A DNA stretch of 64,000 nt from Candidatus Staskawiczbacteria bacterium (GTDB taxonomy: Bacteria; Patescibacteriota; Minisyncoccia; Minisyncoccales; Staskawiczbacteraceae), in NCBI GenBank assembly GCA_041661545.1, contig JBAZUH010000001.1:339877-403876 (forward strand), given 5' to 3'. Position 1 is the first letter of the stretch. Each line of letters begins with the position of its first letter. The notes under the pieces were generated by a model. The model was not told the DNA's origin. It saw only the letters and a program-made list of their open reading frames with translations, and made no database searches. Of this stretch, positions 1 through 64,000 are shown one piece after another. Made by a program: the position numbers and the translations under genes.

Positions 1-3000
1 AGTTGCAGAGTTGGCCACATCTTCTTCTGTTGCCACGGCATAAAAACTTGCTGGAGCACTTTGGTTATTATATTCTGTAGCAATCCAATCAGCCGACCGA
101 GCAATAGAAGAAACGCGAATTTCATCAATCCCACCATAATAAGGAGAGGTGCCATCTCCTCTTGCACCAATTTTTACACTACCAACTCCTCCATATGCAG
201 TTACTGCTGTTGATTGTCCAATACTCGCACCATCAACATACCCAATATATTTTGCTGCTGAGACACTCCATACCATAGTTAAGTGATGCCAATTATTATC
301 ATTGATTGTTGCGATATTCCCCAACATAACACTTCTCATCCAAAAAATACCTTGGGCCCCGCCAACATTTGATACAATAAACCAATCTGAGGCATAAGGA
401 CTTACTGCATGACTTTGAGAGACAGCATAACTTGTTCCATTTTGTTTCACCCAAACAGAAGCTGAAAAATCTGAACCACTCAAATTTAAAGTAAGAGATG
501 TAATGTCTGCATAACTAATCCCATTAAAACTACCTGACCCATCCACCTTTCCTAATGTTGCAGTCACTCCATGGTTTGTTCCGTCGTTGTTATTGCTAGT
601 AGAATCAGTAGGATTTGTTGGATCACTTAAATGCCACACTCCTTTGAAATTGTTATCTCCTCCATCATCCCAAACCTTTTGAGCGCCATAAGTAGAATCA
701 GCATCGGGTTCTGTTGCGCCAGAATTTCCATAATACATATAGATATCTGTATCTACAGATGTAGAAAGTACTGGCACTTTAACCCATGCCACTAATGTTC
801 CATCGGCGTATGATTCTACCTCTCTTGCAAGCTCTGTTGTGCCATCGGAAGATGTAAATCTAATATCTGTTCCATTTGTATTTATGTTTGAAAGCCCTGT
901 GAGAGAAACTAAAACTGGAAAGTTTGTTTGATTGGTATTTGGAACTTTTGTTTTATCTATTGTAATCTTTTTTCTGTATGTCCAGCTGTTGTTGTACCAA
1001 TCTAAGGCTGTGATATTAGAAAGAGGGGTAAAACTAACTGTTACTTGCCCATCTCCTCTTTCTACACCAGTGATAGTTGGTTTTCCAGGAACTGTTCTTG
1101 GTGTACTGCTTGTTGGTGGGTCACTTGACGCGCCTGTTCCAGCTGAGTTATATGCAAATACTCTAAAATCATAGGAAGAACCATTTACAAGGTCTACAAC
1201 AGAAATTGTTGTAAGTGGCGATACAGGGTGGCCAAACTGTGTCCAAGTTTCATCAACACTAAGTTTATATTCAATAACATAATTAGTAATTTCTGCACCA
1301 TTATTGGCGGGAGCAGTCCAAGATAAATCAACCTGAGCATTTCCTGGAGTAGCAATAACTTCTGTTGGAATTCCCGGAACTCCTGCTGGCGTTACAGCCT
1401 CAGATGCATCTGAAGTTGGCCCCTGCCCCACTACATTTGTGGCAGTCATTGTAAATGTATATTCTGTTCCGTTTGTTAAACCAGAAACAATAATTGGTGA
1501 GGTACTATTTGAAACTACCACTGAATCTGGATTTGAGGTAACTGTATAATTTGTAATTTCACTTCCGCCATTGGTTGCAGAATTGGCAACATCTTCTTCT
1601 GTTGCCACGGCATAAAAACTAGACGGGTCACTTTGATTGTTGTATTCTGTAGCAATCCAATCAGCAGAGCGAGCAACATCAGAAACGCGATTTTCATCAA
1701 TACCGCCAATCCAATATCTAGCTCCAAGCTGCCCGTCCCAACCTATCATAAATTTTTCCCACAAAACTGATGAAATATTTCCCATTCTTGGGGATATGAC
1801 TCCAGAGAGCGAGCCATTTATATAAAAAGTTACGTTACTACCATTATAAGTATAGGCCACATGACTCCACTGATTGAGAGGAACCGTATCGGTAGAAGCA
1901 TGATAACCAGGGGGTATTGTTCCATAATGATATGTTTGTATTTTTTGATTATCTGTTCTTTGAAAATAATACTCGGATCTCTTAGTAGCAATAGTACCAT
2001 ATGCAACATTTGCTGTAGGATAAATCCATGCCGATTGCGTTATTGTTTCTCCACCAATACTAAGACTCTCGTTGCTTCCCACGTCAAAATACTGACTTCC
2101 ATTATAGGTAGTGGAATATCCTATTTTACCTAGAGCGCCAAAAACAACTGTTCCCAACTGAGTACCAGTGTTTGCATTTAAAGTAGAATCATAAACATAG
2201 GTTGGACCAGCTTCTGACATATGCCACACCCCAGCAAAATTATTACTTCCTCCATCGTCCCAAACTTTTTGGGAGCCGTAAGTAGAATCAACAGCAGGTT
2301 CTGTTGCGCCAGAATTTCCATAATACATATAGATGTCTGTATCAACAGATGTAGAGAGCACTGGTATCTTAACCCATGCTACTAGTGTGCCCGCAGAATA
2401 TGATTCTATCTCTCGTGCAAGCTCTGTTGTGCCATCAGAAGAAGTAAACCTAACATCTGTTGCATTTGCATTTATGTTTGATAATCCGGCTAAAGACACT
2501 AAAACTGGAAAGTTTGTTTGATTGGTATTTGGAACTTTTGTTTTATCTATTGTAATCTTTTTTCTGTAGGTCCAGCTGTTGTTGTACCATGGTGCAGTAG
2601 TAGGATTAGAGAGTAGATCAAAATTAACTGTCACTTGTGTGTCGCCAGCAACAGCGCTGGTGATAGTTGGTTCCCCGGGGATTGTTTTGGGAGTGCTACT
2701 AACAAGCGGTGAACTTGAGCTTCCGCTACCAACAGCATTTACTGCTGTAATTCTAAAATCATAAGAAGTGCCATTAACCAAACCCGTAACAAGAGTATCA
2801 ACTATTGTTGCAGTTTCGGGGTCAGCAGAAATTTGCCAGCTTGCCGGTTCATCTGGGTCACTTGTTAATTTATATTCAATTACATAATCTGTAATTGCAC
2901 TGCCACCATTTGAAGCTGGTGCAGACCAAAAAAGAGAAACTTGCCTGTCTCCATATGTTGGGGTTACCGCTGTTGGTTGTCCTGGAACAGTTGCTGGCGT

Positions 3001-5724
3001 TACAGAACTAGAAGGGTCAGAAGAAGGACCTGTTCCAACAACATTTGTTGCTGTTACAGTAAATGTATATTCTGTTCCGTTTGTTAAACCTGCAACTATA
3101 ATTGGTGAAGATAATCCATTTGCAGTAATTCCTTCTGGGTCAGAAGTAACAGCATAATTTGTAATTTCACTTCCACCGTTGGATCCAGAATTGTCCACAT
3201 CTTCTTCGCTTGCCACGGCATAAAAACTAGCTGGGTCTCTTTGATTATTATATTCTGTAGCAATCCAATCTGTAGAGCGAGCTGAAGCAGATATACGAGT
3301 TTCATCTATACGTCCATTATAATAACCCACGTACCCCCACCCAATATACGAATTTAAACTTGAAGCAACTGCAGCAGCATATGGAGCCGCCTTTACAGTT
3401 ACTGGCACTCCATTTATATACCATATCATTTGCATAGTTGTAAGATTTCTCACTATAACAATATGATTCCAGATATTCAACGCCATTACACCCGACAAAT
3501 GAGATGTATATGGAGACGCATTGCCTCCAGCAGTACCATAATAATAGCTGGCAACACCGTTTGTTTCCTGTGTTATTGTTCCTTCTCCTCCGTAGGCCTT
3601 TGCATATGGATTTCTTCTTACAGAAAAATCATATGGATATACCCACATCTCTATAGTTTGGCTCCCAGTGATTTGTAAAGAAGCAGGATTGAGCAAATTT
3701 ATATAATTATTACTCCCATTAAATACCGCAGCCCCATTCATCTGGCCCGCTATGGCTGTTGGAGGATTTGCCGAGAGAGATCCATTGTTAGCGTTACTAG
3801 TAGAATCTACCGCGGTCATTGTCGAAGCATCACCCATATGCCATACCCCTTTAAAATTATCATCTCCCCCATCATCCCAAACTTTTTGCGAGCCGTAAGT
3901 AGAATCAACAGCTGGTTCTGTTGCACTAGAATTTCCATAATACATATAGATATCTGTATCTACAGACGTAGATAGCACGGGTACCTTAACCCACGCTACT
4001 AGGGTGCCCGCAGAATATGATTCTATTTCTCTTGCAAGCTCTGTTGTGCCATCGGAAGATGTAAATCTAATATCTGTTCCATTTGTATTTATGTTTGAAA
4101 GCCCTGTTAAAGACACTAAAACTGGAAAGTTTGTTTGATTGGTATTTGGAACTTTTGTTTTATCTATTGTAATCTTTTTTCTGTATGTCCAGCTGTTGTT
4201 GTACCATAGTGTAGGAGTAGGATCGTATAGCAAATTAAAATTAATCGTCGCCTGCGTGTCACCAGCAACAGCACTAGTGATAGTAGGTTTCCCGGGAATG
4301 GTTTTGGGGGTTGCTGATGCTGTTGCGCTTGCATCTCCCTGACCAGCACTATTTCTTGCTGACACCCTAAAATCATAAAACAAACCATTTATAAGCCCTA
4401 TTACATCTCCATAAGTATTTGTAGATTCTCCATCAGCAAAAGTTGTCCACTCTACGTCTGTAGTAAGCTTGTAATCAATAACATAATCTGTAATTACAGC
4501 TCCTCCATTGTTTAATGGTGCTGTCCACGACAAGCCAACCTGCGCATTTCCATAAGTTGCAATTAAGTCAGTTGGCGCATCTGGCACCGCAGCTGTTTCC
4601 TCAGCAGAAGATGCAAAATTAGTAAAAGTTGCAGGAGAACTTTGATTATTATATTCAGTTTTTATCCAATCAGCGGAACGTTTAATATTTGAAACCCTTA
4701 ACTCATCAATTACTCCATCAAATGGATATCCGATACCATCTCTACCGTCATTACCTATATAATAATTATTTCCACCATCTCCTATTGTAAAATGTGTAAT
4801 TGCTGTGCCATCTGGATTTCCATTTAAATAAAAAGTTGCCAATTTAGTTGCATTATCAAATGTCACTAAAACATGAGACCATTGATCCGTTGCTACAGCA
4901 GTCTGCCCACTATAAACATATGAACCTGTTGCAGACCAAAAAGATGCCTTCCCGGCATTTAATGTAAACCACCAACCTGATGCAAAATTATTTCCAATAA
5001 TTCCGTCGTAATTAACTTTAGTAATTGGCTTAACCCACGCACTAAATGTTCCATCTGACCCTGTTAATTTCAAACCAGCATTTGCACCAGTAACTAGAGC
5101 ATAACTTAGGTAATTAAAATTCTGTCCAGTATTTATTTGTCCAACTGCTTCAATTGGATCATTCGCCCCTCTTTTATTCGCGTTGTTTAAATAAGAAGTA
5201 CTGTCACTAATAGTAGAAGTGGTAATATCTTTCAAGTGCCACACCCCTTTAAAATTATTACTACCTCCATCATCCCATGTTCCACCAACATTCCATTGAT
5301 CAGCAACTAATGCATTGCCGTAATAAATATAAATATCCGTATCAACAGAAGTGAAAACTGATGGAACTTCTACCCATGCAACCAATTCACCAGTAGAAGG
5401 AACATATTTTTCTACCTCATGATCCAATTTAACACCACCAGTAGTTGTAAAAACAATGTCTCCTCCATCTGCTTGACCAACATGACCACCATTAGCAGAA
5501 TCTTTTAGTGTTACCATTGTGGCACTAATGAGCACTGGAAAATATGCTTGATCAGTATTTTGAACTTTGGTATGATCAATTGTAATTTTTTTTCTATAAA
5601 TCCAATCTGTGTTATACCAAGAATCTACTGCTCTTGCATAATTGATTTGGAAACAAAAAATAACTATAAAAGAAAAAAGAACAGCAAAAGCAACAAAAAT
5701 TCTTATAAATTTATTTTTCTTCAT
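1..5724 (-). CDS. Giant modular secreted/surface protein (N-terminus in window, C-terminus beyond position 1): four tandem modules of DUF2341-like + LamG/concanavalin-A-like lectin + fibronectin type III
   Basis: ATG is the cat at 5722-5724. The reverse translation starts MKKNKFIRIFVAFAVLFSFIVIF (signal/anchor) and stays open for 1908 codons in the frame registered on nt 1-3. It is absent from the ORF track because it has no in-window stop. Recurring motifs: WYNNSWTYRKKITIDKTKVPNTNQTNFPVLV, DIRFTSSDGTTELAREIESY, VAWVKVPVLSTSVDTDIYMYYGN, FKGVWH, ARSADWIATEYNNQ, GGSEITNYVIEYK. Confidence 0.85.
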   Translation of the reverse strand, partial: MKKNKFIRIFVAFAVLFSFIVIFCFQINYARAVDSWYNTDWIYRKKITIDHTKVQNTDQAYFPVLISATMVTLKDSANGGHVGQADGGDIVFTTTGGVKLDHEVEKYVPSTGELVAWVEVPSVFTSVDTDIYIYYGNALVADQWNVGGTWDDGGSNNFKGVWHLKDITTSTISDSTSYLNNANKRGANDPIEAVGQINTGQNFNYLSYALVTGANAGLKLTGSDGTFSAWVKPITKVNYDGIIGNNFASGWWFTLNAGKASFWSATGSYVYSGQTAVATDQWSHVLVTFDNATKLATFYLNGNPDGTAITHFTIGDGGNNYYIGNDGRDGIGYPFDGVIDELRVSNIKRSADWIKTEYNNQSSPATFTNFASSAEETAAVPDAPTDLIATYGNAQVGLSWTAPLNNGGAVITDYVIDYKLTTDVEWTTFADGESTNTYGDVIGLINGLFYDFRVSARNSAGQGDASATASATPKTIPGKPTITSAVAGDTQATINFNLLYDPTPTLWYNNSWTYRKKITIDKTKVPNTNQTNFPVLVSLTGLSNINTNGTDIRFTSSDGTTELAREIESYSAGTLVAWVKVPVLSTSVDTDIYMYYGNSSATEPAVDSTYGSQKVWDDGGDDNFKGVWHMGDASTMTAVDSTSNANNGSLSANPPTAIAGQMNGAAVFNGSNNYINLLNPASLQITGSQTIEMWVYPYDFSVRRNPYAKAYGGEGTITQETNGVASYYYGTAGGNASPYTSHLSGVMALNIWNHIVIVRNLTTMQMIWYINGVPVTVKAAPYAAAVASSLNSYIGWGYVGYYNGRIDETRISASARSTDWIATEYNNQRDPASFYAVASEEDVDNSGSNGGSEITNYAVTSDPEGITANGLSSPIIVAGLTNGTEYTFTVTATNVVGTGPSSDPSSSVTPATVPGQPTAVTPTYGDRQVSLFWSAPASNGGSAITDYVIEYKLTSDPDEPASWQISADPETATIVDTLVTGLVNGTSYDFRITAVNAVGSGSSSSPLVSSTPKTIPGEPTITSAVAGDTQVTVNFDLLSNPTTAPWYNNSWTYRKKITIDKTKVPNTNQTNFPVLVSLAGLSNINANATDVRFTSSDGTTELAREIESYSAGTLVAWVKIPVLSTSVDTDIYMYYGNSGATEPAVDSTYGSQKVWDDGGSNNFAGVWHMSEAGPTYVYDSTLNANTGTQLGTVVFGALGKIGYSTTYNGSQYFDVGSNESLSIGGETITQSAWIYPTANVAYGTIATKRSEYYFQRTDNQKIQTYHYGTIPPGYHASTDTVPLNQWSHVAYTYNGSNVTFYINGSLSGVISPRMGNISSVLWEKFMIGWDGQLGARYWIGGIDENRVSDVARSADWIATEYNNQSDPSSFYAVATEEDVANSATNGGSEITNYTVTSNPDSVVVSNSTSPIIVSGLTNGTEYTFTMTATNVVGQGPTSDASEAVTPAGVPGIPTEVIATPGNAQVDLSWTAPANNGAEITNYVIEYKLSVDETWTQFGHPVSPLTTISVVDLVNGSSYDFRVFAYNSAGTGASSDPPTSSTPRTVPGKPTITGVERGDGQVTVSFTPLSNITALDWYNNSWTYRKKITIDKTKVPNTNQTNFPVLVSLTGLSNINTNGTDIRFTSSDGTTELAREVESYADGTLVAWVKVPVLSTSVDTDIYMYYGNSGATEPDADSTYGAQKVWDDGGDNNFKGVWHLSDPTNPTDSTSNNNDGTNHGVTATLGKVDGSGSFNGISYADITSLTLNLSGSDFSASVWVKQNGTSYAVSQSHAVSPYASDWFIVSNVGGAQGIFWMRSVMLGNIATINDNNWHHLTMVWSVSAAKYIGYVDGASIGQSTAVTAYGGVGSVKIGARGDGTSPYYGGIDEIRVSSIARSADWIATEYNNQSAPASFYAVATEEDVANSAT

Positions 5725-5799
5725 TAATTTATTTATGCTAAACAAATCCTGCGCTTTTTATTATGCAATATTTTCAGTAAATAATATTTATTAATTATA

Positions 5800-6729
5800 C
5801 TACTTTATTGTCTTTTGTTGTAATTTTATCTCTCTTAAAGATAAGCCCATGAATACCACTAACAATAAAAATGTATTAAGTGGAGCTATCCAGAAAGGAA
5901 AATGACTACCAAAAGCCTCTAAAACCATAATACCGCCTAAAAATCCTATAGAATACATTGCGCCATTTTTTAAATAAGCATATTTTGCAATTATATCTAT
6001 TCCCTTAATTGTAAATTCCCTAACTACCAAAGCACCTAAACCATTTCCTAAAAATATTAAAGGAATAGACATTGTAAAAGCAAAAGCTCCAATTACGCCG
6101 TCTATTGAAAAAGTTGCATCTAAAACTTCTAAATACATTATTTTGCTCCACGAGGACATATTTCCAGTTAACATTTGCTTTTCTTTTTCTTCTGCATTCT
6201 TTTTAAAGCCATCAGTAATAAAAAATGCTGTTGACCCTATAACCGCAGACAAAGCTAAAATTGGATCAACTTTTATTGAGTAATAAACTACGGCAGTAAT
6301 AAATAAAGAAGATATCGCATAAAACCAAACAGATTGTTTGTGTATAAATTTTTCAACTAAAAATGCGTATTTTTTTTCTTCTAAAAACAACCATCCTAAA
6401 AATACAAAAAATAAATAAACTCCTCCAGCTAAAAGTAAAATTGCTCGAGATTCTTCTACATAAGCCTCAATTTCTGGCGTTGGATTAAAAACAAATGCCA
6501 CAACTTCAAAAATAGACAATGCAGGGTTTGCTATCCAAACAATTATAAATGGTAAAACCCCCCTAACGGCAAACACTGCTATAATTAAACCCCAAAATAA
6601 AAAAAACTTTCTAAATTTTTGAGGTAAAGTTTTTAAAACACTAGCATTGATAATTGCGTTATCAATGCTAGAAATTATTTCAAAAAGACACAACCCAAAC
6701 ACTACAACTATAATCTGTATTATATCCAT
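5800..6729 (-). CDS. TerC/DUF475-type integral membrane protein
   Basis: 309 aa and polytopic. The N-terminal FEIISSIDNAIINA motif is typical of the TerC/DUF475 family. Confidence 0.7.
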   Translation of the reverse strand: MDIIQIIVVVFGLCLFEIISSIDNAIINASVLKTLPQKFRKFFLFWGLIIAVFAVRGVLPFIIVWIANPALSIFEVVAFVFNPTPEIEAYVEESRAILLLAGGVYLFFVFLGWLFLEEKKYAFLVEKFIHKQSVWFYAISSLFITAVVYYSIKVDPILALSAVIGSTAFFITDGFKKNAEEKEKQMLTGNMSSWSKIMYLEVLDATFSIDGVIGAFAFTMSIPLIFLGNGLGALVVREFTIKGIDIIAKYAYLKNGAMYSIGFLGGIMVLEAFGSHFPFWIAPLNTFLLLVVFMGLSLREIKLQQKTIK

Positions 6730-7187
6730 GTGTCTGAAACTTTTATATTATGCTCTAATATACTATCTTCCTTATCAAACATAAAATCTGCTTCTACCTT
6801 TTTTCCATTTAAAACATGGGGCATCCAATGAATATCATCTGGCCACATATTTTGATATGGAATTTCACTTAAAGAAAACCATTCTGGCTTCATTTCTTCT
6901 GATTCTATTGGTTCGCCTTCCCATTCTTTTGCAATAAACAATGTTACTGTTTGATTCCATTCTGGTTTATTAGCAAATTTAAAATTAAAAATACCGGCTT
7001 TCTCTAGATTTTTAGCTTCTATGCCAACTTCTTCTTTGGCTTCTCTTATAGCAGCATCTATAATTTTTTCTCCAAATTCAACCTTACCTCCTACGCCATT
7101 CCACCTGCCCACACCAAAACCTCGCTTTTTCATAGCTAAAAGAATTTTGTCTTCTTTTAATAATAAACAAAGAGTTGCTTGCTTCAT
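6720..7187 (-). CDS. NUDIX hydrolase (MutT/MTH1-like 8-oxo-dGTP diphosphatase type)
   Basis: Nudix box GGKVEFGEKIIDAAIREAKEEVGIE, preceded by RWNGVGG as in MTH1-like enzymes. Confidence 0.8.
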   Translation of the reverse strand: MKQATLCLLLKEDKILLAMKKRGFGVGRWNGVGGKVEFGEKIIDAAIREAKEEVGIEAKNLEKAGIFNFKFANKPEWNQTVTLFIAKEWEGEPIESEEMKPEWFSLSEIPYQNMWPDDIHWMPHVLNGKKVEADFMFDKEDSILEHNIKVSDTWI

Positions 7188-7196
7188 TAAAATTAT

Positions 7197-7433
7197 TTAT
7201 TTTGATTTTTTCTTGCTGAAATAAAAAATATAAAGTATTTCTAATATTCCTACTGTATTTATTATCAAAAGTGCAATAAACCAGGGCTTGCTTTCATTTC
7301 GTGCTGCCGCCCAAAGAGCAATTCCTTTCCAAATTATTGACCAAATCATTATAACGCTAAACAAAACAAAAAAACCCGCTGGAACTGTTGAATAGCCCAT
7401 CACATTTATAAATTGTTGATATATTGGATCCAT
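7197..7433 (-). CDS. Small membrane protein (DUF5652-like)
   Basis: 78 aa with hydrophobic helices. The motif WKGIALWAAARNESKPWFIALLIINTVGILEILY resembles small CPR membrane proteins. Family assignment is from memory only. Confidence 0.55.
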   Translation of the reverse strand: MDPIYQQFINVMGYSTVPAGFFVLFSVIMIWSIIWKGIALWAAARNESKPWFIALLIINTVGILEILYIFYFSKKKSK

Positions 7434-7456
7434 ATTAATTAAATAATTTAATAATA

Positions 7457-7912
7457 TTAACGATATTTATTTATTTCGTAGCCTGCAACCCCAAAGGATA
7501 CAGCTACATTTAACGATTCTTTTTGCCCCGACATAGGCAAAAATATTATTTTATCTGCTTTTTTTAATATAACCTTAGAAATTCCTTTTACTTCATTACC
7601 CAATATTAAAGCCAACGGAAAACTTGGCTTAAATTTTGTATAATTAATTGCTTTTTTATCTAATTCTAATGCTATTATATTTATTTTACCTTTTTTTAAT
7701 TTGTCTAACAACCTACCAGTTTGCTTAAAATATTCAAACGGAATTCTATTTTCTGCCCCTAGAGCAGTTTTACTAATTTTATGATGTGGCGGTTTTCCGG
7801 TTATTCCACACAAAAATATTTTAGAAACTCCCAAAGCATCGGAAGTTCTAAAAATAGAACCCACATTTTCTAAACTTCTTATATTATCGCAAATCACATA
7901 AAATTCCTTCAT
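7457..7912 (-). CDS. SpoU/TrmH-family RNA 2'-O-methyltransferase
   Basis: Motifs ENVGSIFRTSDALGV, LILGNEVKGIS and SLNVAVS. Confidence 0.8.
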   Translation of the reverse strand: MKEFYVICDNIRSLENVGSIFRTSDALGVSKIFLCGITGKPPHHKISKTALGAENRIPFEYFKQTGRLLDKLKKGKINIIALELDKKAINYTKFKPSFPLALILGNEVKGISKVILKKADKIIFLPMSGQKESLNVAVSFGVAGYEINKYR

Positions 7913-7960
7913 TTTTATATTTTATGCTTTTTACCTCCCAAATACACCTACAACCTAGTT

Positions 7961-10636
7961 TCACCTCGACGCCATCATGGTAGCAAGTTGAGCTTGCAAG
8001 AGTTGTAATACTTGCGTGATCAAAACAATAAGTTGTTGTCTTAGCTCAATAATTAATGTTGCATTGTCTTTTACTATGGGTTTTTGCACGGCCGTTGCGG
8101 GCATACCACCACCAGCAACAATGCAATTTGCACCAGACAAGATGTATCCTGATTCACATGTTGCTGGTCCACAAGTTGGATAAATATTATATGTTACTGT
8201 ATGTTCAATCGTGGGACAGGTCTCCTCTTCTACTAAAAATGTGTGCGAAGAATATGTACCTGTGTAGGTAAAAACTATCTGGCCGTTTTCGTCGGAAGTA
8301 CAGATACCATTATTGCAGTTATCTCCAATAATGGTATCTAGGGCTATTACATTGTCAATTTTAATACTATATGTGGTGCTTGATTTAAGGTCACCAATAG
8401 TATGCATAACATTCTCAGCATTACTAGATGACTCTGTCCATTGTTTATTAGCCAAGTCTGTCCAAGAAGAAACTAAAACATCAACTGAACCTGATTCAGG
8501 AGTAATTTCCATATTAGCAGTTGAAATCGAGGCATTTGAATTAGCTGATATAGAGTTTGTAGTAAAAGTTGTTGTTGAAGCACTATCTATATTAGTAGAA
8601 ATTCCTAAGAAAGGCCTGTTAACTGACGTAAGAACCGTTTGAGTTGTAGTAGCAGAAGTTAAGCTTGGATTTTCTAATTCAATAGTGATGTTATTATTGT
8701 CTGCGGAGTCCGTTGTTGCAGACAGTAAATTAACTTCATCGTTAGAAATAGTTTTAACTGGAACGGCCGAAGCATAAGAATAATTAAAATCTACATAAGA
8801 AGGCAAATCGGGAGTGGATCGCCAGTAGGAGTTTAAACCACCTGACTTTACCGAAAACCAATACCAAGAACGAGGGTAGTCTGCAACCCAATTAATACCT
8901 GAAAAAGATGTGTCATTTTCGGTATAATCAACAACGCTGTCTGCAAATTGGCTTTGATCAACAGTTCCTTCATATGTAGCAAATCTTTGAATACCGACAT
9001 ATCCATTAGTAGCATGGGTTTGTTTATACCAGCTATGAATATCAACTGAATTTAAGTTAGAAAAATAATAATCTGGAATTTCATCAGGGGAGTTTTGAAC
9101 CCAACCCCCACACTGCCACCACTCTTCCTCGGTTGGAGCTGTAGAAACCATAGCTTTAACATCGCCATGGACCAGACTATTTTTCGGCTGACCATGTGTT
9201 GTATTAACATCGCGGAGATAGAATCTCTTTGTAGTGCTATCTGTATCTCCAACTATAAAGGCATAATTTCTTTTTTCATAATTGCCAGAGGTATCTGTAA
9301 CTTTTATTGTTAAAGTATAGACGCCTGATTTTATGACTTCAAAATTACCTTGGACATTATTATCAGCTTCGCTAGTTATGACTACTGTTTCTTGTGGATA
9401 AGTTGCTACTGTATATGTACAATCGTTACAGGCGGTAGAATCAACATTCAACATATCAAAATCAAAAGAAATTGTATCATTTACGGCTATGGTTTGATCA
9501 ATATCTGTAAAAGAAACCATCGTATTGGTTAAGCTGTGTAAAAAAGAATTGGTTACCCATGAATTATTGCTATTTAAATTATAAATGAGTTTTTGGTTAA
9601 AAAGTAAATTATTGCTAGTTAGAGTGTTGGAGGAAGAAGATGAAAGATAGATGCCAATAGAATTTGAATTAACTGTATTGCTAGTTAGGGTGTTGGAGGA
9701 GGAAGAGGCAAGAGAGATGCCACGGTTATTTAAATTGGCCGTATTACCAGTTAGAGTGTTATTCTCGGAAGTAGAGGCAAGAGAGATGCCATAGTAGCTA
9801 TTTGAATTAGCCGTGTTACCAATTAAGTTATTATCGGAAGAGGTGGAGAGAGAGATACCATTTAAGTTGTTTAAATTAGTTGTATTGCTGGTTAATATGT
9901 TGGAGGAGGAGGTGGAGGGAAGATAGATGCCATAATCGTTTGAATTAGCTGTATTGCTAGTTAGGGTGTTGGAGGCGGAGAAAAGAGAAATGCCATAATC
10001 GTTTGAATTAGCCGTATTACCAGTTAGAGTGTTATTGCCGGAGGTGGAAGAAAGATAGATGCCGTGGTTGTTATTTAAATTAGCCGTATTGCTAGTTAAT
10101 ATGTTATTGCCGGAAGAGGAGGAAAGATAGATGCCGATAGTATTTGAATTAACTGTATTGCCATTTAGGGTGTTGGAGGAGGAAGAGGAAAAATAGATGC
10201 CATAAAGACTTGACGTGACATTATTGTTAACTATAGAACCAGAGTTCGCAGAATTAGTATAATAAATACCATATTCAAAATCAGTTATAATAATATCTGT
10301 TGTAGTGACATCGTCATAGCCATCGTTATAAATACCATAATTAGATGTGTCGTCATCTCCGTCAATCGTAAAACCGCCACCATCAATAGTGATGCTGTTT
10401 GAACCAAACAATAATCCATGAGCAGTGCAGTTTAAATTACCCGTTAAAGTATAAGTATAATCAGCTGCTCCTTTTACAGTGTCTCCGCAAACACACACCG
10501 CATCAGTAACACCGTTTAAATCTACATCTCCACAATCAGCCGCAAAGGCTAAATGCGGAAAAGCAAACATTATAGTTAAAATAATAACTACTAAAGAAAA
10601 ACGTACTATTTTATAATCTAAAATATTTTTTACCAT
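7961..10636 (-). CDS. Secreted right-handed parallel beta-helix (PbH1/NosD-like) repeat protein with a large C-terminal non-repeat region
   Basis: Signal peptide ending AFA. There are about 14 tandem ~22-aa units of type NTLTSNTANSNxYGIYLSS. Confidence 0.75.
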   Translation of the reverse strand: MVKNILDYKIVRFSLVVIILTIMFAFPHLAFAADCGDVDLNGVTDAVCVCGDTVKGAADYTYTLTGNLNCTAHGLLFGSNSITIDGGGFTIDGDDDTSNYGIYNDGYDDVTTTDIIITDFEYGIYYTNSANSGSIVNNNVTSSLYGIYFSSSSSNTLNGNTVNSNTIGIYLSSSSGNNILTSNTANLNNNHGIYLSSTSGNNTLTGNTANSNDYGISLFSASNTLTSNTANSNDYGIYLPSTSSSNILTSNTTNLNNLNGISLSTSSDNNLIGNTANSNSYYGISLASTSENNTLTGNTANLNNRGISLASSSSNTLTSNTVNSNSIGIYLSSSSSNTLTSNNLLFNQKLIYNLNSNNSWVTNSFLHSLTNTMVSFTDIDQTIAVNDTISFDFDMLNVDSTACNDCTYTVATYPQETVVITSEADNNVQGNFEVIKSGVYTLTIKVTDTSGNYEKRNYAFIVGDTDSTTKRFYLRDVNTTHGQPKNSLVHGDVKAMVSTAPTEEEWWQCGGWVQNSPDEIPDYYFSNLNSVDIHSWYKQTHATNGYVGIQRFATYEGTVDQSQFADSVVDYTENDTSFSGINWVADYPRSWYWFSVKSGGLNSYWRSTPDLPSYVDFNYSYASAVPVKTISNDEVNLLSATTDSADNNNITIELENPSLTSATTTQTVLTSVNRPFLGISTNIDSASTTTFTTNSISANSNASISTANMEITPESGSVDVLVSSWTDLANKQWTESSSNAENVMHTIGDLKSSTTYSIKIDNVIALDTIIGDNCNNGICTSDENGQIVFTYTGTYSSHTFLVEEETCPTIEHTVTYNIYPTCGPATCESGYILSGANCIVAGGGMPATAVQKPIVKDNATLIIELRQQLIVLITQVLQLLQAQLATMMASR

Positions 10637-10684
10637 TCTCTGAACATTGTCATTTATATATTATTCTATTTTATGCTTTTTATA

Positions 10685-10713
10685 ACAAAAAACAACCCTT
10701 TTTAGAGTTGTTT
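10685..10713 (-). terminator. Intrinsic terminator downstream of sod and the structured repeat
   Basis: Minus strand reads aaacaactctaaaaagggttgtttttt: a 6-bp stem (aacaac/gttgtt) followed by a T-run. Confidence 0.5.
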
Positions 10714-10734
10714 AATCTATAGCAAGACAATAAA

Positions 10735-10915
10735 CTAAGGCGAGGCAATAAACTCAGAGCGAGGCAATGAATTCGAAGCGTGCCCTGCAGGCAATTTTGC
10801 TTGGTCCCGCGAAGCGGGAAAATTGCCGAAGCCTGAGTGAGTTGCGCGCTGGCGCAACGAATGCTAGCGGAGAATCATTGCCGAGCGAAAATTTTATTGC
10901 CGAGCGAAAATTTAT
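10735..10915. repeat. G+C-rich structured intergenic repeat, copy E1 (GCGAGGCAAT...ATTGCCGAGCG family)
   Basis: Shares a ~125-nt core with 36239-36367 (cctgcaggcaattttgcttggtcccgcgaagcgggaaaattgccgaagcctgagtgag identical). Lies in the sod 3'UTR upstream of the terminator. Confidence 0.8.
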
Positions 10916-11535
10916 TTTTGTTCGAATCTTTTTTCTATTTCTGGCCAGTTTACAACATTCCACCAAGCTTTTAAGTAATCTGCACGTACATTTTTGTATT
11001 GCAAATAATAAGCATGTTCCCATAAATCGTTTCCCATAATTGGTTTGTGACCATCGCTAATAGGATTGTCTTGGTTTGCAGTTGAAATAATTTCTAATTC
11101 GCCAGATTTATTTTTAACCAGCCATACCCATCCAGATCCAAATCTTTTTAAGCCCTCATCATTAAATTTTTGTTGAAATTCTGCAAAGCTTCCAAATTGT
11201 TTTTCTATTTCCTCAGCTAATTTACCGCCGGGCACAAGACTGCGCCCGGTTTCGGCGGCAGGGCAAGTAATTTCCCAAAACATTGAGTGATTCACATGCC
11301 CACCGGCGTTATTTCTTACAGCTATGCGTATATCTTCGGGAATATCTTGTAAATTCATTAATAATTCTTCTGAAGATTTTTTAAATAACTCTGGATATTT
11401 CTCAATAGCTGTATTTAAATTATTAACATAAGTTGCATGATGTTTATCATGATGAAGTTTCATAATTTCTTCTGAAATATATGGCTCTAGGGCATTGTAT
11501 GCATATGGTAAATTGGGTAATATATATTTTTCCAT
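10912..11535 (-). CDS. sodA: Fe/Mn superoxide dismutase
   Basis: [36 protein letters not shown] and [18 protein letters not shown]. Confidence 0.9.
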
Positions 11536-11548
11536 AATTGTATTTTTT

Positions 11549-11740
11549 CTAATTTTCGTCTGCGCGAGAACAAGCTGGGCAATGAATTAATAAACGGCTT
11601 GCCATTTTTTCCTTTTTATCTTCACTTACTCTTGAATTACTTAACCAAATTTCAAATTCAGCTGCACATCTACTGCACTGCTCTGCATTTGTTATTATTT
11701 TTTGTTTTGCATATTTTGTTTTCATATCTTTTAGAAACAT
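11549..11740 (-). CDS. Small zinc-ribbon protein (CxxC...CxxC), function unknown
   Basis: 63 aa with CSRC and CPAC pairs. Packed 3 nt downstream of the preceding ORF. Confidence 0.5.
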
Positions 11741-11743
11741 TAG

Positions 11744-12040
11744 TTAGCAACAAGATTCGCCCGAGGGCATTTTAAATTCTTCCCTCTCGCCGTACTCTTG
11801 TTTTTTACCTTTGTGCCATTGTTGAACAGGCCTTATATAGCCTACTACCCTAGAATAAACTTCACAGGGTTGATAATTTGTTAATGCTGGGTTTTTTGCA
11901 TAACAATTATCACATTTTAAAATGTTTATTTTTTCTCCGGAGTTATCATACACTAAATAAACTCCTCCTTGTATTTCTTCGTTATTAATTGATAGTTCTT
12001 TGCCACAATCATGGCATGTATTTTCATTTTTTATTTCCAT
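11744..12040 (-). CDS. Stand-alone NrdD C-terminal-like domain (Zn ribbon plus glycyl-radical motif)
   Basis: 98 aa with CHDC...CDNC followed by YSRVVGYIRPVQQWHKGKKQEYGEREEF. Compare the E. coli NrdD C-terminus RRVCGYLG...FNAGKQEEVKRR. Confidence 0.6.
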   Translation of the reverse strand: MEIKNENTCHDCGKELSINNEEIQGGVYLVYDNSGEKINILKCDNCYAKNPALTNYQPCEVYSRVVGYIRPVQQWHKGKKQEYGEREEFKMPSGESCC

Positions 12041-12057
12041 ATTTTTTTATTATTTTT

Positions 12058-12190
12058 TAAGCGAGGCAGTTAATTTTCAGCGTATTTCAGGACACAAAGT
12101 GCCTGACCAAGCCATTTAGACGCGAAGCGTATCAATGGCGTTAGCAGAAAATTGACTGCCGAGCGATAAAAAGTTTATTACCAAGCGATA
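12058..12190. repeat. G+C-rich structured intergenic repeat, copy E3
   Basis: Outer arms gcgaggcagttaattttc / gaaaattgactgccgagcg pair with one T-G position. The interior differs from E1/E2. Confidence 0.65.
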
Positions 12191-12191
12191 A

Positions 12192-12596
12192 TTATTTACA
12201 ATTCTTGCAAGTGCCGTAAAAATTTATCTTATAACTATTTATTGAGCCGACCTTTACTTTCCTATTTCTTAAAATTGAACACCCAACACATTCATCCATT
12301 ACGTCATATACATTGCCACATTCCTCACATATAAAATGCGCATGATTAGATATATCAGCGTCAAAGTGCACTGTATCTTTAGTATCAATAACTTGAATTT
12401 CTCCCTTTTTTTTAAAATTATTTAAAACCCTATAAACAGTACCTTGGCTTATATTCGGCAATTTCTTTTTAACCTCTTTATATACAATTTCAGCCGTAGG
12501 ATGAGTTTTTACGCTCATTAGATATTTTAAAATAAAACTTTTTTGCGCTGTCATCCTTTCCCCGCTTACAACAGCAGATTTTTTTACATTTATCAT
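12192..12596 (-). CDS. fur: Fur-family (PerR/Fur-like) metalloregulator
   Basis: Winged-helix segment HPTAEIVYKEVKKKLPNISQGTVYRVLNNF, HAHFICEECGNVYDV, and C-terminal CKNC. Confidence 0.8.
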   Translation of the reverse strand: MINVKKSAVVSGERMTAQKSFILKYLMSVKTHPTAEIVYKEVKKKLPNISQGTVYRVLNNFKKKGEIQVIDTKDTVHFDADISNHAHFICEECGNVYDVMDECVGCSILRNRKVKVGSINSYKINFYGTCKNCK

Positions 12597-12669
12597 AATT
12601 TTTTTAAATATTACTATTAATAAAGACTCCTAATTAAATTATATTACTAACAAAACCCCGCGTCAAGCT

Positions 12670-13230
12670 TTACAATCTTATATATGTTGGTTCATTATTC
12701 TTATAAGTATCTAAAATTATTTCTCTTACTTGACTGGCATCTTTAGGATAAAATCTTTTTATATTTGGTAAATTTTTAAGTAAATCTTCTTCATTTTCTT
12801 TTCCCAATAAGTTATGAGACATGCCTTGAAACCTGTAATGTATATTGCCCACTGCTCCTATAAGCTTAACATTTAAATTATCATAACAAATATCGTTTCT
12901 TAACTGTTCGTAGTTCCTCATAATCACAAATGGAACCATAGAATAAACATAAGGCTTCCAACCACTTTTGGCTAATCCTGCGGCTATACCCATAAAAGAT
13001 TGCTCGGTTATTCCTGCATTAATATATTGCTTAGGATATTTTTCTTTAAAAATTTGCATATAAGAAAAACCAACATCTCCCACAATTAGAATAATTTTTT
13101 TATCTTTTTTAACCAGCTCTTCTAAGGTTTCCATAAATACTCCCCTAGAATTTCTGGCTACTTTTTCTTTTACAACTTCTCCGGGCAAACCATTTTCAAA
13201 CCCAGGAAGTGATGATAAATTATCTTTCAT
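12670..13230 (-). CDS. Transketolase-like, pyrimidine-binding (C-terminal) subunit, short form
   Basis: GITEQSFMGIAAGLAKSGWKPYVYS. At 186 aa it appears to lack the usual C-terminal domain. Overlaps the upstream subunit by 11 nt. Confidence 0.7.
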   Translation of the reverse strand: MKDNLSSLPGFENGLPGEVVKEKVARNSRGVFMETLEELVKKDKKIILIVGDVGFSYMQIFKEKYPKQYINAGITEQSFMGIAAGLAKSGWKPYVYSMVPFVIMRNYEQLRNDICYDNLNVKLIGAVGNIHYRFQGMSHNLLGKENEEDLLKNLPNIKRFYPKDASQVREIILDTYKNNEPTYIRL

Positions 13231-14020
13231 TTAATTCTTTTAATGCTTTAATATAATTTTCTTTGTCTATGTTTTTATAATGCCACTCTAATTTTTTTTC
13301 AAAAAATGAAACCCCCTTACCCTTAACTGTTCTAGCAATAATAACTAAAGGTTTTTTTCTTGCACTGCTAAAACTATAATTTATTGCTTTTTCTATTTCT
13401 TTATAATCATGACCATTTATTTCAATTACATCCCAATTAAAAGCTTTCCATTTATCAACTAATGGTTCCATATTTAAAACTTCTTTCGTGGCGCCCATAG
13501 CTTGAAAGTTATTACAGTCTACAATAACAGTTAAATTATTAAGTTTGTGTTGAGCAGCTAAAGCTGCTGACTCCCAGGTAGTTCCACAATCTAGCTCTCC
13601 GTCAGACATTAACACATATGTTTTCCATTTTTCTTCTGATAATTTGGCTGCCAAAGCCATGCCCAATGCTATAGGAAGCCCATGCCCCATAGCTCCTCCG
13701 GCAACTTCTACTCCTCTAATATCTGGTTCAGCCAAACCTATATACTTAGATCCTGGCCTAGCATATGTTTCTAAATCTTCTTTAGGAATAACTCCTTTTT
13801 TAGACAAAAAATAATATAAAGAAGCCGCTGCCCACCCCTTAGATAAAAGGAATCTATCTCTATCTTTGCTAAGATTTTTGTCTATATTTAATTTAGAAAA
13901 TAAAACTGACAAAACATCAATGCAAGAAAAATTTGACCCAATATGAGAAGCTCCAGATAAGTGCACCATTTCTAAAACTTTTTTACGAGCATCATTGGCA
14001 ATTTTTTTATAATCTTTCAT
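13220..14020 (-). CDS. Transketolase-like, thiamine-diphosphate-binding (N-terminal) subunit
   Basis: SGASHIGSNFSCIDVLSVLF, GHGLPIALGMA, and MSDGELDCGTTWESAALAAQHKLNNL. Confidence 0.8.
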   Translation of the reverse strand: MKDYKKIANDARKKVLEMVHLSGASHIGSNFSCIDVLSVLFSKLNIDKNLSKDRDRFLLSKGWAAASLYYFLSKKGVIPKEDLETYARPGSKYIGLAEPDIRGVEVAGGAMGHGLPIALGMALAAKLSEEKWKTYVLMSDGELDCGTTWESAALAAQHKLNNLTVIVDCNNFQAMGATKEVLNMEPLVDKWKAFNWDVIEINGHDYKEIEKAINYSFSSARKKPLVIIARTVKGKGVSFFEKKLEWHYKNIDKENYIKALKELNER

Positions 14021-14030
14021 ATAATTAGTC

Positions 14031-14543
14031 CTATCTAACTATTAATATTCCTATTTGACCTTTCATTCTGTGGTAGCCGTTTCCAACACTACAATAAAAT
14101 TCAAAAGTTCCTTTTTTGTCTGCTGTAAACTCAATTGTATCGCTTTCACCCGTTTTTATTGTTTTTGTTCCAATGCCACCAAAATCAACAAACATTAAAT
14201 TATGAGTTCCGCCGGCATTGGTAAAAATAATTTTTACTTTATCTCCTTGCTTAACTGATATTTCATTTGGAGCAAAATAAAAACTTCCGCCAACAATATT
14301 AAATGTTAAATTAGTTGGTTCGTGGTCATTAATTCCCAGTTTCAACTGAGCTGATTGCTCTGCAGTTAAATCTGCGGGGATATGAGGTTTCATAAAGTCT
14401 TCTTCTATTACTACTGGTTGTTGATTTGTATTATTCTCCAATGAACTTATTTGTTTTTGACTTCCTCCATTAACTAACAAAAAAACAATAGCCACTAGCA
14501 AAAGTGCGATAATGCCCAGCGATATTTTATTTACTTTTTCCAT
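14031..14543 (-). CDS. Membrane-anchored cupredoxin (plastocyanin/azurin-like blue copper protein)
   Basis: N-terminal TM segment. Type-1 Cu ligand pattern: H(NLMF)...CSVGNGYHRMKG. Confidence 0.7.
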   Translation of the reverse strand: MEKVNKISLGIIALLLVAIVFLLVNGGSQKQISSLENNTNQQPVVIEEDFMKPHIPADLTAEQSAQLKLGINDHEPTNLTFNIVGGSFYFAPNEISVKQGDKVKIIFTNAGGTHNLMFVDFGGIGTKTIKTGESDTIEFTADKKGTFEFYCSVGNGYHRMKGQIGILIVR

Positions 14544-14721
14544 ATTTTTATATATTTATTAATTTTATTAATGATAATAATTACTAATTAGATTATATTA
14601 TTATTAAATAACCCTGTCAACCCAACGCTTAATAAAGTTATTCACAGTTGACTGAGTTCCTTATTAATAATAAAATTATATTATCCTTAATAATAACAAT
14701 TATCAACTAAGAATAAATACT

Positions 14722-17247
14722 ATGGAAATTTACGTAACAAAAAGAGACGGCTCAAAAGAAATTTTTGATGCTAACAGAATTAACAAATCTATTGAAAGAG
14801 CTTGTTTTGGATTAGATGATCCTATAAGCAAGGTTGTACAAATTGCTTCAGAAACTCAACTAATGCTTTACAACGGAATAACAACCGAAGAACTAGATTT
14901 TGCAACAATAAATTCTGCTCTACAAAATATTCAAGAAGATACTTCTTATGACAAAGTAGCCACTCGCCTACTTTTAAAAACTGTATATAAAAGAATTTTC
15001 GGGGATTATGGGGAAAATAACAATATTCTTGAAGAAAAATATAAAAAATATTTTGTAGAACACATAAAAAATAATGTTGAGTTGCAAATTTTAGACAAAA
15101 GAATGATAGAGAAGTTTAATTTAGAAGAATTATCAAATTCGCTAAATATTAAAAAAGATGAACTTTTTAAGTACGCAGGCGCGTCAACTCTATTTAATAG
15201 ATATTCAATAAAAGATAGCGAACAAAAACCAATTGAAACTCCCCAGTATTTTTTTATGAGAGTTGCTATGGGCCTTTCATATAACGAAGACAACCCAACC
15301 AAATGGGCTATAGAATTTTATAATAAAATGTCTAACTTAGAATATATAGCCGGAGGGTCTACTAATATTGGAGCTGGAACAACAAGACCAGCTTTATCAA
15401 ATTGTTTTTTATTAGAAATTCAAGATGATATAGAGAATATAGCAAAATCAGTTTCTGATGTAATCAAAATATCTAAATCAACCGGAGGAATTGGGGCCTC
15501 TATTACTAAACTAAGAGCTAGTGGCTCTCCTTTGTCTTCTAACAACACCACCTCATCTGGGCCAACTCCTTTTGCAAAAATCATAGATACTGCTATTAGA
15601 GCTATACAAAGAGGTGGCAAGAAAAAAGGAGCTTTATGTTTTTATATGGAAAATTGGCACATTGATTTTCCAGATTTTTTAATGTGGAAACATAACGCCG
15701 GAGATGATTATCTAAGAATGCGCACTGCCGATACTGCTGTGTTTATATCAGACGAATTTATGAAGCGAGTTAAAAATAAAGACAACTGGTATATGTTTGA
15801 CCCAAAAGAAACTCCCGACTTAAACGAATTATATGGAAAAGCATTTTCAAAAAGATATGTAGAATATATAGAAATGGCTGAAGCTGGAAAATTAAGGGTT
15901 TTTTCAAAAGCACCAGCAGAAGAACAATATAGACAAATTCTTGTAATGCTTCAAGCAACATCACACCCTTGGCTCACATTTAAAGATCCTATTAATGTAA
16001 GGGCTTTAAATAACAATACAGGAACCATTCATATGTCTAACCTTTGCACCGAAATATGCTTGCCCCAAGACAAAGATAATATTGCTGTATGCAATTTAGC
16101 ATCAATAAATATTTCAGCCCACATAGAAAATGCAAAGGTAAACTGGAAAAAATTAGAACAAACAGTAAGGCTATCTGTAAGACAATTAGACAATTTAATA
16201 GATATAAACTTACTACCTATACCAGAAGCTGTAAAATCTGACATAGAAAATAGGGCTATTGGATTGGGAGTTATGGGTTTTTCTGAAGCAGTAGAATTGC
16301 TTAAACTAGGCTATGAAGATGAAGAAACTTTTGAATTAGCTGATAAAATATTTGAATTTATAAGTTATTTTGCCATAGATGAAAGCGCAAATTTGGCTAC
16401 AGCTAGAGGCAGTTATAAAAATTTTCCTGGTTCTGGTTGGTCAAAAGGAAAAGTTCCTTTTGATACAATATCTGATTTAGAAAATGAAAGAGGAGAAAAA
16501 TTAGAATTAGACAAAACAAGCCATGCTACAGAATTAGGATTAGATTGGCAAGAACTAAGAAGAAAAGTTCAAAAAGGAATGAGAAACGCCACTCTTATGG
16601 CTGTAGCGCCCAATGCAAACATTGGATTATTAGCAGGCACTACTCCGGGAATTGACCCTAGGTTTGCCCAAGTATTTTCAAGAAATAAAATATCCGGAAA
16701 ATATTTAGACATAAACCATAATTTAGTTAAAGAATTAAAAGAAATTAAAATATGGGACGAAGTTAAAAAAGAAATTATAGAAAAACAAGGAGATATTTTA
16801 GATATCGAAAAAATACCAGAAAATATCAAAAAAAGATACAAATCTGCTTTTACAACCTCGCCCTATGCTTTTATAGAAATTGCCGCCCGTGCCCAAAAAT
16901 GGGTTGACCAAGCATTATCGCGTAATATGTATTTAGAAACAAGAATTACCGAAGAAATTATGGATATTTATTCAAATGCATGGAAAAAAGGACTAAAAAC
17001 TACTTATTACTTACATATGAAACCTAGGCACACAGCCGAGCAAAGCACTGTGTCTATAAATAAAAGAGAGAAAATGGGAAGAGTAGGTTTTTCCGCCTTC
17101 GCTACGGCTTCCGCCGACGCTAAAGCTTTGGCGGACAAGGGCTCTGTTGAAGATGAGGCTGAATATGAAGCTATCATGGCTAAAGTTTCTGCTACTCGTG
17201 GGCCAGAAGACCCACAAGAAAAGTTTTTATGCGACAGTTGTCAGTAA
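14722..17247 (+). CDS. nrdA: Ribonucleoside-diphosphate reductase alpha subunit (class Ia, ATP-cone)
   Basis: ATP-cone at the N-terminus (YVTKRDGSKEIFDANRINKSIERAC), active-site NLCTEI, and a C-terminal CDSC tail. Confidence 0.9.
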   Translation: MEIYVTKRDGSKEIFDANRINKSIERACFGLDDPISKVVQIASETQLMLYNGITTEELDFATINSALQNIQEDTSYDKVATRLLLKTVYKRIFGDYGENNNILEEKYKKYFVEHIKNNVELQILDKRMIEKFNLEELSNSLNIKKDELFKYAGASTLFNRYSIKDSEQKPIETPQYFFMRVAMGLSYNEDNPTKWAIEFYNKMSNLEYIAGGSTNIGAGTTRPALSNCFLLEIQDDIENIAKSVSDVIKISKSTGGIGASITKLRASGSPLSSNNTTSSGPTPFAKIIDTAIRAIQRGGKKKGALCFYMENWHIDFPDFLMWKHNAGDDYLRMRTADTAVFISDEFMKRVKNKDNWYMFDPKETPDLNELYGKAFSKRYVEYIEMAEAGKLRVFSKAPAEEQYRQILVMLQATSHPWLTFKDPINVRALNNNTGTIHMSNLCTEICLPQDKDNIAVCNLASINISAHIENAKVNWKKLEQTVRLSVRQLDNLIDINLLPIPEAVKSDIENRAIGLGVMGFSEAVELLKLGYEDEETFELADKIFEFISYFAIDESANLATARGSYKNFPGSGWSKGKVPFDTISDLENERGEKLELDKTSHATELGLDWQELRRKVQKGMRNATLMAVAPNANIGLLAGTTPGIDPRFAQVFSRNKISGKYLDINHNLVKELKEIKIWDEVKKEIIEKQGDILDIEKIPENIKKRYKSAFTTSPYAFIEIAARAQKWVDQALSRNMYLETRITEEIMDIYSNAWKKGLKTTYYLHMKPRHTAEQSTVSINKREKMGRVGFSAFATASADAKALADKGSVEDEAEYEAIMAKVSATRGPEDPQEKFLCDSCQ

Positions 17248-17269
17248 AAAATATTAATTACAAAAAATT

Positions 17270-18295
17270 ATGCCACTAATAGGAAAAGCCTCACCAAAAG
17301 ATTATAATATTCATCCTTCTATATACCCTTGGGCCAGAGAATTATATGACCAAGCTATAGCAAACACATGGTACCCCCACGAAATACCATTAAAAGAAGA
17401 TCTAGAAGATTGGGCAACCATGACCGACGACGAAAAATATGCGGTAGAATTTGTAATGTCTTTTTTTAATCCAGCTGAATTAATAGTAAACAGAGTTTTG
17501 GCTTTAGGGGTTTATCCTTATTTAAAATCAGCTGAATGTCATTTATATTTAGCCAAACAAATGTGGGAAGAAGCAAATCATTGCGTGGCCTTTGAATATG
17601 TTTTAGAAACTTTACCAATAGATAGAACAAAAGTTTATGAAGCTCATATGGTTACTCAATCTATGAAAGATAAAGAAGATTATATAAATGATTATGTAAG
17701 CCGTATGACAGAAGATACTTATGACGTTACCACAGTAGAAGGTAAAAAAGATTTTATAAGAAATCTTGTAGCCTATAATATAGTTATGGAAGGAGTTTGG
17801 TTTTATTCTGGATTTATGGTTATGTTATCTTTTAGACAAAGAAATAAATTAAGAAATTTAGGATCTATGATTAATTGGGTTTTAAGAGACGAAAGCTTAC
17901 ATTTAAAATTTGGGATTAATTTAGTTTTAACTTTATTAGAAGAAAACCCAGAAATAGTATCTGCCGAATTTGCAGAAGAAATAAAAAATATAATTATTAA
18001 AGGTGTTGATTTAGAAACTCAATATAATAAAGATTTATTCCCCCGGGGCATTTTAGGATTAAACGCAGATTATGTAAACCAATATGTGCAATATGTAGCC
18101 GACAGAAGAATGGAAGAATTAGGATTTTCTCCACATTATAATGTTACTAATCCGGCTAAATGGATGACAACTGCTACAGATGTTTACGAATTAGTAAATT
18201 TCTTTGAGTCTCAAAATACAAACTACGAAGTGAATTCTAAATCTTATAACCTGCCTGACCGGCAGGCAGGTACCGAAAAACCAAAAGAATCATAA
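17270..18295 (+). CDS. nrdB: Ribonucleoside-diphosphate reductase beta subunit
   Basis: Di-iron ligand segments WEEANHCVAFEYV and RDESLHLKFG. Lies 22 nt after nrdA. Confidence 0.9.
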   Translation: MPLIGKASPKDYNIHPSIYPWARELYDQAIANTWYPHEIPLKEDLEDWATMTDDEKYAVEFVMSFFNPAELIVNRVLALGVYPYLKSAECHLYLAKQMWEEANHCVAFEYVLETLPIDRTKVYEAHMVTQSMKDKEDYINDYVSRMTEDTYDVTTVEGKKDFIRNLVAYNIVMEGVWFYSGFMVMLSFRQRNKLRNLGSMINWVLRDESLHLKFGINLVLTLLEENPEIVSAEFAEEIKNIIIKGVDLETQYNKDLFPRGILGLNADYVNQYVQYVADRRMEELGFSPHYNVTNPAKWMTTATDVYELVNFFESQNTNYEVNSKSYNLPDRQAGTEKPKES

Positions 18296-18296
18296 T

Positions 18297-18325
18297 CAAA
18301 AAACACTCCTCAGGAGTGTTTTTTG
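18297..18325. terminator. Bidirectional intrinsic terminator between nrdB and tgt
   Basis: aaaaaacactcctcaggagtgttttttg: an 8-bp stem flanked by an A-run and a T-run. Confidence 0.75.
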
Positions 18326-18327
18326 AT

Positions 18328-19524
18328 TTAGATTTCGCCTTTTTTTATTTTTTCGCGTATATTTTCTACAAAAGTATTGAAATAATATAAGTTGTGGAAA
18401 GTTAAAAGCTTCATGCCGGTTATTTCGCCTGCTTTTAACAAATGGCAAATATAATCTTTTTTATAATTCAAACAAACATCACAAACACAACCTTTATCTA
18501 AAGGCTCATTTTTATTTAAAAACTTTGTTTGTTTTAAATTTAATTTTCCTTGAGAAGTAAAAGCAATCCCTCGTCTTGCATAATGCGTTGGAACAGTACA
18601 ATCAAAAGTATCGGCACCAGATTTTATAATTGACTCCATATCTTCTAAATAACCTACTCCTAAAAGATGCCTTGGTTTTTTTTCTGGCAATTCGTCTACC
18701 ACCCAGCCTATCATTTCTCCCATTTTCTTTTTATCATTTCCAAATTCTCCGCCAATTCCAAATCCATCAAAGTCCATAGCACCAATTGTTTTGGCGCTTT
18801 CAATTCTTAAATCTTTAAATTTAGACCCCTGAACAATTCCATACAAAGCTTGCTTGGATTTTTTAGCTTTCAAGCAAATTTCTGCCCATTTATGAGTTTT
18901 TTCTAAAGATTTTTTAACATAATCATATTCTGCTAAGGGAGCTGTGCATTCATCAAAAGCAAAAATAATATCTGCCCCTATTTTCTCCTGTATTTTAATA
19001 GATTCTTTGGGGCCAATAAATAATTCATCTCCATTTATTGGCGAACGAAAAATTACCCCGTCGTTATTTATTTTTATTTGCTTTGGCTGTGTACCTGCAC
19101 TAATTGAGCGAGGCAATAAATTTTTTTGAGACGAATGGGCACCGTCAGCAGACGGGTTGAGACGAGAAAAAATTTGATTGCCGAGCGCTAATTTACTACC
19201 CAATCCGTAGTCTGTACCAAAGCCCAAAGAAAAAACCTGATAGCCACCGGAATCTGTCATTAGGGGCTTTTTCCAATTCATAAATTTATGAATTTTACCG
19301 GCTTTTTCTACAATTTTCTCGCCCGGTTTTAAATGTAAATGAAATGTATTAGAAATTAAAATTTGTGATTTTGTTGCTTCTACTTCTTTGCTTTCTAAGG
19401 TTTTTATAACTGCTTGTGTTGCAACCGGAACTAAACACGGCGTTTCAACAACACCGTGCTCTGTTTCTAAAAATCCCAACCTCGCCCTGCTTTTATTAGA
19501 TTTTTTTAATATCTTAAAATTCAT
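18328..19524 (-). CDS. tgt: tRNA-guanine transglycosylase (queuine tRNA-ribosyltransferase) carrying an internal repeat-derived insertion
   Basis: TPCLVPVATQAVIKT, TDSGGYQVFSLG, FAFDECT, and Zn-site CVCDVC...H. There is an extra ~45 aa between GGYQVFSLG and VIFRSPINGD. Confidence 0.9.
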   Translation of the reverse strand: MNFKILKKSNKSRARLGFLETEHGVVETPCLVPVATQAVIKTLESKEVEATKSQILISNTFHLHLKPGEKIVEKAGKIHKFMNWKKPLMTDSGGYQVFSLGFGTDYGLGSKLALGNQIFSRLNPSADGAHSSQKNLLPRSISAGTQPKQIKINNDGVIFRSPINGDELFIGPKESIKIQEKIGADIIFAFDECTAPLAEYDYVKKSLEKTHKWAEICLKAKKSKQALYGIVQGSKFKDLRIESAKTIGAMDFDGFGIGGEFGNDKKKMGEMIGWVVDELPEKKPRHLLGVGYLEDMESIIKSGADTFDCTVPTHYARRGIAFTSQGKLNLKQTKFLNKNEPLDKGCVCDVCLNYKKDYICHLLKAGEITGMKLLTFHNLYYFNTFVENIREKIKKGEI

Positions 19525-19529
19525 TTAAA

Positions 19530-19619
19530 TTATTTATATGATGGAACTAATATTAAGATGCCAATTAAAATTACCATTATTAATCCTAAAACACCTAATA
19601 ACCAAATTTCTTTTTTCAT
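19530..19619 (-). CDS. Possible 29-aa single-TM micropeptide
   Basis: MKKEIWLLGVLGLIMVILIGILILVPSYK; below the ORF-track size cutoff. Sits immediately upstream of tgt on the same strand. Confidence 0.3.
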   Translation of the reverse strand: MKKEIWLLGVLGLIMVILIGILILVPSYK

Positions 19620-19774
19620 AAAATATAATCCGAATGTCATCCAAATAAATCCGAATGCCACGAATTAAATTCATCGTATTCGAAACATTAGAATGATTCG
19701 TAGATTTGTATTGTCTAGATTTATATTACCTGTTAAATGAAAAATATCAAAGGCCTGCCTGCCGGCAGGCAGGC

Positions 19775-19803
19775 TTGACATAGACTCATAAACAAAGTAT
19801 AAT
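19775..19803 (+). promoter_or_regulatory. Consensus sigma-70-type promoter (TTGACA-N17-TATAAT)
   Basis: TTGACA at 19775-19780, a 17-nt spacer, and TATAAT at 19798-19803. The 22-nt palindrome gcctgcctgccggcaggcaggc abuts it directly on the upstream side. Confidence 0.6.
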
Positions 19804-19895
19804 AAAAATAACTAACAAGTCGCAAAACGACCTGCTAGGAATTAAAAAGGTCGTTTTACTATTTATTAGGCACGCGCCTATAAAAGAAACAAAAA

Positions 19896-20075
19896 ATGTT
19901 CGACAGAAACAATAATAATGGAGGTTTTGTCAAAAGAGAGCCTGTTAAAGGAAACTGGAAATGCTCCGAATGCGGAGTAGAAATTACAGAGCTTCCTTTT
20001 GAACCAGCTCCCGACAGACCAATCTATTGCAGAGAATGCTGGTCTAAAAAAAGACCTCCAAGATTCAGCAGATAA
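19896..20075 (+). CDS. Small zinc-ribbon protein (59 aa)
   Basis: MFDRNNNNGGFVKREPVKGNWKCSECGVEITELPFEPAPDRPIYCRECWSKKRPPRFSR. One residue below the ORF-track cutoff. Followed by a terminator at about 20086-20115. Confidence 0.6.
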   Translation: MFDRNNNNGGFVKREPVKGNWKCSECGVEITELPFEPAPDRPIYCRECWSKKRPPRFSR

Positions 20076-20176
20076 TTGAATCGAAAATAATCCCCTTCTT
20101 GGGGGTTATTTTTTTATAAAAAATTTGTATAATTTTTTAATAGTGATACAATAAAAAAAAATAAAGTAAAAAAATA

Positions 20177-20602
20177 ATGAACAAAGAAAAAAAAGATCTT
20201 CTAAAAAAAATACAAAATACTTATTGTAGGTTAAGAGCATCTAAAATAGAAGGCGTAGGAATTTTTGCTATAAGAGATATTCCAAAAGGAATAAATCCAT
20301 TTTACGGAGTAAGAAAAGAAAAATGGATTAAATTTAATAAATCAGAAATAGAAAATTTAGACGAATCTATATTAGAAATGGTTAATAGCTTTTTTGTTGT
20401 TAATAAAGATGGGTCTGTTTACATGTCTGATTGCGGTCTTCATGGGATGAATGTATCTTATTTTTTAAATCATTCTAAAAAACCTAATGTTACAACAAAT
20501 AAAAATGGCGAAAATTTTATTACCTTAAGAAAAATCAAAAAGGGTGAAGAATTGTCAGTTTCATATTCAATTTACGCCCATAATGAAAAATATAAAATTT
20601 AA
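20177..20602 (+). CDS. SET-domain protein (putative protein-lysine methyltransferase)
   Basis: GVGIFAIRDIPKGINPF, NHSKKPNV, and KIKKGEELSVSY. Confidence 0.75.
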   Translation: MNKEKKDLLKKIQNTYCRLRASKIEGVGIFAIRDIPKGINPFYGVRKEKWIKFNKSEIENLDESILEMVNSFFVVNKDGSVYMSDCGLHGMNVSYFLNHSKKPNVTTNKNGENFITLRKIKKGEELSVSYSIYAHNEKYKI

Positions 20603-20604
20603 CT

Positions 20605-21972
20605 ATGAGCAACGAAAATGGTAATGGTAACGGCCATATCAATGGAAACGGAAAAAATAATTTACCAGATGCAAAGGTTTTACCTGAAAAAATAATTAGA
20701 AAATTTTTATTTGTAAGCTGGGAAAGCTTATCAGGAGATTTAGCATGGCAAATTAAAAGAGAGGGCCACGAAGTTAAAATTTATATAAAATCAGAAAAAG
20801 ATAAAGACGTTTACGATGGTTTTTTAGATAAAGTAGATGATTGGAAAAAATATATTGATTGGGCAGATGTTATTGTTTTTGATGATGTGGGATTTGGCCC
20901 AACTGCCGACGAATTAAGAAAATCCGGCAAATTAATTGTTGGCGGATCAGCTTATACAGATAAACTAGAAGAAAATAGAGAATTTGGTCAAGCAGAAATG
21001 AAAAGAGTTGGAATGCTAACGCTTCCCCACTGGGATTTTTCTGATTATGAAACAGCCCTAAAATTTATTGAAGAAAATCCAGGAAGATATGTTTATAAAC
21101 CTTCTGGATTTACCGGCTCTGATGTAAAAGGGCTTTTATTTATTGGCAAAGATGAAGACGGAAAAGATTTGCATGAAATAATAAGATCAAACAAAAAAGT
21201 ATTACAACAACGGGTTAAACAATTCCAACTTCAAAAATTTGCCTCGGGCGTTGAAATAGCAGTTGGTGCATTTTTTAATGGAAACGATTTTATTTATCCG
21301 CTACATGTTAATTTTGAACATAAAAAATTATTTCCAGGAGATATTGGGCCATTTACAGGAGAAATGGGAACTTTAGGTTATTTTTCTGGACCAAATACAA
21401 TATTTAGAACCACTTTAGAAAAAATGCGGGAAGATATAAAAAAATCAGGTTACGTAGGATATGTTGATATAAATTGTATTGCTAACGCCCGAGGAATATA
21501 CCCCCTGGAATTTACCTGTAGGTTTGGATACCCAACAATATCTTTACAAATAGAAGCAATTACTAGCGAATGGGGCGAATTCTTATATAAAATTGCTAAA
21601 GGAGAAAATTACGATTTAAAAACAAAAAAGGGCTTTCAAATATGCGTGGTATGCTCGGTTCCACCATTTCCCTATAATGATAAAGATGAAATGGCCATAT
21701 ATAAAGACCTTTCAATTATTTTTAAAAAACCTAATTTAGACGGCGTGCGTCTTGGAGATGTAAAATTAGTTGATGGAAGCTGGCAAATAGCTGGAGAAAC
21801 CGGCTACTCATTAATAGTAACTGGCGCTGGCACAACCGTAGAAGATGCTAGAAAGCAAGTTTACAGCAGAATAGAAAATATATTGTTACAAAATATGTTT
21901 TATAGAACAGACATAGGAATGGGCTGGAATGAAGATTCTGATAAATTACAAACCTGGGGATATCTTTATTAA
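20605..21972 (+). CDS. ATP-grasp enzyme, PurD (phosphoribosylamine-glycine ligase)-like
   Basis: 455 aa with PurD-like layout (KFLFVSWESLSGDLAWQIKREGHEV, YVYKPSG, and an ATP-grasp core). Starts 3 nt after the SET gene. Confidence 0.6.
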   Translation: MSNENGNGNGHINGNGKNNLPDAKVLPEKIIRKFLFVSWESLSGDLAWQIKREGHEVKIYIKSEKDKDVYDGFLDKVDDWKKYIDWADVIVFDDVGFGPTADELRKSGKLIVGGSAYTDKLEENREFGQAEMKRVGMLTLPHWDFSDYETALKFIEENPGRYVYKPSGFTGSDVKGLLFIGKDEDGKDLHEIIRSNKKVLQQRVKQFQLQKFASGVEIAVGAFFNGNDFIYPLHVNFEHKKLFPGDIGPFTGEMGTLGYFSGPNTIFRTTLEKMREDIKKSGYVGYVDINCIANARGIYPLEFTCRFGYPTISLQIEAITSEWGEFLYKIAKGENYDLKTKKGFQICVVCSVPPFPYNDKDEMAIYKDLSIIFKKPNLDGVRLGDVKLVDGSWQIAGETGYSLIVTGAGTTVEDARKQVYSRIENILLQNMFYRTDIGMGWNEDSDKLQTWGYLY

Positions 21973-21989
21973 CTCGTTTATAAAAAAAC

Positions 21990-22018
21990 AAAAACCCCAA
22001 TATTGGGGTTTTTGTTTT
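21990..22018. terminator. Bidirectional intrinsic terminator
   Basis: aaaaaccccaatattggggtttttg. Confidence 0.7.
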
Positions 22019-22024
22019 GTATTT

Positions 22025-22225
22025 TTAGTTTCTACCTAACTTTGGAAAAACTACTACCAAATAAATTGCTGACAATCCTACCAATACATATACAATATTG
22101 GTTAAAGCTGATCCCTCTCCTAAAAGCATCGTAACCAAGTTCCAACCAAATGCTACCAACAACCAATTTAACCCTCCTACAATTACCAATACTAATGCTA
22201 CTAAATCTAAAGTATTAAATTTCAT
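22025..22225 (-). CDS. DUF378-family small membrane protein
   Basis: LVALVLVIVGGLNWLLVAFGWNLV is typical of DUF378. Confidence 0.7.
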   Translation of the reverse strand: MKFNTLDLVALVLVIVGGLNWLLVAFGWNLVTMLLGEGSALTNIVYVLVGLSAIYLVVVFPKLGRN

Positions 22226-22328
22226 GATTATATTTCGATTTTATAAATTAATTTTAAAATCGACCTTTAGTGCCAACAAATGGCTCTTAATATATTATAC
22301 CACAAAAAATAACGTCAAGTCTTGTAGC

Positions 22329-22826
22329 TCATTCTATAAATAAACTTGCTGTATCACCCACTTTTAATTTTATATTTTCTGCTATGCCCGCGTTAACCTC
22401 TAAAACATACTTAGCTTTTGCTAGCGAGCCAACTGTTGGACATATTAAAACTTTTACCTGCCTGCCGGCAGGCAGGCAGGGCTGAACATTATTAGCAATA
22501 AAAATTATTTTTCTATTTTCGTTTATCCAAATTATATCTAATGGTATTAAAGTATTTTTCATCCAAAAAGGATAAACGCCTTCTTTTTCAAAAATAAAAA
22601 GCATACCCTTGTCTGCATCTAGTTGGTTTCTGTTCATTAGACCTTTTGCTCTTTCTGATTCTGTTTTAGCAATTTCTACAGAAAAACAATTCTCTTTAAA
22701 ACATACTTTGTTGTTTATACTTTGCAAGGTTCCTGGAGACAATAAAATATTAGCTGAATTAAAAAAGATAAAAATTATAATAATAATTATAACTATTAAA
22801 AAAAATATTTCTAATATCATTTTCAT
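22329..22826 (-). CDS. DUF192-domain protein
   Basis: GLMNRNQLDADKGMLFIF and FWMKNTLIPLDIIWI. Contains an in-frame cctgcctgccggcaggcagg palindrome encoding CLPAGRQV. Confidence 0.75.
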   Translation of the reverse strand: MKMILEIFFLIVIIIIIIFIFFNSANILLSPGTLQSINNKVCFKENCFSVEIAKTESERAKGLMNRNQLDADKGMLFIFEKEGVYPFWMKNTLIPLDIIWINENRKIIFIANNVQPCLPAGRQVKVLICPTVGSLAKAKYVLEVNAGIAENIKLKVGDTASLFIE

Positions 22827-22830
22827 ATTA

Positions 22831-23532
22831 TTACTTAGATTTTATTCTTTGCTGTACGTTGCTACTAGTTAATTCTTTTATGGCGTTATTAGCAATCCAT
22901 TTGGAGCTCTTGTAATTTAATGTTTGAATTTTTTTAGCAAGAATTATTGCTTCTTTATTAAGAGATACATTTCTTTTACCAATTTGCCTTAACGCCCAAT
23001 TTACCGCCTTTTTAACAAAGTTTCTCTCATCGTTTGAAGCTTTTTCTATTAAAGGAAAAAACTTTATAAAATCTTGGTCTTTCATTTTTTTATTATGAAC
23101 AGATAAAGTTGCCATTAATGTAAACGCTGTTCTTTTTTCAAACTCTTTTTTTCTTTTACTAAATTCAAAAACTTTTTTATATACAAACTCTGTTTTATCA
23201 AATAGATTTCCACAAACTTGATCTACTATATCCCATGAATCAAAACTTCTAGTCCATTTTTCCATTTGCGCGTTTGTTAATTTTTCTGCATCAGCAACAA
23301 AACCAGCCAATAATCTTGCCTCGTGAATTCCAGAATCCCATAACTCTAAAGCTAAATTATGATCTTTTTTAATAATTTTAGCCATTTTTCTTAACTTTGG
23401 CACAGAAACACCATAAACTTTTGTTTTTGGCCGTATACCAAAACGAGCCATGCCTTCAACATTTTTAGGATTTTTTAAAAATCTTAATTCTTGTAAAATT
23501 TCTTCGTATTTCATATTTATTAATTTTAGCAT
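22831..23532 (-). CDS. DNA alkylation repair protein (AlkD/AlkC-like HEAT repeat)
   Basis: NVEGMARFGIRPKTKVYGVSVPKLRKMAK, IHEARLLAGF, and WIANNAIKEL. Confidence 0.7.
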   Translation of the reverse strand: MLKLINMKYEEILQELRFLKNPKNVEGMARFGIRPKTKVYGVSVPKLRKMAKIIKKDHNLALELWDSGIHEARLLAGFVADAEKLTNAQMEKWTRSFDSWDIVDQVCGNLFDKTEFVYKKVFEFSKRKKEFEKRTAFTLMATLSVHNKKMKDQDFIKFFPLIEKASNDERNFVKKAVNWALRQIGKRNVSLNKEAIILAKKIQTLNYKSSKWIANNAIKELTSSNVQQRIKSK

Positions 23533-23583
23533 CTCAATAGGCTCAGTGTAAATAAAAACCGGCTTTTTGCCAGTTTTTTATGC

Positions 23584-23667
23584 TTATTTTGTTCTTTTAT
23601 TAAGCTTTGTTCTTTTTCTTTTTTTGACTCGTCTACCAAGTCTTTTTTTATTGGCCCAAGTTGGCAT
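23584..23667 (-). CDS. Possible 27-aa highly basic peptide
   Basis: MPTWANKKRLGRRVKKRKRTKLNKRTK, followed on the minus strand by the hairpin aaaaactggcaaaaagccggttttt. Below the track cutoff. Confidence 0.3.
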   Translation of the reverse strand: MPTWANKKRLGRRVKKRKRTKLNKRTK

Positions 23668-23772
23668 AATTTTTATTTTTTAAAAATGATTTTTCGCGAC
23701 CATTTATATTATAAGTATACCACAAATTTAATAAAATTGGTAATAGACTTGAACAAACATAAATGATATAAT

Positions 23773-24510
23773 ATGAATAATATGGATTTTATAATTCTAA
23801 TTTATATAATTTTGGGCTTATTGCCCAGTTCTATCTGGCTTTCTTTTTACTTAAAAAAAGACTTACACCCCGAACCAAAAAGAATGATATTAAAAATATT
23901 CTTTTGGGGCGCCTTAATAACTATTCCTGTTTTTTTTGTACAAATAGGTCTTACTTATTTATTAGGATTAATAAATTTAGGTTCTTTGTTTGAAGATATT
24001 ATATATTGGTTTGTTATAATCGCCTTTTCAGAAGAATATTTTAAATATTTAGTGATTAGAGTTAAAATATTTAACAGTCCTCACCTAGACGAACCTTTAG
24101 ATGCAATGCTTTATATGGTTGTTTCGGCCCTAGGATTTGCTGCAGTAGAAAATATTCTTTATTTATTCTCTCCTGCTGGTAGCATGTCTTTTGATGATAC
24201 AGTGAATAGGGCTATTTTTATGGCTTTAATACGCTTTGTGGGAGCTACATTTTTACATACTCTATGCTCTGCACTTATTGGATATTATCTGGCTATTTCG
24301 TTCTCTAAATCTAAAAAGAAATACCTACCATTTATAACGGGGTCATTTATGGCTGTATTTTTTCACGGACTTTATAATTATTCTTTAATGACATCTAATA
24401 GTAATTTCAAAATAGTTGTTCCTATTGTTATAATATTGGTTCTTGCCACTCTGGTATTCTCAGGATTTTCAAAACTTAAAAAAATGGCCAGCATCTGCAA
24501 AATATCATAA
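23773..24510 (+). CDS. PrsW-family intramembrane metalloprotease
   Basis: Polytopic, with the FSEEYFKY (EExxK) and HGLYN motifs. Confidence 0.7.
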   Translation: MNNMDFIILIYIILGLLPSSIWLSFYLKKDLHPEPKRMILKIFFWGALITIPVFFVQIGLTYLLGLINLGSLFEDIIYWFVIIAFSEEYFKYLVIRVKIFNSPHLDEPLDAMLYMVVSALGFAAVENILYLFSPAGSMSFDDTVNRAIFMALIRFVGATFLHTLCSALIGYYLAISFSKSKKKYLPFITGSFMAVFFHGLYNYSLMTSNSNFKIVVPIVIILVLATLVFSGFSKLKKMASICKIS

Positions 24511-24588
24511 TCTATATAATATAACACCACAACAAAAAACCGCGCTGAGTTTGTCAAAGCACGGTTTTTTATTATAAAACTTTGTTTA

Positions 24589-26241
24589 TTATCTTACGTA
24601 TTTAAACCAAAATATATATATTATTCCTAAAATTATTATAAAAGAAATAATCCAAATAAAATTTACAATAAACCATTCCCCAAAGCTATCTACATTAAAA
24701 TTTTTAAAAGCGCCCAAAAGCCCTGCTGCCGCATAATTATCTAAATTTTCCGTTGACCCGCCAGTTTTTGTGGTAATTGTATTATTTAAACTTGTATTAG
24801 TAGAATTATTTTCTGTGGTCAAATTGTTAGAATCATCTGCAGTGCTATCCTGCGGAGATATTTGATAATTATTCTCTATGTTTTCAACTTCACTATTGCC
24901 AGCAATCTCATTTTTACTAACCTGACTATTATTTTGTAACAACAATTTGTCTTGGCCAGAAACAGTAGCAAATGAATCGCTTTTATATAAAGAAGGCAAA
25001 TTATTGCCACTAGGATCAGCCACATCTGTGCTAACATATAAATAGTATTTTGTATCTAAACTTAAGTCTGAATCTGGTTGCAAGCGGGCTTGTTTTCCCC
25101 CGTTAGCAATTATAACTGTAGCGGGCACCAAAATATCATTAGAATATTTTCTTAATTGGATATTATCATTATTTATAGTTGTTATATCCATATTTTTTGA
25201 GAAATTTATATATGGAATAACATTCAAAGAAATATTTTCTGCACCACCTAATGGATATTGAGATACAACAACAGGAGCTGTGCTATCTGCCGGATTAAAC
25301 ACAACACGTGAGCTATCATTAACATTACCGTAAGAAGCAACCAAATTAACTGTTCCTGGAGTTTTTTTACTCAATAAAGATTTACCAACTCCACCTTCAA
25401 GTGTTACTACCGATGGATTTAATGATCCGCCACCATCTACTGATAAGACTATGTGAGATGAGCTATCATCAACTATATTATCAAATTTATCTTTTCCTGT
25501 AATCTTAATTTCGCTTGAATGGCTAGTATCAACCGGACTTTCTGATAAAATAGATAATTTAGCAATTTTACCTGACACAAATTTTATTGGATCTGATTTC
25601 CCAATTAGTGCTCCCTCTACCTTAACAGTTATTATTTTTGATTCTGCTTTAGTTGATGACAAATTAATAGTTGTAATTCCTGGATCATCTGCTACATCTG
25701 GCTGACTAAGAATATTGTCACTGCCAGAAGTTGAAACACTAACACTAGCGCCTGGAATTATATTTTTATATTTATCTTTACATGTAATTTTTATTACCGC
25801 TAATGATATTCCATCTGCTACAACATTAAGCGGGTCTACAGAAATAGAAGAATTAACAGAGTTTGCTACTCCTGGCGATAATTTTATTGGATTTGAAATA
25901 GCTTTGCCCGCACTAGAACCAAAAATAATCTGAAAAGAATCTGTGCCAGTATATCCTAAATTTTCAAATGTAGCCAAGCCTTTTAAATTAGTAACTTCTG
26001 CCAAACTACCTATTAGCTCGCCCAAACCCGTAGTAACTGCTGTAACAGTAACTCCTCCTACGGGATTATCATTAGCATCTTTTACTAGCAAAACTGGTTG
26101 TTGAGACAAAGCACCGTCAACGCTGTTTGTACTAGATGGCTGAACAGTAATTTTAATCGAATTACTATTTTCTACCGCAAAAACGCTGACATTAAAAAAC
26201 AACGAACCAATTAACACAAATATTAATAAAGGTAATTTCAT
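24589..26241 (-). CDS. Surface protein with bacterial Ig-like (Big/SbsA-type) domains and a C-terminal TM anchor
   Basis: Signal peptide, repeated beta-rich ~90-aa segments, and the C-terminal hydrophobic helix FIWIISFIIILGIIYIFWF. Confidence 0.55.
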   Translation of the reverse strand: MKLPLLIFVLIGSLFFNVSVFAVENSNSIKITVQPSSTNSVDGALSQQPVLLVKDANDNPVGGVTVTAVTTGLGELIGSLAEVTNLKGLATFENLGYTGTDSFQIIFGSSAGKAISNPIKLSPGVANSVNSSISVDPLNVVADGISLAVIKITCKDKYKNIIPGASVSVSTSGSDNILSQPDVADDPGITTINLSSTKAESKIITVKVEGALIGKSDPIKFVSGKIAKLSILSESPVDTSHSSEIKITGKDKFDNIVDDSSSHIVLSVDGGGSLNPSVVTLEGGVGKSLLSKKTPGTVNLVASYGNVNDSSRVVFNPADSTAPVVVSQYPLGGAENISLNVIPYINFSKNMDITTINNDNIQLRKYSNDILVPATVIIANGGKQARLQPDSDLSLDTKYYLYVSTDVADPSGNNLPSLYKSDSFATVSGQDKLLLQNNSQVSKNEIAGNSEVENIENNYQISPQDSTADDSNNLTTENNSTNTSLNNTITTKTGGSTENLDNYAAAGLLGAFKNFNVDSFGEWFIVNFIWIISFIIILGIIYIFWFKYVR

Positions 26242-26337
26242 ATTTTTTGATTGTTTATTATTATAATATTATAACATAAGCAAAGGCTTTACAATATAAC
26301 ATATAAGATTTATCATATAATAATTAACCAAATTAAT

Positions 26338-26574
26338 ATGAATAAACTATTTTTAAAAAATATTAGTATACTATCAGTTATTTTCTTTTTTACTGGGGCT
26401 TCACAAATATATGCAGAAATCCCCGGTAGGTATTTAACAGCTGATGTTGGAGCTGCCGACTTAATGGGAATTGCTTCAAAATATCCCACGCTGTTTTGGT
26501 CTGGATTATTTATTTTTCTTATAATCTGCTTAGGATATGGCATTTATTATCTTGTAAAAAGAAACAAAAAATAA
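26338..26574 (+). CDS. Small secreted/anchored protein
   Basis: Signal-like N-terminus, C-terminal TM plus KRNKK, and the terminator aaaaaaaacaacgtaattaatacgttgtttttt downstream. Preferred over the overlapping minus-strand ORF 26313..26543. Confidence 0.5.
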   Translation: MNKLFLKNISILSVIFFFTGASQIYAEIPGRYLTADVGAADLMGIASKYPTLFWSGLFIFLIICLGYGIYYLVKRNKK

Positions 26575-26645
26575 TTTTAAACTAAATTTATAAAAAAAAC
26601 AACGTAATTAATACGTTGTTTTTTAGACCTGGGAGGCACAATAGT

Positions 26646-27197
26646 TTAACTCTCAAACATATTTTTAATTTCTGCTAAGACAACGGGCAGTTCTTTGAAT
26701 CCGGAGTTTTCGTTAATATGCCCAGCGTTATTCAAAACAATCATCTTTGCGTTAAATCTCTCTGCCATTTTTTGTCCCTGCCACAATGGAACGTGCTCGT
26801 CGTTATCAGAATTTATTAATATAATGTGTTTAGTATTTTCTATAATTTTTTTATCGTTTAAATCTGTGGCAAAAAAATTATCCAATTCTGTAAAATGGAT
26901 TGGCTCAGCAAAACCAGAAACCAATACAACTCCGCCAATTTGAGTATCAAGCGTTTCTAAATATCTTAAAATCGCAATACAACCCAAGCTATGACCCACA
27001 AGATAAGTTTGAGGCGTTGCTTCTCCAACTATTTTTTGCAAATACGAAAGCCATTCGGCTAGTTGAGGGGCTTCGGTGTGGGGCATTGCTGGAACAATAA
27101 CTTCAACCCCTTGCTTTTCTAATTCCTTTTTCAACCAAGGAAACCAGTTTTTAGTTGGGTAGCCCGTATAACCATGAACAATAATAACCTTTTTCAT
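26646..27197 (-). CDS. Alpha/beta serine hydrolase (YdeN/RBBP9-like)
   Basis: VIIVHGYTGYPTKNWFPWL and the nucleophile elbow GHSLGC. Confidence 0.7.
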   Translation of the reverse strand: MKKVIIVHGYTGYPTKNWFPWLKKELEKQGVEVIVPAMPHTEAPQLAEWLSYLQKIVGEATPQTYLVGHSLGCIAILRYLETLDTQIGGVVLVSGFAEPIHFTELDNFFATDLNDKKIIENTKHIILINSDNDEHVPLWQGQKMAERFNAKMIVLNNAGHINENSGFKELPVVLAEIKNMFES

Positions 27198-27231
27198 ATT
27201 TAGAGATTCTTTAATAGCTCTTTACTCCCAA

Positions 27232-27306
27232 AGCTGCGGGACTTGGACTCGAACCAAGATAACATCCTTCAGAGGGACGTGTCCTACCATTAGACGATCC
27301 CGCAGC
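27232..27306 (-). tRNA. tRNA-Gln (anticodon CUG)
   Basis: Reverse strand: GCTGCGGGATCGTCTAATGGTAGGACACGTCCCTCTGAAGGATGTTATCTTGGTTCGAGTCCAAGTCCCGCAGCT. Folds as a cloverleaf with anticodon loop CTCTGAA. Confidence 0.8.
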
Positions 27307-27318
27307 TTTGAAAACAAA

Positions 27319-27561
27319 CTATTGATTTATAATTTTCCTAAACTCATTGCCTCCTTTTAATTTTTTCAAATAGTTTTCCCTTTTCCTAGCTTCTCCTCTT
27401 GTTAGAAAAATTTCATTTTTAATCATAATAAAAGGTCTTCTATTTTTTGTAGATATCACTTGCCCGGTATTATGTTTTTTTATTCTACTATTTAAATTAT
27501 CGGTTTGCCCAATGTAATACCTAGAATCTTTTAAACTTTTTAAAATATAAACAAAATACAT
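27319..27561 (-). CDS. GIY-YIG nuclease-domain protein (80 aa)
   Basis: YFVYILKSLKDSRYYIGQTDNLNSRIKKHN. Confidence 0.8.
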   Translation of the reverse strand: MYFVYILKSLKDSRYYIGQTDNLNSRIKKHNTGQVISTKNRRPFIMIKNEIFLTRGEARKRENYLKKLKGGNEFRKIINQ

Positions 27562-27564
27562 AAT

Positions 27565-27623
27565 GTGTCCTATCCCGCCACAGCGGGACCCCGCTTAGGC
27601 GGGGCCATTAGACGACCTCGCAA
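27565..27623 (-). pseudogene. Duplicated 5' fragment of tRNA-Gln with a 32-nt double-hairpin insert in the D-loop
   Basis: Reverse strand: TTGCGAGGTCGTCTAATGG[ccccgcctaagcggggtcccgctgtggcggga]TAGGACAC. The TCGTCTAATGG...TAGGACAC part is identical to the D-arm of the intact tRNA-Gln. Confidence 0.6.
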
Positions 27624-27634
27624 TACGGTTTGTG

Positions 27635-28564
27635 TTATACCTGTAAGTGTTTTTTGACAACCATTAGGCTAGAAATTACTCCCACTCCTACTCCAAACCC
27701 CAATTGTATTAATATAAATGCCCATAAATTAGTTAAGAAAAATCCAAACATATTAAACCCTGGCAAAATAATGGCCATTTTGCCTGACAATAAGCCAGCT
27801 GATATACCCGATATAAGTATGCAAACTCCAAAAGCAATTAATCCATAAATTACCCCTTGCACCATAAATGGCCCACGAATAAACCAGTCCGAGGCTCCTA
27901 CTATTCTCATTGTATTAATTTCTTCTCCAGAACTTTCTATAGCAAGTTTTATAGTATTGTAAACAACTAATATAGCAAGAAATAATAAAATTACCCCAAT
28001 TATAAGCCCAATCATATTAATATTAGAAGTAATAGAATAAACTTTTTCAATAATATCTTTCTTCTGAGAAAAATCAACGCTATCAACCATGTCGCTAAAA
28101 TTAGAAGTTTGTAAAAGGTTTGCAATTTGAGCATATTGTAGTGGGTCCCCGTTGGTTGTTATGTTTAAAGATGGCAAAAATGGATTTGTTCCTACTTCTT
28201 GCAATGCCTGAGATAAAGTTGAATCAGATTGATGGTTTGTGTTAAATATTTCCAGCGCCTGGTCTTTAGAAACATATTCTATTTTTTTTATATTAGGCGC
28301 TAATTTAAAAATTTCATCTTTTATATTTAAAATTTCTTGTTCGCCAACTCCCTCACTAAAATACGCTGTTATATCTATTCTATCCTGAATTTGTGTGGTT
28401 AAATATCCCATCATATTTTGAAAGAAAAAAAGTCCGGTTACCAACATAATAGTAATAACCAAAACAAAAATAGCAGCAATAGATATGCCTTTATTTCTAC
28501 TAAAGTCTTTTACTGCAAAATTAATTATTCTTTTTAAATTTGTTGAAATCATATTTGTTTTCAA
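27635..28564 (-). CDS. ftsX: Cell-division ABC transporter permease FtsX
   Basis: FtsX topology (N-terminal TM, periplasmic domain, three C-terminal TMs). Directly downstream of ftsE. Confidence 0.8.
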   Translation of the reverse strand: MKTNMISTNLKRIINFAVKDFSRNKGISIAAIFVLVITIMLVTGLFFFQNMMGYLTTQIQDRIDITAYFSEGVGEQEILNIKDEIFKLAPNIKKIEYVSKDQALEIFNTNHQSDSTLSQALQEVGTNPFLPSLNITTNGDPLQYAQIANLLQTSNFSDMVDSVDFSQKKDIIEKVYSITSNINMIGLIIGVILLFLAILVVYNTIKLAIESSGEEINTMRIVGASDWFIRGPFMVQGVIYGLIAFGVCILISGISAGLLSGKMAIILPGFNMFGFFLTNLWAFILIQLGFGVGVGVISSLMVVKKHLQV

Positions 28565-28574
28565 AGTTGTTTAA

Positions 28575-29255
28575 TTAAATAATAAATTTACCTTCTGGCT
28601 CATCTCTTAATATTTTGCCTTTTTCCAAGGTAATAACTCTTTTGCCTAATTTATTTATTACCTCTCGGTCGTGAGTTGCCAAAATAATTGTTTTACCAGT
28701 TTCATTTATTTTTCTTAAAATAGAAATTACTTCGTATGTATTATAAGGATCTAAATTTCCGGTTGGCTCATCGGCAATAATAATATCTGGATGGTTTACA
28801 AGGGCCCTAGCAATTGCTAGGCGTTGTTTTTCTCCACCAGAAAGTTCGTGGGGAAAGCTATCATTTTTATTTTCTAAACCTATAACTTCTAATACTTTAG
28901 GAACTTCTTTTTCTATTTCTTCATTATTTTTTCCCTCCACTTGCATTATATAAGCTACATTTTCATAAACAGTTTTTTTGGGTAATAATTTATAATCTTG
29001 ATGCACCACTCCTGTTCTTCTTCTTATTTCCTGCAATTTATCATTATTTGCTTCGTTTAAATTTATGCCCTCAAAATAAACTTCTCCAGAAGTCGGCTTT
29101 TCTAGGCCTAAAATTAAATACAGCAAAGTTGTTTTCCCCGCCCCAGATTTTCCCACAATAGAAACAAATTCTCCTTGTTGTATTTCAAAAGAGATGTCTT
29201 CAAGAACAGCAATATCGTCTGTATAAACTTTTTCTACTTTATTAAATTTAATCAT
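28575..29255 (-). CDS. ftsE: Cell-division ABC transporter ATPase FtsE
   Basis: Walker A GKSGAGKTT, signature LSGGEKQR, and Walker B IIIADEPT. Confidence 0.85.
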   Translation of the reverse strand: MIKFNKVEKVYTDDIAVLEDISFEIQQGEFVSIVGKSGAGKTTLLYLILGLEKPTSGEVYFEGINLNEANNDKLQEIRRRTGVVHQDYKLLPKKTVYENVAYIMQVEGKNNEEIEKEVPKVLEVIGLENKNDSFPHELSGGEKQRLAIARALVNHPDIIIADEPTGNLDPYNTYEVISILRKINETGKTIILATHDREVINKLGKRVITLEKGKILRDEPEGKFII

Positions 29256-30322
29256 TTTTAAGTTTTATTTCTTCTTCAATAAATTTTTCTAAATCGCCAT
29301 CAAGAACTCCGTCTGCATCTGATGTTTCGTAAAGAGTTCTTAAGTCTTTTACCATTTTATATGGATGTAAAACATAAGACCTTATTTGACTTCCAAAGCG
29401 CACCGAAACATTCTCACCTTTTATTTCTTTTATTTTTTCTACGTGCTGATCTTCTCTTAATTGATACAATTTAGCAATCAAAATTTTCATTGCCTTGTCT
29501 TTGTTCTTTCCTTGCAATCTTTCGGTTTGCGAAGCTACAACTATTCCTGTGGGTATGTGAGTTATTCTTACAGCTGATTCTGTTTTATTAACATATTGTC
29601 CTCCAGGACCAGAAGCCTTAAATGTATCAATTTTTAAGTCATCGGGTTTAATTTCTAATTCAATCTCCTTATCTTTAATTTCTGGCAATATATTTACTAA
29701 TGCAAAAGAAGTATGCCTAAGTTTTTGCGAGTTAAACGGCGAAAGTCTAACTAATCTATGCACCCCAGCTTCTTTTTTTAAAAACCCATAAGCATAATTC
29801 CCTTTTATTTCTATTGTAACAGATTTTGTGCCAATTCTCCCCTCGGGCCCACCACCTTCTCCAAAGGCTTGGTGCAAAACTTCTGCTTTCCAACCTTTGC
29901 CCTCGCAATATCTTTGATACATTCGCAAAAGCATTGTTGACCAATCTTGTGAATCTTGCCCACCAGCCCCAGAAAATATTTCTAATATTACATTATTCTT
30001 ATCATACTTTCCCGAAAGATATGTTTTAAATTCTTGCTTTTCTATTTTTATTTCAATTTCTTTTAAAGCTTCCTGATTTTCTAAAATTTTATAATCGTCT
30101 ATATCTTTTTTTATTTCTTCTAATGCCAATATTTCATTTTTTATTTCCGAAATTTCTTGTTGAACTTCGGTTGCATATTCATTATTATTCCAAAAATTAG
30201 GCTCTAAACATTGCGTTTCTAATTCTTTTAATTTATTTTCTTTTCCAGTTATGTCAAAGACGGTCTCCCAAATTTTGGAGGCGAATCTCAAGCTCTTCAA
30301 TTTGTGGAGTTATATCTACCAT
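29248..30322 (-). CDS. prfB: Peptide chain release factor 2, with programmed +1 frameshift
   Basis: Frame 0 reads MVDITPQIEELEIRLQNLGDRL and ends at CTT TGA C (30259-30253), with a GGGAG SD-like element upstream. The +1 frame continues DITGKENKLKEL. The GGQ motif is SGPGGQYVNK. Confidence 0.85.
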
Positions 30323-30439
30323 AAGTTTACGTAGCGTAGCGATATGTTTTTATAATTTTATCATATTTTAAAAAAAGAAAACAGCCTCAAAGTTTCAGGT
30401 TACCATATGGTAACCTGACAAAATACGACCGTAGTTTTT

Positions 30440-32149
30440 TTAAGCTACTTCTTGTTGGTAGCATTGTTCGCAATAAACAATTTCCGGCCTGGCTGGGTCA
30501 TAAGAAGTCTCAAATTCATTAGTACAGCCGGGTTTCATACAGCTTCTATGCCATAATTTATTTGGATTGATGCGCGCGATGCGTTCTGTATGTCGACAAT
30601 CTGAACAAAGATGCGAAACTGGAAATTTAAAACGACGTAAAAGCGCGAGTTCGGCCGATGTTATTTTAAAAGCCTTCCCACATAAACTACACCCCATAAT
30701 TTCTTTTACTATTGAATCTTCTACGTCTTTAATATCGTCGGGAACCTTATCAGCCGACAATGTTATATTGTGGTTGCTTGTTACCTGGTCACACCATTTC
30801 CAACCATTTTTTAAAACTGCTTCCTTGGAAAGTGGGAAATATTGAATTGCCTGAGATTCATTATACGCAAAAGGGCTTAAGTCGTACGGCAAAAATTCTC
30901 CATAATGCCAAGTCCTGCCAACAGAATCAATATAAGGATTTTTATCCATGTCTTCTATAATACGGGCACGCAAAGCCACATATTCTTCCGCCGAATATTG
31001 TTTATTTAAAATTCTATATCGCTTCTTCTTTTGGTTCATGCAACCAAAAGAGTACTGACATGAAACATTGTACATTCCGTATTCTATCTCCATAGTTCCT
31101 TGATGCCATGCACCACAAGTAAATTTAACAATGTCGGCACCTTCGCCAACAGTGATACAATCAACAATTCGCTGTGCACCATTTCCCCATTCGCTAAGAT
31201 CGTAAATATCTTTAGCCGGTGGCATAGTAATAAATTGACAATATCGAGCGTCTTCCAATTCTCGAGCTTGATAACAATTCAGTGCATTTTTTGCGCGGAA
31301 AACATATTCTCCGGAAACGTTAACGCATTGCGCGTCTTTATGCATATATTTGTTAGGATATCCCAACCAAAATTCATCAACAATTTTTCTTATCTTTGAT
31401 AATTCGTTATAGCTATTAAGTTTATATTCTTTAATTTTTTCTAAATATTCTTCTTTGGTGTATGGTTTATTAAAAATATGATATTTTTTATTTCTTAAAT
31501 TAATACAACCAAAACAATTATCACAACCAATACAGTTTTTTAGAAAATAAGATTCACTGCACTTTGAACAACTCTCAGAAAAAAATAACCTATAACCTGT
31601 GCTGTCAATATCTTGGTACATAAGCTCTGATTCACCAACCATATGGCAATCCATTGAATCCTTAACATGCACCACTATAGTTGAATATAAAACATTTTCA
31701 CAAAAATCAGCATTAAATATCAGATAACAATTCTTAAGACCTCCAGCATGATTAACATAATCGCTATTTATTAATGTTGCATATTCATTTATTAGAGACA
31801 TATGTGGAGTTTTCTTTTGTAATTCAATCATCTGCTCAAAAAAAGAACGGGAAGAATCATATTCTAAAGAATATTCGCCGTCATCCCATTTGTCTGACCA
31901 CCAACATGCAGAACAATAAACCACTAGTTTTGAATCTGGAGAAAAAATTGTCACCATATCTTTGCTGCATAAATCACACTTTCTTTTATAAAGCGTTCTT
32001 TCATTTCGAAACATTATACGTCGTTGAAATCTACAACTTGGGCAAAATGTTGGAGCTGGAACTTTCATTTTTTCATAAAATGCAAAATCATCGGACTCTA
32101 TTATAAAGTCTTGCTTACAATTTTGACAAACTTTTGTTTCTGAATCCAT
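30440..32149 (-). CDS. Cysteine-rich multi-zinc-ribbon protein of unknown function
   Basis: Likely start is MDSETKVCQNCKQDF (ATG at 32149). The track's longer N-terminus runs through tRNA-Thr. CxxC modules occur at both ends (VPAPTFCPSCRFQRR..., FPVSHLCSDCRHTER...). Confidence 0.6.
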   Translation of the reverse strand: MDSETKVCQNCKQDFIIESDDFAFYEKMKVPAPTFCPSCRFQRRIMFRNERTLYKRKCDLCSKDMVTIFSPDSKLVVYCSACWWSDKWDDGEYSLEYDSSRSFFEQMIELQKKTPHMSLINEYATLINSDYVNHAGGLKNCYLIFNADFCENVLYSTIVVHVKDSMDCHMVGESELMYQDIDSTGYRLFFSESCSKCSESYFLKNCIGCDNCFGCINLRNKKYHIFNKPYTKEEYLEKIKEYKLNSYNELSKIRKIVDEFWLGYPNKYMHKDAQCVNVSGEYVFRAKNALNCYQARELEDARYCQFITMPPAKDIYDLSEWGNGAQRIVDCITVGEGADIVKFTCGAWHQGTMEIEYGMYNVSCQYSFGCMNQKKKRYRILNKQYSAEEYVALRARIIEDMDKNPYIDSVGRTWHYGEFLPYDLSPFAYNESQAIQYFPLSKEAVLKNGWKWCDQVTSNHNITLSADKVPDDIKDVEDSIVKEIMGCSLCGKAFKITSAELALLRRFKFPVSHLCSDCRHTERIARINPNKLWHRSCMKPGCTNEFETSYDPARPEIVYCEQCYQQEVA

Positions 32150-32204
32150 GTTTTTATATTTGATGAGTGTTTTGCCACGTGGCAAAACACTCATCTCTAT
32201 TTTT

Positions 32205-32280
32205 TGGAGCCACCTCGCAGAATCGAACTGCGGACCCACACTTTACGAAAGTGTTGCTCTACCAACTGAGCTAAGGTGGC
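32205..32280 (-). tRNA. tRNA-Thr (anticodon CGU), CCA encoded
   Basis: Reverse strand: GCCACCTTAGCTCAGTTGGTAGAGCAACACTTTCGTAAAGTGTGGGTCCGCAGTTCGATTCTGCGAGGTGGCTCCA. Confidence 0.85.
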
Positions 32281-32292
32281 AATTTTATTTTT

Positions 32293-32366
32293 TGGAGCGG
32301 ATAACGGGAATCGAACCCGTGTCTCAACCTTGGGAAGGTTGCGTTCTACCATTGAACCATACCCGC
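32293..32366 (-). tRNA. tRNA-Gly (anticodon CCC), CCA encoded
   Basis: Reverse strand: GCGGGTATGGTTCAATGGTAGAACGCAACCTTCCCAAGGTTGAGACACGGGTTCGATTCCCGTTATCCGCTCCA. Confidence 0.85.
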
Positions 32367-32374
32367 ATTAATAT

Positions 32375-32794
32375 TTAATCTTTGCTTTCAAACCAGCTAA
32401 AAATACCCGTTAACCAACCAAACCAAGAACTTATGCCCCCCAAATTATCTTTTTTTAAATTAACTTCCGCTAATTTAGGAGAATTTACAAACATATATTC
32501 TGTTTCTCCTGGTCTAGTTTGTCCAAATTGCTCATATCCTAATTTTTCTAAATAATCAACACTATTAGAATTAACAATTTCATTTCTTAAGTTTTCACTA
32601 CTATTTTTTATATCTTCAATTTGTTTTTTATAAATACTAATTTCTGCATCTAAATTTCTCTTTTTTTGATATATTCTAATATCTTGAAAAATCATGAATA
32701 AAATAAACAATATAAATAAAACCCCAGCAACTTTAAATAAAAGCTGATTATTGATAAATTTACCCTTTTCTTTTTTATTAAAATCGGCTACCAT
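32375..32794 (-). CDS. FtsB/DivIC-like septum formation initiator (TM plus coiled coil)
   Basis: N-terminal TM followed by heptad-rich segment (IRIYQKKRNLDAEISIYKKQIEDIKN). Confidence 0.5.
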   Translation of the reverse strand: MVADFNKKEKGKFINNQLLFKVAGVLFILFILFMIFQDIRIYQKKRNLDAEISIYKKQIEDIKNSSENLRNEIVNSNSVDYLEKLGYEQFGQTRPGETEYMFVNSPKLAEVNLKKDNLGGISSWFGWLTGIFSWFESKD

Positions 32795-32826
32795 TTAATA
32801 AAGCTATACTATTTAATTTTAAAAAT

Positions 32827-32925
32827 ATGAAGAAAAAAACTTTGTTTAGAGTTACTTGGATAATACTAATAAGTCTTGTTGCCCTTAGCATGATTCTTTT
32901 TTCAGTTGCATCTATTATTTTCTAA
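32827..32925 (+). CDS. Possible 32-aa single-TM micropeptide
   Basis: MKKKTLFRVTWIILISLVALSMILFSVASIIF, followed by the terminator aaaaagactgcttttaaaagcagtctttttt. Confidence 0.35.
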   Translation: MKKKTLFRVTWIILISLVALSMILFSVASIIF

Positions 32926-32997
32926 ATCAATTAAATATTATCATAAAAAGACTGCTTTTAAAAGCAGTCTTTTTTATTTTTAATATCGAATAGATAA

Positions 32998-33540
32998 TTA
33001 GCCCATTCCTATGCTTTTAACAGCTTTTTCATAAGTAGATAAAACTTTCTTGGCTTCTTCGGCTGATAATTTATAGTCTGGGTTATATACTATAAAATTT
33101 CTAACTTCGTGAGCGTGCAACACATCTGGTAAAATTGGGTCTATTAATCTTCCTGCTTTTTGTATAATTTCATCAAAATTAACACCTTCATAGCCCCTAT
33201 TATCTAAAACTTCAGCTAAAAAATCGTCGGCATCAATTATAGATAATTTATAATCTGATTCAGCCCCAGATTCTATTCTTCTTTTAATTCTATTCCATTG
33301 TTTTTCCATTTCTCTTTGACCATATGCTTGCCAGGAAAAAAACTCTGTCATGTCTTCTAAAAATTTATATTGAAGCCATGAAGAGTTAATCATAAAGTAA
33401 ATTACTAAAATTAAAAATAAAAATGCGAATAAAACAAAAACCATTTTCACAGGAAAAAGCGTATCTTGCAATTGCGAAGACGAAATAAAATAAATAAAAT
33501 CTGTAATTCCTAGTGTGTTATAAAAATCTTCCCATGTCAT
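32998..33540 (-). CDS. Membrane-anchored hypothetical protein
   Basis: 180 aa with one TM. TTTACA-N17-TATAAT lies only 8 nt upstream of the ATG, so the mRNA may be leaderless. Confidence 0.6.
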   Translation of the reverse strand: MTWEDFYNTLGITDFIYFISSSQLQDTLFPVKMVFVLFAFLFLILVIYFMINSSWLQYKFLEDMTEFFSWQAYGQREMEKQWNRIKRRIESGAESDYKLSIIDADDFLAEVLDNRGYEGVNFDEIIQKAGRLIDPILPDVLHAHEVRNFIVYNPDYKLSAEEAKKVLSTYEKAVKSIGMG

Positions 33541-33694
33541 ATTTATTTATTATAATTGTACGTTAATAAAATGTAAAGCCACTCCACCCCGCACCATTTT
33601 CATCCGTGTAATAAATAATACAAAATTATATCTGCGAAGCGCCTACGGCTGTCATTGTGGTAATAAAAAATCACCAGTAAAAATGGTGAAGGGG

Positions 33695-33729
33695 TTTCGC
33701 GACGGCAAAGTAAATTTATTCCGTCGCTC
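33695..33729 (-). promoter_or_regulatory. GAGCG-hairpin-CGAAAC motif, copy 1 (3' boundary of island A)
   Basis: Minus strand: ttttttttGAGCGACGG-aataaatttactttg-CCGTCGCGAAAC. The stem sequence differs from copies 2 and 3 by compensatory changes. Confidence 0.55.
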
Positions 33730-33780
33730 AAAAAAAAGAAGCGGCCGGTGTGGTCGCTATGCAAAACATGAGAAAGGAGT

Positions 33781-34041
33781 TTAGGCCGGAATCGCCCTAA
33801 TTTCAGCAGCAAATTGTTCGCGAATTTTCGCCACGGCTTCATCAACCGACTCCTCTACGACGCCTGGGAGCGTATATCCTTCACAATCAATCCAATACTC
33901 CCTCCACCAAGAGGCGTGAATCTGTTCGACAAGAGAATTTCGCAATCCAATCGGATTTGACTTCAGTTCTATAAAGAAAACCCGCTTGTGCCTAGCAGAT
34001 AATCTCCTGAATCTCTTCAACAACCATTCTGAAAGCATCAT
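33781..34041 (-). CDS. Island A orphan protein A2 (86 aa), paralog of A1
   Basis: KRVFFIELKSNPIGLRNSL aligns with RRVFLESLSNPSELRNVI of A1. G+C is visibly above the flanks. Confidence 0.55.
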   Translation of the reverse strand: MMLSEWLLKRFRRLSARHKRVFFIELKSNPIGLRNSLVEQIHASWWREYWIDCEGYTLPGVVEESVDEAVAKIREQFAAEIRAIPA

Positions 34042-34071
34042 GGCTCATTTTCTCCTTTCATTATTCGGTTA

Positions 34072-34395
34072 TCACACTTTTTTGCCACGGGGCGTCCTAG
34101 CAGCCGCTTTTATAGAGTCTACAATATCAGTATCCGCCATTTCTTTGGCAAATCGTTTTTTAAGGGCCGAGATCATTTCGGTTGCATCTTCATGGTGATC
34201 GACCTCTCTAATACGCAGACCCGTCTCTTTTGGAAATACTCGTGCCCAAATGCTTAAAGACCCTGTAATTACATTCCTAAGCTCGCTGGGATTAGACAAA
34301 GACTCCAAAAATACACGTCGCGACTCACCTTGTAATCCTTCATATTTATTCACTATCCACACTACGAATCTCGGTTCCAGTGGTTCCCTTTTCAT
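34072..34395 (-). CDS. Island A orphan protein A1 (107 aa)
   Basis: Candidate TTTACA-N17-TAAATT promoter upstream on the minus strand, after the atpC terminator. Paralogous to A2. Confidence 0.55.
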   Translation of the reverse strand: MKREPLEPRFVVWIVNKYEGLQGESRRVFLESLSNPSELRNVITGSLSIWARVFPKETGLRIREVDHHEDATEMISALKKRFAKEMADTDIVDSIKAAARTPRGKKV

Positions 34396-34499
34396 GATTT
34401 TTTATTCTATGTTGACAAGTTGCTGTGTAAATATAATTTACAGCTTTTTTATCTTTTTGTAAAGCAAAAACCGCCTTTGGGCGGTTTTAAAATTTGATT

Positions 34500-34742
34500 C
34501 TATTCTTCAATTATAACCCTGACTTCGTTATCTGGTTTTATTTCCAAAAATCCGGAAGTTATTGGGAAAAACTGCTCCTGTTTATCTTTATCAATAATTT
34601 TAATAATTCCAGCAGACAACACGCTAATTAACGGCTCGTGTTTATCTAATACAGTTATTTCACCCATTATTGTTTGACAATTAAAACTAGAGGCCTCGCC
34701 CTGAAATAAGACATTTTTTAATGAGTAAATTGATAATTTCAT
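34500..34742 (-). CDS. atpC: F1 ATP synthase epsilon subunit (short, N-terminal beta-sandwich only)
   Basis: Position after atpD, plus GEITVLDKHEPLISVL and GFLEI. Confidence 0.8.
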   Translation of the reverse strand: MKLSIYSLKNVLFQGEASSFNCQTIMGEITVLDKHEPLISVLSAGIIKIIDKDKQEQFFPITSGFLEIKPDNEVRVIIEE

Positions 34743-34748
34743 AGTTTA

Positions 34749-36214
<1,466 letters not shown>

Positions 36215-36238
36215 TTATTTTTGATTTTTAAAATTATA

Positions 36239-36367
36239 AGCGAGGCAGTGAATTCGTAGCGTACCCTGCAGGCAATTTTGCTTGGTCCCGCGAAGCGGGA
36301 AAATTGCCGAAGCCTGAGTGAGCCCGCGCTGGCGGGCGAACGCTAGCGAAGAATCACTGGCGAGCGA
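36239..36367. repeat. G+C-rich structured intergenic repeat, copy E2 (between atpG and atpD)
   Basis: Near-identical core to E1. Differences are paired: ggcaAtgaattc/gaatcaTtgcc in E1 versus ggcaGtgaattc/gaatcaCtggc in E2, and ttgcgcgctggcgcaa versus cccgcgctggcggg. Confidence 0.8.
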
Positions 36368-37330
36368 TTAAGAAAGTGCTTCCGCACCAGCACTAATTTC
36401 TGAAATTTCTGTGGTAATTTTACTTTGTCGTGATTTGTTATATTGTAAATTTAAATTATTTCCTAAGTCAGAAGCATTGTCACTTGCCGTTTTCATGGCC
36501 ATACGTCTTGCTGAATGTTCACTTGCATTAGCTTCTAATATTAAATGGTAAACTTGTATAAAAAATAAATGTTTTGCTAATTTATTTAAAACCTCTTCTG
36601 CTGACGGCTCAATTAAAAAGTCTTTAGAATTGGCTTTGTTAGGCACAAAATTTATATTATGCTCTTTAATTAAATCAGCAAACTTTCCGCGTTCTGGAAT
36701 AATTTCTTTAACTGTGTCGGCTATATGATCAAAATCAATTGGTAAAATTCTTCTTACGTGAGTTTCTTGTTTTAAGGCACTTCTAAAATGAGTTGATACT
36801 ACAACAACCCTATCCCAGCTCTCATTTATATATCCATCTACTAAAAAATCTACTATTGGGTGAATTTGCTCTGTGGTTGTATAGTCACCCACTGATACAA
36901 ACTTTTTAACAACGTTAAAATTTTTCTTTGATAAATAATTAAATGCTTTTTCTCCTACAGCCATATATATATGTTCTTCCCTTGTCGCGCCAGAACCTTT
37001 GGCAGAGGCAGGGTATTCTTTTTGATGTTGTTCAAACTTTCTAAAAACAGAACTATTAAATGCACCAGCCAACCCTTTATCTGAAGAAACTAAAACAAAT
37101 AAAACTTTTTTTACATTTCTTTTATTAAATAATTCCGGCAATTTTGCAGAATCCAAACTAGATATTGTTGCCAAAAAATCAAGTGCCGCAAAAGCATAGG
37201 GCCTGCTGGCAAGTGCTATCTCCTGCGATTTACGCATTTTGGTAGCAGCCACCATTTCCATGGCCTTTGTAATTTTATTTATGTTAGAAACGCTTTTTAA
37301 ACGCTTCTTAATATTCTGCGGTGATTCCAT
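36368..37330 (-). CDS. atpG: F1 ATP synthase gamma subunit
   Basis: IKKRLKSVSNINKITKAMEMVAATKMRK and the C-terminal ITTEISEISAGAEAL. Confidence 0.9.
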   Translation of the reverse strand: MESPQNIKKRLKSVSNINKITKAMEMVAATKMRKSQEIALASRPYAFAALDFLATISSLDSAKLPELFNKRNVKKVLFVLVSSDKGLAGAFNSSVFRKFEQHQKEYPASAKGSGATREEHIYMAVGEKAFNYLSKKNFNVVKKFVSVGDYTTTEQIHPIVDFLVDGYINESWDRVVVVSTHFRSALKQETHVRRILPIDFDHIADTVKEIIPERGKFADLIKEHNINFVPNKANSKDFLIEPSAEEVLNKLAKHLFFIQVYHLILEANASEHSARRMAMKTASDNASDLGNNLNLQYNKSRQSKITTEISEISAGAEALS

Positions 37331-37338
37331 GTTTTCGT

Positions 37339-37413
37339 GTAACGCGTAATGTGTAACATGTAACGCGTAATTTTTTGTTTTTCTGGTTACCGATTACTGT
37401 TTACCGGTTACTC
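37339..37413. repeat. GTAAC/GTTAC inverted 12-mer array, copy X2
   Basis: gtaacgcgtaat appears twice, 21 nt apart, followed by a T-rich spacer and ggttaccgattac / tttaccggttactc. Confidence 0.65.
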
Positions 37414-37421
37414 AATTTATA

Positions 37422-37450
37422 TTGACAAATTTTTATAATGGGTATATTAT
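37422..37450 (+). promoter_or_regulatory. Promoter of island B (TTGACA-N17-TATTAT)
   Basis: TTGACA at 37422-37427, a 17-nt spacer, and TATTAT at 37445-37450. Confidence 0.55.
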
Positions 37451-37498
37451 TTTGATACGAGCAATTCCGCTCTTTCCCAACTTTAACCGGAGACAATC

Positions 37499-37681
37499 AT
37501 GAAAGTCAAATATGTCTTGGTCGTAAAAAGTCGCGATGGAACATACGTCGTAGACGAACATGAAATATACGGCGATGATGCCATGCAACGCGCCCTATCA
37601 GCTACAACAACTCTCATCCAAAGCTGGGTTATCCGTGACAGAAAGAAATTCGTTTCGCTCACAATCACCTCACACGAATAA
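37499..37681 (+). CDS. Island B orphan protein B1 (60 aa)
   Basis: First ORF after the promoter. G+C is higher than in the atp genes and the strand is opposite to them. Confidence 0.5.
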   Translation: MKVKYVLVVKSRDGTYVVDEHEIYGDDAMQRALSATTTLIQSWVIRDRKKFVSLTITSHE

Positions 37682-37699
37682 ATCAGAAGGACCAAAATC

Positions 37700-37861
37700 A
37701 TGAATCATATCCTTAGTATATTCGCTCTCGTTGTATTTACAATCGGAGCAATCTTTTTAACAGTGAATAACACCTCCATAGCGACGCTTTGCTTCTCAAT
37801 TTCTGCCGCGATCATGAGCTTTGCCTGCTATTTCAAACTTGATGATAGGCCAAAATCATGA
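37700..37861 (+). CDS. Island B small membrane protein B2 (53 aa)
   Basis: MNHILSIFALVVFTIGAIFLTVNNTSIATLCFSISAAIMSFACYFKLDDRPKS has two hydrophobic helices. Its stop overlaps the B3 start (ATGA). Below the track cutoff. Confidence 0.45.
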   Translation: MNHILSIFALVVFTIGAIFLTVNNTSIATLCFSISAAIMSFACYFKLDDRPKS

Positions 37862-38067
37862 AAGAACTAATCGGAAAGCTTGTCAGAATAACCCTTTCCG
37901 CGCCCAGTGGAAATAACATCGTAACCTATGAAGGGTGGGTTTGTTGTGTTGAAGGAAGCATGGTTAAGTTAAAAGGCATGGTGGTCCTCAGTCAAGGCAG
38001 GATGGATTGCAATCCAACATGGTTCAACACTACTTCAAAGGACCTCCGGACCATAGAAGAGCAATAA
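37858..38067 (+). CDS. Island B orphan protein B3 (69 aa), possibly a small beta-barrel (Sm-like pattern)
   Basis: LIGKLVRITLSAPSGNNIVTYEGWVCCVEGSMVKLKG loosely fits an Sm1-type hydrophobic pattern. This is a speculative call. Confidence 0.45.
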   Translation: MKELIGKLVRITLSAPSGNNIVTYEGWVCCVEGSMVKLKGMVVLSQGRMDCNPTWFNTTSKDLRTIEEQ

Positions 38068-38102
38068 TCCCATACATAACCTTGCGATTAATCGCTCGGC
38101 TC

Positions 38103-38130
38103 GCCACGCACGTTCGTGGCTCTTTTTTTT
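38103..38130 (+). terminator. Intrinsic terminator of island B
   Basis: gccacgcacgttcgtggc followed by a T-run. Confidence 0.65.
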
Positions 38131-38167
38131 GAGCGCGAAATTTATTTTTTCTTTAATCGCGCGAAAC
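38131..38167 (+). promoter_or_regulatory. GAGCG-hairpin-CGAAAC motif, copy 2
   Basis: ttttttttGAGCGCG-aaatttattttttctttaat-CGCGCGAAAC. Confidence 0.55.
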
Positions 38168-38200
38168 TCGTCCGAAGCCCTTGGCGAAGGAGGGTTAATC

Positions 38201-39754
38201 CTAATTTTTTTCTATAAAAGAACTGATAACTTTCTTGATTTTTTCTTCTAACTCATCGCTAATTTTCTTTTCTGTTCTTATTTCATCAACAATATCTTTA
38301 TGTAAATTTTCAAAATATTCAATATATTTTACCTCAATTTCTTTCATTTGTTTTGGTTCAAATTTTTCAAAATAATCATTTAAGGCAGCATACAAAACCA
38401 AAACTTGTTTTTCAAAAGCCATTGGGGCTAAATCTGATTGCTTTAAAATTTCAGTAACAATTTTACCTTTGTTAATTCTCTTTTTTGTTGTTTCATCAAC
38501 GTCACTGGCAAATTGAACGAAGGTTTGCAATTCTCTAAATTGAGCAAGCTCTAACCTTAATTTTCCGGCAACTTTTTTCATTGCCTTTGTTTGAGCATCA
38601 CCTCCAACGCGAGAAACCGACAAACCAATGTTAACAGCTGGCCTTGTTCCTTGATAAAACAAATCACTTTCCAAATAAATTTGCCCGTCTGTAATAGAAA
38701 TAACGTTTGTTGGAATATAAGCTGTAACATCGCCCAACTGTGTTTCAATAATTGGTAAAGCAGTTAAACTGCCACCTCCTTTTTCTTTAGAAAGTCTTGC
38801 AGCTCTTTCTAATAAGCGGGAATGTAAGTAAAATACATCTCCAGGATAAGCTTCACGTCCTGGTGGTCTTCTTAAAAGTAATGAAATTTGTCTGTAAGCC
38901 CATGCGTGCTTAGACAAGTCGTCGTAAACTGCAACGGCATCTTTTTTATTATCACGAAAATATTCTCCAATAGCACATCCTGCAAATGGTGCTAAATACC
39001 AAAAAGCTGCTGGAGTCGAAGCACTTGCTGAAACCACAACTGTATAAGGCAATGCGCCATGTTTTTTTAATGTTTCAACAATTTTTGCAACTTTAGATTC
39101 TTTTTGACCAATAGCAACATAAATACAAACTGGAGGATTTTTTGGATTATCTTGAATTTGGTTAATTATAACATCCAAGGCAACTGCGGTTTTTCCGGTT
39201 CCCCTGTCTCCAATAATTAATTCTCTTTGACCTCTACCAATTGGAATCATACTATCAATGGCTTTAATTCCTGTATGCAAAGGCGTGTTAACAGATTCTC
39301 TGCCAATAACATTTGGCGCATCGTTTTCCAAGAAATTTAAAACTGGTTTCTCCTTTTCAGAAAAAATTGGACCCTTGCCATCTAAAGGATTTCCTAATGG
39401 ATCAATAACTCTGCCCAATAAATGTTCACCAACAGGTATAGAAAGAATTTGTTTTGTTCTTTTTACAGTTTGACCTGATTTAATTAAAGAACCGTCACCC
39501 AAAATTAAGGCTCCAACAGAATCTTCTTCCAAGTTAAAGGCGACAGCCTTAACTTGCCTCGCCGAAGCTTTAGCGGAGGCGGGTTCTCCATCAATTTCCA
39601 CTATCAAAACTTCTTGGGATTGAACATTGGTTAAGCCCGATATTTTGGCAATACCATCGCCAACTTCAGATATTTTTCCAATTTCTTCCCATTCTGAGTT
39701 GTCTTTATATCCTTCAATGGCTTGCTTAATTTTTTCTATTATTTCTTGGCTCAT
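38201..39754 (-). CDS. atpA: F1 ATP synthase alpha subunit (with a small repeat-derived N-terminal insertion)
   Basis: Walker [10 protein letters not shown] and ITDGQIYLE. The segment [16 protein letters not shown] is encoded by gcctcgccgaagctttagcggaggcggg. Confidence 0.95.
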
Positions 39755-40140
39755 AATATGTTATTTAATTTACTTTGCATAGAAGCGTCAAATTGCTGTG
39801 AATTATTAATTATTATTTTGATGCCTGCTATTAATTGGGGGTTAATTTTTTCTTTAACAATGTCTCCTTTATTAATAACTTTTTCCAAAACTTTCTTTTG
39901 ACTTGTAGTTATTGCTCTAGCAGTTTCAAAGGTAATTTTGCGCTTACCTTGTTTGGCTAAAAGCAAATTTTCTGCTAATTCTAAAATTTCTTTTGACCTG
40001 CCTATTTGCCCGTTCTTTTCTAAAAATTTAACAAAATTATTTACTATTTTCTTTTCCTCGGTTGCAGAAACTCCCCCTTTCTTAGAAAGAATTTCCGCTA
40101 AGGCTTTAGCATATAATTTTGTTTTATTTTGTTTCGCCAT
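39751..40140 (-). CDS. atpH: F1 ATP synthase delta subunit (short)
   Basis: Position between atpF and atpA, and the start [10 protein letters not shown]. Confidence 0.7.
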
Positions 40141-40636
40141 TTTTTACACCTTCAACAGCTTTTTTAATAAGTGCTTCGTCAACGGCTTCGGGTTTTAATT
40201 CAACTGTTTTCACAATGGTTTTTTTGATCAGCTCAACTGCATTTTTCATTACTAGTTCATTTGCCTGTTCTTGTTGCTTTTTGTAATTGTCTTGAATTTC
40301 TTTTTGCAATTTAATTTGGTTTTCCTCCGACTTTTTTTGAAGCTCGTGTTCTAAAAGTTTTGCTTTATTTTCGGTTGCTTTTATTATATTTATTGATGCA
40401 CTTTCGGCTTCTTTTATTTTGGCTTTACTTATAGCATCAACTTCTTTTAACCTAACACCTGCTTCTTCTGCCTTATCTAAACCTTCTTTAATTTTTTTGT
40501 TTCTTTCTTTTAAAATTTTCAAAACTGGGTTGTAAACAAAAAACTTCAAGACTATTAAAATCAAGACAAAATTTACCAATTGGCTTATAAAAAGCTTCCA
40601 ATCTATTCCAAATTGCTCTATAAATGCGTTTTCCAT
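40124..40636 (-). CDS. atpF: Fo ATP synthase subunit b
   Basis: N-terminal TM plus a long charged helix. Position is consistent. Confidence 0.8.
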   Translation of the reverse strand: MENAFIEQFGIDWKLFISQLVNFVLILIVLKFFVYNPVLKILKERNKKIKEGLDKAEEAGVRLKEVDAISKAKIKEAESASINIIKATENKAKLLEHELQKKSEENQIKLQKEIQDNYKKQQEQANELVMKNAVELIKKTIVKTVELKPEAVDEALIKKAVEGVKNGETK

Positions 40637-40652
40637 TAATTTAAACTATTTT

Positions 40653-40880
40653 TTATGTGAACTTTAAGATTAAAGCTATAACTAATGCATAAATACCCAA
40701 AGCTTCAGCAAAAGCAATTGCTAAAATCATGTTTGTTTGAATTTTAGAAGTTGCTTCTGGGTTTCTTGCTATTCCACCCAATGCTGCAGCTCCAATCATA
40801 CCAACGGCTATTGCTGGAGCAAATACTCCAACACCAATTGTTATGGCTGTTGCTAATAATTTCATTGATTCTGCGTCCAT
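40653..40880 (-). CDS. atpE: Fo ATP synthase subunit c
   Basis: 75-aa hairpin proteolipid: GAAALGGIARNP...AFAEALGIYALVIA. Confidence 0.9.
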   Translation of the reverse strand: MDAESMKLLATAITIGVGVFAPAIAVGMIGAAALGGIARNPEATSKIQTNMILAIAFAEALGIYALVIALILKFT

Positions 40881-41007
40881 GTTTTTATTTTTTCTGAATT
40901 TCTAATACAAATTATAAGCTTTATTGGGATTGGTCGCCTATGATTTGTTTTATAAAATTCGGAATTAAATTATTTTTTTTATTAATTTATTATTTAATCG
41001 GGTGAAT

Positions 41008-41742
41008 TTAATGTTCGGTTGCGTGTGATGTAATGCTTGAAGACAAAAATACCAGTGTTAGCATGGCAAAAATAAAAGCCTGAATTGCTCCAAAAAATAT
41101 TTCTAACATCATAAATGGAATTGGCACTATATATGGTAGTAAGAAAAACATAATTATCAATAGTACTTCTCCAGCAAAAATATTTCCAAACAACCTAAAA
41201 GAAAACGATATTATTCTAGAAATTTCAGATAACAACTCTAGCACTCCTACAAAAAAGTTGATTGGATTAGAAAAATTTAAAAACTTCTTTAAATGCGTAA
41301 AAAATCCCAATACCACAACTCCAAAAAAGTTTGTACAAAAAACAGAAATAATAGCTAGTGCCAAGGTAAAGTTTAAATCAGCTGCTGGCGACCTCAACAA
41401 TGGTATGCCCGCTTCTCCGTGCTTTAAAATAAAAGAGCCAACTCCCGGTAAAAGCCCCAACCAATTGGACATTAATACAAAAATAAATATTGTTGCAATA
41501 AGCGGTAAATATTTTTCTGCAGCTACCCTTGTGCCCAAAACCGACTCCATTATGCCTAAAAGTGCCTCTAGGCCCATTTCCACTATGCCTTGCACTTTGC
41601 CAGGAACTAATTTAATTTTACTCTTAAAAGTTATAGAAAAAATTATTAAAAGCAAAGAAACAATTATAGCCAAAATTAGGCCGTTTGTAATATTAAAATT
41701 TCCTATACTGAATATTTCTTCAGCCTTTAATGATATTTCCAT
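41008..41742 (-). CDS. atpB: Fo ATP synthase subunit a
   Basis: SFSFRLFGNIFAGE motif in a polytopic protein. Confidence 0.9.
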   Translation of the reverse strand: MEISLKAEEIFSIGNFNITNGLILAIIVSLLLIIFSITFKSKIKLVPGKVQGIVEMGLEALLGIMESVLGTRVAAEKYLPLIATIFIFVLMSNWLGLLPGVGSFILKHGEAGIPLLRSPAADLNFTLALAIISVFCTNFFGVVVLGFFTHLKKFLNFSNPINFFVGVLELLSEISRIISFSFRLFGNIFAGEVLLIIMFFLLPYIVPIPFMMLEIFFGAIQAFIFAMLTLVFLSSSITSHATEH

Positions 41743-41817
41743 TGCTCTTTGATAATTAAAAAATCAAGTCTATTATATATTAGATTTTCTAATCGTGCAA
41801 GAGAAACAAAAAATTTA

Positions 41818-42165
41818 CTATATAACTTTTACCGGCGTACGTTTTAATTCTTTGTTTATTATAATATAATCTGGGATTGTTTTCGACACTAGCGCCCAAA
41901 ATCTTTTAGAGTGGTTTAATTCGCCCAAGTGGCAAAGCTCGTGAACAATTAAATAATCTGCCAAGGCCGGCCTTAAATAAATAATTTTATAATTAAAATT
42001 TAAATTTCCACGCGAGGAACAACTTCCCCACCTTGTGCTGGTATTTTTAATAGCAATTCTATTTACTTTAAAACCATAAAATTTATTAAAATAATTTATT
42101 CTTTCTGTTGCAAACCTTCTGGCCTGTTCTCTTTTTTTAACAGTAAATCGCCTAAACTTTTTCAT
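41818..42165 (-). CDS. YgjP/DUF45-type (M48-like) metallopeptidase, short
   Basis: RWGSCSSRGNLNFNYKII, and HELCHLGELNHSKRFW (HExxH). Confidence 0.75.
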   Translation of the reverse strand: MKKFRRFTVKKREQARRFATERINYFNKFYGFKVNRIAIKNTSTRWGSCSSRGNLNFNYKIIYLRPALADYLIVHELCHLGELNHSKRFWALVSKTIPDYIIINKELKRTPVKVI

Positions 42166-42277
42166 AAAACTATTCTACCATAAGCTACAAGTCTTGAAAA
42201 TATTTATTTTATTTAGTAATATAGATTTAAACATTCCGGTGTTAAGCTTCAGGCTGACTATGGAGTGTAAACAATTT

Positions 42278-42571
42278 TCCGGTGTAGCTCAATGGTAGAG
42301 CAACTCCCTGTCAATTAGGCAGCCTTCTGCAGGAATGCAGAATGAAAAATGAGGTGAAATCGGGGAAACCCTTTTGGGGCAATCCCGAGCCAAGCCCATT
42401 TTAAAAATGGGAAGGTGTAGAGACTATCCTTTACGGAGTACTAAAAATATAAAATTATATTTTTGGGAAGCGCCTCGCGCCCAGAACGGGCGATGATATA
42501 GTCCACCCCTAAAAGTAATTTTAGGACAATGTGTAAGGAGTGGGTTCTTGGTTCGAGTCCAGGCACCGGAG
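42278..42571 (+). tRNA. tRNA-Asn (anticodon GUU) interrupted by a group I intron in the anticodon loop
   Basis: Exon 1 is TCCGGTGTAGCTCAATGGTAGAGCAACTCCCTGT (ends 42311). Exon 2 is TAAGGAGTGGGTTCTTGGTTCGAGTCCAGGCACCGGAG (starts 42534). The ligated anticodon loop is CUGUUAA, with U1-A72 and G73 as in bacterial tRNA-Asn. Confidence 0.8.
42312..42533 (+). ncRNA. Group I intron (IC3-like), 222 nt, no ORF
   Basis: P1 pairs ctgt|c with ggcag, giving U-G at the splice site. The core gaaatcggggaaaccc...cccgagccaagc...gaaggtgtagagactat closely matches my recollection of the Azoarcus/cyanobacterial tRNA introns (GCCGAGCCAAGC...GAAGGUGUAGAGACUA). The intron ends in G. Confidence 0.8.
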
Positions 42572-42661
42572 CTTTAAAATAAAAACCAAGAGTATTGCCC
42601 TTGGCTTTTGTTTTGTGATAAAATATATCTAATATTTAATAATTAAAATTATTTAAAAAAT

Positions 42662-43237
42662 ATGGATTTAAATTTAAATTTATTAGTAGGGACTTTAACG
42701 GGGCTTACTATTATTTTTTTTCTTAGTAGAGTGGCAAATGAACGAAATCAAAAACCAGAAAAATTAGGCGGAGAAACAATACTAAAACCGTCCAGATTGT
42801 TTTATTATTTAGGAGTTCTTTCGATTATAATTGGGGCGTCTATGTGGTTATTTTTCATTTCAGATACAAATAGAACGAACCAAGCAATAATAGTTATATC
42901 ATTAATTTCAGCGTTTTTTTTATTATCAGGAACCTATCTTTGCGCATATGTAATAAGATATTTTGTCAAATATTCTGAAAAAGGAATCGTTTATCGAGGA
43001 TTGTTTGGCAAAACTAAAGAAATGGATTGGTCAGACGTAAAAAAGATAACTTTTAGCGATATTTCCACATATTTAAAACTGAAGAATGGCCCAATAGTTA
43101 TCAATATATATCCAATGACAAAGGGTTTTGATTCGTTCATAAACAAACTAAAAGAAAAGATTAGCCCCCAATTGTATCAGGAGGCGTTAGATAAAATGGA
43201 AAAAATGATGAAAAAGAGACCAGAAATTTGGTCTTAG
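42662..43237 (+). CDS. Hypothetical membrane protein (191 aa)
   Basis: Three predicted TM helices followed by a soluble tail. Confidence 0.6.
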   Translation: MDLNLNLLVGTLTGLTIIFFLSRVANERNQKPEKLGGETILKPSRLFYYLGVLSIIIGASMWLFFISDTNRTNQAIIVISLISAFFLLSGTYLCAYVIRYFVKYSEKGIVYRGLFGKTKEMDWSDVKKITFSDISTYLKLKNGPIVINIYPMTKGFDSFINKLKEKISPQLYQEALDKMEKMMKKRPEIWS

Positions 43238-43284
43238 AGTTAAAGCATTATATCTTAATCGATTCATAATTTATTAGCATAGAA

Positions 43285-43351
43285 GTTCTGAAATCGGACC
43301 AGCTAGCAAGCCACGGTTTTTTAAAACCACTTCCAAGTGAAGTGGTTTTTT
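43285..43351 (+). repeat. Intergenic TTCTGAAATCG motif plus terminator, copy 1
   Basis: gttctgaaatcggaccagctagcaagcc followed by aaaaccacttccaagtgaagtggtttttt. Confidence 0.6.
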
Positions 43352-43380
43352 AGTATAATTAAATAATTAAATTATTTCTT

Positions 43381-44796
43381 GTGCAAATGAACAATAAATC
43401 TATTCTCAACCAAGTTTTAATTATATCTATTATTATTTTTTTTATTAATATATTTGGATTTATAATTTCCGTGATTAAGTTTAATGCCGACATTACTAAT
43501 TTAAACACGAATATAATAGACTATCCTATTCCTATATTAATTACATTTCTATTATTGCTAGTATCAGTGACTATTACACCTCTTATCGCTGCAACATGTT
43601 ATACAATCAAATATTTACTTGCCGAAGCAGCTATAAACAACAAAATCTTATACATAATAAAAATTATACTTATAGTTTTAATATTCCCTTTATTTATATT
43701 TATAAAAACGATAATTCAAACCATCAAAAAGTTTAAGTTAATGGGCTTTAAGACAACTCTTCAATCCATAACTTTTAAAAAATGCTTGAAAGTAATATCT
43801 GCCTTGATAATAGTAATATTTATTGTCTTTCCTATTTGGACTATATATTATGGGGTCGTTATAGCAATTATTACACAAGATTATGATGTGGAAATTTACG
43901 TCTCGGGTGAATCAAATTCAATGTACCCTACTTTCGGAAGAGAAGTAATAGATAATAGCGATATAAGTTCTTCCCCCAACATGAAACCGTATAAAAAAAA
44001 TACGCCCGTAGGACGGGGCGATATTGTAGATTTTGAGTTTAAAAATGATGACGGCGTAAGGATGCTTATTAAAAGAATAATAGCTATAGAAAATGATAAG
44101 ATTGAATTAAGGGCGGGAATAGTATATCTCAACGGAAATCAATTGTCCGAGCCTTATACATACAAGCCAAGGTCAACATTCGGAAGTTTTTTTCTTAAAG
44201 ATTGCAATGCTATTATTGTCCCCGCAGGTTACGTATTTGTTATGGGTGATAATCGTATGGCAAGTGGAGACTCTAGAGAATTTGGATTTGTTAAAATTAG
44301 CTCAATAAAACATATAATTTCTATAAAAAATCAAATCGGAGTATTGGATAAATACTGGAGAGACACAACAAATGATTTTTCTGAGCAAGCAAAATTTAAA
44401 TTAGATAAAAATGCCTACCTAGATGAATTAAATAAAATTAGACGAAATAATAAAATAAATGAGCTAATATATGATTATAGATTAGCAATATCTGCACAAA
44501 AAATCGGTGAATTATCAGGTTTTGATAGTCTATCCAATGAAGATTTATTAGATTACGCTTTAACCACTATGAAAGAATATGGAAACTATAATGTTGATTA
44601 CTACTATTATGCCATATTTGACGGTCCCGCCACTCCTCAAATGTTAATTGACTCAATAAAATCATCGGAAACCACGAGTTCTGTTCTATTAGAAGATAAA
44701 AATATTTCTGACATAGGTATTGCAGAAATTGAAATAATTACAAATGGTTGTCCAGTGCAAAAAATAATACAATTGGTTGCTTCTGAAATACGATAA
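43381..44796 (+). CDS. lepB: Signal peptidase I (S26) fused to an N-terminal polytopic region and a C-terminal extra domain
   Basis: Catalytic GESNSMYPTF (Ser), IKRIIAIENDKI (Lys), and GDNRMASGDSREFG. Confidence 0.75.
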   Translation: MQMNNKSILNQVLIISIIIFFINIFGFIISVIKFNADITNLNTNIIDYPIPILITFLLLLVSVTITPLIAATCYTIKYLLAEAAINNKILYIIKIILIVLIFPLFIFIKTIIQTIKKFKLMGFKTTLQSITFKKCLKVISALIIVIFIVFPIWTIYYGVVIAIITQDYDVEIYVSGESNSMYPTFGREVIDNSDISSSPNMKPYKKNTPVGRGDIVDFEFKNDDGVRMLIKRIIAIENDKIELRAGIVYLNGNQLSEPYTYKPRSTFGSFFLKDCNAIIVPAGYVFVMGDNRMASGDSREFGFVKISSIKHIISIKNQIGVLDKYWRDTTNDFSEQAKFKLDKNAYLDELNKIRRNNKINELIYDYRLAISAQKIGELSGFDSLSNEDLLDYALTTMKEYGNYNVDYYYYAIFDGPATPQMLIDSIKSSETTSSVLLEDKNISDIGIAEIEIITNGCPVQKIIQLVASEIR

Positions 44797-44865
44797 CTCT
44801 TGCCTGACCGCTATAATATCAAATCTATATTTTTCTAAATTTTTTATAGCACCGCCCAACACAAA

Positions 44866-44942
44866 GTTCTGAAATCGTCCCACTTAGTGAGCTAAGTCAA
44901 GTCGTAAATCAATAAGCCACCTTTTAATTGAGGTGGTTTTTT
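44866..44942 (+). repeat. Intergenic TTCTGAAATCG motif plus terminator, copy 2
   Basis: gttctgaaatcgtcccacttagtgagc followed by aagccaccttttaattgaggtggtttttt. Confidence 0.6.
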
Positions 44943-44990
44943 GATATGATTAAATAATATAATTAAATATAAAAAAAATTCAAGAAAAAT

Positions 44991-45272
44991 ATGCCTTCTT
45001 TAATTTTCATTATCACATTAGCAATAGCGATTTTAGTTGGTATCCTAATAGGTATTTTAGATAGAAAAAAATTTATTAAAAATAAACTATTAGTGAATGT
45101 CTTGCCTGCGTCTAAAAAATTGAATTTAACTATTTGGCTTCTATTCATCGGAGGTCTTGCTATTATAATTTTAGGTATTGTAAGAGATATTAAAATTTTG
45201 GTAGATATAGGAAGTATTTCTTTCGGCATTTCGTTATTTCTATATTTTTTGTTTAGGAAGCAACTCCTTTAA
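44991..45272 (+). CDS. Small membrane protein (93 aa)
   Basis: Three hydrophobic helices. Preferred over the antisense ORF 44963..45229. Confidence 0.5.
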   Translation: MPSLIFIITLAIAILVGILIGILDRKKFIKNKLLVNVLPASKKLNLTIWLLFIGGLAIIILGIVRDIKILVDIGSISFGISLFLYFLFRKQLL

Positions 45273-45416
45273 TCTATTTTATTTAAAAAAATAAGTAATT
45301 AATTCTTAAACAAACTTGCAAAACTGATGTGTTTTTTATAATCTCGGCATCAAAATTATCGCCTCTCGGCCTCTAATTCTGGTTACAACAACTTCCATGA
45401 TGCGGAGTATATATTA

Positions 45417-45446
45417 AAAGCCACCTTTTAATTGGGGTGGTTTTTT
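45417..45446 (+). terminator. Terminator hairpin nearly identical to the one at 44914-44942
   Basis: aaagccaccttttaattggggtggtttttt. Confidence 0.6.
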
Positions 45447-45460
45447 GGTAGAGTAAAAAT

Positions 45461-46045
45461 ATGAAAATAGTTGGCATTTCTGGAAGTCCGAGAAAAAAGA
45501 ATACAAATTATATGTTAGAAACCGTACTTGATGCAACGGGTTTTGACTACGATTTGATTCTCCTTAAAGATAAAAAGATTAAACCCTGCAATGCTTGTGG
45601 CGGATGTTATAAATCTCATAAATGTATTGTTAAAGACGATATGCAAAAAATATATAATAAAATCCTTGACGCCGATATCCTGGTTTTAGGAAGCCCCACA
45701 TATTTTGATAATGTTTCGGCTATTATGAAGTCCTTTATGGACAGATGTCTACCACTTTATCTTTCAGAGGAACTTAAAAGTAAAAAAGTGGCGCTATTGT
45801 CAGTTGGTAATTTTAAGGAAGGCGAAATAATCAAAAATTCAGAAAAGGCAATAAAAAATCCGAATTTAGAAAAAGAAATGAATAATAGTGTCAAAAAGTG
45901 TATTAATGCTATGGAAAATTTTTGTGAAATACTGGGATTGAAATTAGTTGGTAGTGTTATAGCTATAAACGGAAACGCTAAATCAAAACATGATGAATTG
46001 GTTAAATTAGGAAAGAATTTACAAAAACTTTCTAATATCGTATGA
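45461..46045 (+). CDS. Flavodoxin-like NADPH-dependent FMN reductase / iron-sulfur flavoprotein
   Basis: KIVGISGSPRKKNTNYML, CNACGGCYKSHKC, and LVLGSPTYFDNVS. Confidence 0.75.
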   Translation: MKIVGISGSPRKKNTNYMLETVLDATGFDYDLILLKDKKIKPCNACGGCYKSHKCIVKDDMQKIYNKILDADILVLGSPTYFDNVSAIMKSFMDRCLPLYLSEELKSKKVALLSVGNFKEGEIIKNSEKAIKNPNLEKEMNNSVKKCINAMENFCEILGLKLVGSVIAINGNAKSKHDELVKLGKNLQKLSNIV

Positions 46046-46082
46046 CATTTATTCTAAATTATACAAGTCTATCCACCTTAAA

Positions 46083-46146
46083 CTTCTGAAATCGTCCCAC
46101 CCAACAAGCCAGAACCAAAAAAGAGTCGCAAAGACTCTTTTTTGTT
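46083..46146 (+). repeat. Intergenic TTCTGAAATCG motif plus terminator, copy 3
   Basis: cttctgaaatcgtcccacccaacaagcc followed by aaaagagtcgcaaagactctttttt. Confidence 0.6.
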
Positions 46147-46155
46147 TTTAATAGG

Positions 46156-47016
46156 TTATTTTATGTTGCGTAGAATACTGAAGATGTCTGCCGCTCGGTT
46201 AGGCATATAAAGAGCGGCAATGGCAATAGGCCTACCATTTACTGTAAAAACAGAATCAAAAGTGTTTTTAGCTTCATCTAAATATCCTGATTTTCCACCA
46301 ACAAAATTATTCATATAATAAAAACCGTTTCCATTTTTAAATTTTAGCATTTTTCCGGTTTGGTCGGGCAACCAAAAATCATTATTTTTGGTAATTTCAA
46401 GAATTTGTGGATGTTTCTTATAAATATATGAAATTAGTTTAGCCAAATCTGTTGCCGTTGATTTATTTTTTATATTTAATCCATTGGTATCGTAATAAAC
46501 AGTTTTAGACATTCCCAATTTTTTTGCTTTTTGATTCATCAACTTAATAAACTTTGTTTTGCCCAAAAAATATGACAAAGCTTCTGCTGAATCGTTAGAT
46601 GACTGAATTAAAGTTGCTTTTAAAAGGTCGCTTGCTGTTATTTTTAACCCTTCATATAAAGCAGGTGTTTGGCCATCGGGCAAAAGCATTTTTTCTGTTA
46701 AAACAATTTTCTTTTTCATATTAATATTTTCCAATGTCACAACAGCGCTCATTAATTTGGCAACAGAAGCCATTGGAAACTTTTCATTAGCATTTTTAGC
46801 TAAAAGCACTTTGCCAGTGGCAATGTCTACTGCAATATATGCGCCCGCAACCGGAGTTTCATACAAATTATAATTTTTATTCATTGCCTGAAGAAGAAGA
46901 ATTTCGTTTTGTAAAATTTCTAGCTGTTGCTCTGGTAAAGGCGTTAGGGCATCTGCATTTTGACTAAAAACAATAGCTACAAAGATAAATATCGTAAAGA
47001 AAAATTTTTGTTTCAT
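46156..47016 (-). CDS. D-alanyl-D-alanine carboxypeptidase (S11, PBP5-like)
   Basis: SVAKLM (SxxK), SSND (SxN), and GGKSGY (KTG-like). Confidence 0.8.
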   Translation of the reverse strand: MKQKFFFTIFIFVAIVFSQNADALTPLPEQQLEILQNEILLLQAMNKNYNLYETPVAGAYIAVDIATGKVLLAKNANEKFPMASVAKLMSAVVTLENINMKKKIVLTEKMLLPDGQTPALYEGLKITASDLLKATLIQSSNDSAEALSYFLGKTKFIKLMNQKAKKLGMSKTVYYDTNGLNIKNKSTATDLAKLISYIYKKHPQILEITKNNDFWLPDQTGKMLKFKNGNGFYYMNNFVGGKSGYLDEAKNTFDSVFTVNGRPIAIAALYMPNRAADIFSILRNIK

Positions 47017-47165
47017 ATATTTCTTTATGACACAATTTTAAAATAAAAACCAATAAAAAAACTATAAAAACGTTGACCTTTTATAAAAATTATTGACATA
47101 AATTGTTAGAGTGATAGCATTATATTAATTGAGCAAGTTGCTCATTTACAAAAAGGGGGGACAAA

Positions 47166-47387
47166 ATGGAAATTCATACACGTATACGACTGCCAAATCA
47201 CAAATATAAGCGCATAATACATAATGAGGTGCAAGCACGAGAAACTGTTGCACGCAGTGCTTGCCCTCACAAAGAAGACGCGGAGCGTTTGAGAAGTGGT
47301 AAGATGTTCTGCACCTTGCTCAATAGAACAGTAAAAATACGCAATAGTTGTTGCCGTTGCAGTGACTGTCGTAATTTTCATTCTTAA
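47166..47387 (+). CDS. Island C: possible basic Cys-rich 73-aa protein (or a non-coding transcript)
   Basis: aaaaggggggacaaaATG is an unusually strong SD for this window. TTGACA lies at 47093-47098 with TGaTAGCAT. The C-terminus is CCRCSDC. No family is recognised. Confidence 0.35.
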   Translation: MEIHTRIRLPNHKYKRIIHNEVQARETVARSACPHKEDAERLRSGKMFCTLLNRTVKIRNSCCRCSDCRNFHS

Positions 47388-47481
47388 TTTTAGGATAACC
47401 AACTTATTCATGGCTAGTTAGCATCTGCTTTCTTAGCCTTCTTTTTTTGTATGGAAATTATGATATCATAGATAAATATCT

Positions 47482-48225
47482 ATGAAAAAAATATACTTAA
47501 TTATTATATTAATAATTATTGTGGTTTTAGGTATTTATATAAACCGCAGTTATGCTTATATTTATAATAAAACAAGCCAAGATAATTTGCTAAGCCCAGA
47601 TAAAAGCCAAACATATATAATAGAATCTATGAAAAATGATAAAGATTTAATTTATGTAGCCGTGGGCGACAGTTTAACTGCCGGCGTAGGAGTTGATAAT
47701 TACAAAGAATCATACCCATATTTATTGTCAGAAAAAATGTCTGGAGAGGGCAATATAATTTTAAAAAATAGATCTATTCCTGGCTTTACAACAGGCAATC
47801 TTAAAAATGAACTACTATCATTGGCTATTTTAGATAAACCAAATATTGTTACCTTATTAATTGGAGTTAATGATATTCACAATCAAATTTCTAAAAAAGA
47901 TTTTGAAGAAAATTATGATGAAATTTTAAAAGAACTTACTACAAAAACCACTGCTAAAATTTATTTAATAAATATTCCTTATATTGGTTCTAGCAAACTA
48001 ATTCTACCCCCTTATAATTTATATTTTGACTTTGAAACTAAACAATTTAACAAAATTATTGAAAATTTAGCACAAAAATATAATTTAACATACATAAACT
48101 TATATTCTGCGTCTAAAACAGAATTTGAAAAATCTGATTCATATTATGCAAAAGACTTGTTTCACCCATCGGCCAAGGGTTATGCTATGTGGGCCAATAT
48201 AATATTCGCAAACATATATAAATAA
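47482..48225 (+). CDS. SGNH/GDSL hydrolase
   Basis: VAVGDSLTAG, GVNDI, and DLFHPS blocks. Confidence 0.8.
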   Translation: MKKIYLIIILIIIVVLGIYINRSYAYIYNKTSQDNLLSPDKSQTYIIESMKNDKDLIYVAVGDSLTAGVGVDNYKESYPYLLSEKMSGEGNIILKNRSIPGFTTGNLKNELLSLAILDKPNIVTLLIGVNDIHNQISKKDFEENYDEILKELTTKTTAKIYLINIPYIGSSKLILPPYNLYFDFETKQFNKIIENLAQKYNLTYINLYSASKTEFEKSDSYYAKDLFHPSAKGYAMWANIIFANIYK

Positions 48226-48226
48226 A

Positions 48227-49336
48227 ATGATAATTTCAATAAATAACGCATTTGAAGCTACAATAATCTTTAATATTATTTTGGGCATAATTTTGCTTTT
48301 ATCTTTGCGTAAAAAAAACGACAAAGGAATTTTTCCTATTTCGCTAAGTCAAGAATTAAAGGGCATTGCAATTTTGCTTGTTGTATTTTCTCATGTGGGG
48401 TATTTCTTGGTTACAGATAACAGATTTTTATTTCCCTTGTCGGATTTAGCTGGCGTAGGAGTTGATTTATTTTTGTTTCTTTCTGGGTTAGGGCTAACTG
48501 CTAGTGCTTTTAAAAATAAACTACCAATATTAAATTTTTATCATAAACATTTCTTAAAATTATTTACCCCTCTTTGGCTAACTTTAATTGGCCTTTTAAC
48601 ATTAGATTTTTTTGTTTTAAAAATAACTTATTCTTGGCAATTTATTGCAAAATCCTTTTTGGGAATTTTTACTACGGCCGACATATATAAAGACATAGAT
48701 TCTCCATTATGGTATTTTACTTTAATATTATTTTATTATCTTGTTTTTCCAATTTTCTTTTCTAAAAAAAGGCCGTGGTTGTCAGCCATTATAATTTATG
48801 CTGTTAGTTATATAATTTTATACTTAAACATACCAGCTATATATAACGTATCGTTTTTCCACGAAAAACATATTATAGCCTTTCCTTTGGGCATGATAAT
48901 TTCTTGGATTTTTTACCAGCTAGCAGATAAAAATAAAATAAATATAAATAAATATGCATCTATAATTGGACGTTATACATTAATAGCTATGCTAATAGCA
49001 TTTATTTTTTATTCCCACTCTTATTTTAGACAACTAACCAACCCAGACCAAATTCAATTTGCTAGTATTGCCACAGTATTGGCCATTATTATTATATTTA
49101 TGGCAAAAAAGTTTGAATTTAAATTATTAAGCTTAATTGGTGTATACTCTTACGAAATTTATCTTTTGCACTGGCCAATTATGTATAGATATGATTTTAT
49201 TTATCAATATTTGCCCGCTTGGTTGGCTACGCTAATTTATATTCCAGTTTTAATAACTATTGCCTGGCTATTTAAAAAACTTGTTGATTTAATTTTAAAT
49301 AGAAAAAAACCATCTAAAAATGAGATGAAGGATTGA
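48227..49336 (+). CDS. Acyltransferase family 3 (membrane O-acyltransferase)
   Basis: LKGIAILLVVFSHVG, in a polytopic protein. Confidence 0.75.
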   Translation: MIISINNAFEATIIFNIILGIILLLSLRKKNDKGIFPISLSQELKGIAILLVVFSHVGYFLVTDNRFLFPLSDLAGVGVDLFLFLSGLGLTASAFKNKLPILNFYHKHFLKLFTPLWLTLIGLLTLDFFVLKITYSWQFIAKSFLGIFTTADIYKDIDSPLWYFTLILFYYLVFPIFFSKKRPWLSAIIIYAVSYIILYLNIPAIYNVSFFHEKHIIAFPLGMIISWIFYQLADKNKININKYASIIGRYTLIAMLIAFIFYSHSYFRQLTNPDQIQFASIATVLAIIIIFMAKKFEFKLLSLIGVYSYEIYLLHWPIMYRYDFIYQYLPAWLATLIYIPVLITIAWLFKKLVDLILNRKKPSKNEMKD

Positions 49337-49446
49337 CTTTTTCATTTTTTTGGGTAAACTCTAGATAAGTACTTTGACAAGAGGAAATCGCTTTGCCGAG
49401 TGGCAAACGCGTATTTTGACTTATTGTCAGGGTAACCCACAAACCA

Positions 49447-50763
49447 ATGACGACCATGAAGAACCAACCGACAACCATGAAAACAAGGCTATGTTTCCTC
49501 AATGTACAACCCCACTGCCTTTTGGTGGGACAACCCGGCGGCTTCGCAACGGCAGAAGACTTCCACCGGTTCGCCGCCGAATGCGGGTTCACGGGCATCA
49601 CCATGCCCACCGGATTCGTGGACATCGATCAGGCCATTTCCAGCTCGTCATACCGGGACGATTTCCAAGCAAACCTGATCGGCTGTGGCCTCACCGACGG
49701 TTTGGTGCGGATGGAAATGCACGTGGACGGCCAAAATGTCTGCGTGGCGCCCTACCGGGTCAAGCGCACGGGGCACTTCGTGAGCCCCGACTTCGCCACC
49801 ACGAATGTGGCGAACATGGAAGGCCTGGCCAAGGACAATTTGTTCAAGGCCATCGATGCATCGGCCGCCTTCGGGTTCAAATACTTGCCCGGTTTCTGCG
49901 GTGGACGCGGGTTCGCTGCCGCCATGGCAAAATGGCCGGCATGGCCCAAGCATCTCCCAGCGTGGGTGATGGGGTTGCTGGCTCTCAAGTGGCAACCAAT
50001 CCTGGAATATGCAGCCGACAGGGGCGTGACCATCACATTCGAATTCGGTCACCCCGAAAACGACCTGCTAACCGGCGCCAACTTCGTGCTCTTCTACAGC
50101 ATGCTGTCGGACAAAGCCAAACTTGGTGTTGGCATCAACGCAGATGCCTCGCACTTCCTCAACATCGGCATCAACCCGATGCCTCACCTGGACAAGGCCG
50201 CCGAAACCGGTTGCAAATTTACTAACCATTTCAAGTGGGGCGCTTCGGTGGACCGGGGGGATGGCACTGCCTCCACTTACGGCGGGTGGACCAACTGGTC
50301 GCAATCGTCCACGACGTTCTTCACCTTCGCCACTGTGGGGCCCGACTGGCTCGCCCGCGAGTTCTACGAGTTCCTCCTGGCGATGACCAGGAAACAGGGC
50401 GACGAATGCTTCGACGTTGTTTATGAAGGCGAAGATGCCACCATCATCAACCCCAAGCAAGCCATGCAGATTGGTGCCGCCAACTGTCGTGCAGCCATCA
50501 CCGGCGATCGCTTTATCAAGCTGAACGGCGTTGTGGACGAGGAAGATTTCGTTATGACCACTCCGATGGAGGTGAACGATGTCGCACTCTATTTCCCCGG
50601 CGGACGTTTGCTGGAACTTGAATCCTGGGCCGGCGGACCCTTTGACCAGGCCTTTGATAGCCCGCTCAAGCCCTATGATCTGCTCGAAATGGACTGCCAT
50701 GAAGTCACGGCTTGCCGGCAGTTGCTAGCTGACACCGGCCACGAAGCCGAAGCAGAGGCGTGA
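49447..50763 (+). CDS. Island D: xylose-isomerase-like TIM-barrel (sugar phosphate isomerase/epimerase superfamily) protein, 438 aa, strongly G+C-rich
   Basis: ITFEFGHPENDLL and GINADASHF resemble the metal-ligand strands of the AP-endonuclease-2/xylose-isomerase-like fold. A hand count gives 39/60 G+C at 49561-49620 versus 16/60 at 49141-49200. Confidence 0.6.
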   Translation: MTTMKNQPTTMKTRLCFLNVQPHCLLVGQPGGFATAEDFHRFAAECGFTGITMPTGFVDIDQAISSSSYRDDFQANLIGCGLTDGLVRMEMHVDGQNVCVAPYRVKRTGHFVSPDFATTNVANMEGLAKDNLFKAIDASAAFGFKYLPGFCGGRGFAAAMAKWPAWPKHLPAWVMGLLALKWQPILEYAADRGVTITFEFGHPENDLLTGANFVLFYSMLSDKAKLGVGINADASHFLNIGINPMPHLDKAAETGCKFTNHFKWGASVDRGDGTASTYGGWTNWSQSSTTFFTFATVGPDWLAREFYEFLLAMTRKQGDECFDVVYEGEDATIINPKQAMQIGAANCRAAITGDRFIKLNGVVDEEDFVMTTPMEVNDVALYFPGGRLLELESWAGGPFDQAFDSPLKPYDLLEMDCHEVTACRQLLADTGHEAEAEA

Positions 50764-50789
50764 CCACGCTCGCTGCTCAACAAACCCAA

Positions 50790-50825
50790 GCCTGGGGAAC
50801 ACGATGTTCCCTGGGCACTTTTTTT
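50790..50825 (+). terminator. Strong intrinsic terminator of island D
   Basis: gcctggggaaca-cga-tgttccctgggc forms a 12-bp stem including G-U pairs, followed by ac and ttttttt. Confidence 0.75.
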
Positions 50826-50870
50826 ACATAAATATGCAATATAAATATAAAATGTTATAATTCTAATATT

Positions 50871-52229
50871 ATGAAGCAAAAAGAAGCTTTCGATATATTA
50901 AAATCTGGATATAATACTTTTTTAACAGGCCCGCCAGGAAGCGGGAAAACTTTTTTATTAAACAATTATATTAAATATTTAAAAAAGAATAACGTGGTTG
51001 TTTCTATAACTGCCAGCACGGGAATTGCCGCCACTCATATGGGCGGGGTTACTTTGCATTCTTGGAGTGGACTGGGAATTCGCGATGAGTTGGATGATTC
51101 AGAAGTGAAAAAAGCTTGCGAACGTGGATATATAAGAAAAAGGATAAAAAATACAGGAGTTTTAATTATTGACGAAATTTCTATGATAAAAGCTTCACAG
51201 TTTGAGGCTGTAAATAAAATTTGCCAATATATAAAAAGAAGCCCAAGGCCATTTGGTGGCATACAAGTTGTATGCTCGGGAGATTTTTTTCAACTTCCAC
51301 CAGTTTATAAAAATGAAAAACCTAAAAGCATAATTCAGGGCGAACTTTTTAATCCAGAACAGAACAAACCAACGTTTGTTACCGAATCTGGAGCTTGGAA
51401 AAGTTTAGATATGAAAGTTTGTTATTTAGATGAACAATATAGAACAAAAGATAAACAACTAACTAAAATTTTAAATCATATAAGAGAAGACCAGGCCGAG
51501 AAATCAAAAAAGCTACTTTTTGATACGCATAAAAATAAAAATGAGCAAAAACGTATTTTGACAAAATTATATACCCACAATATTGATGTAGATACAATAA
51601 ATTATAACGAATTAAATAAAATAAAAGGCAAAGAATATTATTATCAAATGACTTCTCGCGGGAACCCAATAGTTTCTGATATTTTGAAAAAAAGTTGTTT
51701 AGCTCCTGAAAAATTAATTTTAAAGGAAGGTGCGCATGTTATGTTTATAAAAAATAATTTTGAAGCAGGTTATGTAAACGGCACTCAAGGAAAAGTTGTT
51801 GGTTTTGTTGCCGCTGATTTGCCAGTTATACAAACAGAAGAAGGTAAAAAAATAACCGTTACTTATGCTGATTGGACCATTGAAGAAGATAAATCTATTA
51901 TTGCTGGCATTTCACAAATTCCATTAAGATTAGCTTGGGCTATTACTGTGCATAAAAGTCAGGGGATGAATTTAGATTCAGCAGAAATGGATTTATCAAA
52001 ATGTTTTTTGCCCGGCATGGGATATGTGGCTTTGTCACGTTTAAAATCACTAAAAGGATTAAATTTATTGGGCATAAATAATTTAGCTTTTTGTGTAAAC
52101 CAAAAAGCTATAGAAGTAGATAAAAATTTTAAAAAATTATCTAAAGAATCGTCTGCTGAACTAAAAAAGATATCTTCTGGAGATATCAGCAAGCGTCAAA
52201 AACTGTTTATAAAATACCTCGGCGGGTAA
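50871..52229 (+). CDS. Pif1/RecD-family SF1B DNA helicase
   Basis: GPPGSGKTF, IIDEISMI, GDFFQLPPV, and ITVHKSQG. Confidence 0.85.
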   Translation: MKQKEAFDILKSGYNTFLTGPPGSGKTFLLNNYIKYLKKNNVVVSITASTGIAATHMGGVTLHSWSGLGIRDELDDSEVKKACERGYIRKRIKNTGVLIIDEISMIKASQFEAVNKICQYIKRSPRPFGGIQVVCSGDFFQLPPVYKNEKPKSIIQGELFNPEQNKPTFVTESGAWKSLDMKVCYLDEQYRTKDKQLTKILNHIREDQAEKSKKLLFDTHKNKNEQKRILTKLYTHNIDVDTINYNELNKIKGKEYYYQMTSRGNPIVSDILKKSCLAPEKLILKEGAHVMFIKNNFEAGYVNGTQGKVVGFVAADLPVIQTEEGKKITVTYADWTIEEDKSIIAGISQIPLRLAWAITVHKSQGMNLDSAEMDLSKCFLPGMGYVALSRLKSLKGLNLLGINNLAFCVNQKAIEVDKNFKKLSKESSAELKKISSGDISKRQKLFIKYLGG

Positions 52230-52235
52230 AGCCCA

Positions 52236-52262
52236 CCAAAAAAACCGCCTCATCGGCGGTTT
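52236..52262. terminator. Hairpin terminator shared by the Pif1 gene and island E
   Basis: aaaaaaaccgcctcatcggcggtt. The A-run gives a T-run on the minus strand. Confidence 0.55.
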
Positions 52263-52431
52263 AATTTCAACTATGAACTGACAACTAATAGTTACAAGCT
52301 CAAGTGTTGGGAGGAACTTATCGCGTTCCTCCATATTTTGTGGCAAGCCACACGTCAGGATTAGAACCTGAAGATATTCGAGAATATGGTCTCAATACCT
52401 ATGCCGGCTTTTTCAAAAGCCGTAAAACGAA

Positions 52432-52953
52432 TTACCTGGTGGCAAAAACCTTGCCCTTGCCCACCCCAAGCATAAAGATTTTGCTATCGTCGGAGAACTC
52501 GTACCCGCAGGAGAACGTAGTCCCTGTAGGGTTCGGAACAAATTTCCAGCTCCACGCCGAAAACTGGCGCCGACAAATTGGCAAAGGATTTAGCCCCAGG
52601 CGATAGCATTCCCTCATCCAAATAGCACTAGGAAGCACCGGGAATGTTGTCATCCACTCCTTGCTATTCGGGAATCCTATCGGTACCCACTCACCGAGGT
52701 CGGAAGGATTGACGATGGCGACAACCGGTTCGATCCCCCTCCAACTGTTGCCTTCCGAGACAAGTTCAAACGGCCCTGACCCTAATGGACCAGATTCTCG
52801 TCTCAGGGTAAATCCGTGCTCAAGACAGCCTCCTTTACCGAGATACTCGTCAGCGATGTCCACAAGACCAATGAGGTATAGGTCAAGTTCCATCTGCCAG
52901 GAGGTGTAATAGCGGGGAACAGAGCCACCGATGTGATAGAGTAGCGTTTTCAT
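52432..52953 (-). CDS. Island E orphan protein (173 aa from ATG 52953; the track ORF starts at GTG 52998)
   Basis: MKTLLYHIGGSVPRYYTSWQMELDLYLIG... No family is recognised. G+C is elevated. Confidence 0.55.
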   Translation of the reverse strand: MKTLLYHIGGSVPRYYTSWQMELDLYLIGLVDIADEYLGKGGCLEHGFTLRRESGPLGSGPFELVSEGNSWRGIEPVVAIVNPSDLGEWVPIGFPNSKEWMTTFPVLPSAIWMRECYRLGLNPLPICRRQFSAWSWKFVPNPTGTTFSCGYEFSDDSKIFMLGVGKGKVFATR

Positions 52954-53152
52954 GTTTTCAGTCTTTCTGCACTCTCTAACGGGGAGTTTTCCGCTCACTT
53001 CTGTTGTCTTTTTTAAACAGTTGGTAAAGCCTAGTAAGTGGCTCCCTGAATTCGTAGTGAACGCAGGTTACTGTTCCCTGCTCTAGCAAGGCGCAAAAAC
53101 CTGCATTCACTAACTATGTTTTCAAATTACTATCAATTTATCCTATATATTT

Positions 53153-53181
53153 ATTATACCACCATTAAGCGACCTTGTCAA
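53153..53181 (-). promoter_or_regulatory. Consensus promoter of island E (TTGACA-N17-TATAAT on the minus strand)
   Basis: tgtcaa at 53176-53181 and attata at 53153-53158, with a 17-nt spacer. About 190 nt of leader follow, containing a 15-bp stem at 53055-53112. Confidence 0.6.
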
Positions 53182-53207
53182 GCCTTTCTGACTCGCAAAA
53201 TAACCTA

Positions 53208-53253
53208 CAAAAAAAGTCGCGTTTTTGACGGCCGTCAAAAACGCGACTTTTTT
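53208..53253. terminator. Perfect palindromic bidirectional terminator, copy 1
   Basis: aaaaaaaGTCGCGTTTTTGACGGCCGTCAAAAACGCGACtttttt. A 30-nt core is repeated at 61172-61207. Confidence 0.75.
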
Positions 53254-53257
53254 ATAT

Positions 53258-54391
53258 TTATGCTTCGCTAATTAAAATAGACGTTATTTGATCAAATATT
53301 GTGTGGGGCATATATAACTCTTTCATTTTATCTTTCACATCAATGTGAACTGTTTTGCCCATCATGCTGTCTATTTTTTCATAAACTAATTTTACAGAAT
53401 CAAAATTTATAATCCAATCATTTAATCCTAAATTATTAAATGTTTCAGAAACTCCCATATTATAGTTAACCATTGCCGGCGTGCCAGAAGCTATAGATTC
53501 TTTGGCAACATTTCCATAGGTTTCAAAATGAGAAGGGCTAATAACCACCCCCATATTTTTATAAAATGACGCTAAGTCCTTGTTATTTTTTGGTTTATGA
53601 AACGTAACTACTTTAGAAAGTCTTTTGTATATTTTATTATTCTTATCTAAATCAGTAATAATATTTACCACAAACTTATTTCCATTTTTATTATTATAAT
53701 TTGCTAAATTTTCACAAAAACGAACATTTTTTATTCCTGTCCATCTGCTTACTATTCCTATATTTATTTTGTCTATTTGATTTTCTTCTTCAAAAAAATG
53801 AGCTGAAACAGGATTTGGAATAACAGCTGATTTTTTAACTTTATGTTTAAAAACTTCTTTTTCAACAACGTTTTTTGTAATTTCTGATGGAAAAATATAA
53901 AACATATTCTTTTTATCAAAAGATCTTTCCATATCTAAAAATATTTTTCTTTGCCTTTTGCCCCAATTTTGAACTTCTTTCATTAATACGCCGTGATAAT
54001 GCAAAACTGCTGGAACGTTTTCTCGTTCTGAAGCCAAAAGCAAACACCAAGGCATAAAATATGTTCCATTTATTAAAACTAAATCTGGTTTTTCTTTTTT
54101 TATAGCTTTTTGATATGCCAATATTACTTGCTCATAAGCTAATTCTACTTCTGCTAAATTTTTTGCCTTATTTACAATTTTTGCAATATCGGGAACATTA
54201 ACCCCAATAGATACGGTGCTAGTTTTATTAGTGCTAATTTTTTTATATGTTTTTCTATTTTTATTTAATACAGTAACTGCTGTAATATTTAAATTATTAC
54301 CCTTACTTTTTTCAATAAAATCCATAAAAGACAAAACCACCTGAGCAATTCCGGCAGTATGGGCAAATTTTATGTTTGTTAATACTTTCAT
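53258..54391 (-). CDS. Glycosyltransferase family 4 (GT-B)
   Basis: SHFETYGNVAKESIASGTPAMV (E-x7-E region). Confidence 0.75.
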   Translation of the reverse strand: MKVLTNIKFAHTAGIAQVVLSFMDFIEKSKGNNLNITAVTVLNKNRKTYKKISTNKTSTVSIGVNVPDIAKIVNKAKNLAEVELAYEQVILAYQKAIKKEKPDLVLINGTYFMPWCLLLASERENVPAVLHYHGVLMKEVQNWGKRQRKIFLDMERSFDKKNMFYIFPSEITKNVVEKEVFKHKVKKSAVIPNPVSAHFFEEENQIDKINIGIVSRWTGIKNVRFCENLANYNNKNGNKFVVNIITDLDKNNKIYKRLSKVVTFHKPKNNKDLASFYKNMGVVISPSHFETYGNVAKESIASGTPAMVNYNMGVSETFNNLGLNDWIINFDSVKLVYEKIDSMMGKTVHIDVKDKMKELYMPHTIFDQITSILISEA

Positions 54392-54476
54392 ATTATAAAA
54401 AAACTAGACCTTTCGCGGCCCAAGCTCTAATAAACTTGTTTATTGTATATATTAATTATATCAAATTTATTTCACT

Positions 54477-54507
54477 TTGTCAATATGTTCTTCTACCTTG
54501 ATATAAT
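54477..54507 (+). promoter_or_regulatory. Promoter of island F (TTGTCA with extended -10 TGaTATAAT)
   Basis: TTGTCA at 54477-54482 and TGATATAAT at 54499-54507. The spacer is 19 nt, so function would rest on the extended -10. Confidence 0.45.
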
Positions 54508-54619
54508 TATTAATCAATGATAGAAATAATTTAGTATAGTAGGAACAGGATTCCTTGCTATTGAAATTTCGCCGAAAGCGAAACAACTTTGTTGCCAAAC
54601 TACCAACTAATCGAACACC

Positions 54620-54805
54620 ATGAAAACCACAGAAATACCGCCGCCACAATTGGGTATCCCCGTTTCTAAAGCCGCAGAGAAAAAAATGAAAGTAACAATG
54701 CGTCGATGGACGCGTACCAATGTACGAGAAATGGGAAATGCATTCGACCCAAAAAAAACGGCTTCGGTAAGAGCAACTCCGCAAGAGCTAATTAGCTTCG
54801 AATAG
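54620..54805 (+). CDS. Island F orphan basic protein (61 aa)
   Basis: MKTTEIPPPQLGIPVSKAAEKKMKVTMRRWTRTNVREMG... Has a CA-rich leader, a terminator immediately downstream, and elevated G+C. Confidence 0.45.
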   Translation: MKTTEIPPPQLGIPVSKAAEKKMKVTMRRWTRTNVREMGNAFDPKKTASVRATPQELISFE

Positions 54806-54829
54806 AGCTAAAAAGCTGCAACAGTCTTT

Positions 54830-54861
54830 AACCGCAGGTTTCACCTCGCGGTTCTTTTTTT
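54830..54861 (+). terminator. Intrinsic terminator of island F
   Basis: aaccgcaggtttcacctcgcggtt followed by a T-run. Confidence 0.65.
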
Positions 54862-54896
54862 GAGCGCGTAATATAACTTCATTAAACGCGCGAAAC
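54862..54896 (+). promoter_or_regulatory. GAGCG-hairpin-CGAAAC motif, copy 3
   Basis: tttttttGAGCGCG-taatataacttcattaaa-CGCGCGAAAC. Confidence 0.55.
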
Positions 54897-54948
54897 CTCG
54901 CCGAAGCGGGATGCCCTTTGGACCGCGAAGGCGGGTGCATGTAGTGAT

Positions 54949-54977
54949 TTGACATTTTGGGAATTTTAGGATATAAT
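54949..54977 (+). promoter_or_regulatory. Perfect consensus promoter upstream of the DEAD-box helicase gene
   Basis: TTGACA at 54949-54954, a 17-nt spacer, and TATAAT at 54972-54977. Confidence 0.65.
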
Positions 54978-55150
54978 AAATATACTCTGAGTTGTGAAAT
55001 GGATTAAAAACGATTTATTTAGTTTTTGAGCGAAACGAAGCAAAAATTTTGAGGCATACACGTCGTGTTCTGTCGATAAATTTTTGCAAAGTCGCAGCCG
55101 AAAACGAAACGTAAAGAGTTAAATCTATTTCATAATTCAGAGTATTCAAA

Positions 55151-56410
55151 ATGATAAACGAAAAAATACAAACTCCCCTATCTAACACAGCCGAAATTAC
55201 TTTTGGTGGTCTTGGTATAGCTCCAAAAATTTTAGATACTATTATAAGGTTGGGCTTTAAAACTCCAACCTCTATTCAGCACAAAGCAATTCCAGTTGCG
55301 GTTGAAGGAAAAGATATAATTGGGATAGCTCAAACCGGCACAGGAAAAACTTTGGCTTTTGGAATTCCGCTAATTCAACAAATTCTAAAAAATAACGGCA
55401 AAGGATTAATTATTTTGCCCACTCGTGAGCTAGCTATACAAGTTAACGAAACTATACAAAAAATAGGAAGAGATTTTGGCATAAAAACTGTTGTATTAAT
55501 TGGAGGAACCCATATTAGACCACAAATGAGAGAGCTTTCTTTTAACCCTCATATTGTAATTGGAACTCCAGGAAGAATTAATGACCATATTCAGCAAAGA
55601 ACTTTGCGATTAGATAGAGTTTCGGTTTTAGTTTTGGATGAGGCCGATAGAATGTTTGATATGGGATTTGCTCCTCAAATATCAAAAATATTGCAGTCTG
55701 TGCCAAAAGAAAGGCAAACAATGTTATTTTCTGCAACTATGCCAGATCAAATAGTAAAAATTGCCACTTTTCATATGAAACTACCTGTTAGAGTAGAAAT
55801 AGCAAGAGCAGGAACTACTGCAGAAAACATAGAACATGAATTGTTTGTTGTTAGAAAAGAACAAAAATTTGCATTATTAAAAAAATTATTAGAAGAATAT
55901 AAAGGAAGTGTTTTAGTGTTTTTAAGGGTTAAACATAATGCAAGAAAAATTTGCGACCATTTGCGTGTAGCCAGAATAACTGCAGCTGAAATACACTCAA
56001 ACAGATCTTTAAATCAAAGAAAAGAGGCTTTAGAGGGTTTTAAAACCGGTAGATTTAGAGTTTTAGTGGCAACAGACATTGCTTCAAGAGGCATAGATGT
56101 AAAAAATATAGAATTAGTAATTAACTATGATTTGCCAGAAAATGCAGAAGATTATGTGCATAGAATTGGCAGAACCGGCAGGGCAGGCATGTCGGGAAAA
56201 GCAATATCATTTGCAACGCCAGATCAAGGTTCTGTTGTTAGAGAAATTGAAATGTTAACTAGAATTAATTTACCAATTTCAAAATTGCCCGATGATTTAC
56301 CAGTTGTTGCAAGTCAACCTTCAACTACTTTTAATAAACCTGGTCGCTCACAACAAAGAAATAGACCATCGGGTAGATTTAACCATGGCAAACGAAGATA
56401 TCAAAGATAA
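55151..56410 (+). CDS. DEAD-box ATP-dependent RNA helicase
   Basis: Q-motif region, AQTGTGKT, VLDEAD, SAT, and HRIGRTGRAG. Confidence 0.9.
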   Translation: MINEKIQTPLSNTAEITFGGLGIAPKILDTIIRLGFKTPTSIQHKAIPVAVEGKDIIGIAQTGTGKTLAFGIPLIQQILKNNGKGLIILPTRELAIQVNETIQKIGRDFGIKTVVLIGGTHIRPQMRELSFNPHIVIGTPGRINDHIQQRTLRLDRVSVLVLDEADRMFDMGFAPQISKILQSVPKERQTMLFSATMPDQIVKIATFHMKLPVRVEIARAGTTAENIEHELFVVRKEQKFALLKKLLEEYKGSVLVFLRVKHNARKICDHLRVARITAAEIHSNRSLNQRKEALEGFKTGRFRVLVATDIASRGIDVKNIELVINYDLPENAEDYVHRIGRTGRAGMSGKAISFATPDQGSVVREIEMLTRINLPISKLPDDLPVVASQPSTTFNKPGRSQQRNRPSGRFNHGKRRYQR

Positions 56411-57644
56411 ATATGATGTTGCTATTATTGGTGCAGGACCAGCTGGCATAATGGCAGCTGGCAAAGCATCTAGCCTTGGCTTAAAAGTAATTTTAATAGA
56501 AAAAAATTCTAGCCTTGGCAAAAAATTACTTTTAACCGGAAATAGCAGGTGCAACTTAACAAACGCTGAATTTAATTTAAAAAATTTAATTTCAAATTAT
56601 AACAAAGGCGCGGAATTTTTATTCCACGTTTTTTCTGTTTTTGGACCAAAAGAAACAATAGAATTTTTTAGTAATTTAGGTTTAAAAACTAAAATTGAAA
56701 AATCTAATAGAGTTTTTCCTACAAGTGATAGCTCTAAAGAAGTTTTAGAAACCCTTAAAAAATATCTTGAAAATAATAAAGTAAACATTTTATACAATTC
56801 TGAAATAAAAAAAATTGTTAAAAACGGCAAAAGTATTGAAAAAATAATCTTACAAGATAAAGAGATTAGGGCTAAAAAATATATTTTAACAACTGGAGGC
56901 AAGTCATACCCATTAACTGGTTCTAATGGAGCGGGCTATGAACTAGCAAAAAAATTAGGACACACTATTGTGCCACTATCACCCGCATTAGCTCCAATAA
57001 AATTAAAAAATAGTTGGATAAAAAATTTACAAGGCATAAGTTTAAAAAATGTTGCAATAAATATTTTATCAAACAATAAAAAATATTCTGGTGGGCAGGG
57101 AGAAATTATGTTTACTCATTCTGGAATAAGCGGGCCTGCTATTATGAATATAAGCGATAAAGTTGGAGAACTGCTTGAAAAAAGCGAAACTAAAATATGT
57201 TTAGATTTTTTTCCGCTTTTAAGCCAGCAAGAAGTTTTAAATAATTTTGAAGAATTATTAAAAAAATATCCTAAAAAAACAATCAAAAATATATTAGCAG
57301 AACTTTTACCAGAAAAATTTTCCGAAATTATGCTTTATATTTTAGGCATAGACAGAGAAAAAATAGCCAATAATATGTCTAAAATAGAAAAACAAAAAAT
57401 AACAAAAGTTTTAAAAGGCTTTGAAGTTGAGGTAGAAAATGTTGCCGGCTTTGAGCAAGCTATAGTTACAAAAGGAGGAATTTCTTTAAAAGAAATAGAC
57501 CATAAAACAATGAAGTCTAAAATAATTGATAATTTATTTTTTGCCGGAGAAATTATTGATATTAATGGAAAAACTGGCGGGTTTAATTTGCAGGCTTGTT
57601 GGAGCACGGGATATATAGCAGGGCAAAGTTGTTTAAAAAATTAA
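56385..57644 (+). CDS. HI0933/YhiN-like FAD-dependent oxidoreductase
   Basis: Likely start is MANEDIKDKYDVAIIGAGPAGIMAAG (ATG 56385). Also LLLTGNSRCNLTN. The track ORF start at 56292 overlaps the helicase. Confidence 0.75.
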   Translation: MANEDIKDKYDVAIIGAGPAGIMAAGKASSLGLKVILIEKNSSLGKKLLLTGNSRCNLTNAEFNLKNLISNYNKGAEFLFHVFSVFGPKETIEFFSNLGLKTKIEKSNRVFPTSDSSKEVLETLKKYLENNKVNILYNSEIKKIVKNGKSIEKIILQDKEIRAKKYILTTGGKSYPLTGSNGAGYELAKKLGHTIVPLSPALAPIKLKNSWIKNLQGISLKNVAINILSNNKKYSGGQGEIMFTHSGISGPAIMNISDKVGELLEKSETKICLDFFPLLSQQEVLNNFEELLKKYPKKTIKNILAELLPEKFSEIMLYILGIDREKIANNMSKIEKQKITKVLKGFEVEVENVAGFEQAIVTKGGISLKEIDHKTMKSKIIDNLFFAGEIIDINGKTGGFNLQACWSTGYIAGQSCLKN

Positions 57645-57705
57645 AATTGTATATTTTTTAATAAAATAGTAAAATTAAAAAATATATTTCACTAAAAATA
57701 AAAAC

Positions 57706-59082
57706 ATGTTTGATTTTGAAAAAATAATTAAAGCAATTGCCGAGGCCCCATCAAGAGTTTTAGACAAAACTGTAGACGTTATTATAAAAGATGAAAAAGC
57801 TCTTATTAAAGCCAAGCCATTCAGAAAAGCTGAAGAATATATAGATGTTTTGGGGCCTGGCCTTGTAACTGGTGCAGCCGACGACGACCCATCTGGTATT
57901 GCTACATACTCTCAAGCAGGAGCTCAATATGGATTTCAATTAATCTGGTTATCTTTATTTACATTTCCATTTATGGCAATGGTTCAAGAAATGTGCGCCA
58001 GAATTGGAATAGTAACCGGCCGAGGATTGGCCGGCAATATTAGACATAATTATTCTAGAAAAATACTTTTATTTATTGTTTTAATTCTTTTTTTAGCTAA
58101 TACTCTAAACATTGCTGCTAACTTAGGAGCTATGGCAGCAGCAACAAAACTTTTAATACCAGAAATTAATTTTATATGGTGTATTACTGTTTTTGCTTTA
58201 ATTATTTTATTTTTACAAATTTTTACAACTTATGCCCAATATTCAAAAATATTAAAATATTTAACCTTAGGACTTTTTGCATATGTGTTTACTGCATTTT
58301 CAGTTAATTTAGACTGGCGGGAAGTGTTTAGTCATATGATTGTTCCTTCAATAACTTTTAGCAAAGAACAAATTTTCTTATTATGTGCTATTTTGGGTAC
58401 AACTATTTCACCATATCTTTTTTTCTGGCAAACTTCTCAAGAGGTTGAAGAACAAATTCTTAAAGGAGAACTTACTATTAAACTACGCGAAGAAAATGTT
58501 ACGCCTAGAGAAATTCACGATATGAGAAAAGATACGTGGTCAGGAATGTTTTTTTCTAATGCTATAATGTTTTTTATTATTGCTGCTTGCGCGGGAACTC
58601 TTTATGCCAACGGAATTACAAATATTGAAACTGCCAGCCAAGCCGCCGAAGCAATTAAACCTTTTGCCGGCGAACTTACTTATTTCTTTTTTGCTTTAGG
58701 AATTGTAGGAACAGGTCTTCTTGCTATTCCAACAATGGCCGGGTCTGTTGCCTATGCTACAGCAGAAAGTTTTGGGTGGAAACAAGGATTATATCATAAA
58801 CTTAAAGATGCCAGGGCTTTTTATGGAATTATAATTATATCAATGCTGGTGGCTACTATTGCAAACTATTTTCATATAGATCCTATTAAAGGTCTTATTT
58901 ATTCTGCTGTTGCAAATGGATTAGTTGCGCCCGTTGTGCTTTTCTTTATTGTTCGCATAAGCTCTAATAAACAGATAATGGGAGAAAAGAAAAATCACCC
59001 ATTTATTACTGCTTGCGGATGGTTAACTACAATTGTTATGGCAATAGTGGGCTTTGCAACAATTTCAATAATATTTTTTTAG
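57706..59082 (+). CDS. NRAMP-related divalent metal cation transporter
   Basis: GPGLVTGAADDDPSGIATYSQAGAQYGF, with about 11 TM helices. Confidence 0.8.
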   Translation: MFDFEKIIKAIAEAPSRVLDKTVDVIIKDEKALIKAKPFRKAEEYIDVLGPGLVTGAADDDPSGIATYSQAGAQYGFQLIWLSLFTFPFMAMVQEMCARIGIVTGRGLAGNIRHNYSRKILLFIVLILFLANTLNIAANLGAMAAATKLLIPEINFIWCITVFALIILFLQIFTTYAQYSKILKYLTLGLFAYVFTAFSVNLDWREVFSHMIVPSITFSKEQIFLLCAILGTTISPYLFFWQTSQEVEEQILKGELTIKLREENVTPREIHDMRKDTWSGMFFSNAIMFFIIAACAGTLYANGITNIETASQAAEAIKPFAGELTYFFFALGIVGTGLLAIPTMAGSVAYATAESFGWKQGLYHKLKDARAFYGIIIISMLVATIANYFHIDPIKGLIYSAVANGLVAPVVLFFIVRISSNKQIMGEKKNHPFITACGWLTTIVMAIVGFATISIIFF

Positions 59083-59260
59083 AAAAATATAGTAAAGTAA
59101 AATTTAAACATTACCACTTGTATATTTTGATATAGGTGCTATAATGTAATAGTAAGTTTCTTATTGTTTTCGTAAGGTTAGTAAGCCTGAAGAAAGATAA
59201 GAGGATAGGTTCACTCGAACCTGTGGTCGGCTTACTAATATTAAAATAACATATAAGAAA

Positions 59261-59584
59261 ATGGCAAAGAAATTATACGTAGGCGGATTGTCATACGGCA
59301 CATCCGAAGCTACATTAAGGTCAACATTCGAACAAGCAGGAACAGTTGAATCTGCAACAATCATCATAGATAAGATGACAAACAGATCAAAAGGTTTTGG
59401 CTTTGTAGAAATGTCTACAGACGAAGAAGCTCAAAAAGCTATTGAATTGTTTAACGGAAAAGAATTAGAAGGAAGAAATCTTACCGTAAACGAAGCCAAA
59501 CCAATGGAACCAAGAGCTCCAAGAACCGGAGGAGGATTCGGTGGAGGAAGCAGAGGTGGATTTGGTGGCGGAAACAGATACTAA
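59261..59584 (+). CDS. RRM-type RNA-binding protein with a Gly/Arg-rich tail
   Basis: RNP2 LYVGGL, RNP1 KGFGFVEM, and a GGFGGGSRGGFGGGNRY tail. Confidence 0.9.
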   Translation: MAKKLYVGGLSYGTSEATLRSTFEQAGTVESATIIIDKMTNRSKGFGFVEMSTDEEAQKAIELFNGKELEGRNLTVNEAKPMEPRAPRTGGGFGGGSRGGFGGGNRY

Positions 59585-59640
59585 TCCTGCGAAGCTTAGG
59601 ATAATCCTGAGCTAGTCGAAGGATATTCAGTTATCATTAG

Positions 59641-59671
59641 AAAAACTACCCCGTAAAAAGGGTAGTTTTTT
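59641..59671 (+). terminator. Intrinsic terminator after the RRM gene
   Basis: aaaaactaccccgtaaaaagggtagtttttt. Confidence 0.75.
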
Positions 59672-59775
59672 GTTACACAACAAGCTTGACATTATAATTA
59701 AATTATGATAAAAGCAATTTAGCAAAGCGAGTAGCACTTACTCGCCCTTTACAATCAAACCAACCACCTACCAAT

Positions 59776-59994
59776 ATGTTCTACACCCCTCTTTATCGTT
59801 GTAACCAGTGCGGTTCAATTCAGTTGCGCACTCCCATAGAAGCGGAAAATGTTGTGCAGCTTGAGGAGAAATTGCCATCAATTCCGCGAATCATCATCCA
59901 TCGCTGTACATGGATTGGTTGCACTACTAAACCCTCAGGAACTTTGGGAGTTTGCGAACTCATTGCATTCCAACCCGAAGACCTCAAAGACTAA
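59776..59994 (+). CDS. Island G protein G1 (72 aa, Cys-containing, possible zinc ribbon)
   Basis: CNQCGS...HRCTWIGC. TTGACA lies at 59686-59691 upstream, and the leader is CA-rich (aaccaaccacctaccaatATG). Confidence 0.5.
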   Translation: MFYTPLYRCNQCGSIQLRTPIEAENVVQLEEKLPSIPRIIIHRCTWIGCTTKPSGTLGVCELIAFQPEDLKD

Positions 59995-60020
59995 CTACCA
60001 ACCCCGTCAAACCAACCGAA

Positions 60021-60296
60021 ATGAAAATAATTATTCTTTCGCTGATATTGAATTCTGTCAGCGCAGTTTTCGCGCTGACCCATGGCTACATTGCCTGGGC
60101 AGTGTGGTTTGAATTATTCACCATTTTATCGGCGGTGGTTCTGATAAACGCAATCTTTGCGCGTTATTCTAAGAAAGCTCGACCCCGCATTACGTACCTA
60201 AAATCATGTGCTTTGGCTCTGTATTCGTTCTTGGGATCTCTGAGCCTAATTGCCTTCTGGGCCATGATCGCATGGCGAGCATGGCACGCGATGTAG
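60021..60296 (+). CDS. Island G membrane protein G2 (91 aa, three TM helices)
   Basis: MKIIILSLILNSVSAVFALTHGYIAWAVWFELFTILSAVVLINAIF... This is an internal ATG of the track ORF 59952..60296, preceded by caaaccaaccgaa. Confidence 0.5.
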   Translation: MKIIILSLILNSVSAVFALTHGYIAWAVWFELFTILSAVVLINAIFARYSKKARPRITYLKSCALALYSFLGSLSLIAFWAMIAWRAWHAM

Positions 60297-60315
60297 AACC
60301 AAACCAACTAAACCG

Positions 60316-60450
60316 ATGAACTTCAAATTCTGGGTCATCATTGGCGTCTGTGCGATTATTGCATGGACATGCGTCGCGTGGTACAGCAACCAAGACCCCC
60401 GGCGCAAGCAACTCAATCCTCCGGAAACCGAAAACACGACCACGCCATGA
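60316..60450 (+). CDS. Island G micro-membrane protein G3 (44 aa)
   Basis: MNFKFWVIIGVCAIIAWTCVAWYSNQDPRRKQLNPPETENTTTP. Its stop overlaps the G4 start (ATGA). Below the track cutoff. Confidence 0.4.
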   Translation: MNFKFWVIIGVCAIIAWTCVAWYSNQDPRRKQLNPPETENTTTP

Positions 60451-60944
60451 GACCAACGAAAACCATGCATTGCAATACATGCGGAGAAACATTTCAAATA
60501 AGGGAGGGCGAAAGTTGCATGTGTCCCTTCTGCCTTGGAGTCAGAAGGCAAAAAACGTTCATAACTGAACCGACCAAAACCTTGGAAACCACGATTAAAA
60601 TTCTGTTTGTCATTTTTGCTATTGTTGCTGCCATTGCTACTGGCGTCGTCGAAGGTTCCAGAGAAAGATCGTCAACGGCATACCAGTTTAAATGGGTGAA
60701 TGATGATAAAGGATGGGAAATCTCCGACCCTGACAGTCTTCCCCAGTCAATCACCAGTCCTTATGGATTCCTCCATGGGTGGGTAACTTATGGAAGATCG
60801 CACACCCTAGTAATCCCGCACTCATGGTTCGGCGACAAGGAGGTCCGCGTCCATTTCTGGGACAACACTCCCAAACAAGTGCAAGCGGAAATCGTGGACG
60901 AAATACCTGAATGGTTGGAAACCGAAACCACGACCACGCCATGA
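60447..60944 (+). CDS. Island G protein G4 (165 aa: zinc ribbon + TM + extracytoplasmic domain)
   Basis: CNTCGETF...CPFC, then the TM segment ILFVIFAIVAAIATGVV. Ends ETETTTTP on the same 28-nt junction sequence as G3. Confidence 0.5.
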   Translation: MRPTKTMHCNTCGETFQIREGESCMCPFCLGVRRQKTFITEPTKTLETTIKILFVIFAIVAAIATGVVEGSRERSSTAYQFKWVNDDKGWEISDPDSLPQSITSPYGFLHGWVTYGRSHTLVIPHSWFGDKEVRVHFWDNTPKQVQAEIVDEIPEWLETETTTTP

Positions 60945-61120
60945 AAAAGCTACCAGATACCGACAAAACGTTAGCCAAATTCTTCCTAGGATTATCCGAC
61001 GAACAAATCGGGCAATTCGTGCGCAGAATTCTTACCGGGAAAAAGCCGAAGGCCGAAAAAATACGGCCACGCAAAAAAGGCTCGAGAAAACCCAAAACCA
61101 AAAGAGGCAAACCCCTCTAA
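60941..61120 (+). CDS. Island G basic protein G5 (59 aa)
   Basis: MKKLPDTDKTLAKFFLGLSDEQIGQFVRRILTGKKPKAEKIRPRKKGSRKPKTKRGKPL. ATGA-coupled to G4. Confidence 0.45.
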   Translation: MKKLPDTDKTLAKFFLGLSDEQIGQFVRRILTGKKPKAEKIRPRKKGSRKPKTKRGKPL

Positions 61121-61171
61121 CATGCCAAAGTTAATTCTGCGGCTCTTTTTTTGCATAAGCATCCGCAAAAA

Positions 61172-61207
61172 TAGTAGCGTTTTTGACGGCCGTCAAAAAC
61201 GCGACTA
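61172..61207. terminator. Palindromic bidirectional terminator, copy 2
   Basis: tagtaGCGTTTTTGACGGCCGTCAAAAACGCgacta. The core is identical to 53216-53247. Confidence 0.7.
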
Positions 61208-61243
61208 TTTTTGAGGGATGCATAAATGTTTCCTTAATACTCT

Positions 61244-61272
61244 TTGACATTACGCAAATTTTAGCGTATAAT
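61244..61272 (+). promoter_or_regulatory. Perfect consensus promoter of typA
   Basis: TTGACA at 61244-61249, a 17-nt spacer, and TATAAT at 61267-61272. Confidence 0.65.
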
Positions 61273-61303
61273 TATTGTTATTATATACGACTATACATAA
61301 TAA

Positions 61304-63133
61304 ATGGAAAACATAAGAAACATTGCTATTATTGCTCACGTTGACCATGGAAAAACCACACTAGTGGACGCGCTTTTGCGTCAAAGTAAAACTGAAATGA
61401 AAAAAGAAGTGGCTGCTCAAGAAATGATAATGGACAGCAACGAGCTAGAAAGAGAAAGAGGAATTACAATTTTCTCTAAAAATGCTTCTGTGCAATACAA
61501 TGGAGTAAAAATAAATATTATTGACACTCCCGGTCACGCGGATTTTGGCGGTGAAGTTGAAAGAGTTTTAAATATGGCCGATGGATGCTTACTTTTAATT
61601 GATGCAAAAGAGGGCCCAATGCCTCAAACAAGATTTGTTTTAAAAAAGGCTTTAGAAATGGGCCATAAAATTATTGTTGTTGTAAATAAAATTGATAAAC
61701 CAGGTGCCAGAGCAGAATTTGCATTAGAGGCAACCTTTGAATTATTTTTAGAATTAGGAGCTGGTGACCACAGTTTAGATTTTCCTGTTTTATATGCTTC
61801 TGGTAGAGATGGAAAAGCAGGCCTTGAAGCTGATTTGTCAAAAATGACAGATATTACTCCTGTTTTTGAAGCAATTGTAGAACACATTCCCTCACCTATT
61901 GCTGACATAAATAAACCATTGCAAATGTTAGTTACTTCTATTGCTCCAGATGACTTTAAAGGTAGAATTGCAATTGGAAGAATTCACAATGGAGTTATGA
62001 AAAATGGACAAGAAATTGTTCATATAAATAGAGAAGGAGTTTCTGTAAAAAGTAAAATAACTTCTTTAATGACTTTTGCAGGATTAGGCAGAATTGAAAC
62101 AGCAGAAACAAAAGCCGGAGATATTGTAGCAATTGCTGGAATTGAAGATGTGACTATTGGAGAAACAATTGCCGACCCAAATAGTCCAGAAGCATTGCCA
62201 GTGATTAACATAGACGAACCAACTGTAAAAATGACTTTTATGGTTAACGACTCCCCTTTTGCCGGAAAAGAAGGCGAATTTTCTACAACAAGACAAATTA
62301 GACAAAGATTATTTAAAGAGTTAGAAACAGATGTTTCTTTAAAAGTTGAAGAAAATGATAAAAACCAATGGATTGTTTGTGGCAGAGGAGAATTACATTT
62401 AGCTATTTTAATTGAAAGAATGAGACGAGAAGGTTTTGAATTTCAAGTTTCAAGACCACAAGTTATTTTACGTGAAATAAATGGAAAAACAATGACTCCC
62501 TATGAAAAAATATTTATTGAAGTGCCCGAGCAATATCAAGGAGTTGTAATGCAAAAAATGGGAGTAAGACGGGGTGAATTAAAAGAAATGAGAAACCACA
62601 ATGGAATTTCTTTTTTAGAATTTATAATTCCAACAAGAGGATTGTTTGGATATAGAAACGAATTTTTAACAGATACAAAAGGTTTGGGAATAATTAATAC
62701 TATATTTTTTGAATATATGCCTGATTTGGGCAACTGGAAAGAAAGAGACAATGGTTCTTTAATTTCTACTGAAACCGGAGAAACAAGATTATATGGTTTA
62801 AAAAATGTTCAAGACAGGGGAGTATTATTTATTGGGCCAGCTGTAACAGTTTATGAAGGCCAAGTTGTAGGACAAAACTCAAGACCAAATGATATAAGAG
62901 TAAATGTTTGTAGAGAAAAACAACTTTCTAATATGAGATCTAAGGGAGAAAAAAATAGAGAGCACTTTAATGTTCCAAAATTAATGAATTTAGAAGATTC
63001 TTTAGAATATATTGGAGATGACGAACTTGTAGAAGTAACACCAAAAAATATTAGAATTAGAAAAATGCACTTAAAAGAAGTTGATGCCAAGCGTGCCGAA
63101 AGATCTGAGGCCGGCGTAAAATTCGACTACTAA
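61304..63133 (+). CDS. typA: Translational GTPase TypA/BipA
   Basis: IAIIAHVDHGKTTLVDALL, DTPGHADFGGEVER, and NKIDK. Length is 609 aa. Confidence 0.95.
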   Translation: MENIRNIAIIAHVDHGKTTLVDALLRQSKTEMKKEVAAQEMIMDSNELERERGITIFSKNASVQYNGVKINIIDTPGHADFGGEVERVLNMADGCLLLIDAKEGPMPQTRFVLKKALEMGHKIIVVVNKIDKPGARAEFALEATFELFLELGAGDHSLDFPVLYASGRDGKAGLEADLSKMTDITPVFEAIVEHIPSPIADINKPLQMLVTSIAPDDFKGRIAIGRIHNGVMKNGQEIVHINREGVSVKSKITSLMTFAGLGRIETAETKAGDIVAIAGIEDVTIGETIADPNSPEALPVINIDEPTVKMTFMVNDSPFAGKEGEFSTTRQIRQRLFKELETDVSLKVEENDKNQWIVCGRGELHLAILIERMRREGFEFQVSRPQVILREINGKTMTPYEKIFIEVPEQYQGVVMQKMGVRRGELKEMRNHNGISFLEFIIPTRGLFGYRNEFLTDTKGLGIINTIFFEYMPDLGNWKERDNGSLISTETGETRLYGLKNVQDRGVLFIGPAVTVYEGQVVGQNSRPNDIRVNVCREKQLSNMRSKGEKNREHFNVPKLMNLEDSLEYIGDDELVEVTPKNIRIRKMHLKEVDAKRAERSEAGVKFDY

Positions 63134-63270
63134 AATAATCGCTCGGCAACAAACTTTTATTTTCGCTCGCCAAATCAAATTTTTGCTCGTCGGGGGAATG
63201 TCCCCAAGGCGATTGCCCCTCCTCCAAAAATTTATTTGGCTCGCTACAATAGTTTATTGCCTCACTTTAA
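63134..63270. repeat. G+C-rich structured repeat, copy E4 (inverted relative to E1-E3; in the typA 3'UTR)
   Basis: Begins aatcgctcggcaacaaac and ends gtttattgcctcac, which are the family arms in reverse orientation. Confidence 0.65.
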
Positions 63271-63299
63271 AAACCACATTTAAATTAGTGTGGTTTTTT
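63269..63299 (+). terminator. Intrinsic terminator after typA and the repeat
   Basis: aaaaaccacatttaaattagtgtggtttttt. Confidence 0.7.
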
Positions 63300-63405
63300 G
63301 CTTGTCCTGAGCGAAGTCGAAGGATTGACAATTTTGCAAAAAGTCATAAGATATAATTACTCAAACAAAATAGCTTTTTGACAACCAACCAACGGAAACA
63401 ACACC

Positions 63406-63981
63406 ATGAGCATGAACCTAAAAAGCATTACTTATGTAAGCGTGATTGCAGTTGGTATAACCAGCATGTTTAGCAAGAAGGACTCAACCATAGCGATTAT
63501 AGGCTTAGTGTTGGCAATTATTGGTCTACTCATCCTTCTATGGGATATTCTTAGATCCAAGCCAAATAGTAACTCCAAGCAAATAACCTATGGCCAGTTT
63601 CTTGATACCATGGGCGATGTGGCGGAGGACTTTCCAAGCGCAAACGCATTTTTCCAAATGCTATATATCACCATTACTGGCTATCAATGGGAAATCCGCA
63701 GTGCGACACCCGTAGGTACAGAACACGTCAAACATTTCGTTGACATCATGCACCGAGATTTTTGGGAATTGATAAGCGAAGGAGATGCCGTAGGAGCTCT
63801 GCAATCGGAAGCGGGCGCATTCTTATGCGCTGTTCGCAATAAGTGCGTTGAGCTGGGCATTGATGTCGGTGGCATCAATTTTAACCCCCCGCTATCACCC
63901 AGAGAAACGCCTCTCACAAGTGGCAATAAAGATCTAACATTGGCCGACATATCGGTAGTTAACGACCACCCTGGAGACTGA
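63406..63981 (+). CDS. Island H membrane-anchored orphan protein (191 aa)
   Basis: Two N-terminal TM helices and a G+C-richer soluble domain. TTGACA lies at 63325-63330 and the leader is CA-rich (caaccaaccaacggaaacaacaccATG). Confidence 0.55.
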   Translation: MSMNLKSITYVSVIAVGITSMFSKKDSTIAIIGLVLAIIGLLILLWDILRSKPNSNSKQITYGQFLDTMGDVAEDFPSANAFFQMLYITITGYQWEIRSATPVGTEHVKHFVDIMHRDFWELISEGDAVGALQSEAGAFLCAVRNKCVELGIDVGGINFNPPLSPRETPLTSGNKDLTLADISVVNDHPGD

Positions 63982-64000
63982 ACTTTAAGCTTTACCCAGA

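What the first reader, a model, noticed from the sequence alone, without database searches (positions are those of the whole stretch)
33695..34499. Island A: tandem paralogous orphan genes appended to the atpC end of the ATP synthase cluster
Directly downstream of atpC and its terminator (aaaaccgcccaaaggcggttttt), on the same strand, are two G+C-richer ORFs:
- A1, 34072-34395, 107 aa.
- A2, 33781-34041, 86 aa.

They are recognisably paralogous. RRVFLESLSNPSELRNVI aligns with KRVFFIELKSNPIGLRNSL, and EMISALKKRFAKEM with EAVAKIREQFAAEI. A candidate TTTACA-N17-TAAATT promoter precedes A1. The 3' end carries copy 1 of the GAGCG-hairpin-CGAAAC motif.

Both ends of the atpG-D-C block are therefore flanked by islands (A and B).
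Basis: partly seen in the sequence, partly recalled or inferred. Interest (0 to 1): 0.6.

Follow-up and report, generated by a model that had tools for sequence, protein, structure and literature searches.

The report
Paralogous small-protein cassette beside atpC
Two real, related genes for small helical proteins of unknown function sit as a separate, strain-variable add-on between the ATP synthase operon and a conserved 152-base structured DNA/RNA element in a tiny candidate-phyla-radiation (CPR) bacterium; the genes are fairly ordinary, and the neighbouring element is the more unusual part.

Summary
A1 (34072-34395, 107 aa) and A2 (33781-34041, 86 aa) lie on the atpC strand, after the atpC terminator. 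They are G+C-richer than the window's genes (44-46% against 33%). They are significantly paralogous (BLASTP E 2e-6; 0 of 5000 shuffles reach the score).

They are not strict orphans. A profile search of 1.84 billion proteins found about ten more members (84-112 aa), all unannotated. One is a 45%-identical A1 ortholog at the same site in a related MAG.

With the family alignment, AlphaFold gives A2 a confident helical bundle (pLDDT 92). It has no match in the PDB or BFVD, and the family has no match in Pfam, NCBIfam, PADLOC or PHROGs.

The pair is an autonomous cassette with its own promoter and a terminator hairpin. A third related genome has atpC, terminator and the next gene with no A1 or A2. 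Other family members sit alone in unrelated contexts. So the pair is an accessory cassette, not an ATP synthase component. Its function is only inferred: a non-enzymatic binding protein.

The GAGCG-hairpin-CGAAAC motif is the 5' end of a conserved 152-nt structured element (33586-33737). It occurs in 29 metagenome loci, is absent from Rfam, and is often immediately preceded by variable, G+C-rich gene cassettes.

The parts
34466..34488 (-). Intrinsic terminator of atpC (AAAACCGCCCAAAGGCGGTTTTT). This is the upstream boundary of the cassette.
   Evidence: Sequence, coordinates. The same terminator-then-promoter layout is seen in L181 and L203.
34404..34463 (-). Promoter region of the cassette, with two sigma-70-like candidates. 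TTTACA-N17-TAAATT is at 34463-34435. TTTACA-N16-TAGAAT is at 34431-34404; it ends 8 nt before the A1 ATG, which would give a near-leaderless mRNA.
   Evidence: Consensus scan. L181 has TTGACA-N17-TAAAAT at the equivalent position. No transcription data are available.
34072..34395 (-). A1: CDS of 107 aa (NCBI WC711_02080). It belongs to the new small helical-protein family, in the A1-type branch. It has a basic C-terminal tail, and pI is 9.6.
   Evidence: The ortholog P0004 is 45.5% identical and lies at the same site in L181.
34052..34057 (-). Shine-Dalgarno AAGGAG, 10 nt before the A2 start.
   Evidence: Sequence, coordinates.
33781..34041 (-). A2: CDS of 86 aa (NCBI WC711_02075). It is the typical-length family member. 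AlphaFold2 gives a helical bundle with pLDDT 91.8 and pTM 0.80.
   Evidence: The closest relative is P0003 (43% identity, same length, same AIPA C-terminus).
33740..33758 (-). Interrupted G+C-rich hairpin (AGCGACCACACCGGCCGCT). Together with the following T-run it forms the cassette's terminator-like 3' end.
   Evidence: Fold, coordinates. Equivalent variable hairpins abut the T-run in most of the metagenome loci.
33586..33737 (-). Conserved 152-nt structured element, made of these parts:
- T8 run (33730-33737).
- Long-range stem P1 (5' arm within 33678-33694, 3' arm within 33586-33602).
- Small hairpin around CCGTAGGCGCTTCGC (33634-33648).

It is resident and is not part of the cassette.
   Evidence: The covariance model scores it at 159 bits, E 1e-39. 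There is no Rfam match.
33549..33577 (-). Promoter TTTACA-N17-TATAAT of the next gene, a 180-aa membrane-anchored protein at 32998-33540. This is the downstream boundary.
   Evidence: 11 of 12 matches. The same element-promoter-gene order is seen in L203.

Best explanation
A1 and A2 are two real protein-coding genes, ancient tandem paralogs. They belong to a previously unannotated family of small (about 85-110 aa), soluble proteins with no conserved His, Cys or Ser in the family alignment; the one member modelled confidently (A2) is an all-alpha bundle.

Together they form one autonomous transcription unit: own promoter, A1 (probably leaderless or lacking a Shine-Dalgarno site), A2 (with AAGGAG), then a hairpin plus T-run.

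The unit occupies a variable intergenic slot. The slot lies between the atpC terminator and a resident, conserved 152-nt structured element that precedes the promoter of the next gene.

It is an accessory cassette, not a part of the ATP synthase operon.

Shown: coding status, paralogy, family membership, the confident fold prediction, the cassette boundaries, and presence or absence of the cassette among related genomes.

Inferred only: the proteins act without catalysis, by binding a partner. The partner is most likely a protein, as for immunity, antitoxin or anti-factor-like modulators. The two diverged copies would then have different partner specificities.
For: Coding status and paralogy:
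- BLASTP E 2e-6. No shuffle out of 5000 reaches the observed score.
- A profile of the pair finds 9 further proteins of 84-112 aa among 1.84 billion, plus P0012.
- The alignment has conserved F/W at the N-terminus, P36, W50 and a C-terminal FAxE motif.
- AlphaFold2 with 12 sequences gives pLDDT 91.8 and pTM 0.80, with 5-6 helices.

Synteny:
- L181 has atpD-atpC-[A1 ortholog]-180 aa-DivIC.
- A1 is 45.5% identical to that ortholog. This is the same range as DivIC (44.8%) and below AtpC (65%) and AtpD (93%).

Accessory nature:
- L203 has atpC-terminator-TTTACA-element-promoter-180 aa gene with no A1 or A2. L181 lacks A2.
- Other members are solitary promoter-to-terminator units next to unrelated genes: Fic/RhuM, BacA, HrcA.
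- G+C is 44-46% against a gene mean of 33%.

Non-enzymatic binder:
- No conserved catalytic-type residues.
- Most members are acidic, pI 4.4-6.9.
- No hit in Pfam, NCBIfam, PADLOC or PHROGs.
Against: - No direct evidence of expression or of any binding partner.
- There is no conserved neighbour gene, so guilt by association gives nothing.
- No toxin-like gene lies beside the pair, which weakens an immunity or antitoxin reading.
- A1 itself is basic (pI 9.6), unlike most members.
- The A1 model built with only two sequences is mediocre (pLDDT 68).
- With three roughly equidistant genomes, loss in L203 and gain in the window/L181 lineage cannot be told apart. L203 even keeps a TTTACA at the junction.
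Confidence: 0.6

Rival explanations
1. A1 and A2 are lineage-specific accessory subunits or regulators of the F-type ATP synthase. They would act, for example, as small helical inhibitors in the manner of the alphaproteobacterial zeta subunit or IF1, and would be kept next to atpC for co-regulation.
For: - They are on the same strand and directly downstream of atpC.
- An A1 ortholog holds the same position in a related MAG.
- The proteins are small and helical, like known F1 inhibitors (the comparison with inhibitors rests on general knowledge).
Against: - A terminator and a separate promoter lie between atpC and A1.
- L203 has a complete atp operon without A1/A2.
- Five other family contexts (L183, L184, L188, L189, L192) contain no atp gene.
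- Foldseek against the whole PDB returns nothing at E<=0.001. By my recollection, not checked here, the PDB includes zeta and IF1 structures.
Confidence: 0.08
2. The pair is cargo of a cassette-capture or mobile system in which the 152-nt element is the attachment site, or the mobile 3' end. On this reading A1/A2 arrived by site-specific insertion just 5' of the element's T-run.
For: - All three window cassettes (A, B, C) end at the T-run of a full or partial element copy.
- In the metagenome loci the gene just upstream is often much G+C-richer than its locus.
- Orthologous sites carry the element with no cassette (L203, L199, L200, L207) or with different cassettes (L201 against L216).
Against: - No recombinase or transposase was seen next to any copy. 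Only long ORFs were listed, and neighbours were not scanned against protein-family libraries.
- No target-site duplication or shared 5' boundary motif.
- L181 carries the A1 cassette without the element.
- No family member elsewhere is next to an element.
- No copies in viral contigs.
- The association could instead reflect selection for a shared U-tract or insulator.
Confidence: 0.15
3. A1 and A2 are RNA-binding proteins that act on the adjacent structured element.
For: They lie next to the element. A1 has a basic tail.
Against: - No element copy was found in family loci L181-L192.
- No family member was found among ORFs of the 29 element loci.
- Most members are acidic.
Confidence: 0.04
4. 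The ORFs are chance or antisense artefacts in a G+C-richer non-coding stretch.
For: - No annotated domain.
- A1 lacks a Shine-Dalgarno sequence.
- Word-indexed homology searches found only self hits.
Against: - There is a family of about 12 full-length homologs with conserved columns.
- A syntenic ortholog exists.
- The fold prediction is confident.
- The A1/A2 similarity is significant at the protein level only.
- Both NCBI and JGI call the genes.
Confidence: 0.02

Closest known systems
Strain-variable genomic islets: small accessory gene cassettes in intergenic hot spots between conserved operons
   Same: - It is an autonomous promoter-to-terminator unit with deviant G+C.
- It is present, absent or different at the same site in related genomes.
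   Different: - It is very small (about 0.7 kb).
- No integrase, tRNA gene or direct repeats are at the borders.
- It abuts a conserved structured element that has no described counterpart.
Integron gene cassettes with attC sites
   Same: - Short cassettes of one to three small ORFs end in a hairpin of variable sequence, next to a conserved site.
- Cassette content varies between strains.
   Different: - The cassettes are dispersed, not in an array.
- Each has its own promoter.
- The hairpin flanks do not fit RYYYAAC / GTTRRRY (checked by eye on the sequences).
- No integrase was seen nearby.
- The conserved site lies 3' of the cassette, not 5'.
REP/BIME, ERIC, Correia/NEMIS, RUP and BOX: small structured intergenic repeats of bacteria (comparison for the 152-nt element)
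   Same: - It is intergenic, about 100-150 nt, hairpin-rich and bounded by an imperfect inverted repeat (P1).
- It is found after terminators or inside operon spacers, in either orientation relative to host genes.
   Different: - Only one full copy is present in 64 kb.
- Orthologous copies in different genomes keep conserved blocks separated by free-varying segments, which points to selection rather than recent transposition.
- G.U pairs favour one strand.
- There is no sequence similarity to any Rfam family.
Small helical immunity or antitoxin-like proteins, for example colicin immunity proteins of about 85 aa (functional analogy for A1/A2, recalled from general knowledge)
   Same: They have similar size and all-alpha bundles, are often acidic, evolve fast and are often tandemly duplicated.
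   Different: - There is no sequence or fold match to any solved structure.
- No adjacent toxin gene was recognised among the listed neighbour ORFs.
Staphylococcal protein A B/Z domain (three-helix bundle)
   Same: There is a local 27-29-residue resemblance (L-x-EEQRNAFIQSLKDDPS against L-x-x-x-KR-x-FL-x-x-LK-x-x-P) across a helix-Pro-helix.
   Different: - The per-domain score is about 9.5 bits, independent E about 11-15.
- The low whole-chain E-values come from repeated domains in fusion constructs.
- hhalign gives a probability of 46%.
- Foldseek gives no match.
- I treat it as a convergent motif.

Membership tests
New A1/A2 small helical-protein family (defined here by alignments A4 and A5) | Full-length match to the family profile, with conserved F/W (N-terminal helix), P about 36, W about 50 and a C-terminal FAxE(L/M). 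| tested here: met
   A1 scores 105.9 bits and A2 90.2 bits against the profile, though both are among the sequences the profile was built from. The independent support is the profile of A1+A2 alone, which retrieved P0003-P0011. Invariant and near-invariant columns are listed.
New A1/A2 small helical-protein family | Compact all-alpha bundle of about 85 residues. | tested here: met
   A2: pLDDT 91.8, pTM 0.80, helices 3-12, 16-28, 30-43, 45-54, 62-76 and 78-83. A1: the same helix order but low confidence.
F-type ATP synthase subunits or inhibitors (epsilon, zeta/DUF1476, IF1, AtpI) | Sequence or fold similarity to a known subunit or inhibitor family. | tested here: not met
   No Pfam or NCBIfam hit. 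No PDB fold match.
F-type ATP synthase subunits or inhibitors | Conserved co-occurrence with, and co-transcription in, the atp operon. | tested here: not met
   There is a terminator and a separate promoter. The genes are absent from the complete operon of L203. Other members are not near atp genes.
Integron cassette / attC | attC with inverse core RYYYAAC and core GTTRRRY flanking an imperfect palindrome. | tested here: not met
   The flanks are T-run/GAGCG and CGCGAAAC. The reverse strand reads GTTTCGC, which does not fit GTTRRRY (sequences, read directly).
Integron cassette / attC | Promoterless cassettes in an array next to intI and attI. | tested here: not met
   Each cassette has its own sigma-70-like promoter and stands alone. 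An intI gene was not searched for across the whole window.
Toxin-antitoxin pair | Two non-homologous partners, a toxin and an antitoxin, in one operon. | tested here: not met
   A1 and A2 are homologous to each other. Other genomes carry a single copy.
Protein A B-domain (three-helix bundle) | Significant domain-level sequence match and a three-helix fold. | tested here: not met
   Single-domain independent E is about 11-15. hhalign probability is 46%. The model has 5-6 helices and no Foldseek hit.
Any Rfam RNA family (for the 152-nt element) | Covariance-model score at or above the gathering threshold. | tested here: not met
   Only tRNAs pass in the window. Nothing relevant appears at E<=10 on the window copy or on the L203 copy.
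Hammerhead ribozyme (considered for GAGCG-hairpin-CGAAAC) | CUGAUGA core 5' of stem II and GAAA 3' of it. | tested here: not met
   The 5' side is UUUUUUGA rather than CUGAUGA in all copies. There is no Rfam hammerhead hit.
Group IIC intron (inserts after intrinsic terminators) | 5' GUGYG, domains I-VI including the domain V catalytic hairpin, length of at least 400 nt. | tested here: not met
   The element starts with GAGCG and is 152 nt. There is no Rfam intron hit. The intron features are recalled from general knowledge.
MITE / REP-like repeat (for the element) | Many near-identical copies per genome, terminal inverted repeats and target-site duplication. | tested here: inconclusive
   An inverted-repeat-like P1 is present. 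Only 1 full and 2 partial copies occur in 64 kb. No target-site duplication was seen. The rest of the 738-kb genome could not be read.

The most novel reading that the evidence does not exclude
Promoter-to-hairpin cassettes of foreign, G+C-rich small genes, A1/A2 among them, would be inserted precisely 5' of the element's T-run, which then completes their terminator. A recombinase encoded elsewhere in the genome would recognise the hairpin with its conserved flanks.
Probability: 0.12. Interest if true: 0.8.

Novelty: new variant of a known kind. Interest (0 to 1): 0.4.

Why it matters
CPR bacteria have tiny genomes, and most of their lineage-specific genes are uncharacterised. This locus adds three things.

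First, it yields a small protein family with a confidently predicted fold, a clear duplication history and defined transcription signals. That makes it a tractable target for expression and interaction tests.

Second, it shows that the spacers of a highly conserved operon (after atpC, and between atpA and atpG) are exchange points for small accessory genes in these reduced genomes.

Third, and more important, a conserved, apparently structured 152-nt element without an Rfam counterpart marks such points in many related genomes. If it proves to be an attachment site or a functional RNA, it would bear on how episymbiotic bacteria with minimal genomes gain and insulate new genes.

Tried and rejected
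1. A loose motif scan (TTTTTGAGCG-N18-30-CGCGAAAC) of genome contigs and viral contigs gave 118 and 62 loci. All were chance matches, mostly histidine-kinase coding sequence and one phage family.
2. Word-indexed homology searches with A1 and A2 alone returned only self hits. Only the exhaustive profile search found relatives.
3. Neighbouring small ORFs of other family members were tested as hidden paralogs or as a conserved partner. Neither was found.
4. A1 and A2 were compared with the small ORFs of islands B and C. No similarity was found.
5. The protein A Z-domain lead was rejected as a local motif.
6. Hammerhead, group IIC intron, attC, CRISPR-repeat, SRP RNA and riboswitch readings of the hairpin or element were rejected on sequence features and on the absence of Rfam hits.
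7. A second long-range pairing, CAGCCGA with UCGGCUG, that I saw by eye is not kept across sequences. RNAalifold did not predict it, so I dropped it.
8. A -10-like TATAAT in the H2 loop was considered as an internal promoter. No conserved -35 precedes it except in L203, and the idea would not explain the covariation in the H2 stem. It is left open.
9. No close A1 or A2 relatives and no element copies were found in IMG/VR. The family alignment was too divergent for the search for related loci.

Full report
**Source.** The window comes from a 737,971-bp contig of a Candidatus Staskawiczbacteria MAG (CPR, Parcubacteria). NCBI annotates A2 as WC711_02075 and A1 as WC711_02080, both 'hypothetical protein'. 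The same atpC-A1-A2 arrangement is also assembled from run SRR18595301.

**Checking the observation.**
- On the minus strand the order is atpD (34832-36202), atpC (34500-34742; PF02823, E 3.6e-18), the terminator AAAACCGCCCAAAGGCGGTTTTT (34466-34488), A1 (34072-34395, 107 aa) and A2 (33781-34041, 86 aa).
- G+C rises to 43-46% across 33600-34350, against about 30-33% on either side.
- A1 is 43.8% and A2 45.6% G+C, against 33.0 +/- 6.3% for 47 long ORFs of the window. Third-position G+C is also raised.
It also finds a slightly better TTTACA-N16-TAGAAT (34431-34404), which ends 8 nt before the A1 start codon.
- A1 has no Shine-Dalgarno sequence, so it may be translated from a near-leaderless mRNA. 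A2 has AAGGAG 10 nt upstream of its start.

**Paralogy.**
- BLASTP aligns 77 residues at 27% identity, E 2e-6.
- The Smith-Waterman score is 71. For 5000 shuffles of A2 the mean is 25.5, the sd 4.7 and the maximum 55.
- The small ORFs of islands B and C are unrelated to A1 and A2.
- tblastn finds no further copy in the window.

**Not orphans.**
- Word-indexed searches of 5.8 billion proteins found only self hits.
- An exhaustive HMMER search of 1.84 billion cluster representatives, using the A1+A2 profile, found nine more proteins of 84-112 aa, with E from 5e-13 to 6e-4. A twelfth member came from a profile search with the eleven-sequence alignment.
- The alignment is full length. It has an N-terminal (E)F-K-x-W motif, a proline near position 36, a tryptophan near position 50 and a C-terminal A-L-K-E-x-F-A-x-E-L motif.
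- P0004 is the A1 ortholog: 45.5% identical, with a conserved N-terminal extension. This supports the 107-aa start over JGI's 93-aa GTG start.
- P0003 is A2-like: 43% identical, 86 aa, with the same AIPA C-terminus.
- The A1 and A2 types therefore diverged before these lineages split.
- No member hits Pfam, NCBIfam, PADLOC or PHROGs in a consistent way.

**Structure.**
- With the 12-sequence alignment, AlphaFold2 models A2 as a compact bundle of five to six helices, with pLDDT 91.8 and pTM 0.80.
- A1 modelled with only two sequences shows the same helix order at pLDDT 68.
- A profile search of PDB sequences picks up the protein A Z-domain over 27 residues. Each domain scores only about 9.5 bits. 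The low whole-chain E-values come from tandem domains in engineered fusions. hhalign gives a probability of 46%. I regard this as a convergent helix-Pro-helix motif.
- The family has no conserved His, Cys or Ser. Most members are acidic (pI 4.4-6.9), although A1 is basic (pI 9.6).

**Genomic context elsewhere.**
- L181 (GCA_964998225.1) has atpD-atpC-terminator-TTGACA/TAAAAT promoter-A1 ortholog-terminator-180-aa gene-DivIC. It has no A2.
- Identities between the window and L181 are AtpD 93%, p180 73%, AtpC 65%, A1 45.5% and DivIC 45%. A1 therefore evolves fast, but no faster than the most divergent resident gene.
- L203, about equally distant (AtpD 92%), has a complete atp operon. After atpC and its terminator it has only TTTACA, the 152-nt element, a promoter and the 180-aa gene. 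A1 and A2 are absent.
- The other family members are single genes, most with their own TTGACA-type promoter, most with a Shine-Dalgarno site, and with a hairpin-plus-T-run 3' end. They lie beside Fic/RhuM/DUF5674 genes (L184), BacA (L189) or HrcA-GrpE (L183), or on short contigs.
- Their small neighbours are neither family members nor related to one another.
- There is therefore no conserved partner and no general link with ATP synthase.

**The GAGCG motif.**
- The three window copies share the layout [variable G+C-rich hairpin]-T7/8-GAGCG-stem-A/T-rich loop-stem-CGCGAAAC. Their stems differ in a compensatory way.
- A tighter pattern found 29 metagenome loci, from groundwater and peat and with G+C of 34-52%. 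These show that the motif opens a conserved element of about 152 nt.
- The element's parts, in order:
  - T-run;
  - hairpin H2;
  - GAAAC-CCCUUCACCAAUUUUAC;
  - about 20 variable nt;
  - GACAGCCGAAGGCGCUUCGCC;
  - about 25 variable nt;
  - CUGAAAUUGGUGUGGGGU.
- RNAalifold predicts three helices: H2, a 16-bp long-range stem P1 between the CCCUUCACCAAUUU and AAAUUGGUGUGGGG blocks, and a small hairpin CGAAG-GCG-CUUCG.
- Of all cells, 96.6% are paired. Five pairs show double changes. None of 500 shuffles reaches the observed values, and the slid controls pair at about 45%. Frequent U.G pairs favour the strand shown.
- A covariance model scores the window copy at 33586-33737(-) at 159 bits. Copies B (38123-38195) and C (54854-54912) are partial, with E about 1e-6. 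No copy is found in the family loci L181-L192.
- Rfam 15 has no match. IMG/VR has no copy.

**The element and cassettes.**
- The element follows co-oriented genes of many unrelated kinds: two tandem CsrA genes, zinc-ribbon-like small proteins, and genes of 200-396 aa.
- These upstream genes are often far G+C-richer than their locus, for example 0.53 against 0.41 and 0.57 against 0.41.
- At orthologous positions some genomes have the element with nothing in front of the T-run. Examples are L203 after atpC, and L199, L200 and L207 between the atpG start and the atpA end, antisense to the operon. Others have different cassettes at the same position (L201 against L216 beside fusA).
- The T-run therefore belongs to the element. 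Variable cassettes end with their own hairpin right against it.
- In the window this holds for A (A1 and A2), B (three overlapping ORFs of 60, 53 and 69 aa at 37499-38067) and C (a 61-aa ORF at 54620-54805).
It also shifts the emphasis: the motif marks a resident element next to which cassettes accumulate, not the end of the island.
- Whether the element is an attachment site, an insulator or U-tract donor, an RNA gene or an old MITE cannot be decided with the data at hand.

**Verdict.**
- A1 and A2 are genuine, anciently duplicated genes of a small, unannotated helical-protein family. They are carried on an autonomous accessory cassette in a variable slot downstream of atpC.
- A role in ATP synthase is unlikely.
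- The most likely mode of action is non-catalytic binding of a partner protein. This is an inference from size, fold, composition and evolutionary behaviour, and I give it about 0.3 on its own.
- As a pair of hypothetical genes in a CPR genome, the finding is of modest interest. The adjoining 152-nt element and its association with variable cassettes is the part most worth following up.

Noticed in passing
window 33586-33737(-); L193-L221: A conserved 152-nt structured element with no Rfam match. Its parts are a T-run, the GAGCG hairpin, a long-range stem and a small hairpin. It was found in 29 metagenome loci. It often lies directly after variable G+C-rich gene cassettes, and sometimes stands alone at the same orthologous site.
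   Followed up: partly
window 37420-38200(+): Island B lies in the atpA-atpG spacer, antisense to the atp operon. It has a TTGACA/TATAAT promoter, three overlapping small ORFs (60, 53 and 69 aa; the middle one looks like a two-helix membrane peptide), a terminator and a partial element copy. Relatives have at this site only the element (L199, L200, L207), a 77-aa ORF (L214) or an 89-aa Cys-rich ORF (L203 2774-3043).
   Followed up: partly
window 54440-54960(+) and 55023-55110(+): Island C has a promoter, a 61-aa ORF (54620-54805), a terminator and a partial element copy. A second, scrambled TTTTTGAGCG...CGAAAC stretch lies in the long 5' leader of the DEAD-box helicase gene (55151-56410).
   Followed up: no
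window 34745-34830 and 37335-37415: Clusters of GTAAC/GTTAC-containing short repeats, for example TGTAACGCGTAAT twice at a 21-nt spacing. They lie in the atpD-atpC spacer and just upstream of atpG. Their function is unknown.
   Followed up: no
window 49400-50800, 52300-53000, 59950-60950, 63400-64000: Further G+C-rich stretches (58%, 52%, 47-49% and 45%, in a 34% genome). The first holds a 438-aa ORF with a weak match to the xylose-isomerase-like TIM barrel. The stretch at 52.3-53.0 kb has only implausible overlapping ORFs and no Rfam hit, so it might be an unrecognised RNA or foreign DNA.
   Followed up: partly
L181 2296-2450: In the related MAG the element is replaced by a different run of hairpins between the A1 ortholog and the 180-aa gene. 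This includes two long near-perfect hairpins, of about 17 bp (GCAACTATACCCCTTAT...) and about 14 bp (AACGGCTCAACAGC...), as read by eye.
   Followed up: no
L195 461-1073 (and L215): Two tandem paralogous CsrA-like genes (82 and 64 aa; assigned by eye from the translated sequences, not scanned against Pfam), G+C-rich relative to the contig, lie directly upstream of an element copy.
   Followed up: no
window 34353-34395: JGI calls A1 from an internal GTG (93 aa). This cuts off the conserved N-terminal F/W motif. NCBI's 107-aa call fits the family alignment.
   Followed up: yes
window 33665-33689(-): In the window copy, and in L198 and L208, the 5' arm of P1 can instead pair with an adjacent UGGUGA followed by a U-run. 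This gives a terminator-like hairpin, and so possible alternative structures in a minority of copies.
   Followed up: no

Follow-up and report, generated by a model that had tools for sequence, protein, structure and literature searches.

The interrupted tRNA-Asn gene

The window, i.e., the whole 64-kb stretch of DNA analyzed here, originates from Candidatus Staskawiczbacteria (Patescibacteria) and contains a tRNA-Asn(GUU) gene that is interrupted between tRNA positions 35 and 36 by a group I intron of 222 nt (42312..42533, + strand) that contains no ORF. The AtpA encoded in the window is 100% identical to an NCBI protein of a Candidatus Staskawiczbacteria MAG, and the hits ranking next likewise come from Staskawiczbacteria or Parcubacteria. 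A tblastn comparison with the fetched intron loci gave weaker hints, with loci of Staskawiczbacteria and Patescibacteria matching at 57-68% amino-acid identity. The 5' exon (42278..42311, + strand; 34 nt, comprising tRNA nucleotides 1-35), assigned by ARAGORN and conserved in 53 homologous loci, provides the acceptor strand UCCGGUG, the D arm, the anticodon stem strand ACUCC, and C32, U33, G34, and U35 of the anticodon loop. The 3' exon (42534..42571, + strand; 38 nt), assigned by ARAGORN and by the homologous loci, starts with U36, A37, and A38, continues with the stem strand GGAGU, the variable loop, the T arm and the acceptor strand CACCGGA, and terminates with the discriminator G73; CCA is absent from the encoded exon. 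Once 42312-42533 is removed and the two exons are joined as the first-pass annotation had proposed, the resulting 72 nt fold into a canonical cloverleaf that ARAGORN calls tRNA-Asn(gtt), which carries the predicted anticodon loop CUGUUAA as well as U1-A72 and G73. A candidate sigma-70-type promoter (42194..42222, + strand; TTGAAA, a spacer of 17 nt, and TAATAT), identified only by its match to the consensus (9/12), is situated immediately upstream of a short 'ghost' that repeats the 5' end of the tRNA and is discussed below. The intron-split gene is the sole tRNA-Asn gene within the window and is probably the only one of the cell.

The reading of the insertion as a 222-nt group I intron at 35/36, made earlier from the letters alone, is borne out. 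In a scan of a 551-nt region, Rfam model RF00028 (Intron_gpI; gathering score of 50) matches with 74.1 bits and E = 5.1e-19, and an nhmmer family profile built from the homologue alignment A1 matches the intron with E = 9e-55. Also, the MFE z-score of the intron is -4.0.

Intron structure and subgroup

A secondary structure of 65 pairs was drawn by hand in pseudoknot notation and tested against 37 homologous tRNA-Asn introns aligned with MAFFT. All of the 65 pairs are canonical in the window sequence and 92.8% of the cells are paired among the 37 homologues, a value that falls to 38-46% when the partners are slid by 1-3 columns. Compensatory changes occur at 38 pairs, and the observed values were reached in 0 of 500 shuffles. 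The conserved group I core from P3 to P9, including the P3/P7 pseudoknot, is present, and an independent MFE fold recovers P2-P6, P7.2, P8, and P9.

All elements are encoded on the + strand. The P1 hairpin (42308..42322) is formed by CUGU|C (42308-42312) and GGCAG (42318-42322), with AAUUA as L1, and the wobble pair U42311·G42319 marks the 5' splice site 42311|42312. This P1, with a U-G at the splice site, had been recognized in the first-pass annotation; the U·G occurs in 37/37 homologues and the +1 pair covaries (GC 13, AU 3, CG 3, and GU 2). P2 (42325..42342; 42325-31/42336-42) is capped by a GGAA tetraloop and shows compensatory changes at six of its seven pairs. The 5' strand of P3, GAGGUG (42351..42356), pairs with CGCCUC (42471..42476), with 98.6% of cells paired and one covarying pair (GC 31, AU 5), and P3 forms the pseudoknot together with P7. 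The P4 region (42360..42388) consists of P4 itself (42360-65/42383-88; 99.5% paired, two covarying pairs) and encloses J4/5 (AAA), a minimal P5 (42369-71/42377-79; 98% paired, one covarying pair) and J5/4. It is followed by the P6 hairpin (42395..42411; 42395-01/42405-11), in which all seven pairs show compensatory changes. The string CCGAGCCAAGC is present at 42385-42395 and the string GAAGGTGTAGAGACTAT at 42411-42427.

The 5' strand of P7 (42420..42427) comprises G42420, a bulged A42421 and GACUAU (42422-27), and its pairs with 42498-42504 are all canonical; judging from its position, G42422-C42503 is probably the guanosine-binding pair. P7 is invariant among the homologues, but this invariance was built into the search and is uninformative either way because P7 belonged to the pattern with which the homologues were fetched. 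Downstream of P7 lies the mini-hairpin P7.1 (CC 42428-29/GG 42435-36), the first pair of which is CG in 37/37 sequences, followed by an A-G-U-A linker (42437-40; G-A-G-U-A is invariant in 37 sequences) and by the P7.2 hairpin (42441..42466; 42441-50/42457-66), with compensatory changes at 10/10 pairs and 89% of cells paired. Following the 3' strand of P3, the P8 hairpin (42478..42492; 42478-82/42488-92) has 97.8% of cells paired and covaries at four of five pairs. J8/7 (AUGAU) and the 3' strand of P7, AUAGUCC (42498-42504), occupy 42493..42504, and GAUGAUAUAGUCC from this region is common to the intron of phage 13a and all family members. P9 (42508..42525; 42508-14/42519-25) is a hairpin with a GUAA tetraloop and shows compensatory changes at six of seven pairs. 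The terminal G noticed at first reading corresponds to the omega G, G42533, which is invariant (37/37) and defines the 3' splice site 42533|42534. In the window, UAA of the 3' exon could form a P10 of 3 bp with U42315, U42316, and A42317, but this pairing is not conserved among the homologues and was discarded.

Regarding its subgroup, the intron might be thought to belong to the IC3 lineage (Azoarcus tRNA-Ile, cyanobacterial tRNA-Leu, tRNA-fMet), to which its core strings had been related in the first-pass annotation. Like the Azoarcus intron, it is compact, possesses a P2 and has GNRA tetraloops capping P2 and P9, and it presumably shares CCGAGCCAAGC (P4'/P6) and GAAGGUGUAGAGACUA (J6/7-P7) with the IC3 introns of Azoarcus and Anabaena. 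However, P7 directly adjoins the 3' strand of P3 in IC3 introns, whereas ~44 nt separate the two in the window. This stretch, which is conserved and covarying, consists of P7.1, the GUA linker and P7.2, and Rfam aligns it as an insertion relative to the consensus. Subgroup IA2 is defined by P7.1 and P7.2, linked by G-U-A, in the interval from P7 to P3' (PMC3428280), and P7.1, AGUA, and P7.2 are all found at this place in the window. Furthermore, the nearest non-tRNA relatives are IA2 introns in DNA-polymerase genes of phages, and the subgroup models of Nakagawa et al. place 25 of the 28 introns at 35/36 in IA and none of the Patescibacteria tRNA introns in IC (PMC13011429). Therefore, the strings CCGAGCCAAGC and GAAGGTGTAGAGACTAT remain from the earlier description of the core, whereas the kinship with IC3 has to be given up, considering P7.1/GUA/P7.2 (PMC3428280) and the IA assignment of the family (PMC13011429). 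Descent from the IC3 lineage seems very improbable and, as far as its predicted fold can tell, the intron is IA2-like and not IC3-like.

Splicing and identity of the tRNA

Transcription of the gene would yield a precursor of ~294 nt. Within it, the intron would adopt the P1-P9 fold, including the P3/P7 pseudoknot and the two peripheral helices P7.1 and P7.2. [quoted passage not shown] In the second step, the guanosine site would be occupied by the terminal G42533, and U35, now with a free 3'-OH, would attack 42533|42534, whereby the exons would be ligated to give the loop CUGUUAA and the intron would be released. For a homologue with 74% identity and the same insertion site, self-splicing was demonstrated in vitro, and the replacement of omega G by C in a homologue blocked exon ligation in vitro (PMC13011429). 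By analogy, the window copy itself probably splices too.

An opposite view would be that the locus is a tRNA pseudogene, its intron a relic too decayed to splice, and that a functional tRNA-Asn is encoded elsewhere. The intron is devoid of a homing endonuclease gene, past rearrangement of the locus is evident from the ghost lying upstream, and the window covers 64 kb of a 738-kb contig, i.e., part of the genome. On the other hand, all core pairs are intact in the window copy, the junctions J4/5, J6/7, and J8/7 and the GUA linker agree with the family consensus, and the exons are as conserved as those of 53 other species. [quoted passage not shown] We consider it highly unlikely that the gene is such a relic and continue with a functional, self-splicing intron.

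When run in intron mode, ARAGORN makes a wrong call, tRNA-Thr(tgt) i(33,222), with the boundary displaced by 2 nt. Taken literally, this would mean a tRNA-Thr(UGU) with an intron at 42310-42531 between positions 33 and 34, and U42309 and G42531 would also provide the U(-1) and the terminal G that are minimally required. The same miscall, Thr(UGU) at 33/34, is documented for the published class of tRNA-Asn introns and was disproved by sequencing of the spliced product (PMC13011429). In the window, U42309 forms a Watson-Crick pair with A42321 in P1, whereas the wobble invariant in 37/37 homologues is U42311·G42319, and the shifted boundary is unreadable in 19 of 54 homologous loci, while the Asn boundary at 35/36 fits U(-1) and terminal G in 54/54 loci. 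Moreover, the tRNA body carries the U1-A72 and G73 of a tRNA-Asn, whereas the tRNA-Thr genes of the window and of a related Staskawiczbacteria genome start with GCC, end with U73 and match the spliced product with only 57-62% identity. We give practically no credence to a tRNA-Thr. Bulge-helix-bulge tRNA introns of archaea and eukaryotes are short and are cut by a splicing endonuclease; a protein-spliced intron of this kind was dismissed for a site at 35/36 (canonically 37/38) and an insert that is a complete group I ribozyme. Very probably, the locus is a tRNA-Asn(GUU) gene split at 35/36 by an ORF-less, self-splicing, IA2-type group I intron of 222 nt.

ARAGORN without intron mode left the tRNA-Asn gene unreported. 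Rfam scans of the whole window at both thresholds reported three ordinary tRNAs and missed the intron, which we attribute to speed filters because the same model gives 74 bits locally. As a consequence of these two misses, the genome would seem to be without tRNA-Asn. Such misses or miscalls affect how complete a Patescibacteria MAG is estimated to be and which tRNAs it is credited with, and the annotation problem posed by intron-split tRNAs is a point made by Nakagawa et al. (2026; PMC13011429).

Relatives of the intron and the upstream ghost copy

Homologues were fetched by one P7-to-P7' pattern scan, which retrieved species genomes almost exclusively from Patescibacteria, at least 120 in number; the tRNA-Asn 35/36 intron is present in at least 53 of them. 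The tRNA introns of Patescibacteria are found most often at Asn 35/36, with at least 53 loci among the matches listed. This setting was listed as 'Asn.4Ug' (Williams, bioRxiv 2020), and in vitro splicing was shown for the Patescibacteria tRNA-Asn 35/36 class in 2025-2026 (Nakagawa et al., mSystems 2026, PMC13011429). The suggestion of the first-pass annotation that an Asn(GUU) host with insertion at 35/36 may be uncommon is thus contradicted by the number of loci, by the listing in 2020 and by the splicing shown in 2025/26.

The window copy belongs to this published class by its host phylum, by its host gene and insertion site (tRNA-Asn(GUU), nt 35/36) and by homology, since over tRNA and intron it is 79% identical to GCA_016699245.1 (Paceibacteria) and 74% identical to GCA_016700035.1, the in vitro validated member. 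Host tRNA, site, P1 (CUGU/GCAG, with U·G), IA-type architecture and phylum are the same, and there is no difference of substance; the window copy stems from a Candidatus Staskawiczbacteria MAG and is among the shortest class members, with 222 nt, a minimal P5 of 3 bp and an A/U-rich P7.2. The exact intron of the window was not found in the part of the PMC13011429 tables that was searched. Because the same arrangement has already been described and spliced in vitro, the locus is one more example; the intron class is already published and the locus adds little biologically.

[quoted passage not shown] The intron of phage 13a matches over 50 nt from P3 to P6 with 88% identity, and the family profile matches both of its halves. 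The phage 13a intron and the window intron both have GTAGAGACTATCC, AGTA, GAAGCGCC, and GATGATATAGTCC, and P7.1, P7.2, and a P9 with a GUAA loop are likewise present in the phage intron. In contrast, the phage 13a intron resides in a protein-coding gene, harbors an ORF for an HNH endonuclease in its P6 loop, and possesses a P1 and an internal guide fitted to another exon. [quoted passage not shown] Introns at 33/34 of tRNA-Phe(GAA) in Patescibacteria were retrieved by the same pattern scan (~26 loci among the matches listed) and have the core with P7.1, GUA, and P7.2 as well, although host tRNA, insertion site and internal guide are different. A Pfam search on intron ORFs of long family members gave only sub-threshold HNH matches (17 bits vs. 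a cut-off of 21.4). The window intron is an unusually compact, ORF-less member of a very common Patescibacteria family of IA2 type that is kin to phage DNA-polymerase introns.

The ghost TTCCGGTGT (42234..42242, + strand) is an exact repeat of tRNA positions -1 to +8 and precedes the real 5' end by 43 nt. This 9-mer occurs twice in the 64 kb (both strands), as compared to 0.23 occurrences expected, and the local alignment of the ghost beats 99.8% of shuffles (p = 0.002). An upstream tRNA copy had originally been proposed for 42234-42253; its first 9 nt are real, whereas the remainder (42243-42253 and beyond) has no significant similarity on its own (p = 0.31). A ghost of the tRNA 3' end was not found in the window. 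Among 54 homologous loci, 7 have a comparable ghost, as opposed to 0.2 expected by chance. Ghosts are not specific to intron-bearing tRNAs, as a few intron-less ones have them too, e.g., L064 tRNA-Pro and tRNA-Ile.

It is conceivable, though rather doubtful, that the 9-nt tRNA-Asn ghost is the scar of a cassette encoding a free-standing GIY-YIG nuclease that targets tRNA genes. If this were true, homing-type elements of a class not described before would attack the tRNA genes of Patescibacteria, and disruption of the nuclease target might be the reason why ORF-less introns persist in anticodon loops. A relation of 'collaborative homing' or immunity between free-standing endonucleases and introns is known for psbA of cyanophages, and the situation in Patescibacteria would be a parallel to it.

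The literature search on GIY-YIG genes adjoining Patescibacteria tRNA genes found nothing relevant; the association of ghosts with GIY-YIG genes is the only part of this work for which no description was found and may deserve a separate study. A cassette of this type is present at the tRNA-Gln gene of the window, where a ghost (27622-27565), a small GIY-YIG ORF (27561-27319) and the tRNA (27304-27233) follow each other. In at least five other Patescibacteria, an intron-bearing tRNA-Asn gene has a similar GIY-YIG cassette immediately upstream. The layout of the cassettes consists of a decayed copy of the tRNA from nt 1 to ~30 that is split by GC-rich palindromes, a GIY-YIG ORF of 80-110 aa and the intact tRNA.

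The split tRNA-Asn(GUU) gene and its boundaries

The exons 42278-42311 and 42534-42571 together make up a 72-nt RNA that ARAGORN calls as tRNA-Asn(gtt), with a perfect 7-bp acceptor stem (UCCGGUG/CACCGGA), a 5-bp anticodon stem (ACUCC/GGAGU) carrying the loop CUGUUAA, discriminator G73 and no encoded CCA. The 222-nt insert matches the Rfam group I intron model with 74.1 bits (E = 5e-19; gathering score 50) when only a short region of 551 nt is scanned. The covariance match and the call on the spliced exons, which have canonical Asn stems and loop once the insert is removed, confirm the first-pass annotation of a tRNA-Asn(GUU) split by a group I intron; the finding is real and its main interpretation right. 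Rfam cmscan of the whole 64-kb window does not report this 74-bit intron at the gathering or the E-value threshold, a miss attributed to speed filters, and group I intron negatives from whole-window Rfam scans are not to be trusted. Without its intron mode, ARAGORN calls no gene at this locus, and in intron mode it calls tRNA-Thr(tgt) with a boundary off by 2 nt. A profile search with the family alignment finds exactly one intron copy in the window (E = 9e-55).

A UGU...UGUG repeat permits two readings, Asn(GUU) with the insertion at 35/36 and Thr(UGU) with the insertion at 33/34; in each of them U precedes the 5' splice site and the intron ends in G. The mark of a group I 5' splice site is a U·G wobble pair. 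P1 is formed by CUGU/C (42308-12, the slash denoting the splice site) and GGCAG (42318-22), with U42311 in the U·G wobble and U42309 in a Watson-Crick U-A pair; U·G occupies the splice-site column of P1 in 37/37 homologues. The Asn boundary is possible in all 54 homologous loci, whereas the shifted boundary is impossible in 19 of them. The body of the spliced tRNA shows the U1-A72 pair and the G73 known for bacterial tRNA-Asn; the tRNA-Thr(CGU) of the window and a tRNA-Thr(UGU) from a different Staskawiczbacteria genome start with GCC, carry U73 and share only 57-62% identity with the spliced product. The P1 wobble, the boundaries of homologous loci and the tRNA body therefore decide for Asn(GUU) over Thr(UGU) at 33/34. 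The same Thr miscall has been described and disproved by sequencing spliced RNA (Nakagawa et al., PMC13011429).

The window (~33% G+C) encodes an F-type ATP synthase operon together with a signal peptidase and a D-Ala-D-Ala carboxypeptidase. Its AtpA shares 100% identity with an NCBI protein from a 737,971-bp contig of a Candidatus Staskawiczbacteria MAG, and the next matches are from Staskawiczbacteria or Parcubacteria. Just 3' of tRNA-Asn, an imperfect hairpin CCAAGAG...CCCTTGG followed by CTTTTGTTTTG (42583-42617), which a consensus terminator scan does not call, is probably an intrinsic terminator.

Fold, subgroup and proposed splicing of the intron

In a hand-drawn secondary structure, 65/65 pairs are canonical in the window. 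Besides P1, it comprises P2 with a GGAA loop (42325-31/42336-42), P3 (42351-56/42471-76), P4 (42360-65/42383-88), a minimal P5 (42369-71/42377-79), P6 (42395-01/42405-11), P7 with bulged A42421 (42420, 42422-27/42498-504), P7.1 (42428-29/42435-36), an AGUA linker (42437-40), P7.2 (42441-50/42457-66), P8 (42478-82/42488-92), P9 with a GUAA loop (42508-14/42519-25) and the terminal guanosine, omega G, at 42533. The unconstrained MFE fold (z = -4.0) recovers P2-P6, P7.2, P8 and P9; P7 is missing from it because the P7/P3 pseudoknot cannot be represented.

P7 and the 3' strand of P3 are separated by ~44 nt, which the Rfam alignment places as an insertion and which consist of P7.1 and P7.2 joined by G-U-A; this linkage is the criterion for subgroup IA2 (PMC3428280). 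A T7-like phage DNA-polymerase intron matches the window intron over 50 nt from P3 to P6 with 88% identity. The intron of phage 13a, which carries an HNH gene in its P6 loop, is alike in P7, P7.1, AGUA, P7.2, GAAGCGCC, GAUGAUAUAGUCC and the GUAA-capped P9, and the family profile matches both of its halves (E = 5e-15 and 8e-12). Of 28 introns at 35/36, subgroup-specific models place 25 in IA, and they place no Patescibacteria tRNA intron in IC (Nakagawa et al., PMC13011429). Given the P7.1/G-U-A/P7.2 stretch, the phage relatives and the published subgroup models, the window intron is of the IA2 type and IC3 fails on one defining feature; the earlier link to IC3, drawn from core strings, was wrong.

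Splicing would follow the standard group I pathway. An exogenous guanosine bound in P7, where G42422-C42503 beside bulged A42421 would by its position be the guanosine-binding pair, would attack the junction 42311/42312; G42533 would then take its place, and the 3'-OH of U35 would attack 42533/42534. The boundaries, fold and family membership of the window intron are established here, and catalysis has been demonstrated for a homologue (PMC13011429); activity of the window copy itself, and the cell's dependence on it, are inferred.

Relatives of the intron

The pattern GTAGAGACTATCC N45-75 GATATAGTCC, which spans P7/P7.1 to J8/7-P7', was used to look for homologues, with each bacterial species represented by a single genome. 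The scan matched at least 120 genomes, nearly all Patescibacteria MAGs, with the intron in tRNA-Asn at 35/36 in at least 53 loci and, among the matches listed, in tRNA-Phe(GAA) at 33/34 in at least ~26. About one third of the Asn introns among the matches listed are 540-600 nt long. ORFs in long family members give HNH matches below the Pfam threshold (17 bits against a cut-off of 21.4), in agreement with the HNH genes reported for such introns (PMC13011429). The Asn setting (Asn.4Ug) was already among 17 new tRNA intron settings (Williams 2020), and in complete genomes of Patescibacteria, 15 of the 22 tRNAs that contain an intron are tRNA-Asn(GUU) split at 35/36 (Nakagawa et al., bioRxiv 2025; mSystems 2026, PMC13011429). 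Precise self-splicing in vitro has been shown for two such introns, one in tRNA-Asn and the other in tRNA-Asp, and changing omega G to C blocks exon ligation (PMC13011429). A Paceibacteria example and the validated Saccharimonadia intron from that study are 79% and 74% identical, respectively, to the window tRNA plus intron, and the exact window intron sequence does not occur in the accessible part of its tables. The intron class is thus already published and experimentally validated, the presumption that an Asn host may be uncommon was mistaken, and the intron itself is of low interest.

The covariation count used a structure written in pseudoknot notation and a MAFFT alignment of 37 distinct short Asn introns fitted to no structure. 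Paired cells amount to 92.8%, versus 38-46% with the 3' partners slid by 1-3 columns; compensatory changes occur at 38 pairs, and 0/500 shuffles reach the observed values. Covariation is found at nearly every pair of P2, P6, P7.2, P8 and P9, at one or two pairs each of P3, P4 and P5, and at the +1 pair of P1. P7 is invariant, a consequence of the search pattern and no evidence.

A Staskawiczbacteria locus (L090, 3417-3944, minus strand) and an Arthrospira locus (L114, 3028-3172 and 3731-3984) each hold two separate partial family-profile matches in a stretch shorter than 1 kb, suggestive of two adjacent introns or of a single rearranged one. The P7-P7.1...P7' signature also occurs in a few non-Patescibacteria, namely Clostridium, Bacillota, Roseivirgaceae, Sphingobacterium, Herbiconiux and Arthrospira (L006, L063, L086, L088, L099 and L114), where ARAGORN calls no split tRNA.

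Ghost tRNA fragments and GIY-YIG genes

Upstream of tRNA-Asn, a degenerate copy of the tRNA 5' end had been proposed, and it holds for 9 nt: TTCCGGTGT at 42234-42242 exactly repeats tRNA-Asn positions -1 to +8 and is its only other copy within the window (alignment p = 0.002), while the remaining part that had been proposed does not reach significance (p = 0.31). Of the 54 homologous tRNA-Asn genes, 7 have such a partial copy near the intact gene (a ghost), with 11-16 exact nt and 67-312 nt upstream, against ~0.2 expected by chance, and a few intron-less tRNAs likewise have ghosts. In several loci the ghost reaches tRNA position ~30, with GC-rich palindromes splitting it, and an 80-110-aa GIY-YIG ORF comes next, ending where the intact tRNA begins. 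Among the 9 GIY-YIG ORFs in the retrieved DNA, 7 lie immediately before a tRNA: five precede intron-bearing tRNA-Asn and one precedes tRNA-Pro. Ghost, GC palindromes, GIY-YIG ORF and tRNA occur together in other Patescibacteria at L083 (~4550-4850), L075 (~2176-2510), L080 (~3187-3560), L042 (~3860-4324), L102 (~4440-4815) and L064 (~4771-5500). No description of this arrangement was found in the searchable literature, and the association of GIY-YIG genes with ghosts is a lead. The ghost of the window tRNA-Asn is without an ORF; conjecturally, it may be a vestige of a GIY-YIG cassette.

The same arrangement is seen in the window at tRNA-Gln(CUG) on the minus strand (27233-27622). A decayed copy of tRNA nt 1-18 (27622-27605) is followed by two GC-rich hairpins (27604-27573), TAGGACAC corresponding to nt 19-26 (27572-27565), an 80-aa GIY-YIG ORF (27561-27319; Pfam PF01541, 61 bits) and, 14 nt after the ORF, the intact tRNA-Gln(CUG) (27304-27233). 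The layout resembles that of a nuclease cassette that has entered a tRNA gene and re-supplies the 5' part of the tRNA.

Downstream of tRNA-Asn, 4/54 loci have partial duplicates of its 3' end, with 12-14-nt copies 74-1405 nt away in L045, L100 and L097 and a 23-nt copy ~4.1 kb away in L027. The L027 case bears the signature typical of an element integrated at a tRNA 3' end. The GC-rich palindrome CCTGCCTGCCGGCAGGCAGG, a 20-mer conspicuous in a genome of ~33% G+C, occurs in the window at 19754-19773 and 22455-22476, splits the ghosts of L075 and L080 and is also present in L061; it may be a small hairpin element that is repeated or mobile.

Follow-up and report, generated by a model that had tools for sequence, protein, structure and literature searches.

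The 64-kb window analyzed here (64,000 nucleotides of Candidatus Staskawiczbacteria DNA) contains on its plus strand a tRNA-Asn(GTT) gene (positions 42278 to 42571) whose two exons (42278 to 42311 and 42534 to 42571) fold, once spliced, as tRNA-Asn(gtt) and are separated by a group I intron (42312 to 42533; Intron_gpI, RF00028, 72.7 bits, E = 8e-19), in line with the intron-containing tRNA of the initial annotation. Four plus-strand genes follow, as had also been annotated; their ORFs were confirmed and assigned with Pfam, by which the four are mutually unrelated. Cargo gene 1 encodes a 191-amino-acid membrane protein with a weak Pfam match to DUF6585/bPH_6 (42662 to 43237), gene 2 a lepB-like signal peptidase I (S26) fusion (43381 to 44796; Peptidase_S26, E = 6e-23), gene 3 a transmembrane protein of 93 amino acids (44991 to 45272), for which the Pfam search returned no match, and gene 4 an NADPH-dependent FMN reductase-like flavoprotein (45461 to 46045; FMN_red, E = 1.6e-24). 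The flanking host gene on the minus strand (46156 to 47016) encodes a D-Ala-D-Ala carboxypeptidase (S11), identified by Pfam and by its homologs and their contexts, and was used as the synteny anchor for comparing the locus between genomes.

A motif and a terminator family recur in the spacers

The exact sequence TTCTGAAATCG occurs three times on the two strands of the window, at 43286, 44867, and 46084, always on the plus strand (0.04 copies are expected by chance, and none of 100 shuffles contained three copies). All three sites lie between the four plus-strand genes, downstream of the tRNA-Asn gene, which bears out the recurrence reported initially; the count of three spacers holds for exact copies, but the remaining spacer also has a decayed copy (45375 to 45408). 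The distance of 45 to 70 nt from stop codon to motif given initially does not hold, the measured values being 47, 69, and 37 nt. Aligning the spacers, as the initial annotation had proposed, showed that the three motif copies, with cores identical over 11 nt, extend into a 31-nt repeat family (D2; 77 to 81% identity) and that the terminators form a family of their own (D1). The similar string reported at the 3′ end of the lepB-like gene has only the 9-mer TTCTGAAAT in common with the motif; this 9-mer occurs seven times on the plus strand of the window, and the resemblance is probably due to chance.

Each exact motif is indeed followed by a hairpin and T-run (43323 to 43352, 44914 to 44942, and 46116 to 46144), and a further one lies at 45418 to 45446; all four have the form of intrinsic terminators, and 11 terminator-like sites were seen within 6 kb, versus 3.5 expected. 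The terminators at 44914 and 45418 are nearly identical, as stated initially, and the one at 43323 is a further member of their 52-nt family. The segments that carry these three, all on the plus strand and 75 to 79% identical to each other, are X1 (43316 to 43374; TTTTAAAA, the folded terminator, and a TATAAT-like box), X2 (44895 to 44965; a spacer, the terminator, and an AT-rich box), and X3 (45409 to 45460; the terminator and a promoter-like box ahead of gene 4). Two other segments flank them: X0 (42580 to 42616, plus strand), a hairpin and T-run right after the tRNA followed by an AT-rich promoter-like stretch ahead of gene 1, and X4 (46116 to 46144), a bidirectional terminator common to the convergent S11 peptidase gene, at the outer boundary of the island. 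X1 is homologous to the sequence right after the tRNA-Asn gene of the relative L019 (local alignment score of 28, versus 9 to 15 for controls), and X3 aligns there with a score of 21; X0 aligned only weakly with that region (score of 15), and by local alignment neither X0 nor X4 resembles the L019 downstream arm.

The motif matches the end of a recombinase gene

On the opposite strand, the motif translates as W-D-D-F-R-T (TTCTGAAATCGTCCCA is the antisense of these codons), which is part of the conserved C-terminal tail, of ∼33 residues, found in a family of large serine recombinases (LSRs). This family is common in Patescibacteria metagenomes. A metagenome scan with a 17-mer returned 105 loci, 23 of which (18 distinct) have long common flanks; in those 23, the opposite strand encodes WDDFRT within a conserved tail ending at a stop codon, and in L058 and P0141 this tail is the C terminus of an LSR that carries the domains Resolvase, Recombinase, and Zn_ribbon_recom. 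Pairwise differences at opposite-strand codon positions 1, 2, and 3 number 375, 158, and 714, respectively, which is the pattern of protein-coding sequence.

The window copies, all read on the minus strand, matched the tail profile in nhmmer with E values of 0.006 (copy 1), 8.6e-9 (copy 2), and 1.9e-5 (copy 4), part of these scores being circular because the 17-mer had served to pick the sequences behind the profile. Copy 1 (43280 to 43313), composed of the exact motif and the core AAGCCA (43308 to 43313), reads WLASWSDFRTSML.., a decayed recombinase tail also matched by tblastn. Copy 2 (44850 to 44894; core GAGCTA at 44889 to 44894), which was placed by half-site comparison as well, has the composition TAGCTC-ACTAAGT-GGGAC-GATTTCA-GAAC and reads LTKWDDFRTLCWAVL between two stop codons, and copy 4 (46067 to 46111; core AAGCCA at 46106 to 46111; tblastn E = 0.02) reads WLVGWDDFRSLRWIDLYNLE up to a stop codon, with the L110 subtype as its nearest neighbor. 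The copy in the third spacer (45375 to 45408, minus strand; ATTCTGGTTACAACAACTTCCATGATGCGGAGT, or ATTCTGGTTAC...TGCGGAGT) is very decayed and is tentatively assigned as a fourth tail arm and core from its alignment with the motif; the portion TGCGGAGTAT..AAAAGCCAC can be aligned to the 3′ end of the L019 tRNA-Asn gene and the sequence downstream of it. In nhmmer comparisons, a candidate binding arm of ∼45 bp is kept far better in the window tails than the remainder of the tail. Pfam detected no recombinase domain (Resolvase, Recombinase, or Zn_ribbon_recom) in window ORFs of ≥150 amino acids, and tblastn with the LSR against the window returned the motif sites only and no LSR remnant; the 64-kb window thus holds no cognate recombinase gene.

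Crossover point and tRNA-Asn target

A search for LSR homologs returned 476 at E ≤ 1e-5, and among the 120 matches listed, almost all align only up to residue ∼298 of the 327-amino-acid query. All inspected homologs are conserved through a pair of Trp-Leu codons (TGGCTC) and diverge at once thereafter; in an alignment of 30 sequences, W488 and L489 are invariant and divergence starts from there. At least 10 of 35 inspected LSR proteins end in ..DSN.., the translation of the antisense tRNA T-arm. The LSR stop codon of L130, L135, and L136 lies within the antisense tRNA-Asn(GTT), so that the genes overlap, and the LSR gene of L137 extends into the tRNA-Asn 3′ exon. The breakpoints of the 30 aligned LSRs and of ∼18 tail fragments are all at TGG CTC/GCTC, and the end of the tRNA-Asn gene carries the matching core, GAGC(CA). 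Together, the conservation up to Trp-Leu and the LSR/tRNA-Asn overlaps place the predicted crossover within the LSR gene on one side and at the 3′ terminus of the tRNA on the other, and thereby show tRNA-Asn to be the target at the level of sequence comparison. Since the window copies match LSR gene 3′ ends and tail fragments, as one arm derived from an element's attP should, homology shows the motif to be a putative attachment-site arm of an LSR family that targets tRNA-Asn, with the tRNA-Asn 3′ end (..GGTTCGAGTCCAGGCACCGGAGC in the window) as the tRNA arm of the candidate attB.

The two kinds of arm differ in spacing. The tRNA arms (n = 7) follow GCTC-N7-NGGAY-TC-GAAC, and the tail arms (t1, t3, and the window copies) follow GCTC-N7-NGGAC-N7-GAAC, so that the motif arm looks like the T-arm and acceptor end of the tRNA, except that its distal GAAC lies 5 bp farther from the core. 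The same outward shift of 5 bp is found in known serine integrases, whose ZD motif lies 5 bp farther from the center in attP than in attB (PMC3783163). A repeat of a tRNA 3′ fragment, as in tyrosine-integrase islands, was rejected as the identity of the motif in view of the 5 extra bases and its position within the LSR reading frame; ARAGORN detected no tRNA fragment at the motif sites. Each window spacer is by its composition a candidate attR-type hybrid, in which a tail arm and the core precede the terminator that usually follows tRNA-Asn. The other arm corresponds to host sequence flanking attB in X1 and X3, which makes X1 a downstream-type (B′) arm, and does not in X4; the relative L014 has a terminator at the position matching X4. 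In L086, the core is followed by TTTTAAAA and then by a terminator, as in the window.

The slot beside tRNA-Asn is variable, and similar arrays occur elsewhere

Comparison of gene content at the tRNA locus, another check proposed initially, showed that the contents of the slot between the tRNA-Asn and S11 peptidase genes differ in every relative examined. In L014, the orthologous intron-bearing tRNA-Asn gene lies ∼180 nt from the S11 stop codon, i.e., the site is empty, while the slot contains two other genes in L019 and a different array with tails in L017; empty and occupied sites are here compared between species only. Arrays of two to three tails separated by modules of 0.5 to 4 kb were found in L042, L057, L067, L107, L108, L110, L055, L115, L132, and L137. 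Three of these (L132, L115, and L137) are multi-tail arrays of single- or few-gene modules with an LSR at one end, L086 likewise has the order tRNA-Asn, cargo, tail, and an identical type of module (t1 tail plus BrnT/BrnA) is present in four different arrays. These comparisons show that the locus is variable and that such arrays recur elsewhere. L025 departs from a simple integration scheme: its tail and BrnTA module is located 5′ of a tRNA-Asn gene and has the same orientation as that gene. Full LSR elements measure 4 to 11 kb and encode a small HTH_17 protein upstream, possibly a directionality factor; a search of IMG/VR returned no close relative of them.

Origin of the island

We consider it likely that the motif is the leftover attachment-site arm of an LSR that inserts small modules beside tRNA-Asn in CPR bacteria and that the window contains a recombinase-less island formed by site-specific integration. 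In this scheme, the attP crossover (core GCTC, in the Trp-Leu codons TGGCTC) would lie within the LSR gene itself, the last ∼33 LSR codons (..AGWDDFRTADWPEIVEYPELTLQQTQ..) would form one attP arm, and a candidate LSR site (e.g., in P0141) would span ..TGGCTC-GCAGGGTGGGACGATTTCAGAAC.. and have the tRNA-Asn 3′ end as its partner. Upon integration, the body of the recombinase would become fused to the tRNA, and its reading frame would run out in tRNA antisense, translated as WLPR.DSN..; the tail arm would stay behind at the opposite end of the insert, joined to the terminator normally located after the tRNA. The window would accordingly comprise four modules, each with a promoter-like box, gene, tail arm, core, and terminator, that accreted in the slot from tRNA-Asn to the S11 peptidase gene; a recombinase is missing from all four, and their tails would have decayed past the ∼45-bp candidate binding arm. 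The array would therefore be a relic or rely on a recombinase elsewhere; with no LSR in the window, the integration scheme has to assume deletion or action in trans. We infer the order of events, the origin of the recombinase-less modules, and any continued recombination of the sites.

To our knowledge, canonical serine integrases recombine attP with attB only. A tRNA/LSR junction does not qualify as an attB, and for insertions to follow one another under this rule, composite excision and transfer, the regeneration of attB-like junctions, or a relaxed choice of sites would be needed. A broader proposal, which we regard as possible though doubtful, is an undescribed and widespread gene-capture system of Patescibacteria in which an LSR uses its own coding tail as an attP arm, integration at the tRNA-Asn 3′ end swaps its C terminus, and small modules form integron-like arrays whose hybrid sites are still substrates. 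The cargo would then include toxin-antitoxin, restriction-modification, membrane, and redox genes, and recombinase-less modules such as the four in the window would be mobilizable in cis or in trans.

That the island is itself an active integron-like platform, its modules being true cassettes with hybrid sites that an LSR from another part of the genome or from an incoming element moves at tRNA-Asn or neighboring sites, is rather unlikely. The selective preservation of the ∼45-bp arm would fit such activity, as would the downstream-type arm after every tail arm, by which the tRNA junction would stay attB-like, the recurrent multi-tail arrays with an LSR at one end, and the sharing of the BrnT/BrnA module among four arrays. 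However, the 64-kb window contains no LSR, attR × attR recombination is not a known serine-integrase activity (PMC3783163), the one cargo gene tested, the lepB-like gene, lacks close homologs elsewhere (its best non-self match has 43% identity and a core-gene context), and no circular or excised forms were observed.

Local duplication or homologous recombination only, with one ancestral spacer copied by unequal crossing-over and no site-specific recombination in the lineage, has a small probability. It would account for the mutual identity of X1 to X3 and for the identical 11 nt of the motif cores, but outside this 11-mer the window copies are no more similar to each other (0.41 to 0.50) than to copies from unrelated metagenomes (0.54 to 0.56). 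They also belong to different tail subtypes (the fourth spacer resembling L110 and the second L025/L041), the genes between them are unrelated, and a like architecture occurs independently in L086 and L017.

Still less probable is the shared 3′ untranslated region element that the initial annotation offered as an alternative, or a small-RNA element, on plus-strand transcripts. The motif does always lie between stop codon and terminator in the window, and a TATAAT box precedes the L009 copy; however, folding the four spacers revealed no common secondary structure and no shared hairpin over the motif, where a conserved structure had been sought, and Rfam gave nothing at the gathering threshold or at E ≤ 5. 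The codon periodicity lies on the opposite strand, the motif is found inside an intact recombinase ORF, and the L004 copy is located in a divergent promoter region. An integron or CALIN of the classical type, with attC sites and an IntI tyrosine recombinase, is superficially similar in its layout of single genes between repeated sites and is refuted by the features tested: no Phage_integrase domain in window ORFs of ≥150 amino acids, a GTTCTGA that does not fit the GTTRRRY core, spacer folds without the imperfect palindrome of attC, and sites that stem from a serine recombinase gene. Of the cassette shuffling suggested initially, the spacers as recombination-related boundaries of shuffled modules in a variable slot beside a tRNA therefore stand, as LSR attachment-site arms, and a strictly integron-like nature does not (no recombinase domain, no attC hairpins, serine rather than tyrosine family).

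Relation to known systems

The LSRs proposed to act at tRNA-Asn have the Resolvase, Recombinase, and zinc-ribbon architecture of known serine integrases (Listeria A118/LI, phiC31, and Bxb1) and, like them, short att sites around a central core. Unlike in those systems, the candidate attB is formed by a tRNA gene's 3′ end, the coding sequence of the integrase itself contains attP, so that integration would exchange the last ∼33 residues, and the elements are small (4 to 11 kb) and not phages. According to the Islander paper of 2014, no serine integrase with a tRNA gene as its target was known (PMC4383910). An attP within the integrase gene, with a C terminus that is altered or split upon tRNA integration, is known from IntP of myxophage Mx8 and the "suicidal" SSV1-type integrases (PMC4383910, PMC7253208), which the present arrangement resembles; those enzymes, however, are tyrosine recombinases whose attP has a long block of tRNA identity, whereas here a serine recombinase would use a common core of ∼4 bp and recognition motifs at shifted spacing.

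The tycheposons of Prochlorococcus also occupy a tRNA hotspot, with tandem elements displaced outward by newer ones, integrase-less degenerate remnants, and att remnants that recur from one cargo module to the next (10.1101/2020.12.28.424599). The island shares the hotspot, the tandem modules, the integrase-less remnants, and the att remnants between cargo. In tycheposons, however, the repeats duplicate part of the tRNA, and tyrosine recombinases are used by 910 of the 937 elements (10.1101/2020.12.28.424599), whereas the repeat here is a recombinase-gene fragment and a module often consists of just one gene with a terminator of its own. With integrons and CALINs, the arrays have in common small gene units between recombination sites and a recombinase that is sometimes missing from the array, but they have no IntI and no attC hairpins, and their units carry promoter-like boxes, terminators, and hybrid serine-integrase sites. 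CIMEs of streptococcal ICEs are att-flanked units that an incoming element could mobilize, and arrays without a recombinase are likewise possible.

CPR/Patescibacteria have tiny genomes and few characterized mobile elements, and the locus offers a concrete, sequence-defined, proposed mechanism for the gain and shuffling of accessory genes at one of their hotspots. For annotation, "conserved intergenic motifs" and variable recombinase C termini of this kind would be integration-junction artifacts and not regulatory elements or real protein variants. A candidate attP and attB, the crossover core, and recognition motifs are now defined for an LSR family of 476 homologs, and its natural target, a tRNA gene, is present in the host genomes examined; the system is therefore directly testable in vitro and could become an integration tool for organisms that at present have no genetic tools. 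If the scheme is true, a tRNA-targeting serine integrase with attP in its own reading frame would widen the picture of typical serine integrases and would be the serine-recombinase counterpart of the Mx8/SSV arrangement in which the integrase gene spans attP.

Spacer repeats downstream of an intron-bearing tRNA gene

The window, part of a 737,971-bp contig from a Candidatus Staskawiczbacteria (Patescibacteria/CPR) MAG, contains a tRNA-Asn(GTT) gene (42278-42571) that is split in the anticodon loop by a 222-nt group I intron. The intron scored 72.7 bits in a 311-nt Rfam search and was missed by the whole-window and 4-kb Rfam searches, and ARAGORN missed the gene that bears it. Among the loci fetched from relatives and public contigs (given L numbers herein), L014 has a tRNA-Asn with an orthologous intron (11048-11338, minus strand; 69.7 bits), the tRNA-Asn of L019 is intron-less, and that of L137 (∼11440-11520) is seemingly split too. 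Downstream of the window tRNA are four plus-strand genes, encoding a membrane protein (42662-43237), an S26 signal-peptidase fusion (43381-44796), a 93-amino-acid membrane protein (44991-45272), and an FMN_red flavoprotein (45461-46045), which converge with a minus-strand gene for an S11 D-Ala-D-Ala carboxypeptidase (46156-47016).

The initial annotation had described a motif shared by three spacers among the four plus-strand genes and the recycling of terminators between them, and both descriptions were borne out. The 64 kb contain exactly three occurrences of TTCTGAAATCG, against a chance expectation of 0.04, all of them on the plus strand (43286, 44867, and 46084; termed copies 1, 2, and 4); these copies can be extended to a 31-nt repeat family, and a decayed copy is present in the third spacer (45375-45408). 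Each motif copy is followed by a hairpin and a T-run, and three terminator-bearing segments (43323, 44914, and 45418) constitute a single 52-nt family. The look-alike reported at the 3' end of the lepB-like gene came down to the 9-mer TTCTGAAAT, which has seven occurrences in the window and is thus a chance-level similarity.

Relation of the motif to a large serine recombinase

Scanning public metagenome contigs with the 17-mer GTTCTGAAATCGTCCCA returned 105 loci, the majority of which were chance matches within long ORFs on higher-GC contigs. Twenty-three of the 105 (18 distinct sequences), located on low-GC, CPR-like contigs, had extended flanks in common, and on their opposite strand W-D-D-F-R-T lies inside a conserved peptide (..WLAGWDDFRTADWPEIVEYPELTLQQTQSLLQI) ending at a stop codon. 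Pairwise differences at codon positions 1/2/3, counted outside the 17-mer used in the search, were 375/158/714, a pattern indicating that this sequence is translated now or was until very recently. In L058, the peptide forms the C terminus of a 327-codon open frame, and a database search with this frame yielded 476 homologs with Resolvase, Recombinase, and Zn_ribbon_recom domains, that is, large serine recombinases (LSRs), whose conserved C-terminal end of ∼33 residues is termed the tail herein.

Five proteins that are close members of the LSR family (P0168, P0189, P0192, P0198, and P0199; 57-61% identity to the query) carry the NCBI label of Dehalococcoidia/Chloroflexota MAGs, which may mean that the family spans more than one phylum or that these bins are contaminated. 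LSR searches of IMG/VR gave no close relatives (best identity, 23-24%), and the 17-mer matched viral contigs only by chance, within the coding sequence of a capsid-like gene. Of the 12 matches to a 26-nt gapped pattern in genome contigs, a number close to chance expectation, only the two CPR hits (L004 and L009) were real.

Crossover position and the tRNA-Asn target

Nearly all homologs among the matches listed align with the 327-residue query only as far as about residue 298, and an alignment of 30 sequences shows no variation at Trp488 and Leu489 and only unrelated sequence beyond them. Tail fragments show the converse pattern, being conserved from ..CTC GCA GG.. onward with unrelated sequence upstream, which places the breakpoint at TGG CTC. 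Many LSRs run on after Trp-Leu as P-R-x-D-S-N-.., the translated antisense of the tRNA T-arm (GGTTCGAGTCC). The LSR stop codon lies within an antisense tRNA-Asn(GTT) gene in L130, L135, and L136, and the LSR of L137 reads into a tRNA-Asn 3' exon, that tRNA gene apparently bearing an intron. These overlaps identify the 3' end of tRNA-Asn as the predicted attB, with the LSR TGG codon providing CCA on the tRNA strand, and the predicted attP spans the 3' end of the recombinase gene itself. The recombinase targets intron-bearing and intron-less tRNA-Asn alleles alike. The candidate attP is ∼60 bp long and contains ..AAATTGGCTCGCAGGGTGGGACGATTTCAGAACGG.., and the candidate attB comprises the tRNA-Asn 3' end, TTTTAAAA, and downstream sequence.

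When the arms were compared by anchoring on the core (GCTC), the tRNA arms read GCTC-N7-(T/A)GGA(C/T)-TC-GAAC, and the tail arms of the main type (t1) and of t3 ('WLPLLDAF..') read GCTC-N7-NGGAC-N7-GAAC (in L057, for example, TTGAC-ACACTTA-GAACC). The window arms fit the tail-arm pattern in copy 1 (TGGCTT-GCTAGCT-GGTCC-GATTTCA-GAAC), copy 2 (TAGCTC-ACTAAGT-GGGAC-GATTTCA-GAAC), and copy 4 (TGGCTT-GTTGGGT-GGGAC-GATTTCA-GAAG). The proximal motif is equally far from the core in attP and attB; the distal motif lies 5 bp further out in attP. The same 5-bp shift is found in serine integrases, whose zinc-ribbon-domain motif is 5 bp nearer the centre in attB than in attP (PMC3783163). The shared proximal spacing and the distal shift indicate that the spacer motif is probably the recognition arm of the predicted attP, a mimic of the tRNA T-arm with five extra bases. 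A search of the arms downstream of the core for mirror-image recognition motifs found none.

A second conserved tail, t2 (..AFENxxYIGELRQRWEEIKRLQ..PALA), is present in proteins P0123, P0171, and P0228 and is located at 1172-1285 in L042, 1730-1843 in L115, and 2722-2853 in L107. Its DNA arm, GCTC-CCCGCGC-CTTAC-GCTAGTATAC, is without the GGAC/GAAC motifs, and t2 tails may come from a subfamily that has another target. In L115 and L042, a t2-like core is additionally located 20 nt past BrnA.

The window spacers as hybrid sites

A profile search with the tail family matched the window only at the three motif copies (E = 8.6e-9, 1.9e-5, and 6e-3), and the matches cover only the first ∼45 of 114 positions, the binding arm being retained and the remaining tail decayed (WLVGWDDFRSLRWIDLYNLE-stop, stop-LTKWDDFRTLCWAVL-stop, and WLASWSDFRTSML..). 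Every core has a terminator segment on its right, and those of the first spacer (X1, 43316-43374) and the third (X3) align with the sequence directly following tRNA-Asn in L019 (TTTTAAAAC-ACTTCC..GAAGT-GTTTTTT-..TA..ATTAAA); L086 has a like order of core, TTTTAAAA, and terminator. With a tail arm left of the core and a tRNA-downstream-like arm right of it, each window spacer can, on sequence grounds, be assigned as an attR-type hybrid of attP tail arm, core, and attB downstream arm.

The locus in relatives and recurring arrays

The orthologous locus was anchored by S11 peptidase homologs (66-70% identity). In L014, the orthologous intron-bearing tRNA-Asn lies ∼180 nt from the S11 stop codon and represents an empty site (3.6 kb in the window), the slot of L019 holds a U32 peptidase gene and an ice-binding-like gene, and L017 has another gene set, separated by diverged tails (11691-11798 and 13945-14022) that are preceded by a terminator of the window type. 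The slot contents thus differ among these relatives, and the locus is variable and not invariantly syntenic, the outcome that the initial annotation had named as refuting its reading. The syntenic loci of L014 to L020 lack the motif at ≤4 mismatches, and the diverged tail type of L017 was detected only by profile and tblastn searches. L017 also has a perfect palindrome with two inverted cores (TTGGCTCATACGGTACCGTATGAGCCAAG) before each tail arm (11640-11700 and 13860-13900).

Full elements are 8-11 kb long and comprise, in order, genes for a 379-amino-acid protein, SpoVG, a 380-amino-acid protein, HTH_17, a restriction-modification/methylase gene, and an LSR abutting the tRNA, with a tail fragment at the far end. 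L115 has an insert of ∼4.2 kb with a t1 tail fragment (2318-2430), BrnT/BrnA, and further small ORFs; the C terminus of its LSR (4972-6567) switches to a t3-type tail after Trp-Leu, so that the element seems to have inserted into what remained of an older one. Same-orientation arrays of two to three tails, separated by modules of 0.5-4 kb, were found at at least 10 loci, and the module cargo includes BrnT/BrnA, SHOCT, DUF302, GIY-YIG, and NYN proteins. L086, in which tRNA-Asn is followed by three cargo genes and a tail without an LSR, resembles the window. In L025 (10723-11670, the same sequence as L067), a t1 tail and a BrnT/BrnA module lie 5' of tRNA-Asn in the same orientation, an arrangement at odds with simple integration at the 3' end of the tRNA. 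A test for cassette-like spread of the lepB-like cargo gene found a closest non-self homolog that was only 43% identical and lay among core genes, which gives no support for recent cassette exchange.

Other repeats in the window

An 84-nt GC-rich repeat (AGCGAGGCAATGAATTCG..GGTCCCGCGAAGCGGGAAAATTGCC..CCTGAGTGAG) is found in two intergenic copies, far apart, that are 96% identical (10758-10841 and 36239-36322), and TGTCCTGAGCGAAGTCGAAGGA, after a terminator at 63300, looks related to it. Both tail arms of L017 are interrupted by a similar insert of ∼23 nt (CCTGTCCTGAGTCCATCGAAGGA). These sequences are possibly a small mobile repeat. A second recycled terminator pair (53195-53253 and 61153-61211; 85% identical, palindrome AAAAACGCGAC..GTCGCGTTTTT, upstream flank shared) is unrelated to the tRNA-Asn island. 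Three to four tandem repeats of ∼1.6 kb occupy the start of the window (1-5300), and tandem repeats of 63-69 nt (9550-10240) lie within the minus-strand gene of an 891-amino-acid NosD/beta-helix protein (7961-10636).

Origin of the island and competing explanations

The sequence comparisons establish what the motif is, where the crossover lies, that tRNA-Asn is the target, that the spacers are hybrids, that the locus varies, and that such arrays recur. The observation on the spacer motif is real and explained. The window carries a recombinase-less, partly decayed four-module island at tRNA-Asn, by itself a relic, and the island boundaries are probably attachment-site scars left by LSRs of a Patescibacteria family. 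The four modules would have entered by serial LSR-mediated integration, with later loss of the recombinase genes; canonical serine integrases recombine attP with attB only, and repeated integration at one tRNA needs an extra assumption. The 64-kb window contains no LSR or LSR remnant. The modules may have come as composite elements with internal attR junctions from earlier hosts, which would account for the resemblance of the internal X arms to tRNA-downstream sequence.

Alternatively, the spacers may be part of a cassette system that is still active, with an LSR encoded elsewhere in the genome acting on them. Simple local duplication of a spacer is disfavored because, outside an 11-mer, the window copies resemble one another no more than they resemble copies from unrelated metagenomes, the nearest relatives of copies 2 and 4 being in L025 and L110, respectively. 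The suggestion of a shared 3'UTR regulatory element found no support, since Rfam searches over the region (gathering threshold and E ≤ 5) gave only chance-level sRNA hits on terminators and folding of the four spacers revealed no common structure around the motif; flanks closing a hairpin over the motif were true of L009 only, and this idea was dropped. Likenesses to a tmRNA 5' end, sigma-54/ECF promoters, and dif/Xer sites were considered, and none fitted on inspection. The initial annotation's cassette shuffling stands insofar as the spacers appear to be recombination scars of an LSR at a tRNA, but the locus is not an integron.

Comparison with known systems

The LSR system has the enzyme family and site logic of serine integrases but differs from them in targeting a tRNA gene and in having its predicted attP within the integrase ORF. 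An attP inside the integrase ORF is shared with Mx8 and SSV-type elements, whose integrases are tyrosine recombinases. Tycheposon islands are likewise built by tandem integration and contain degenerate remnants, but their repeats are partial tRNAs and their enzymes are mostly tyrosine recombinases. A literature search of incomplete coverage found no description of an LSR/tRNA-Asn system. The LSR system revealed by the window is a variation on known site-specific integration and merits follow-up.
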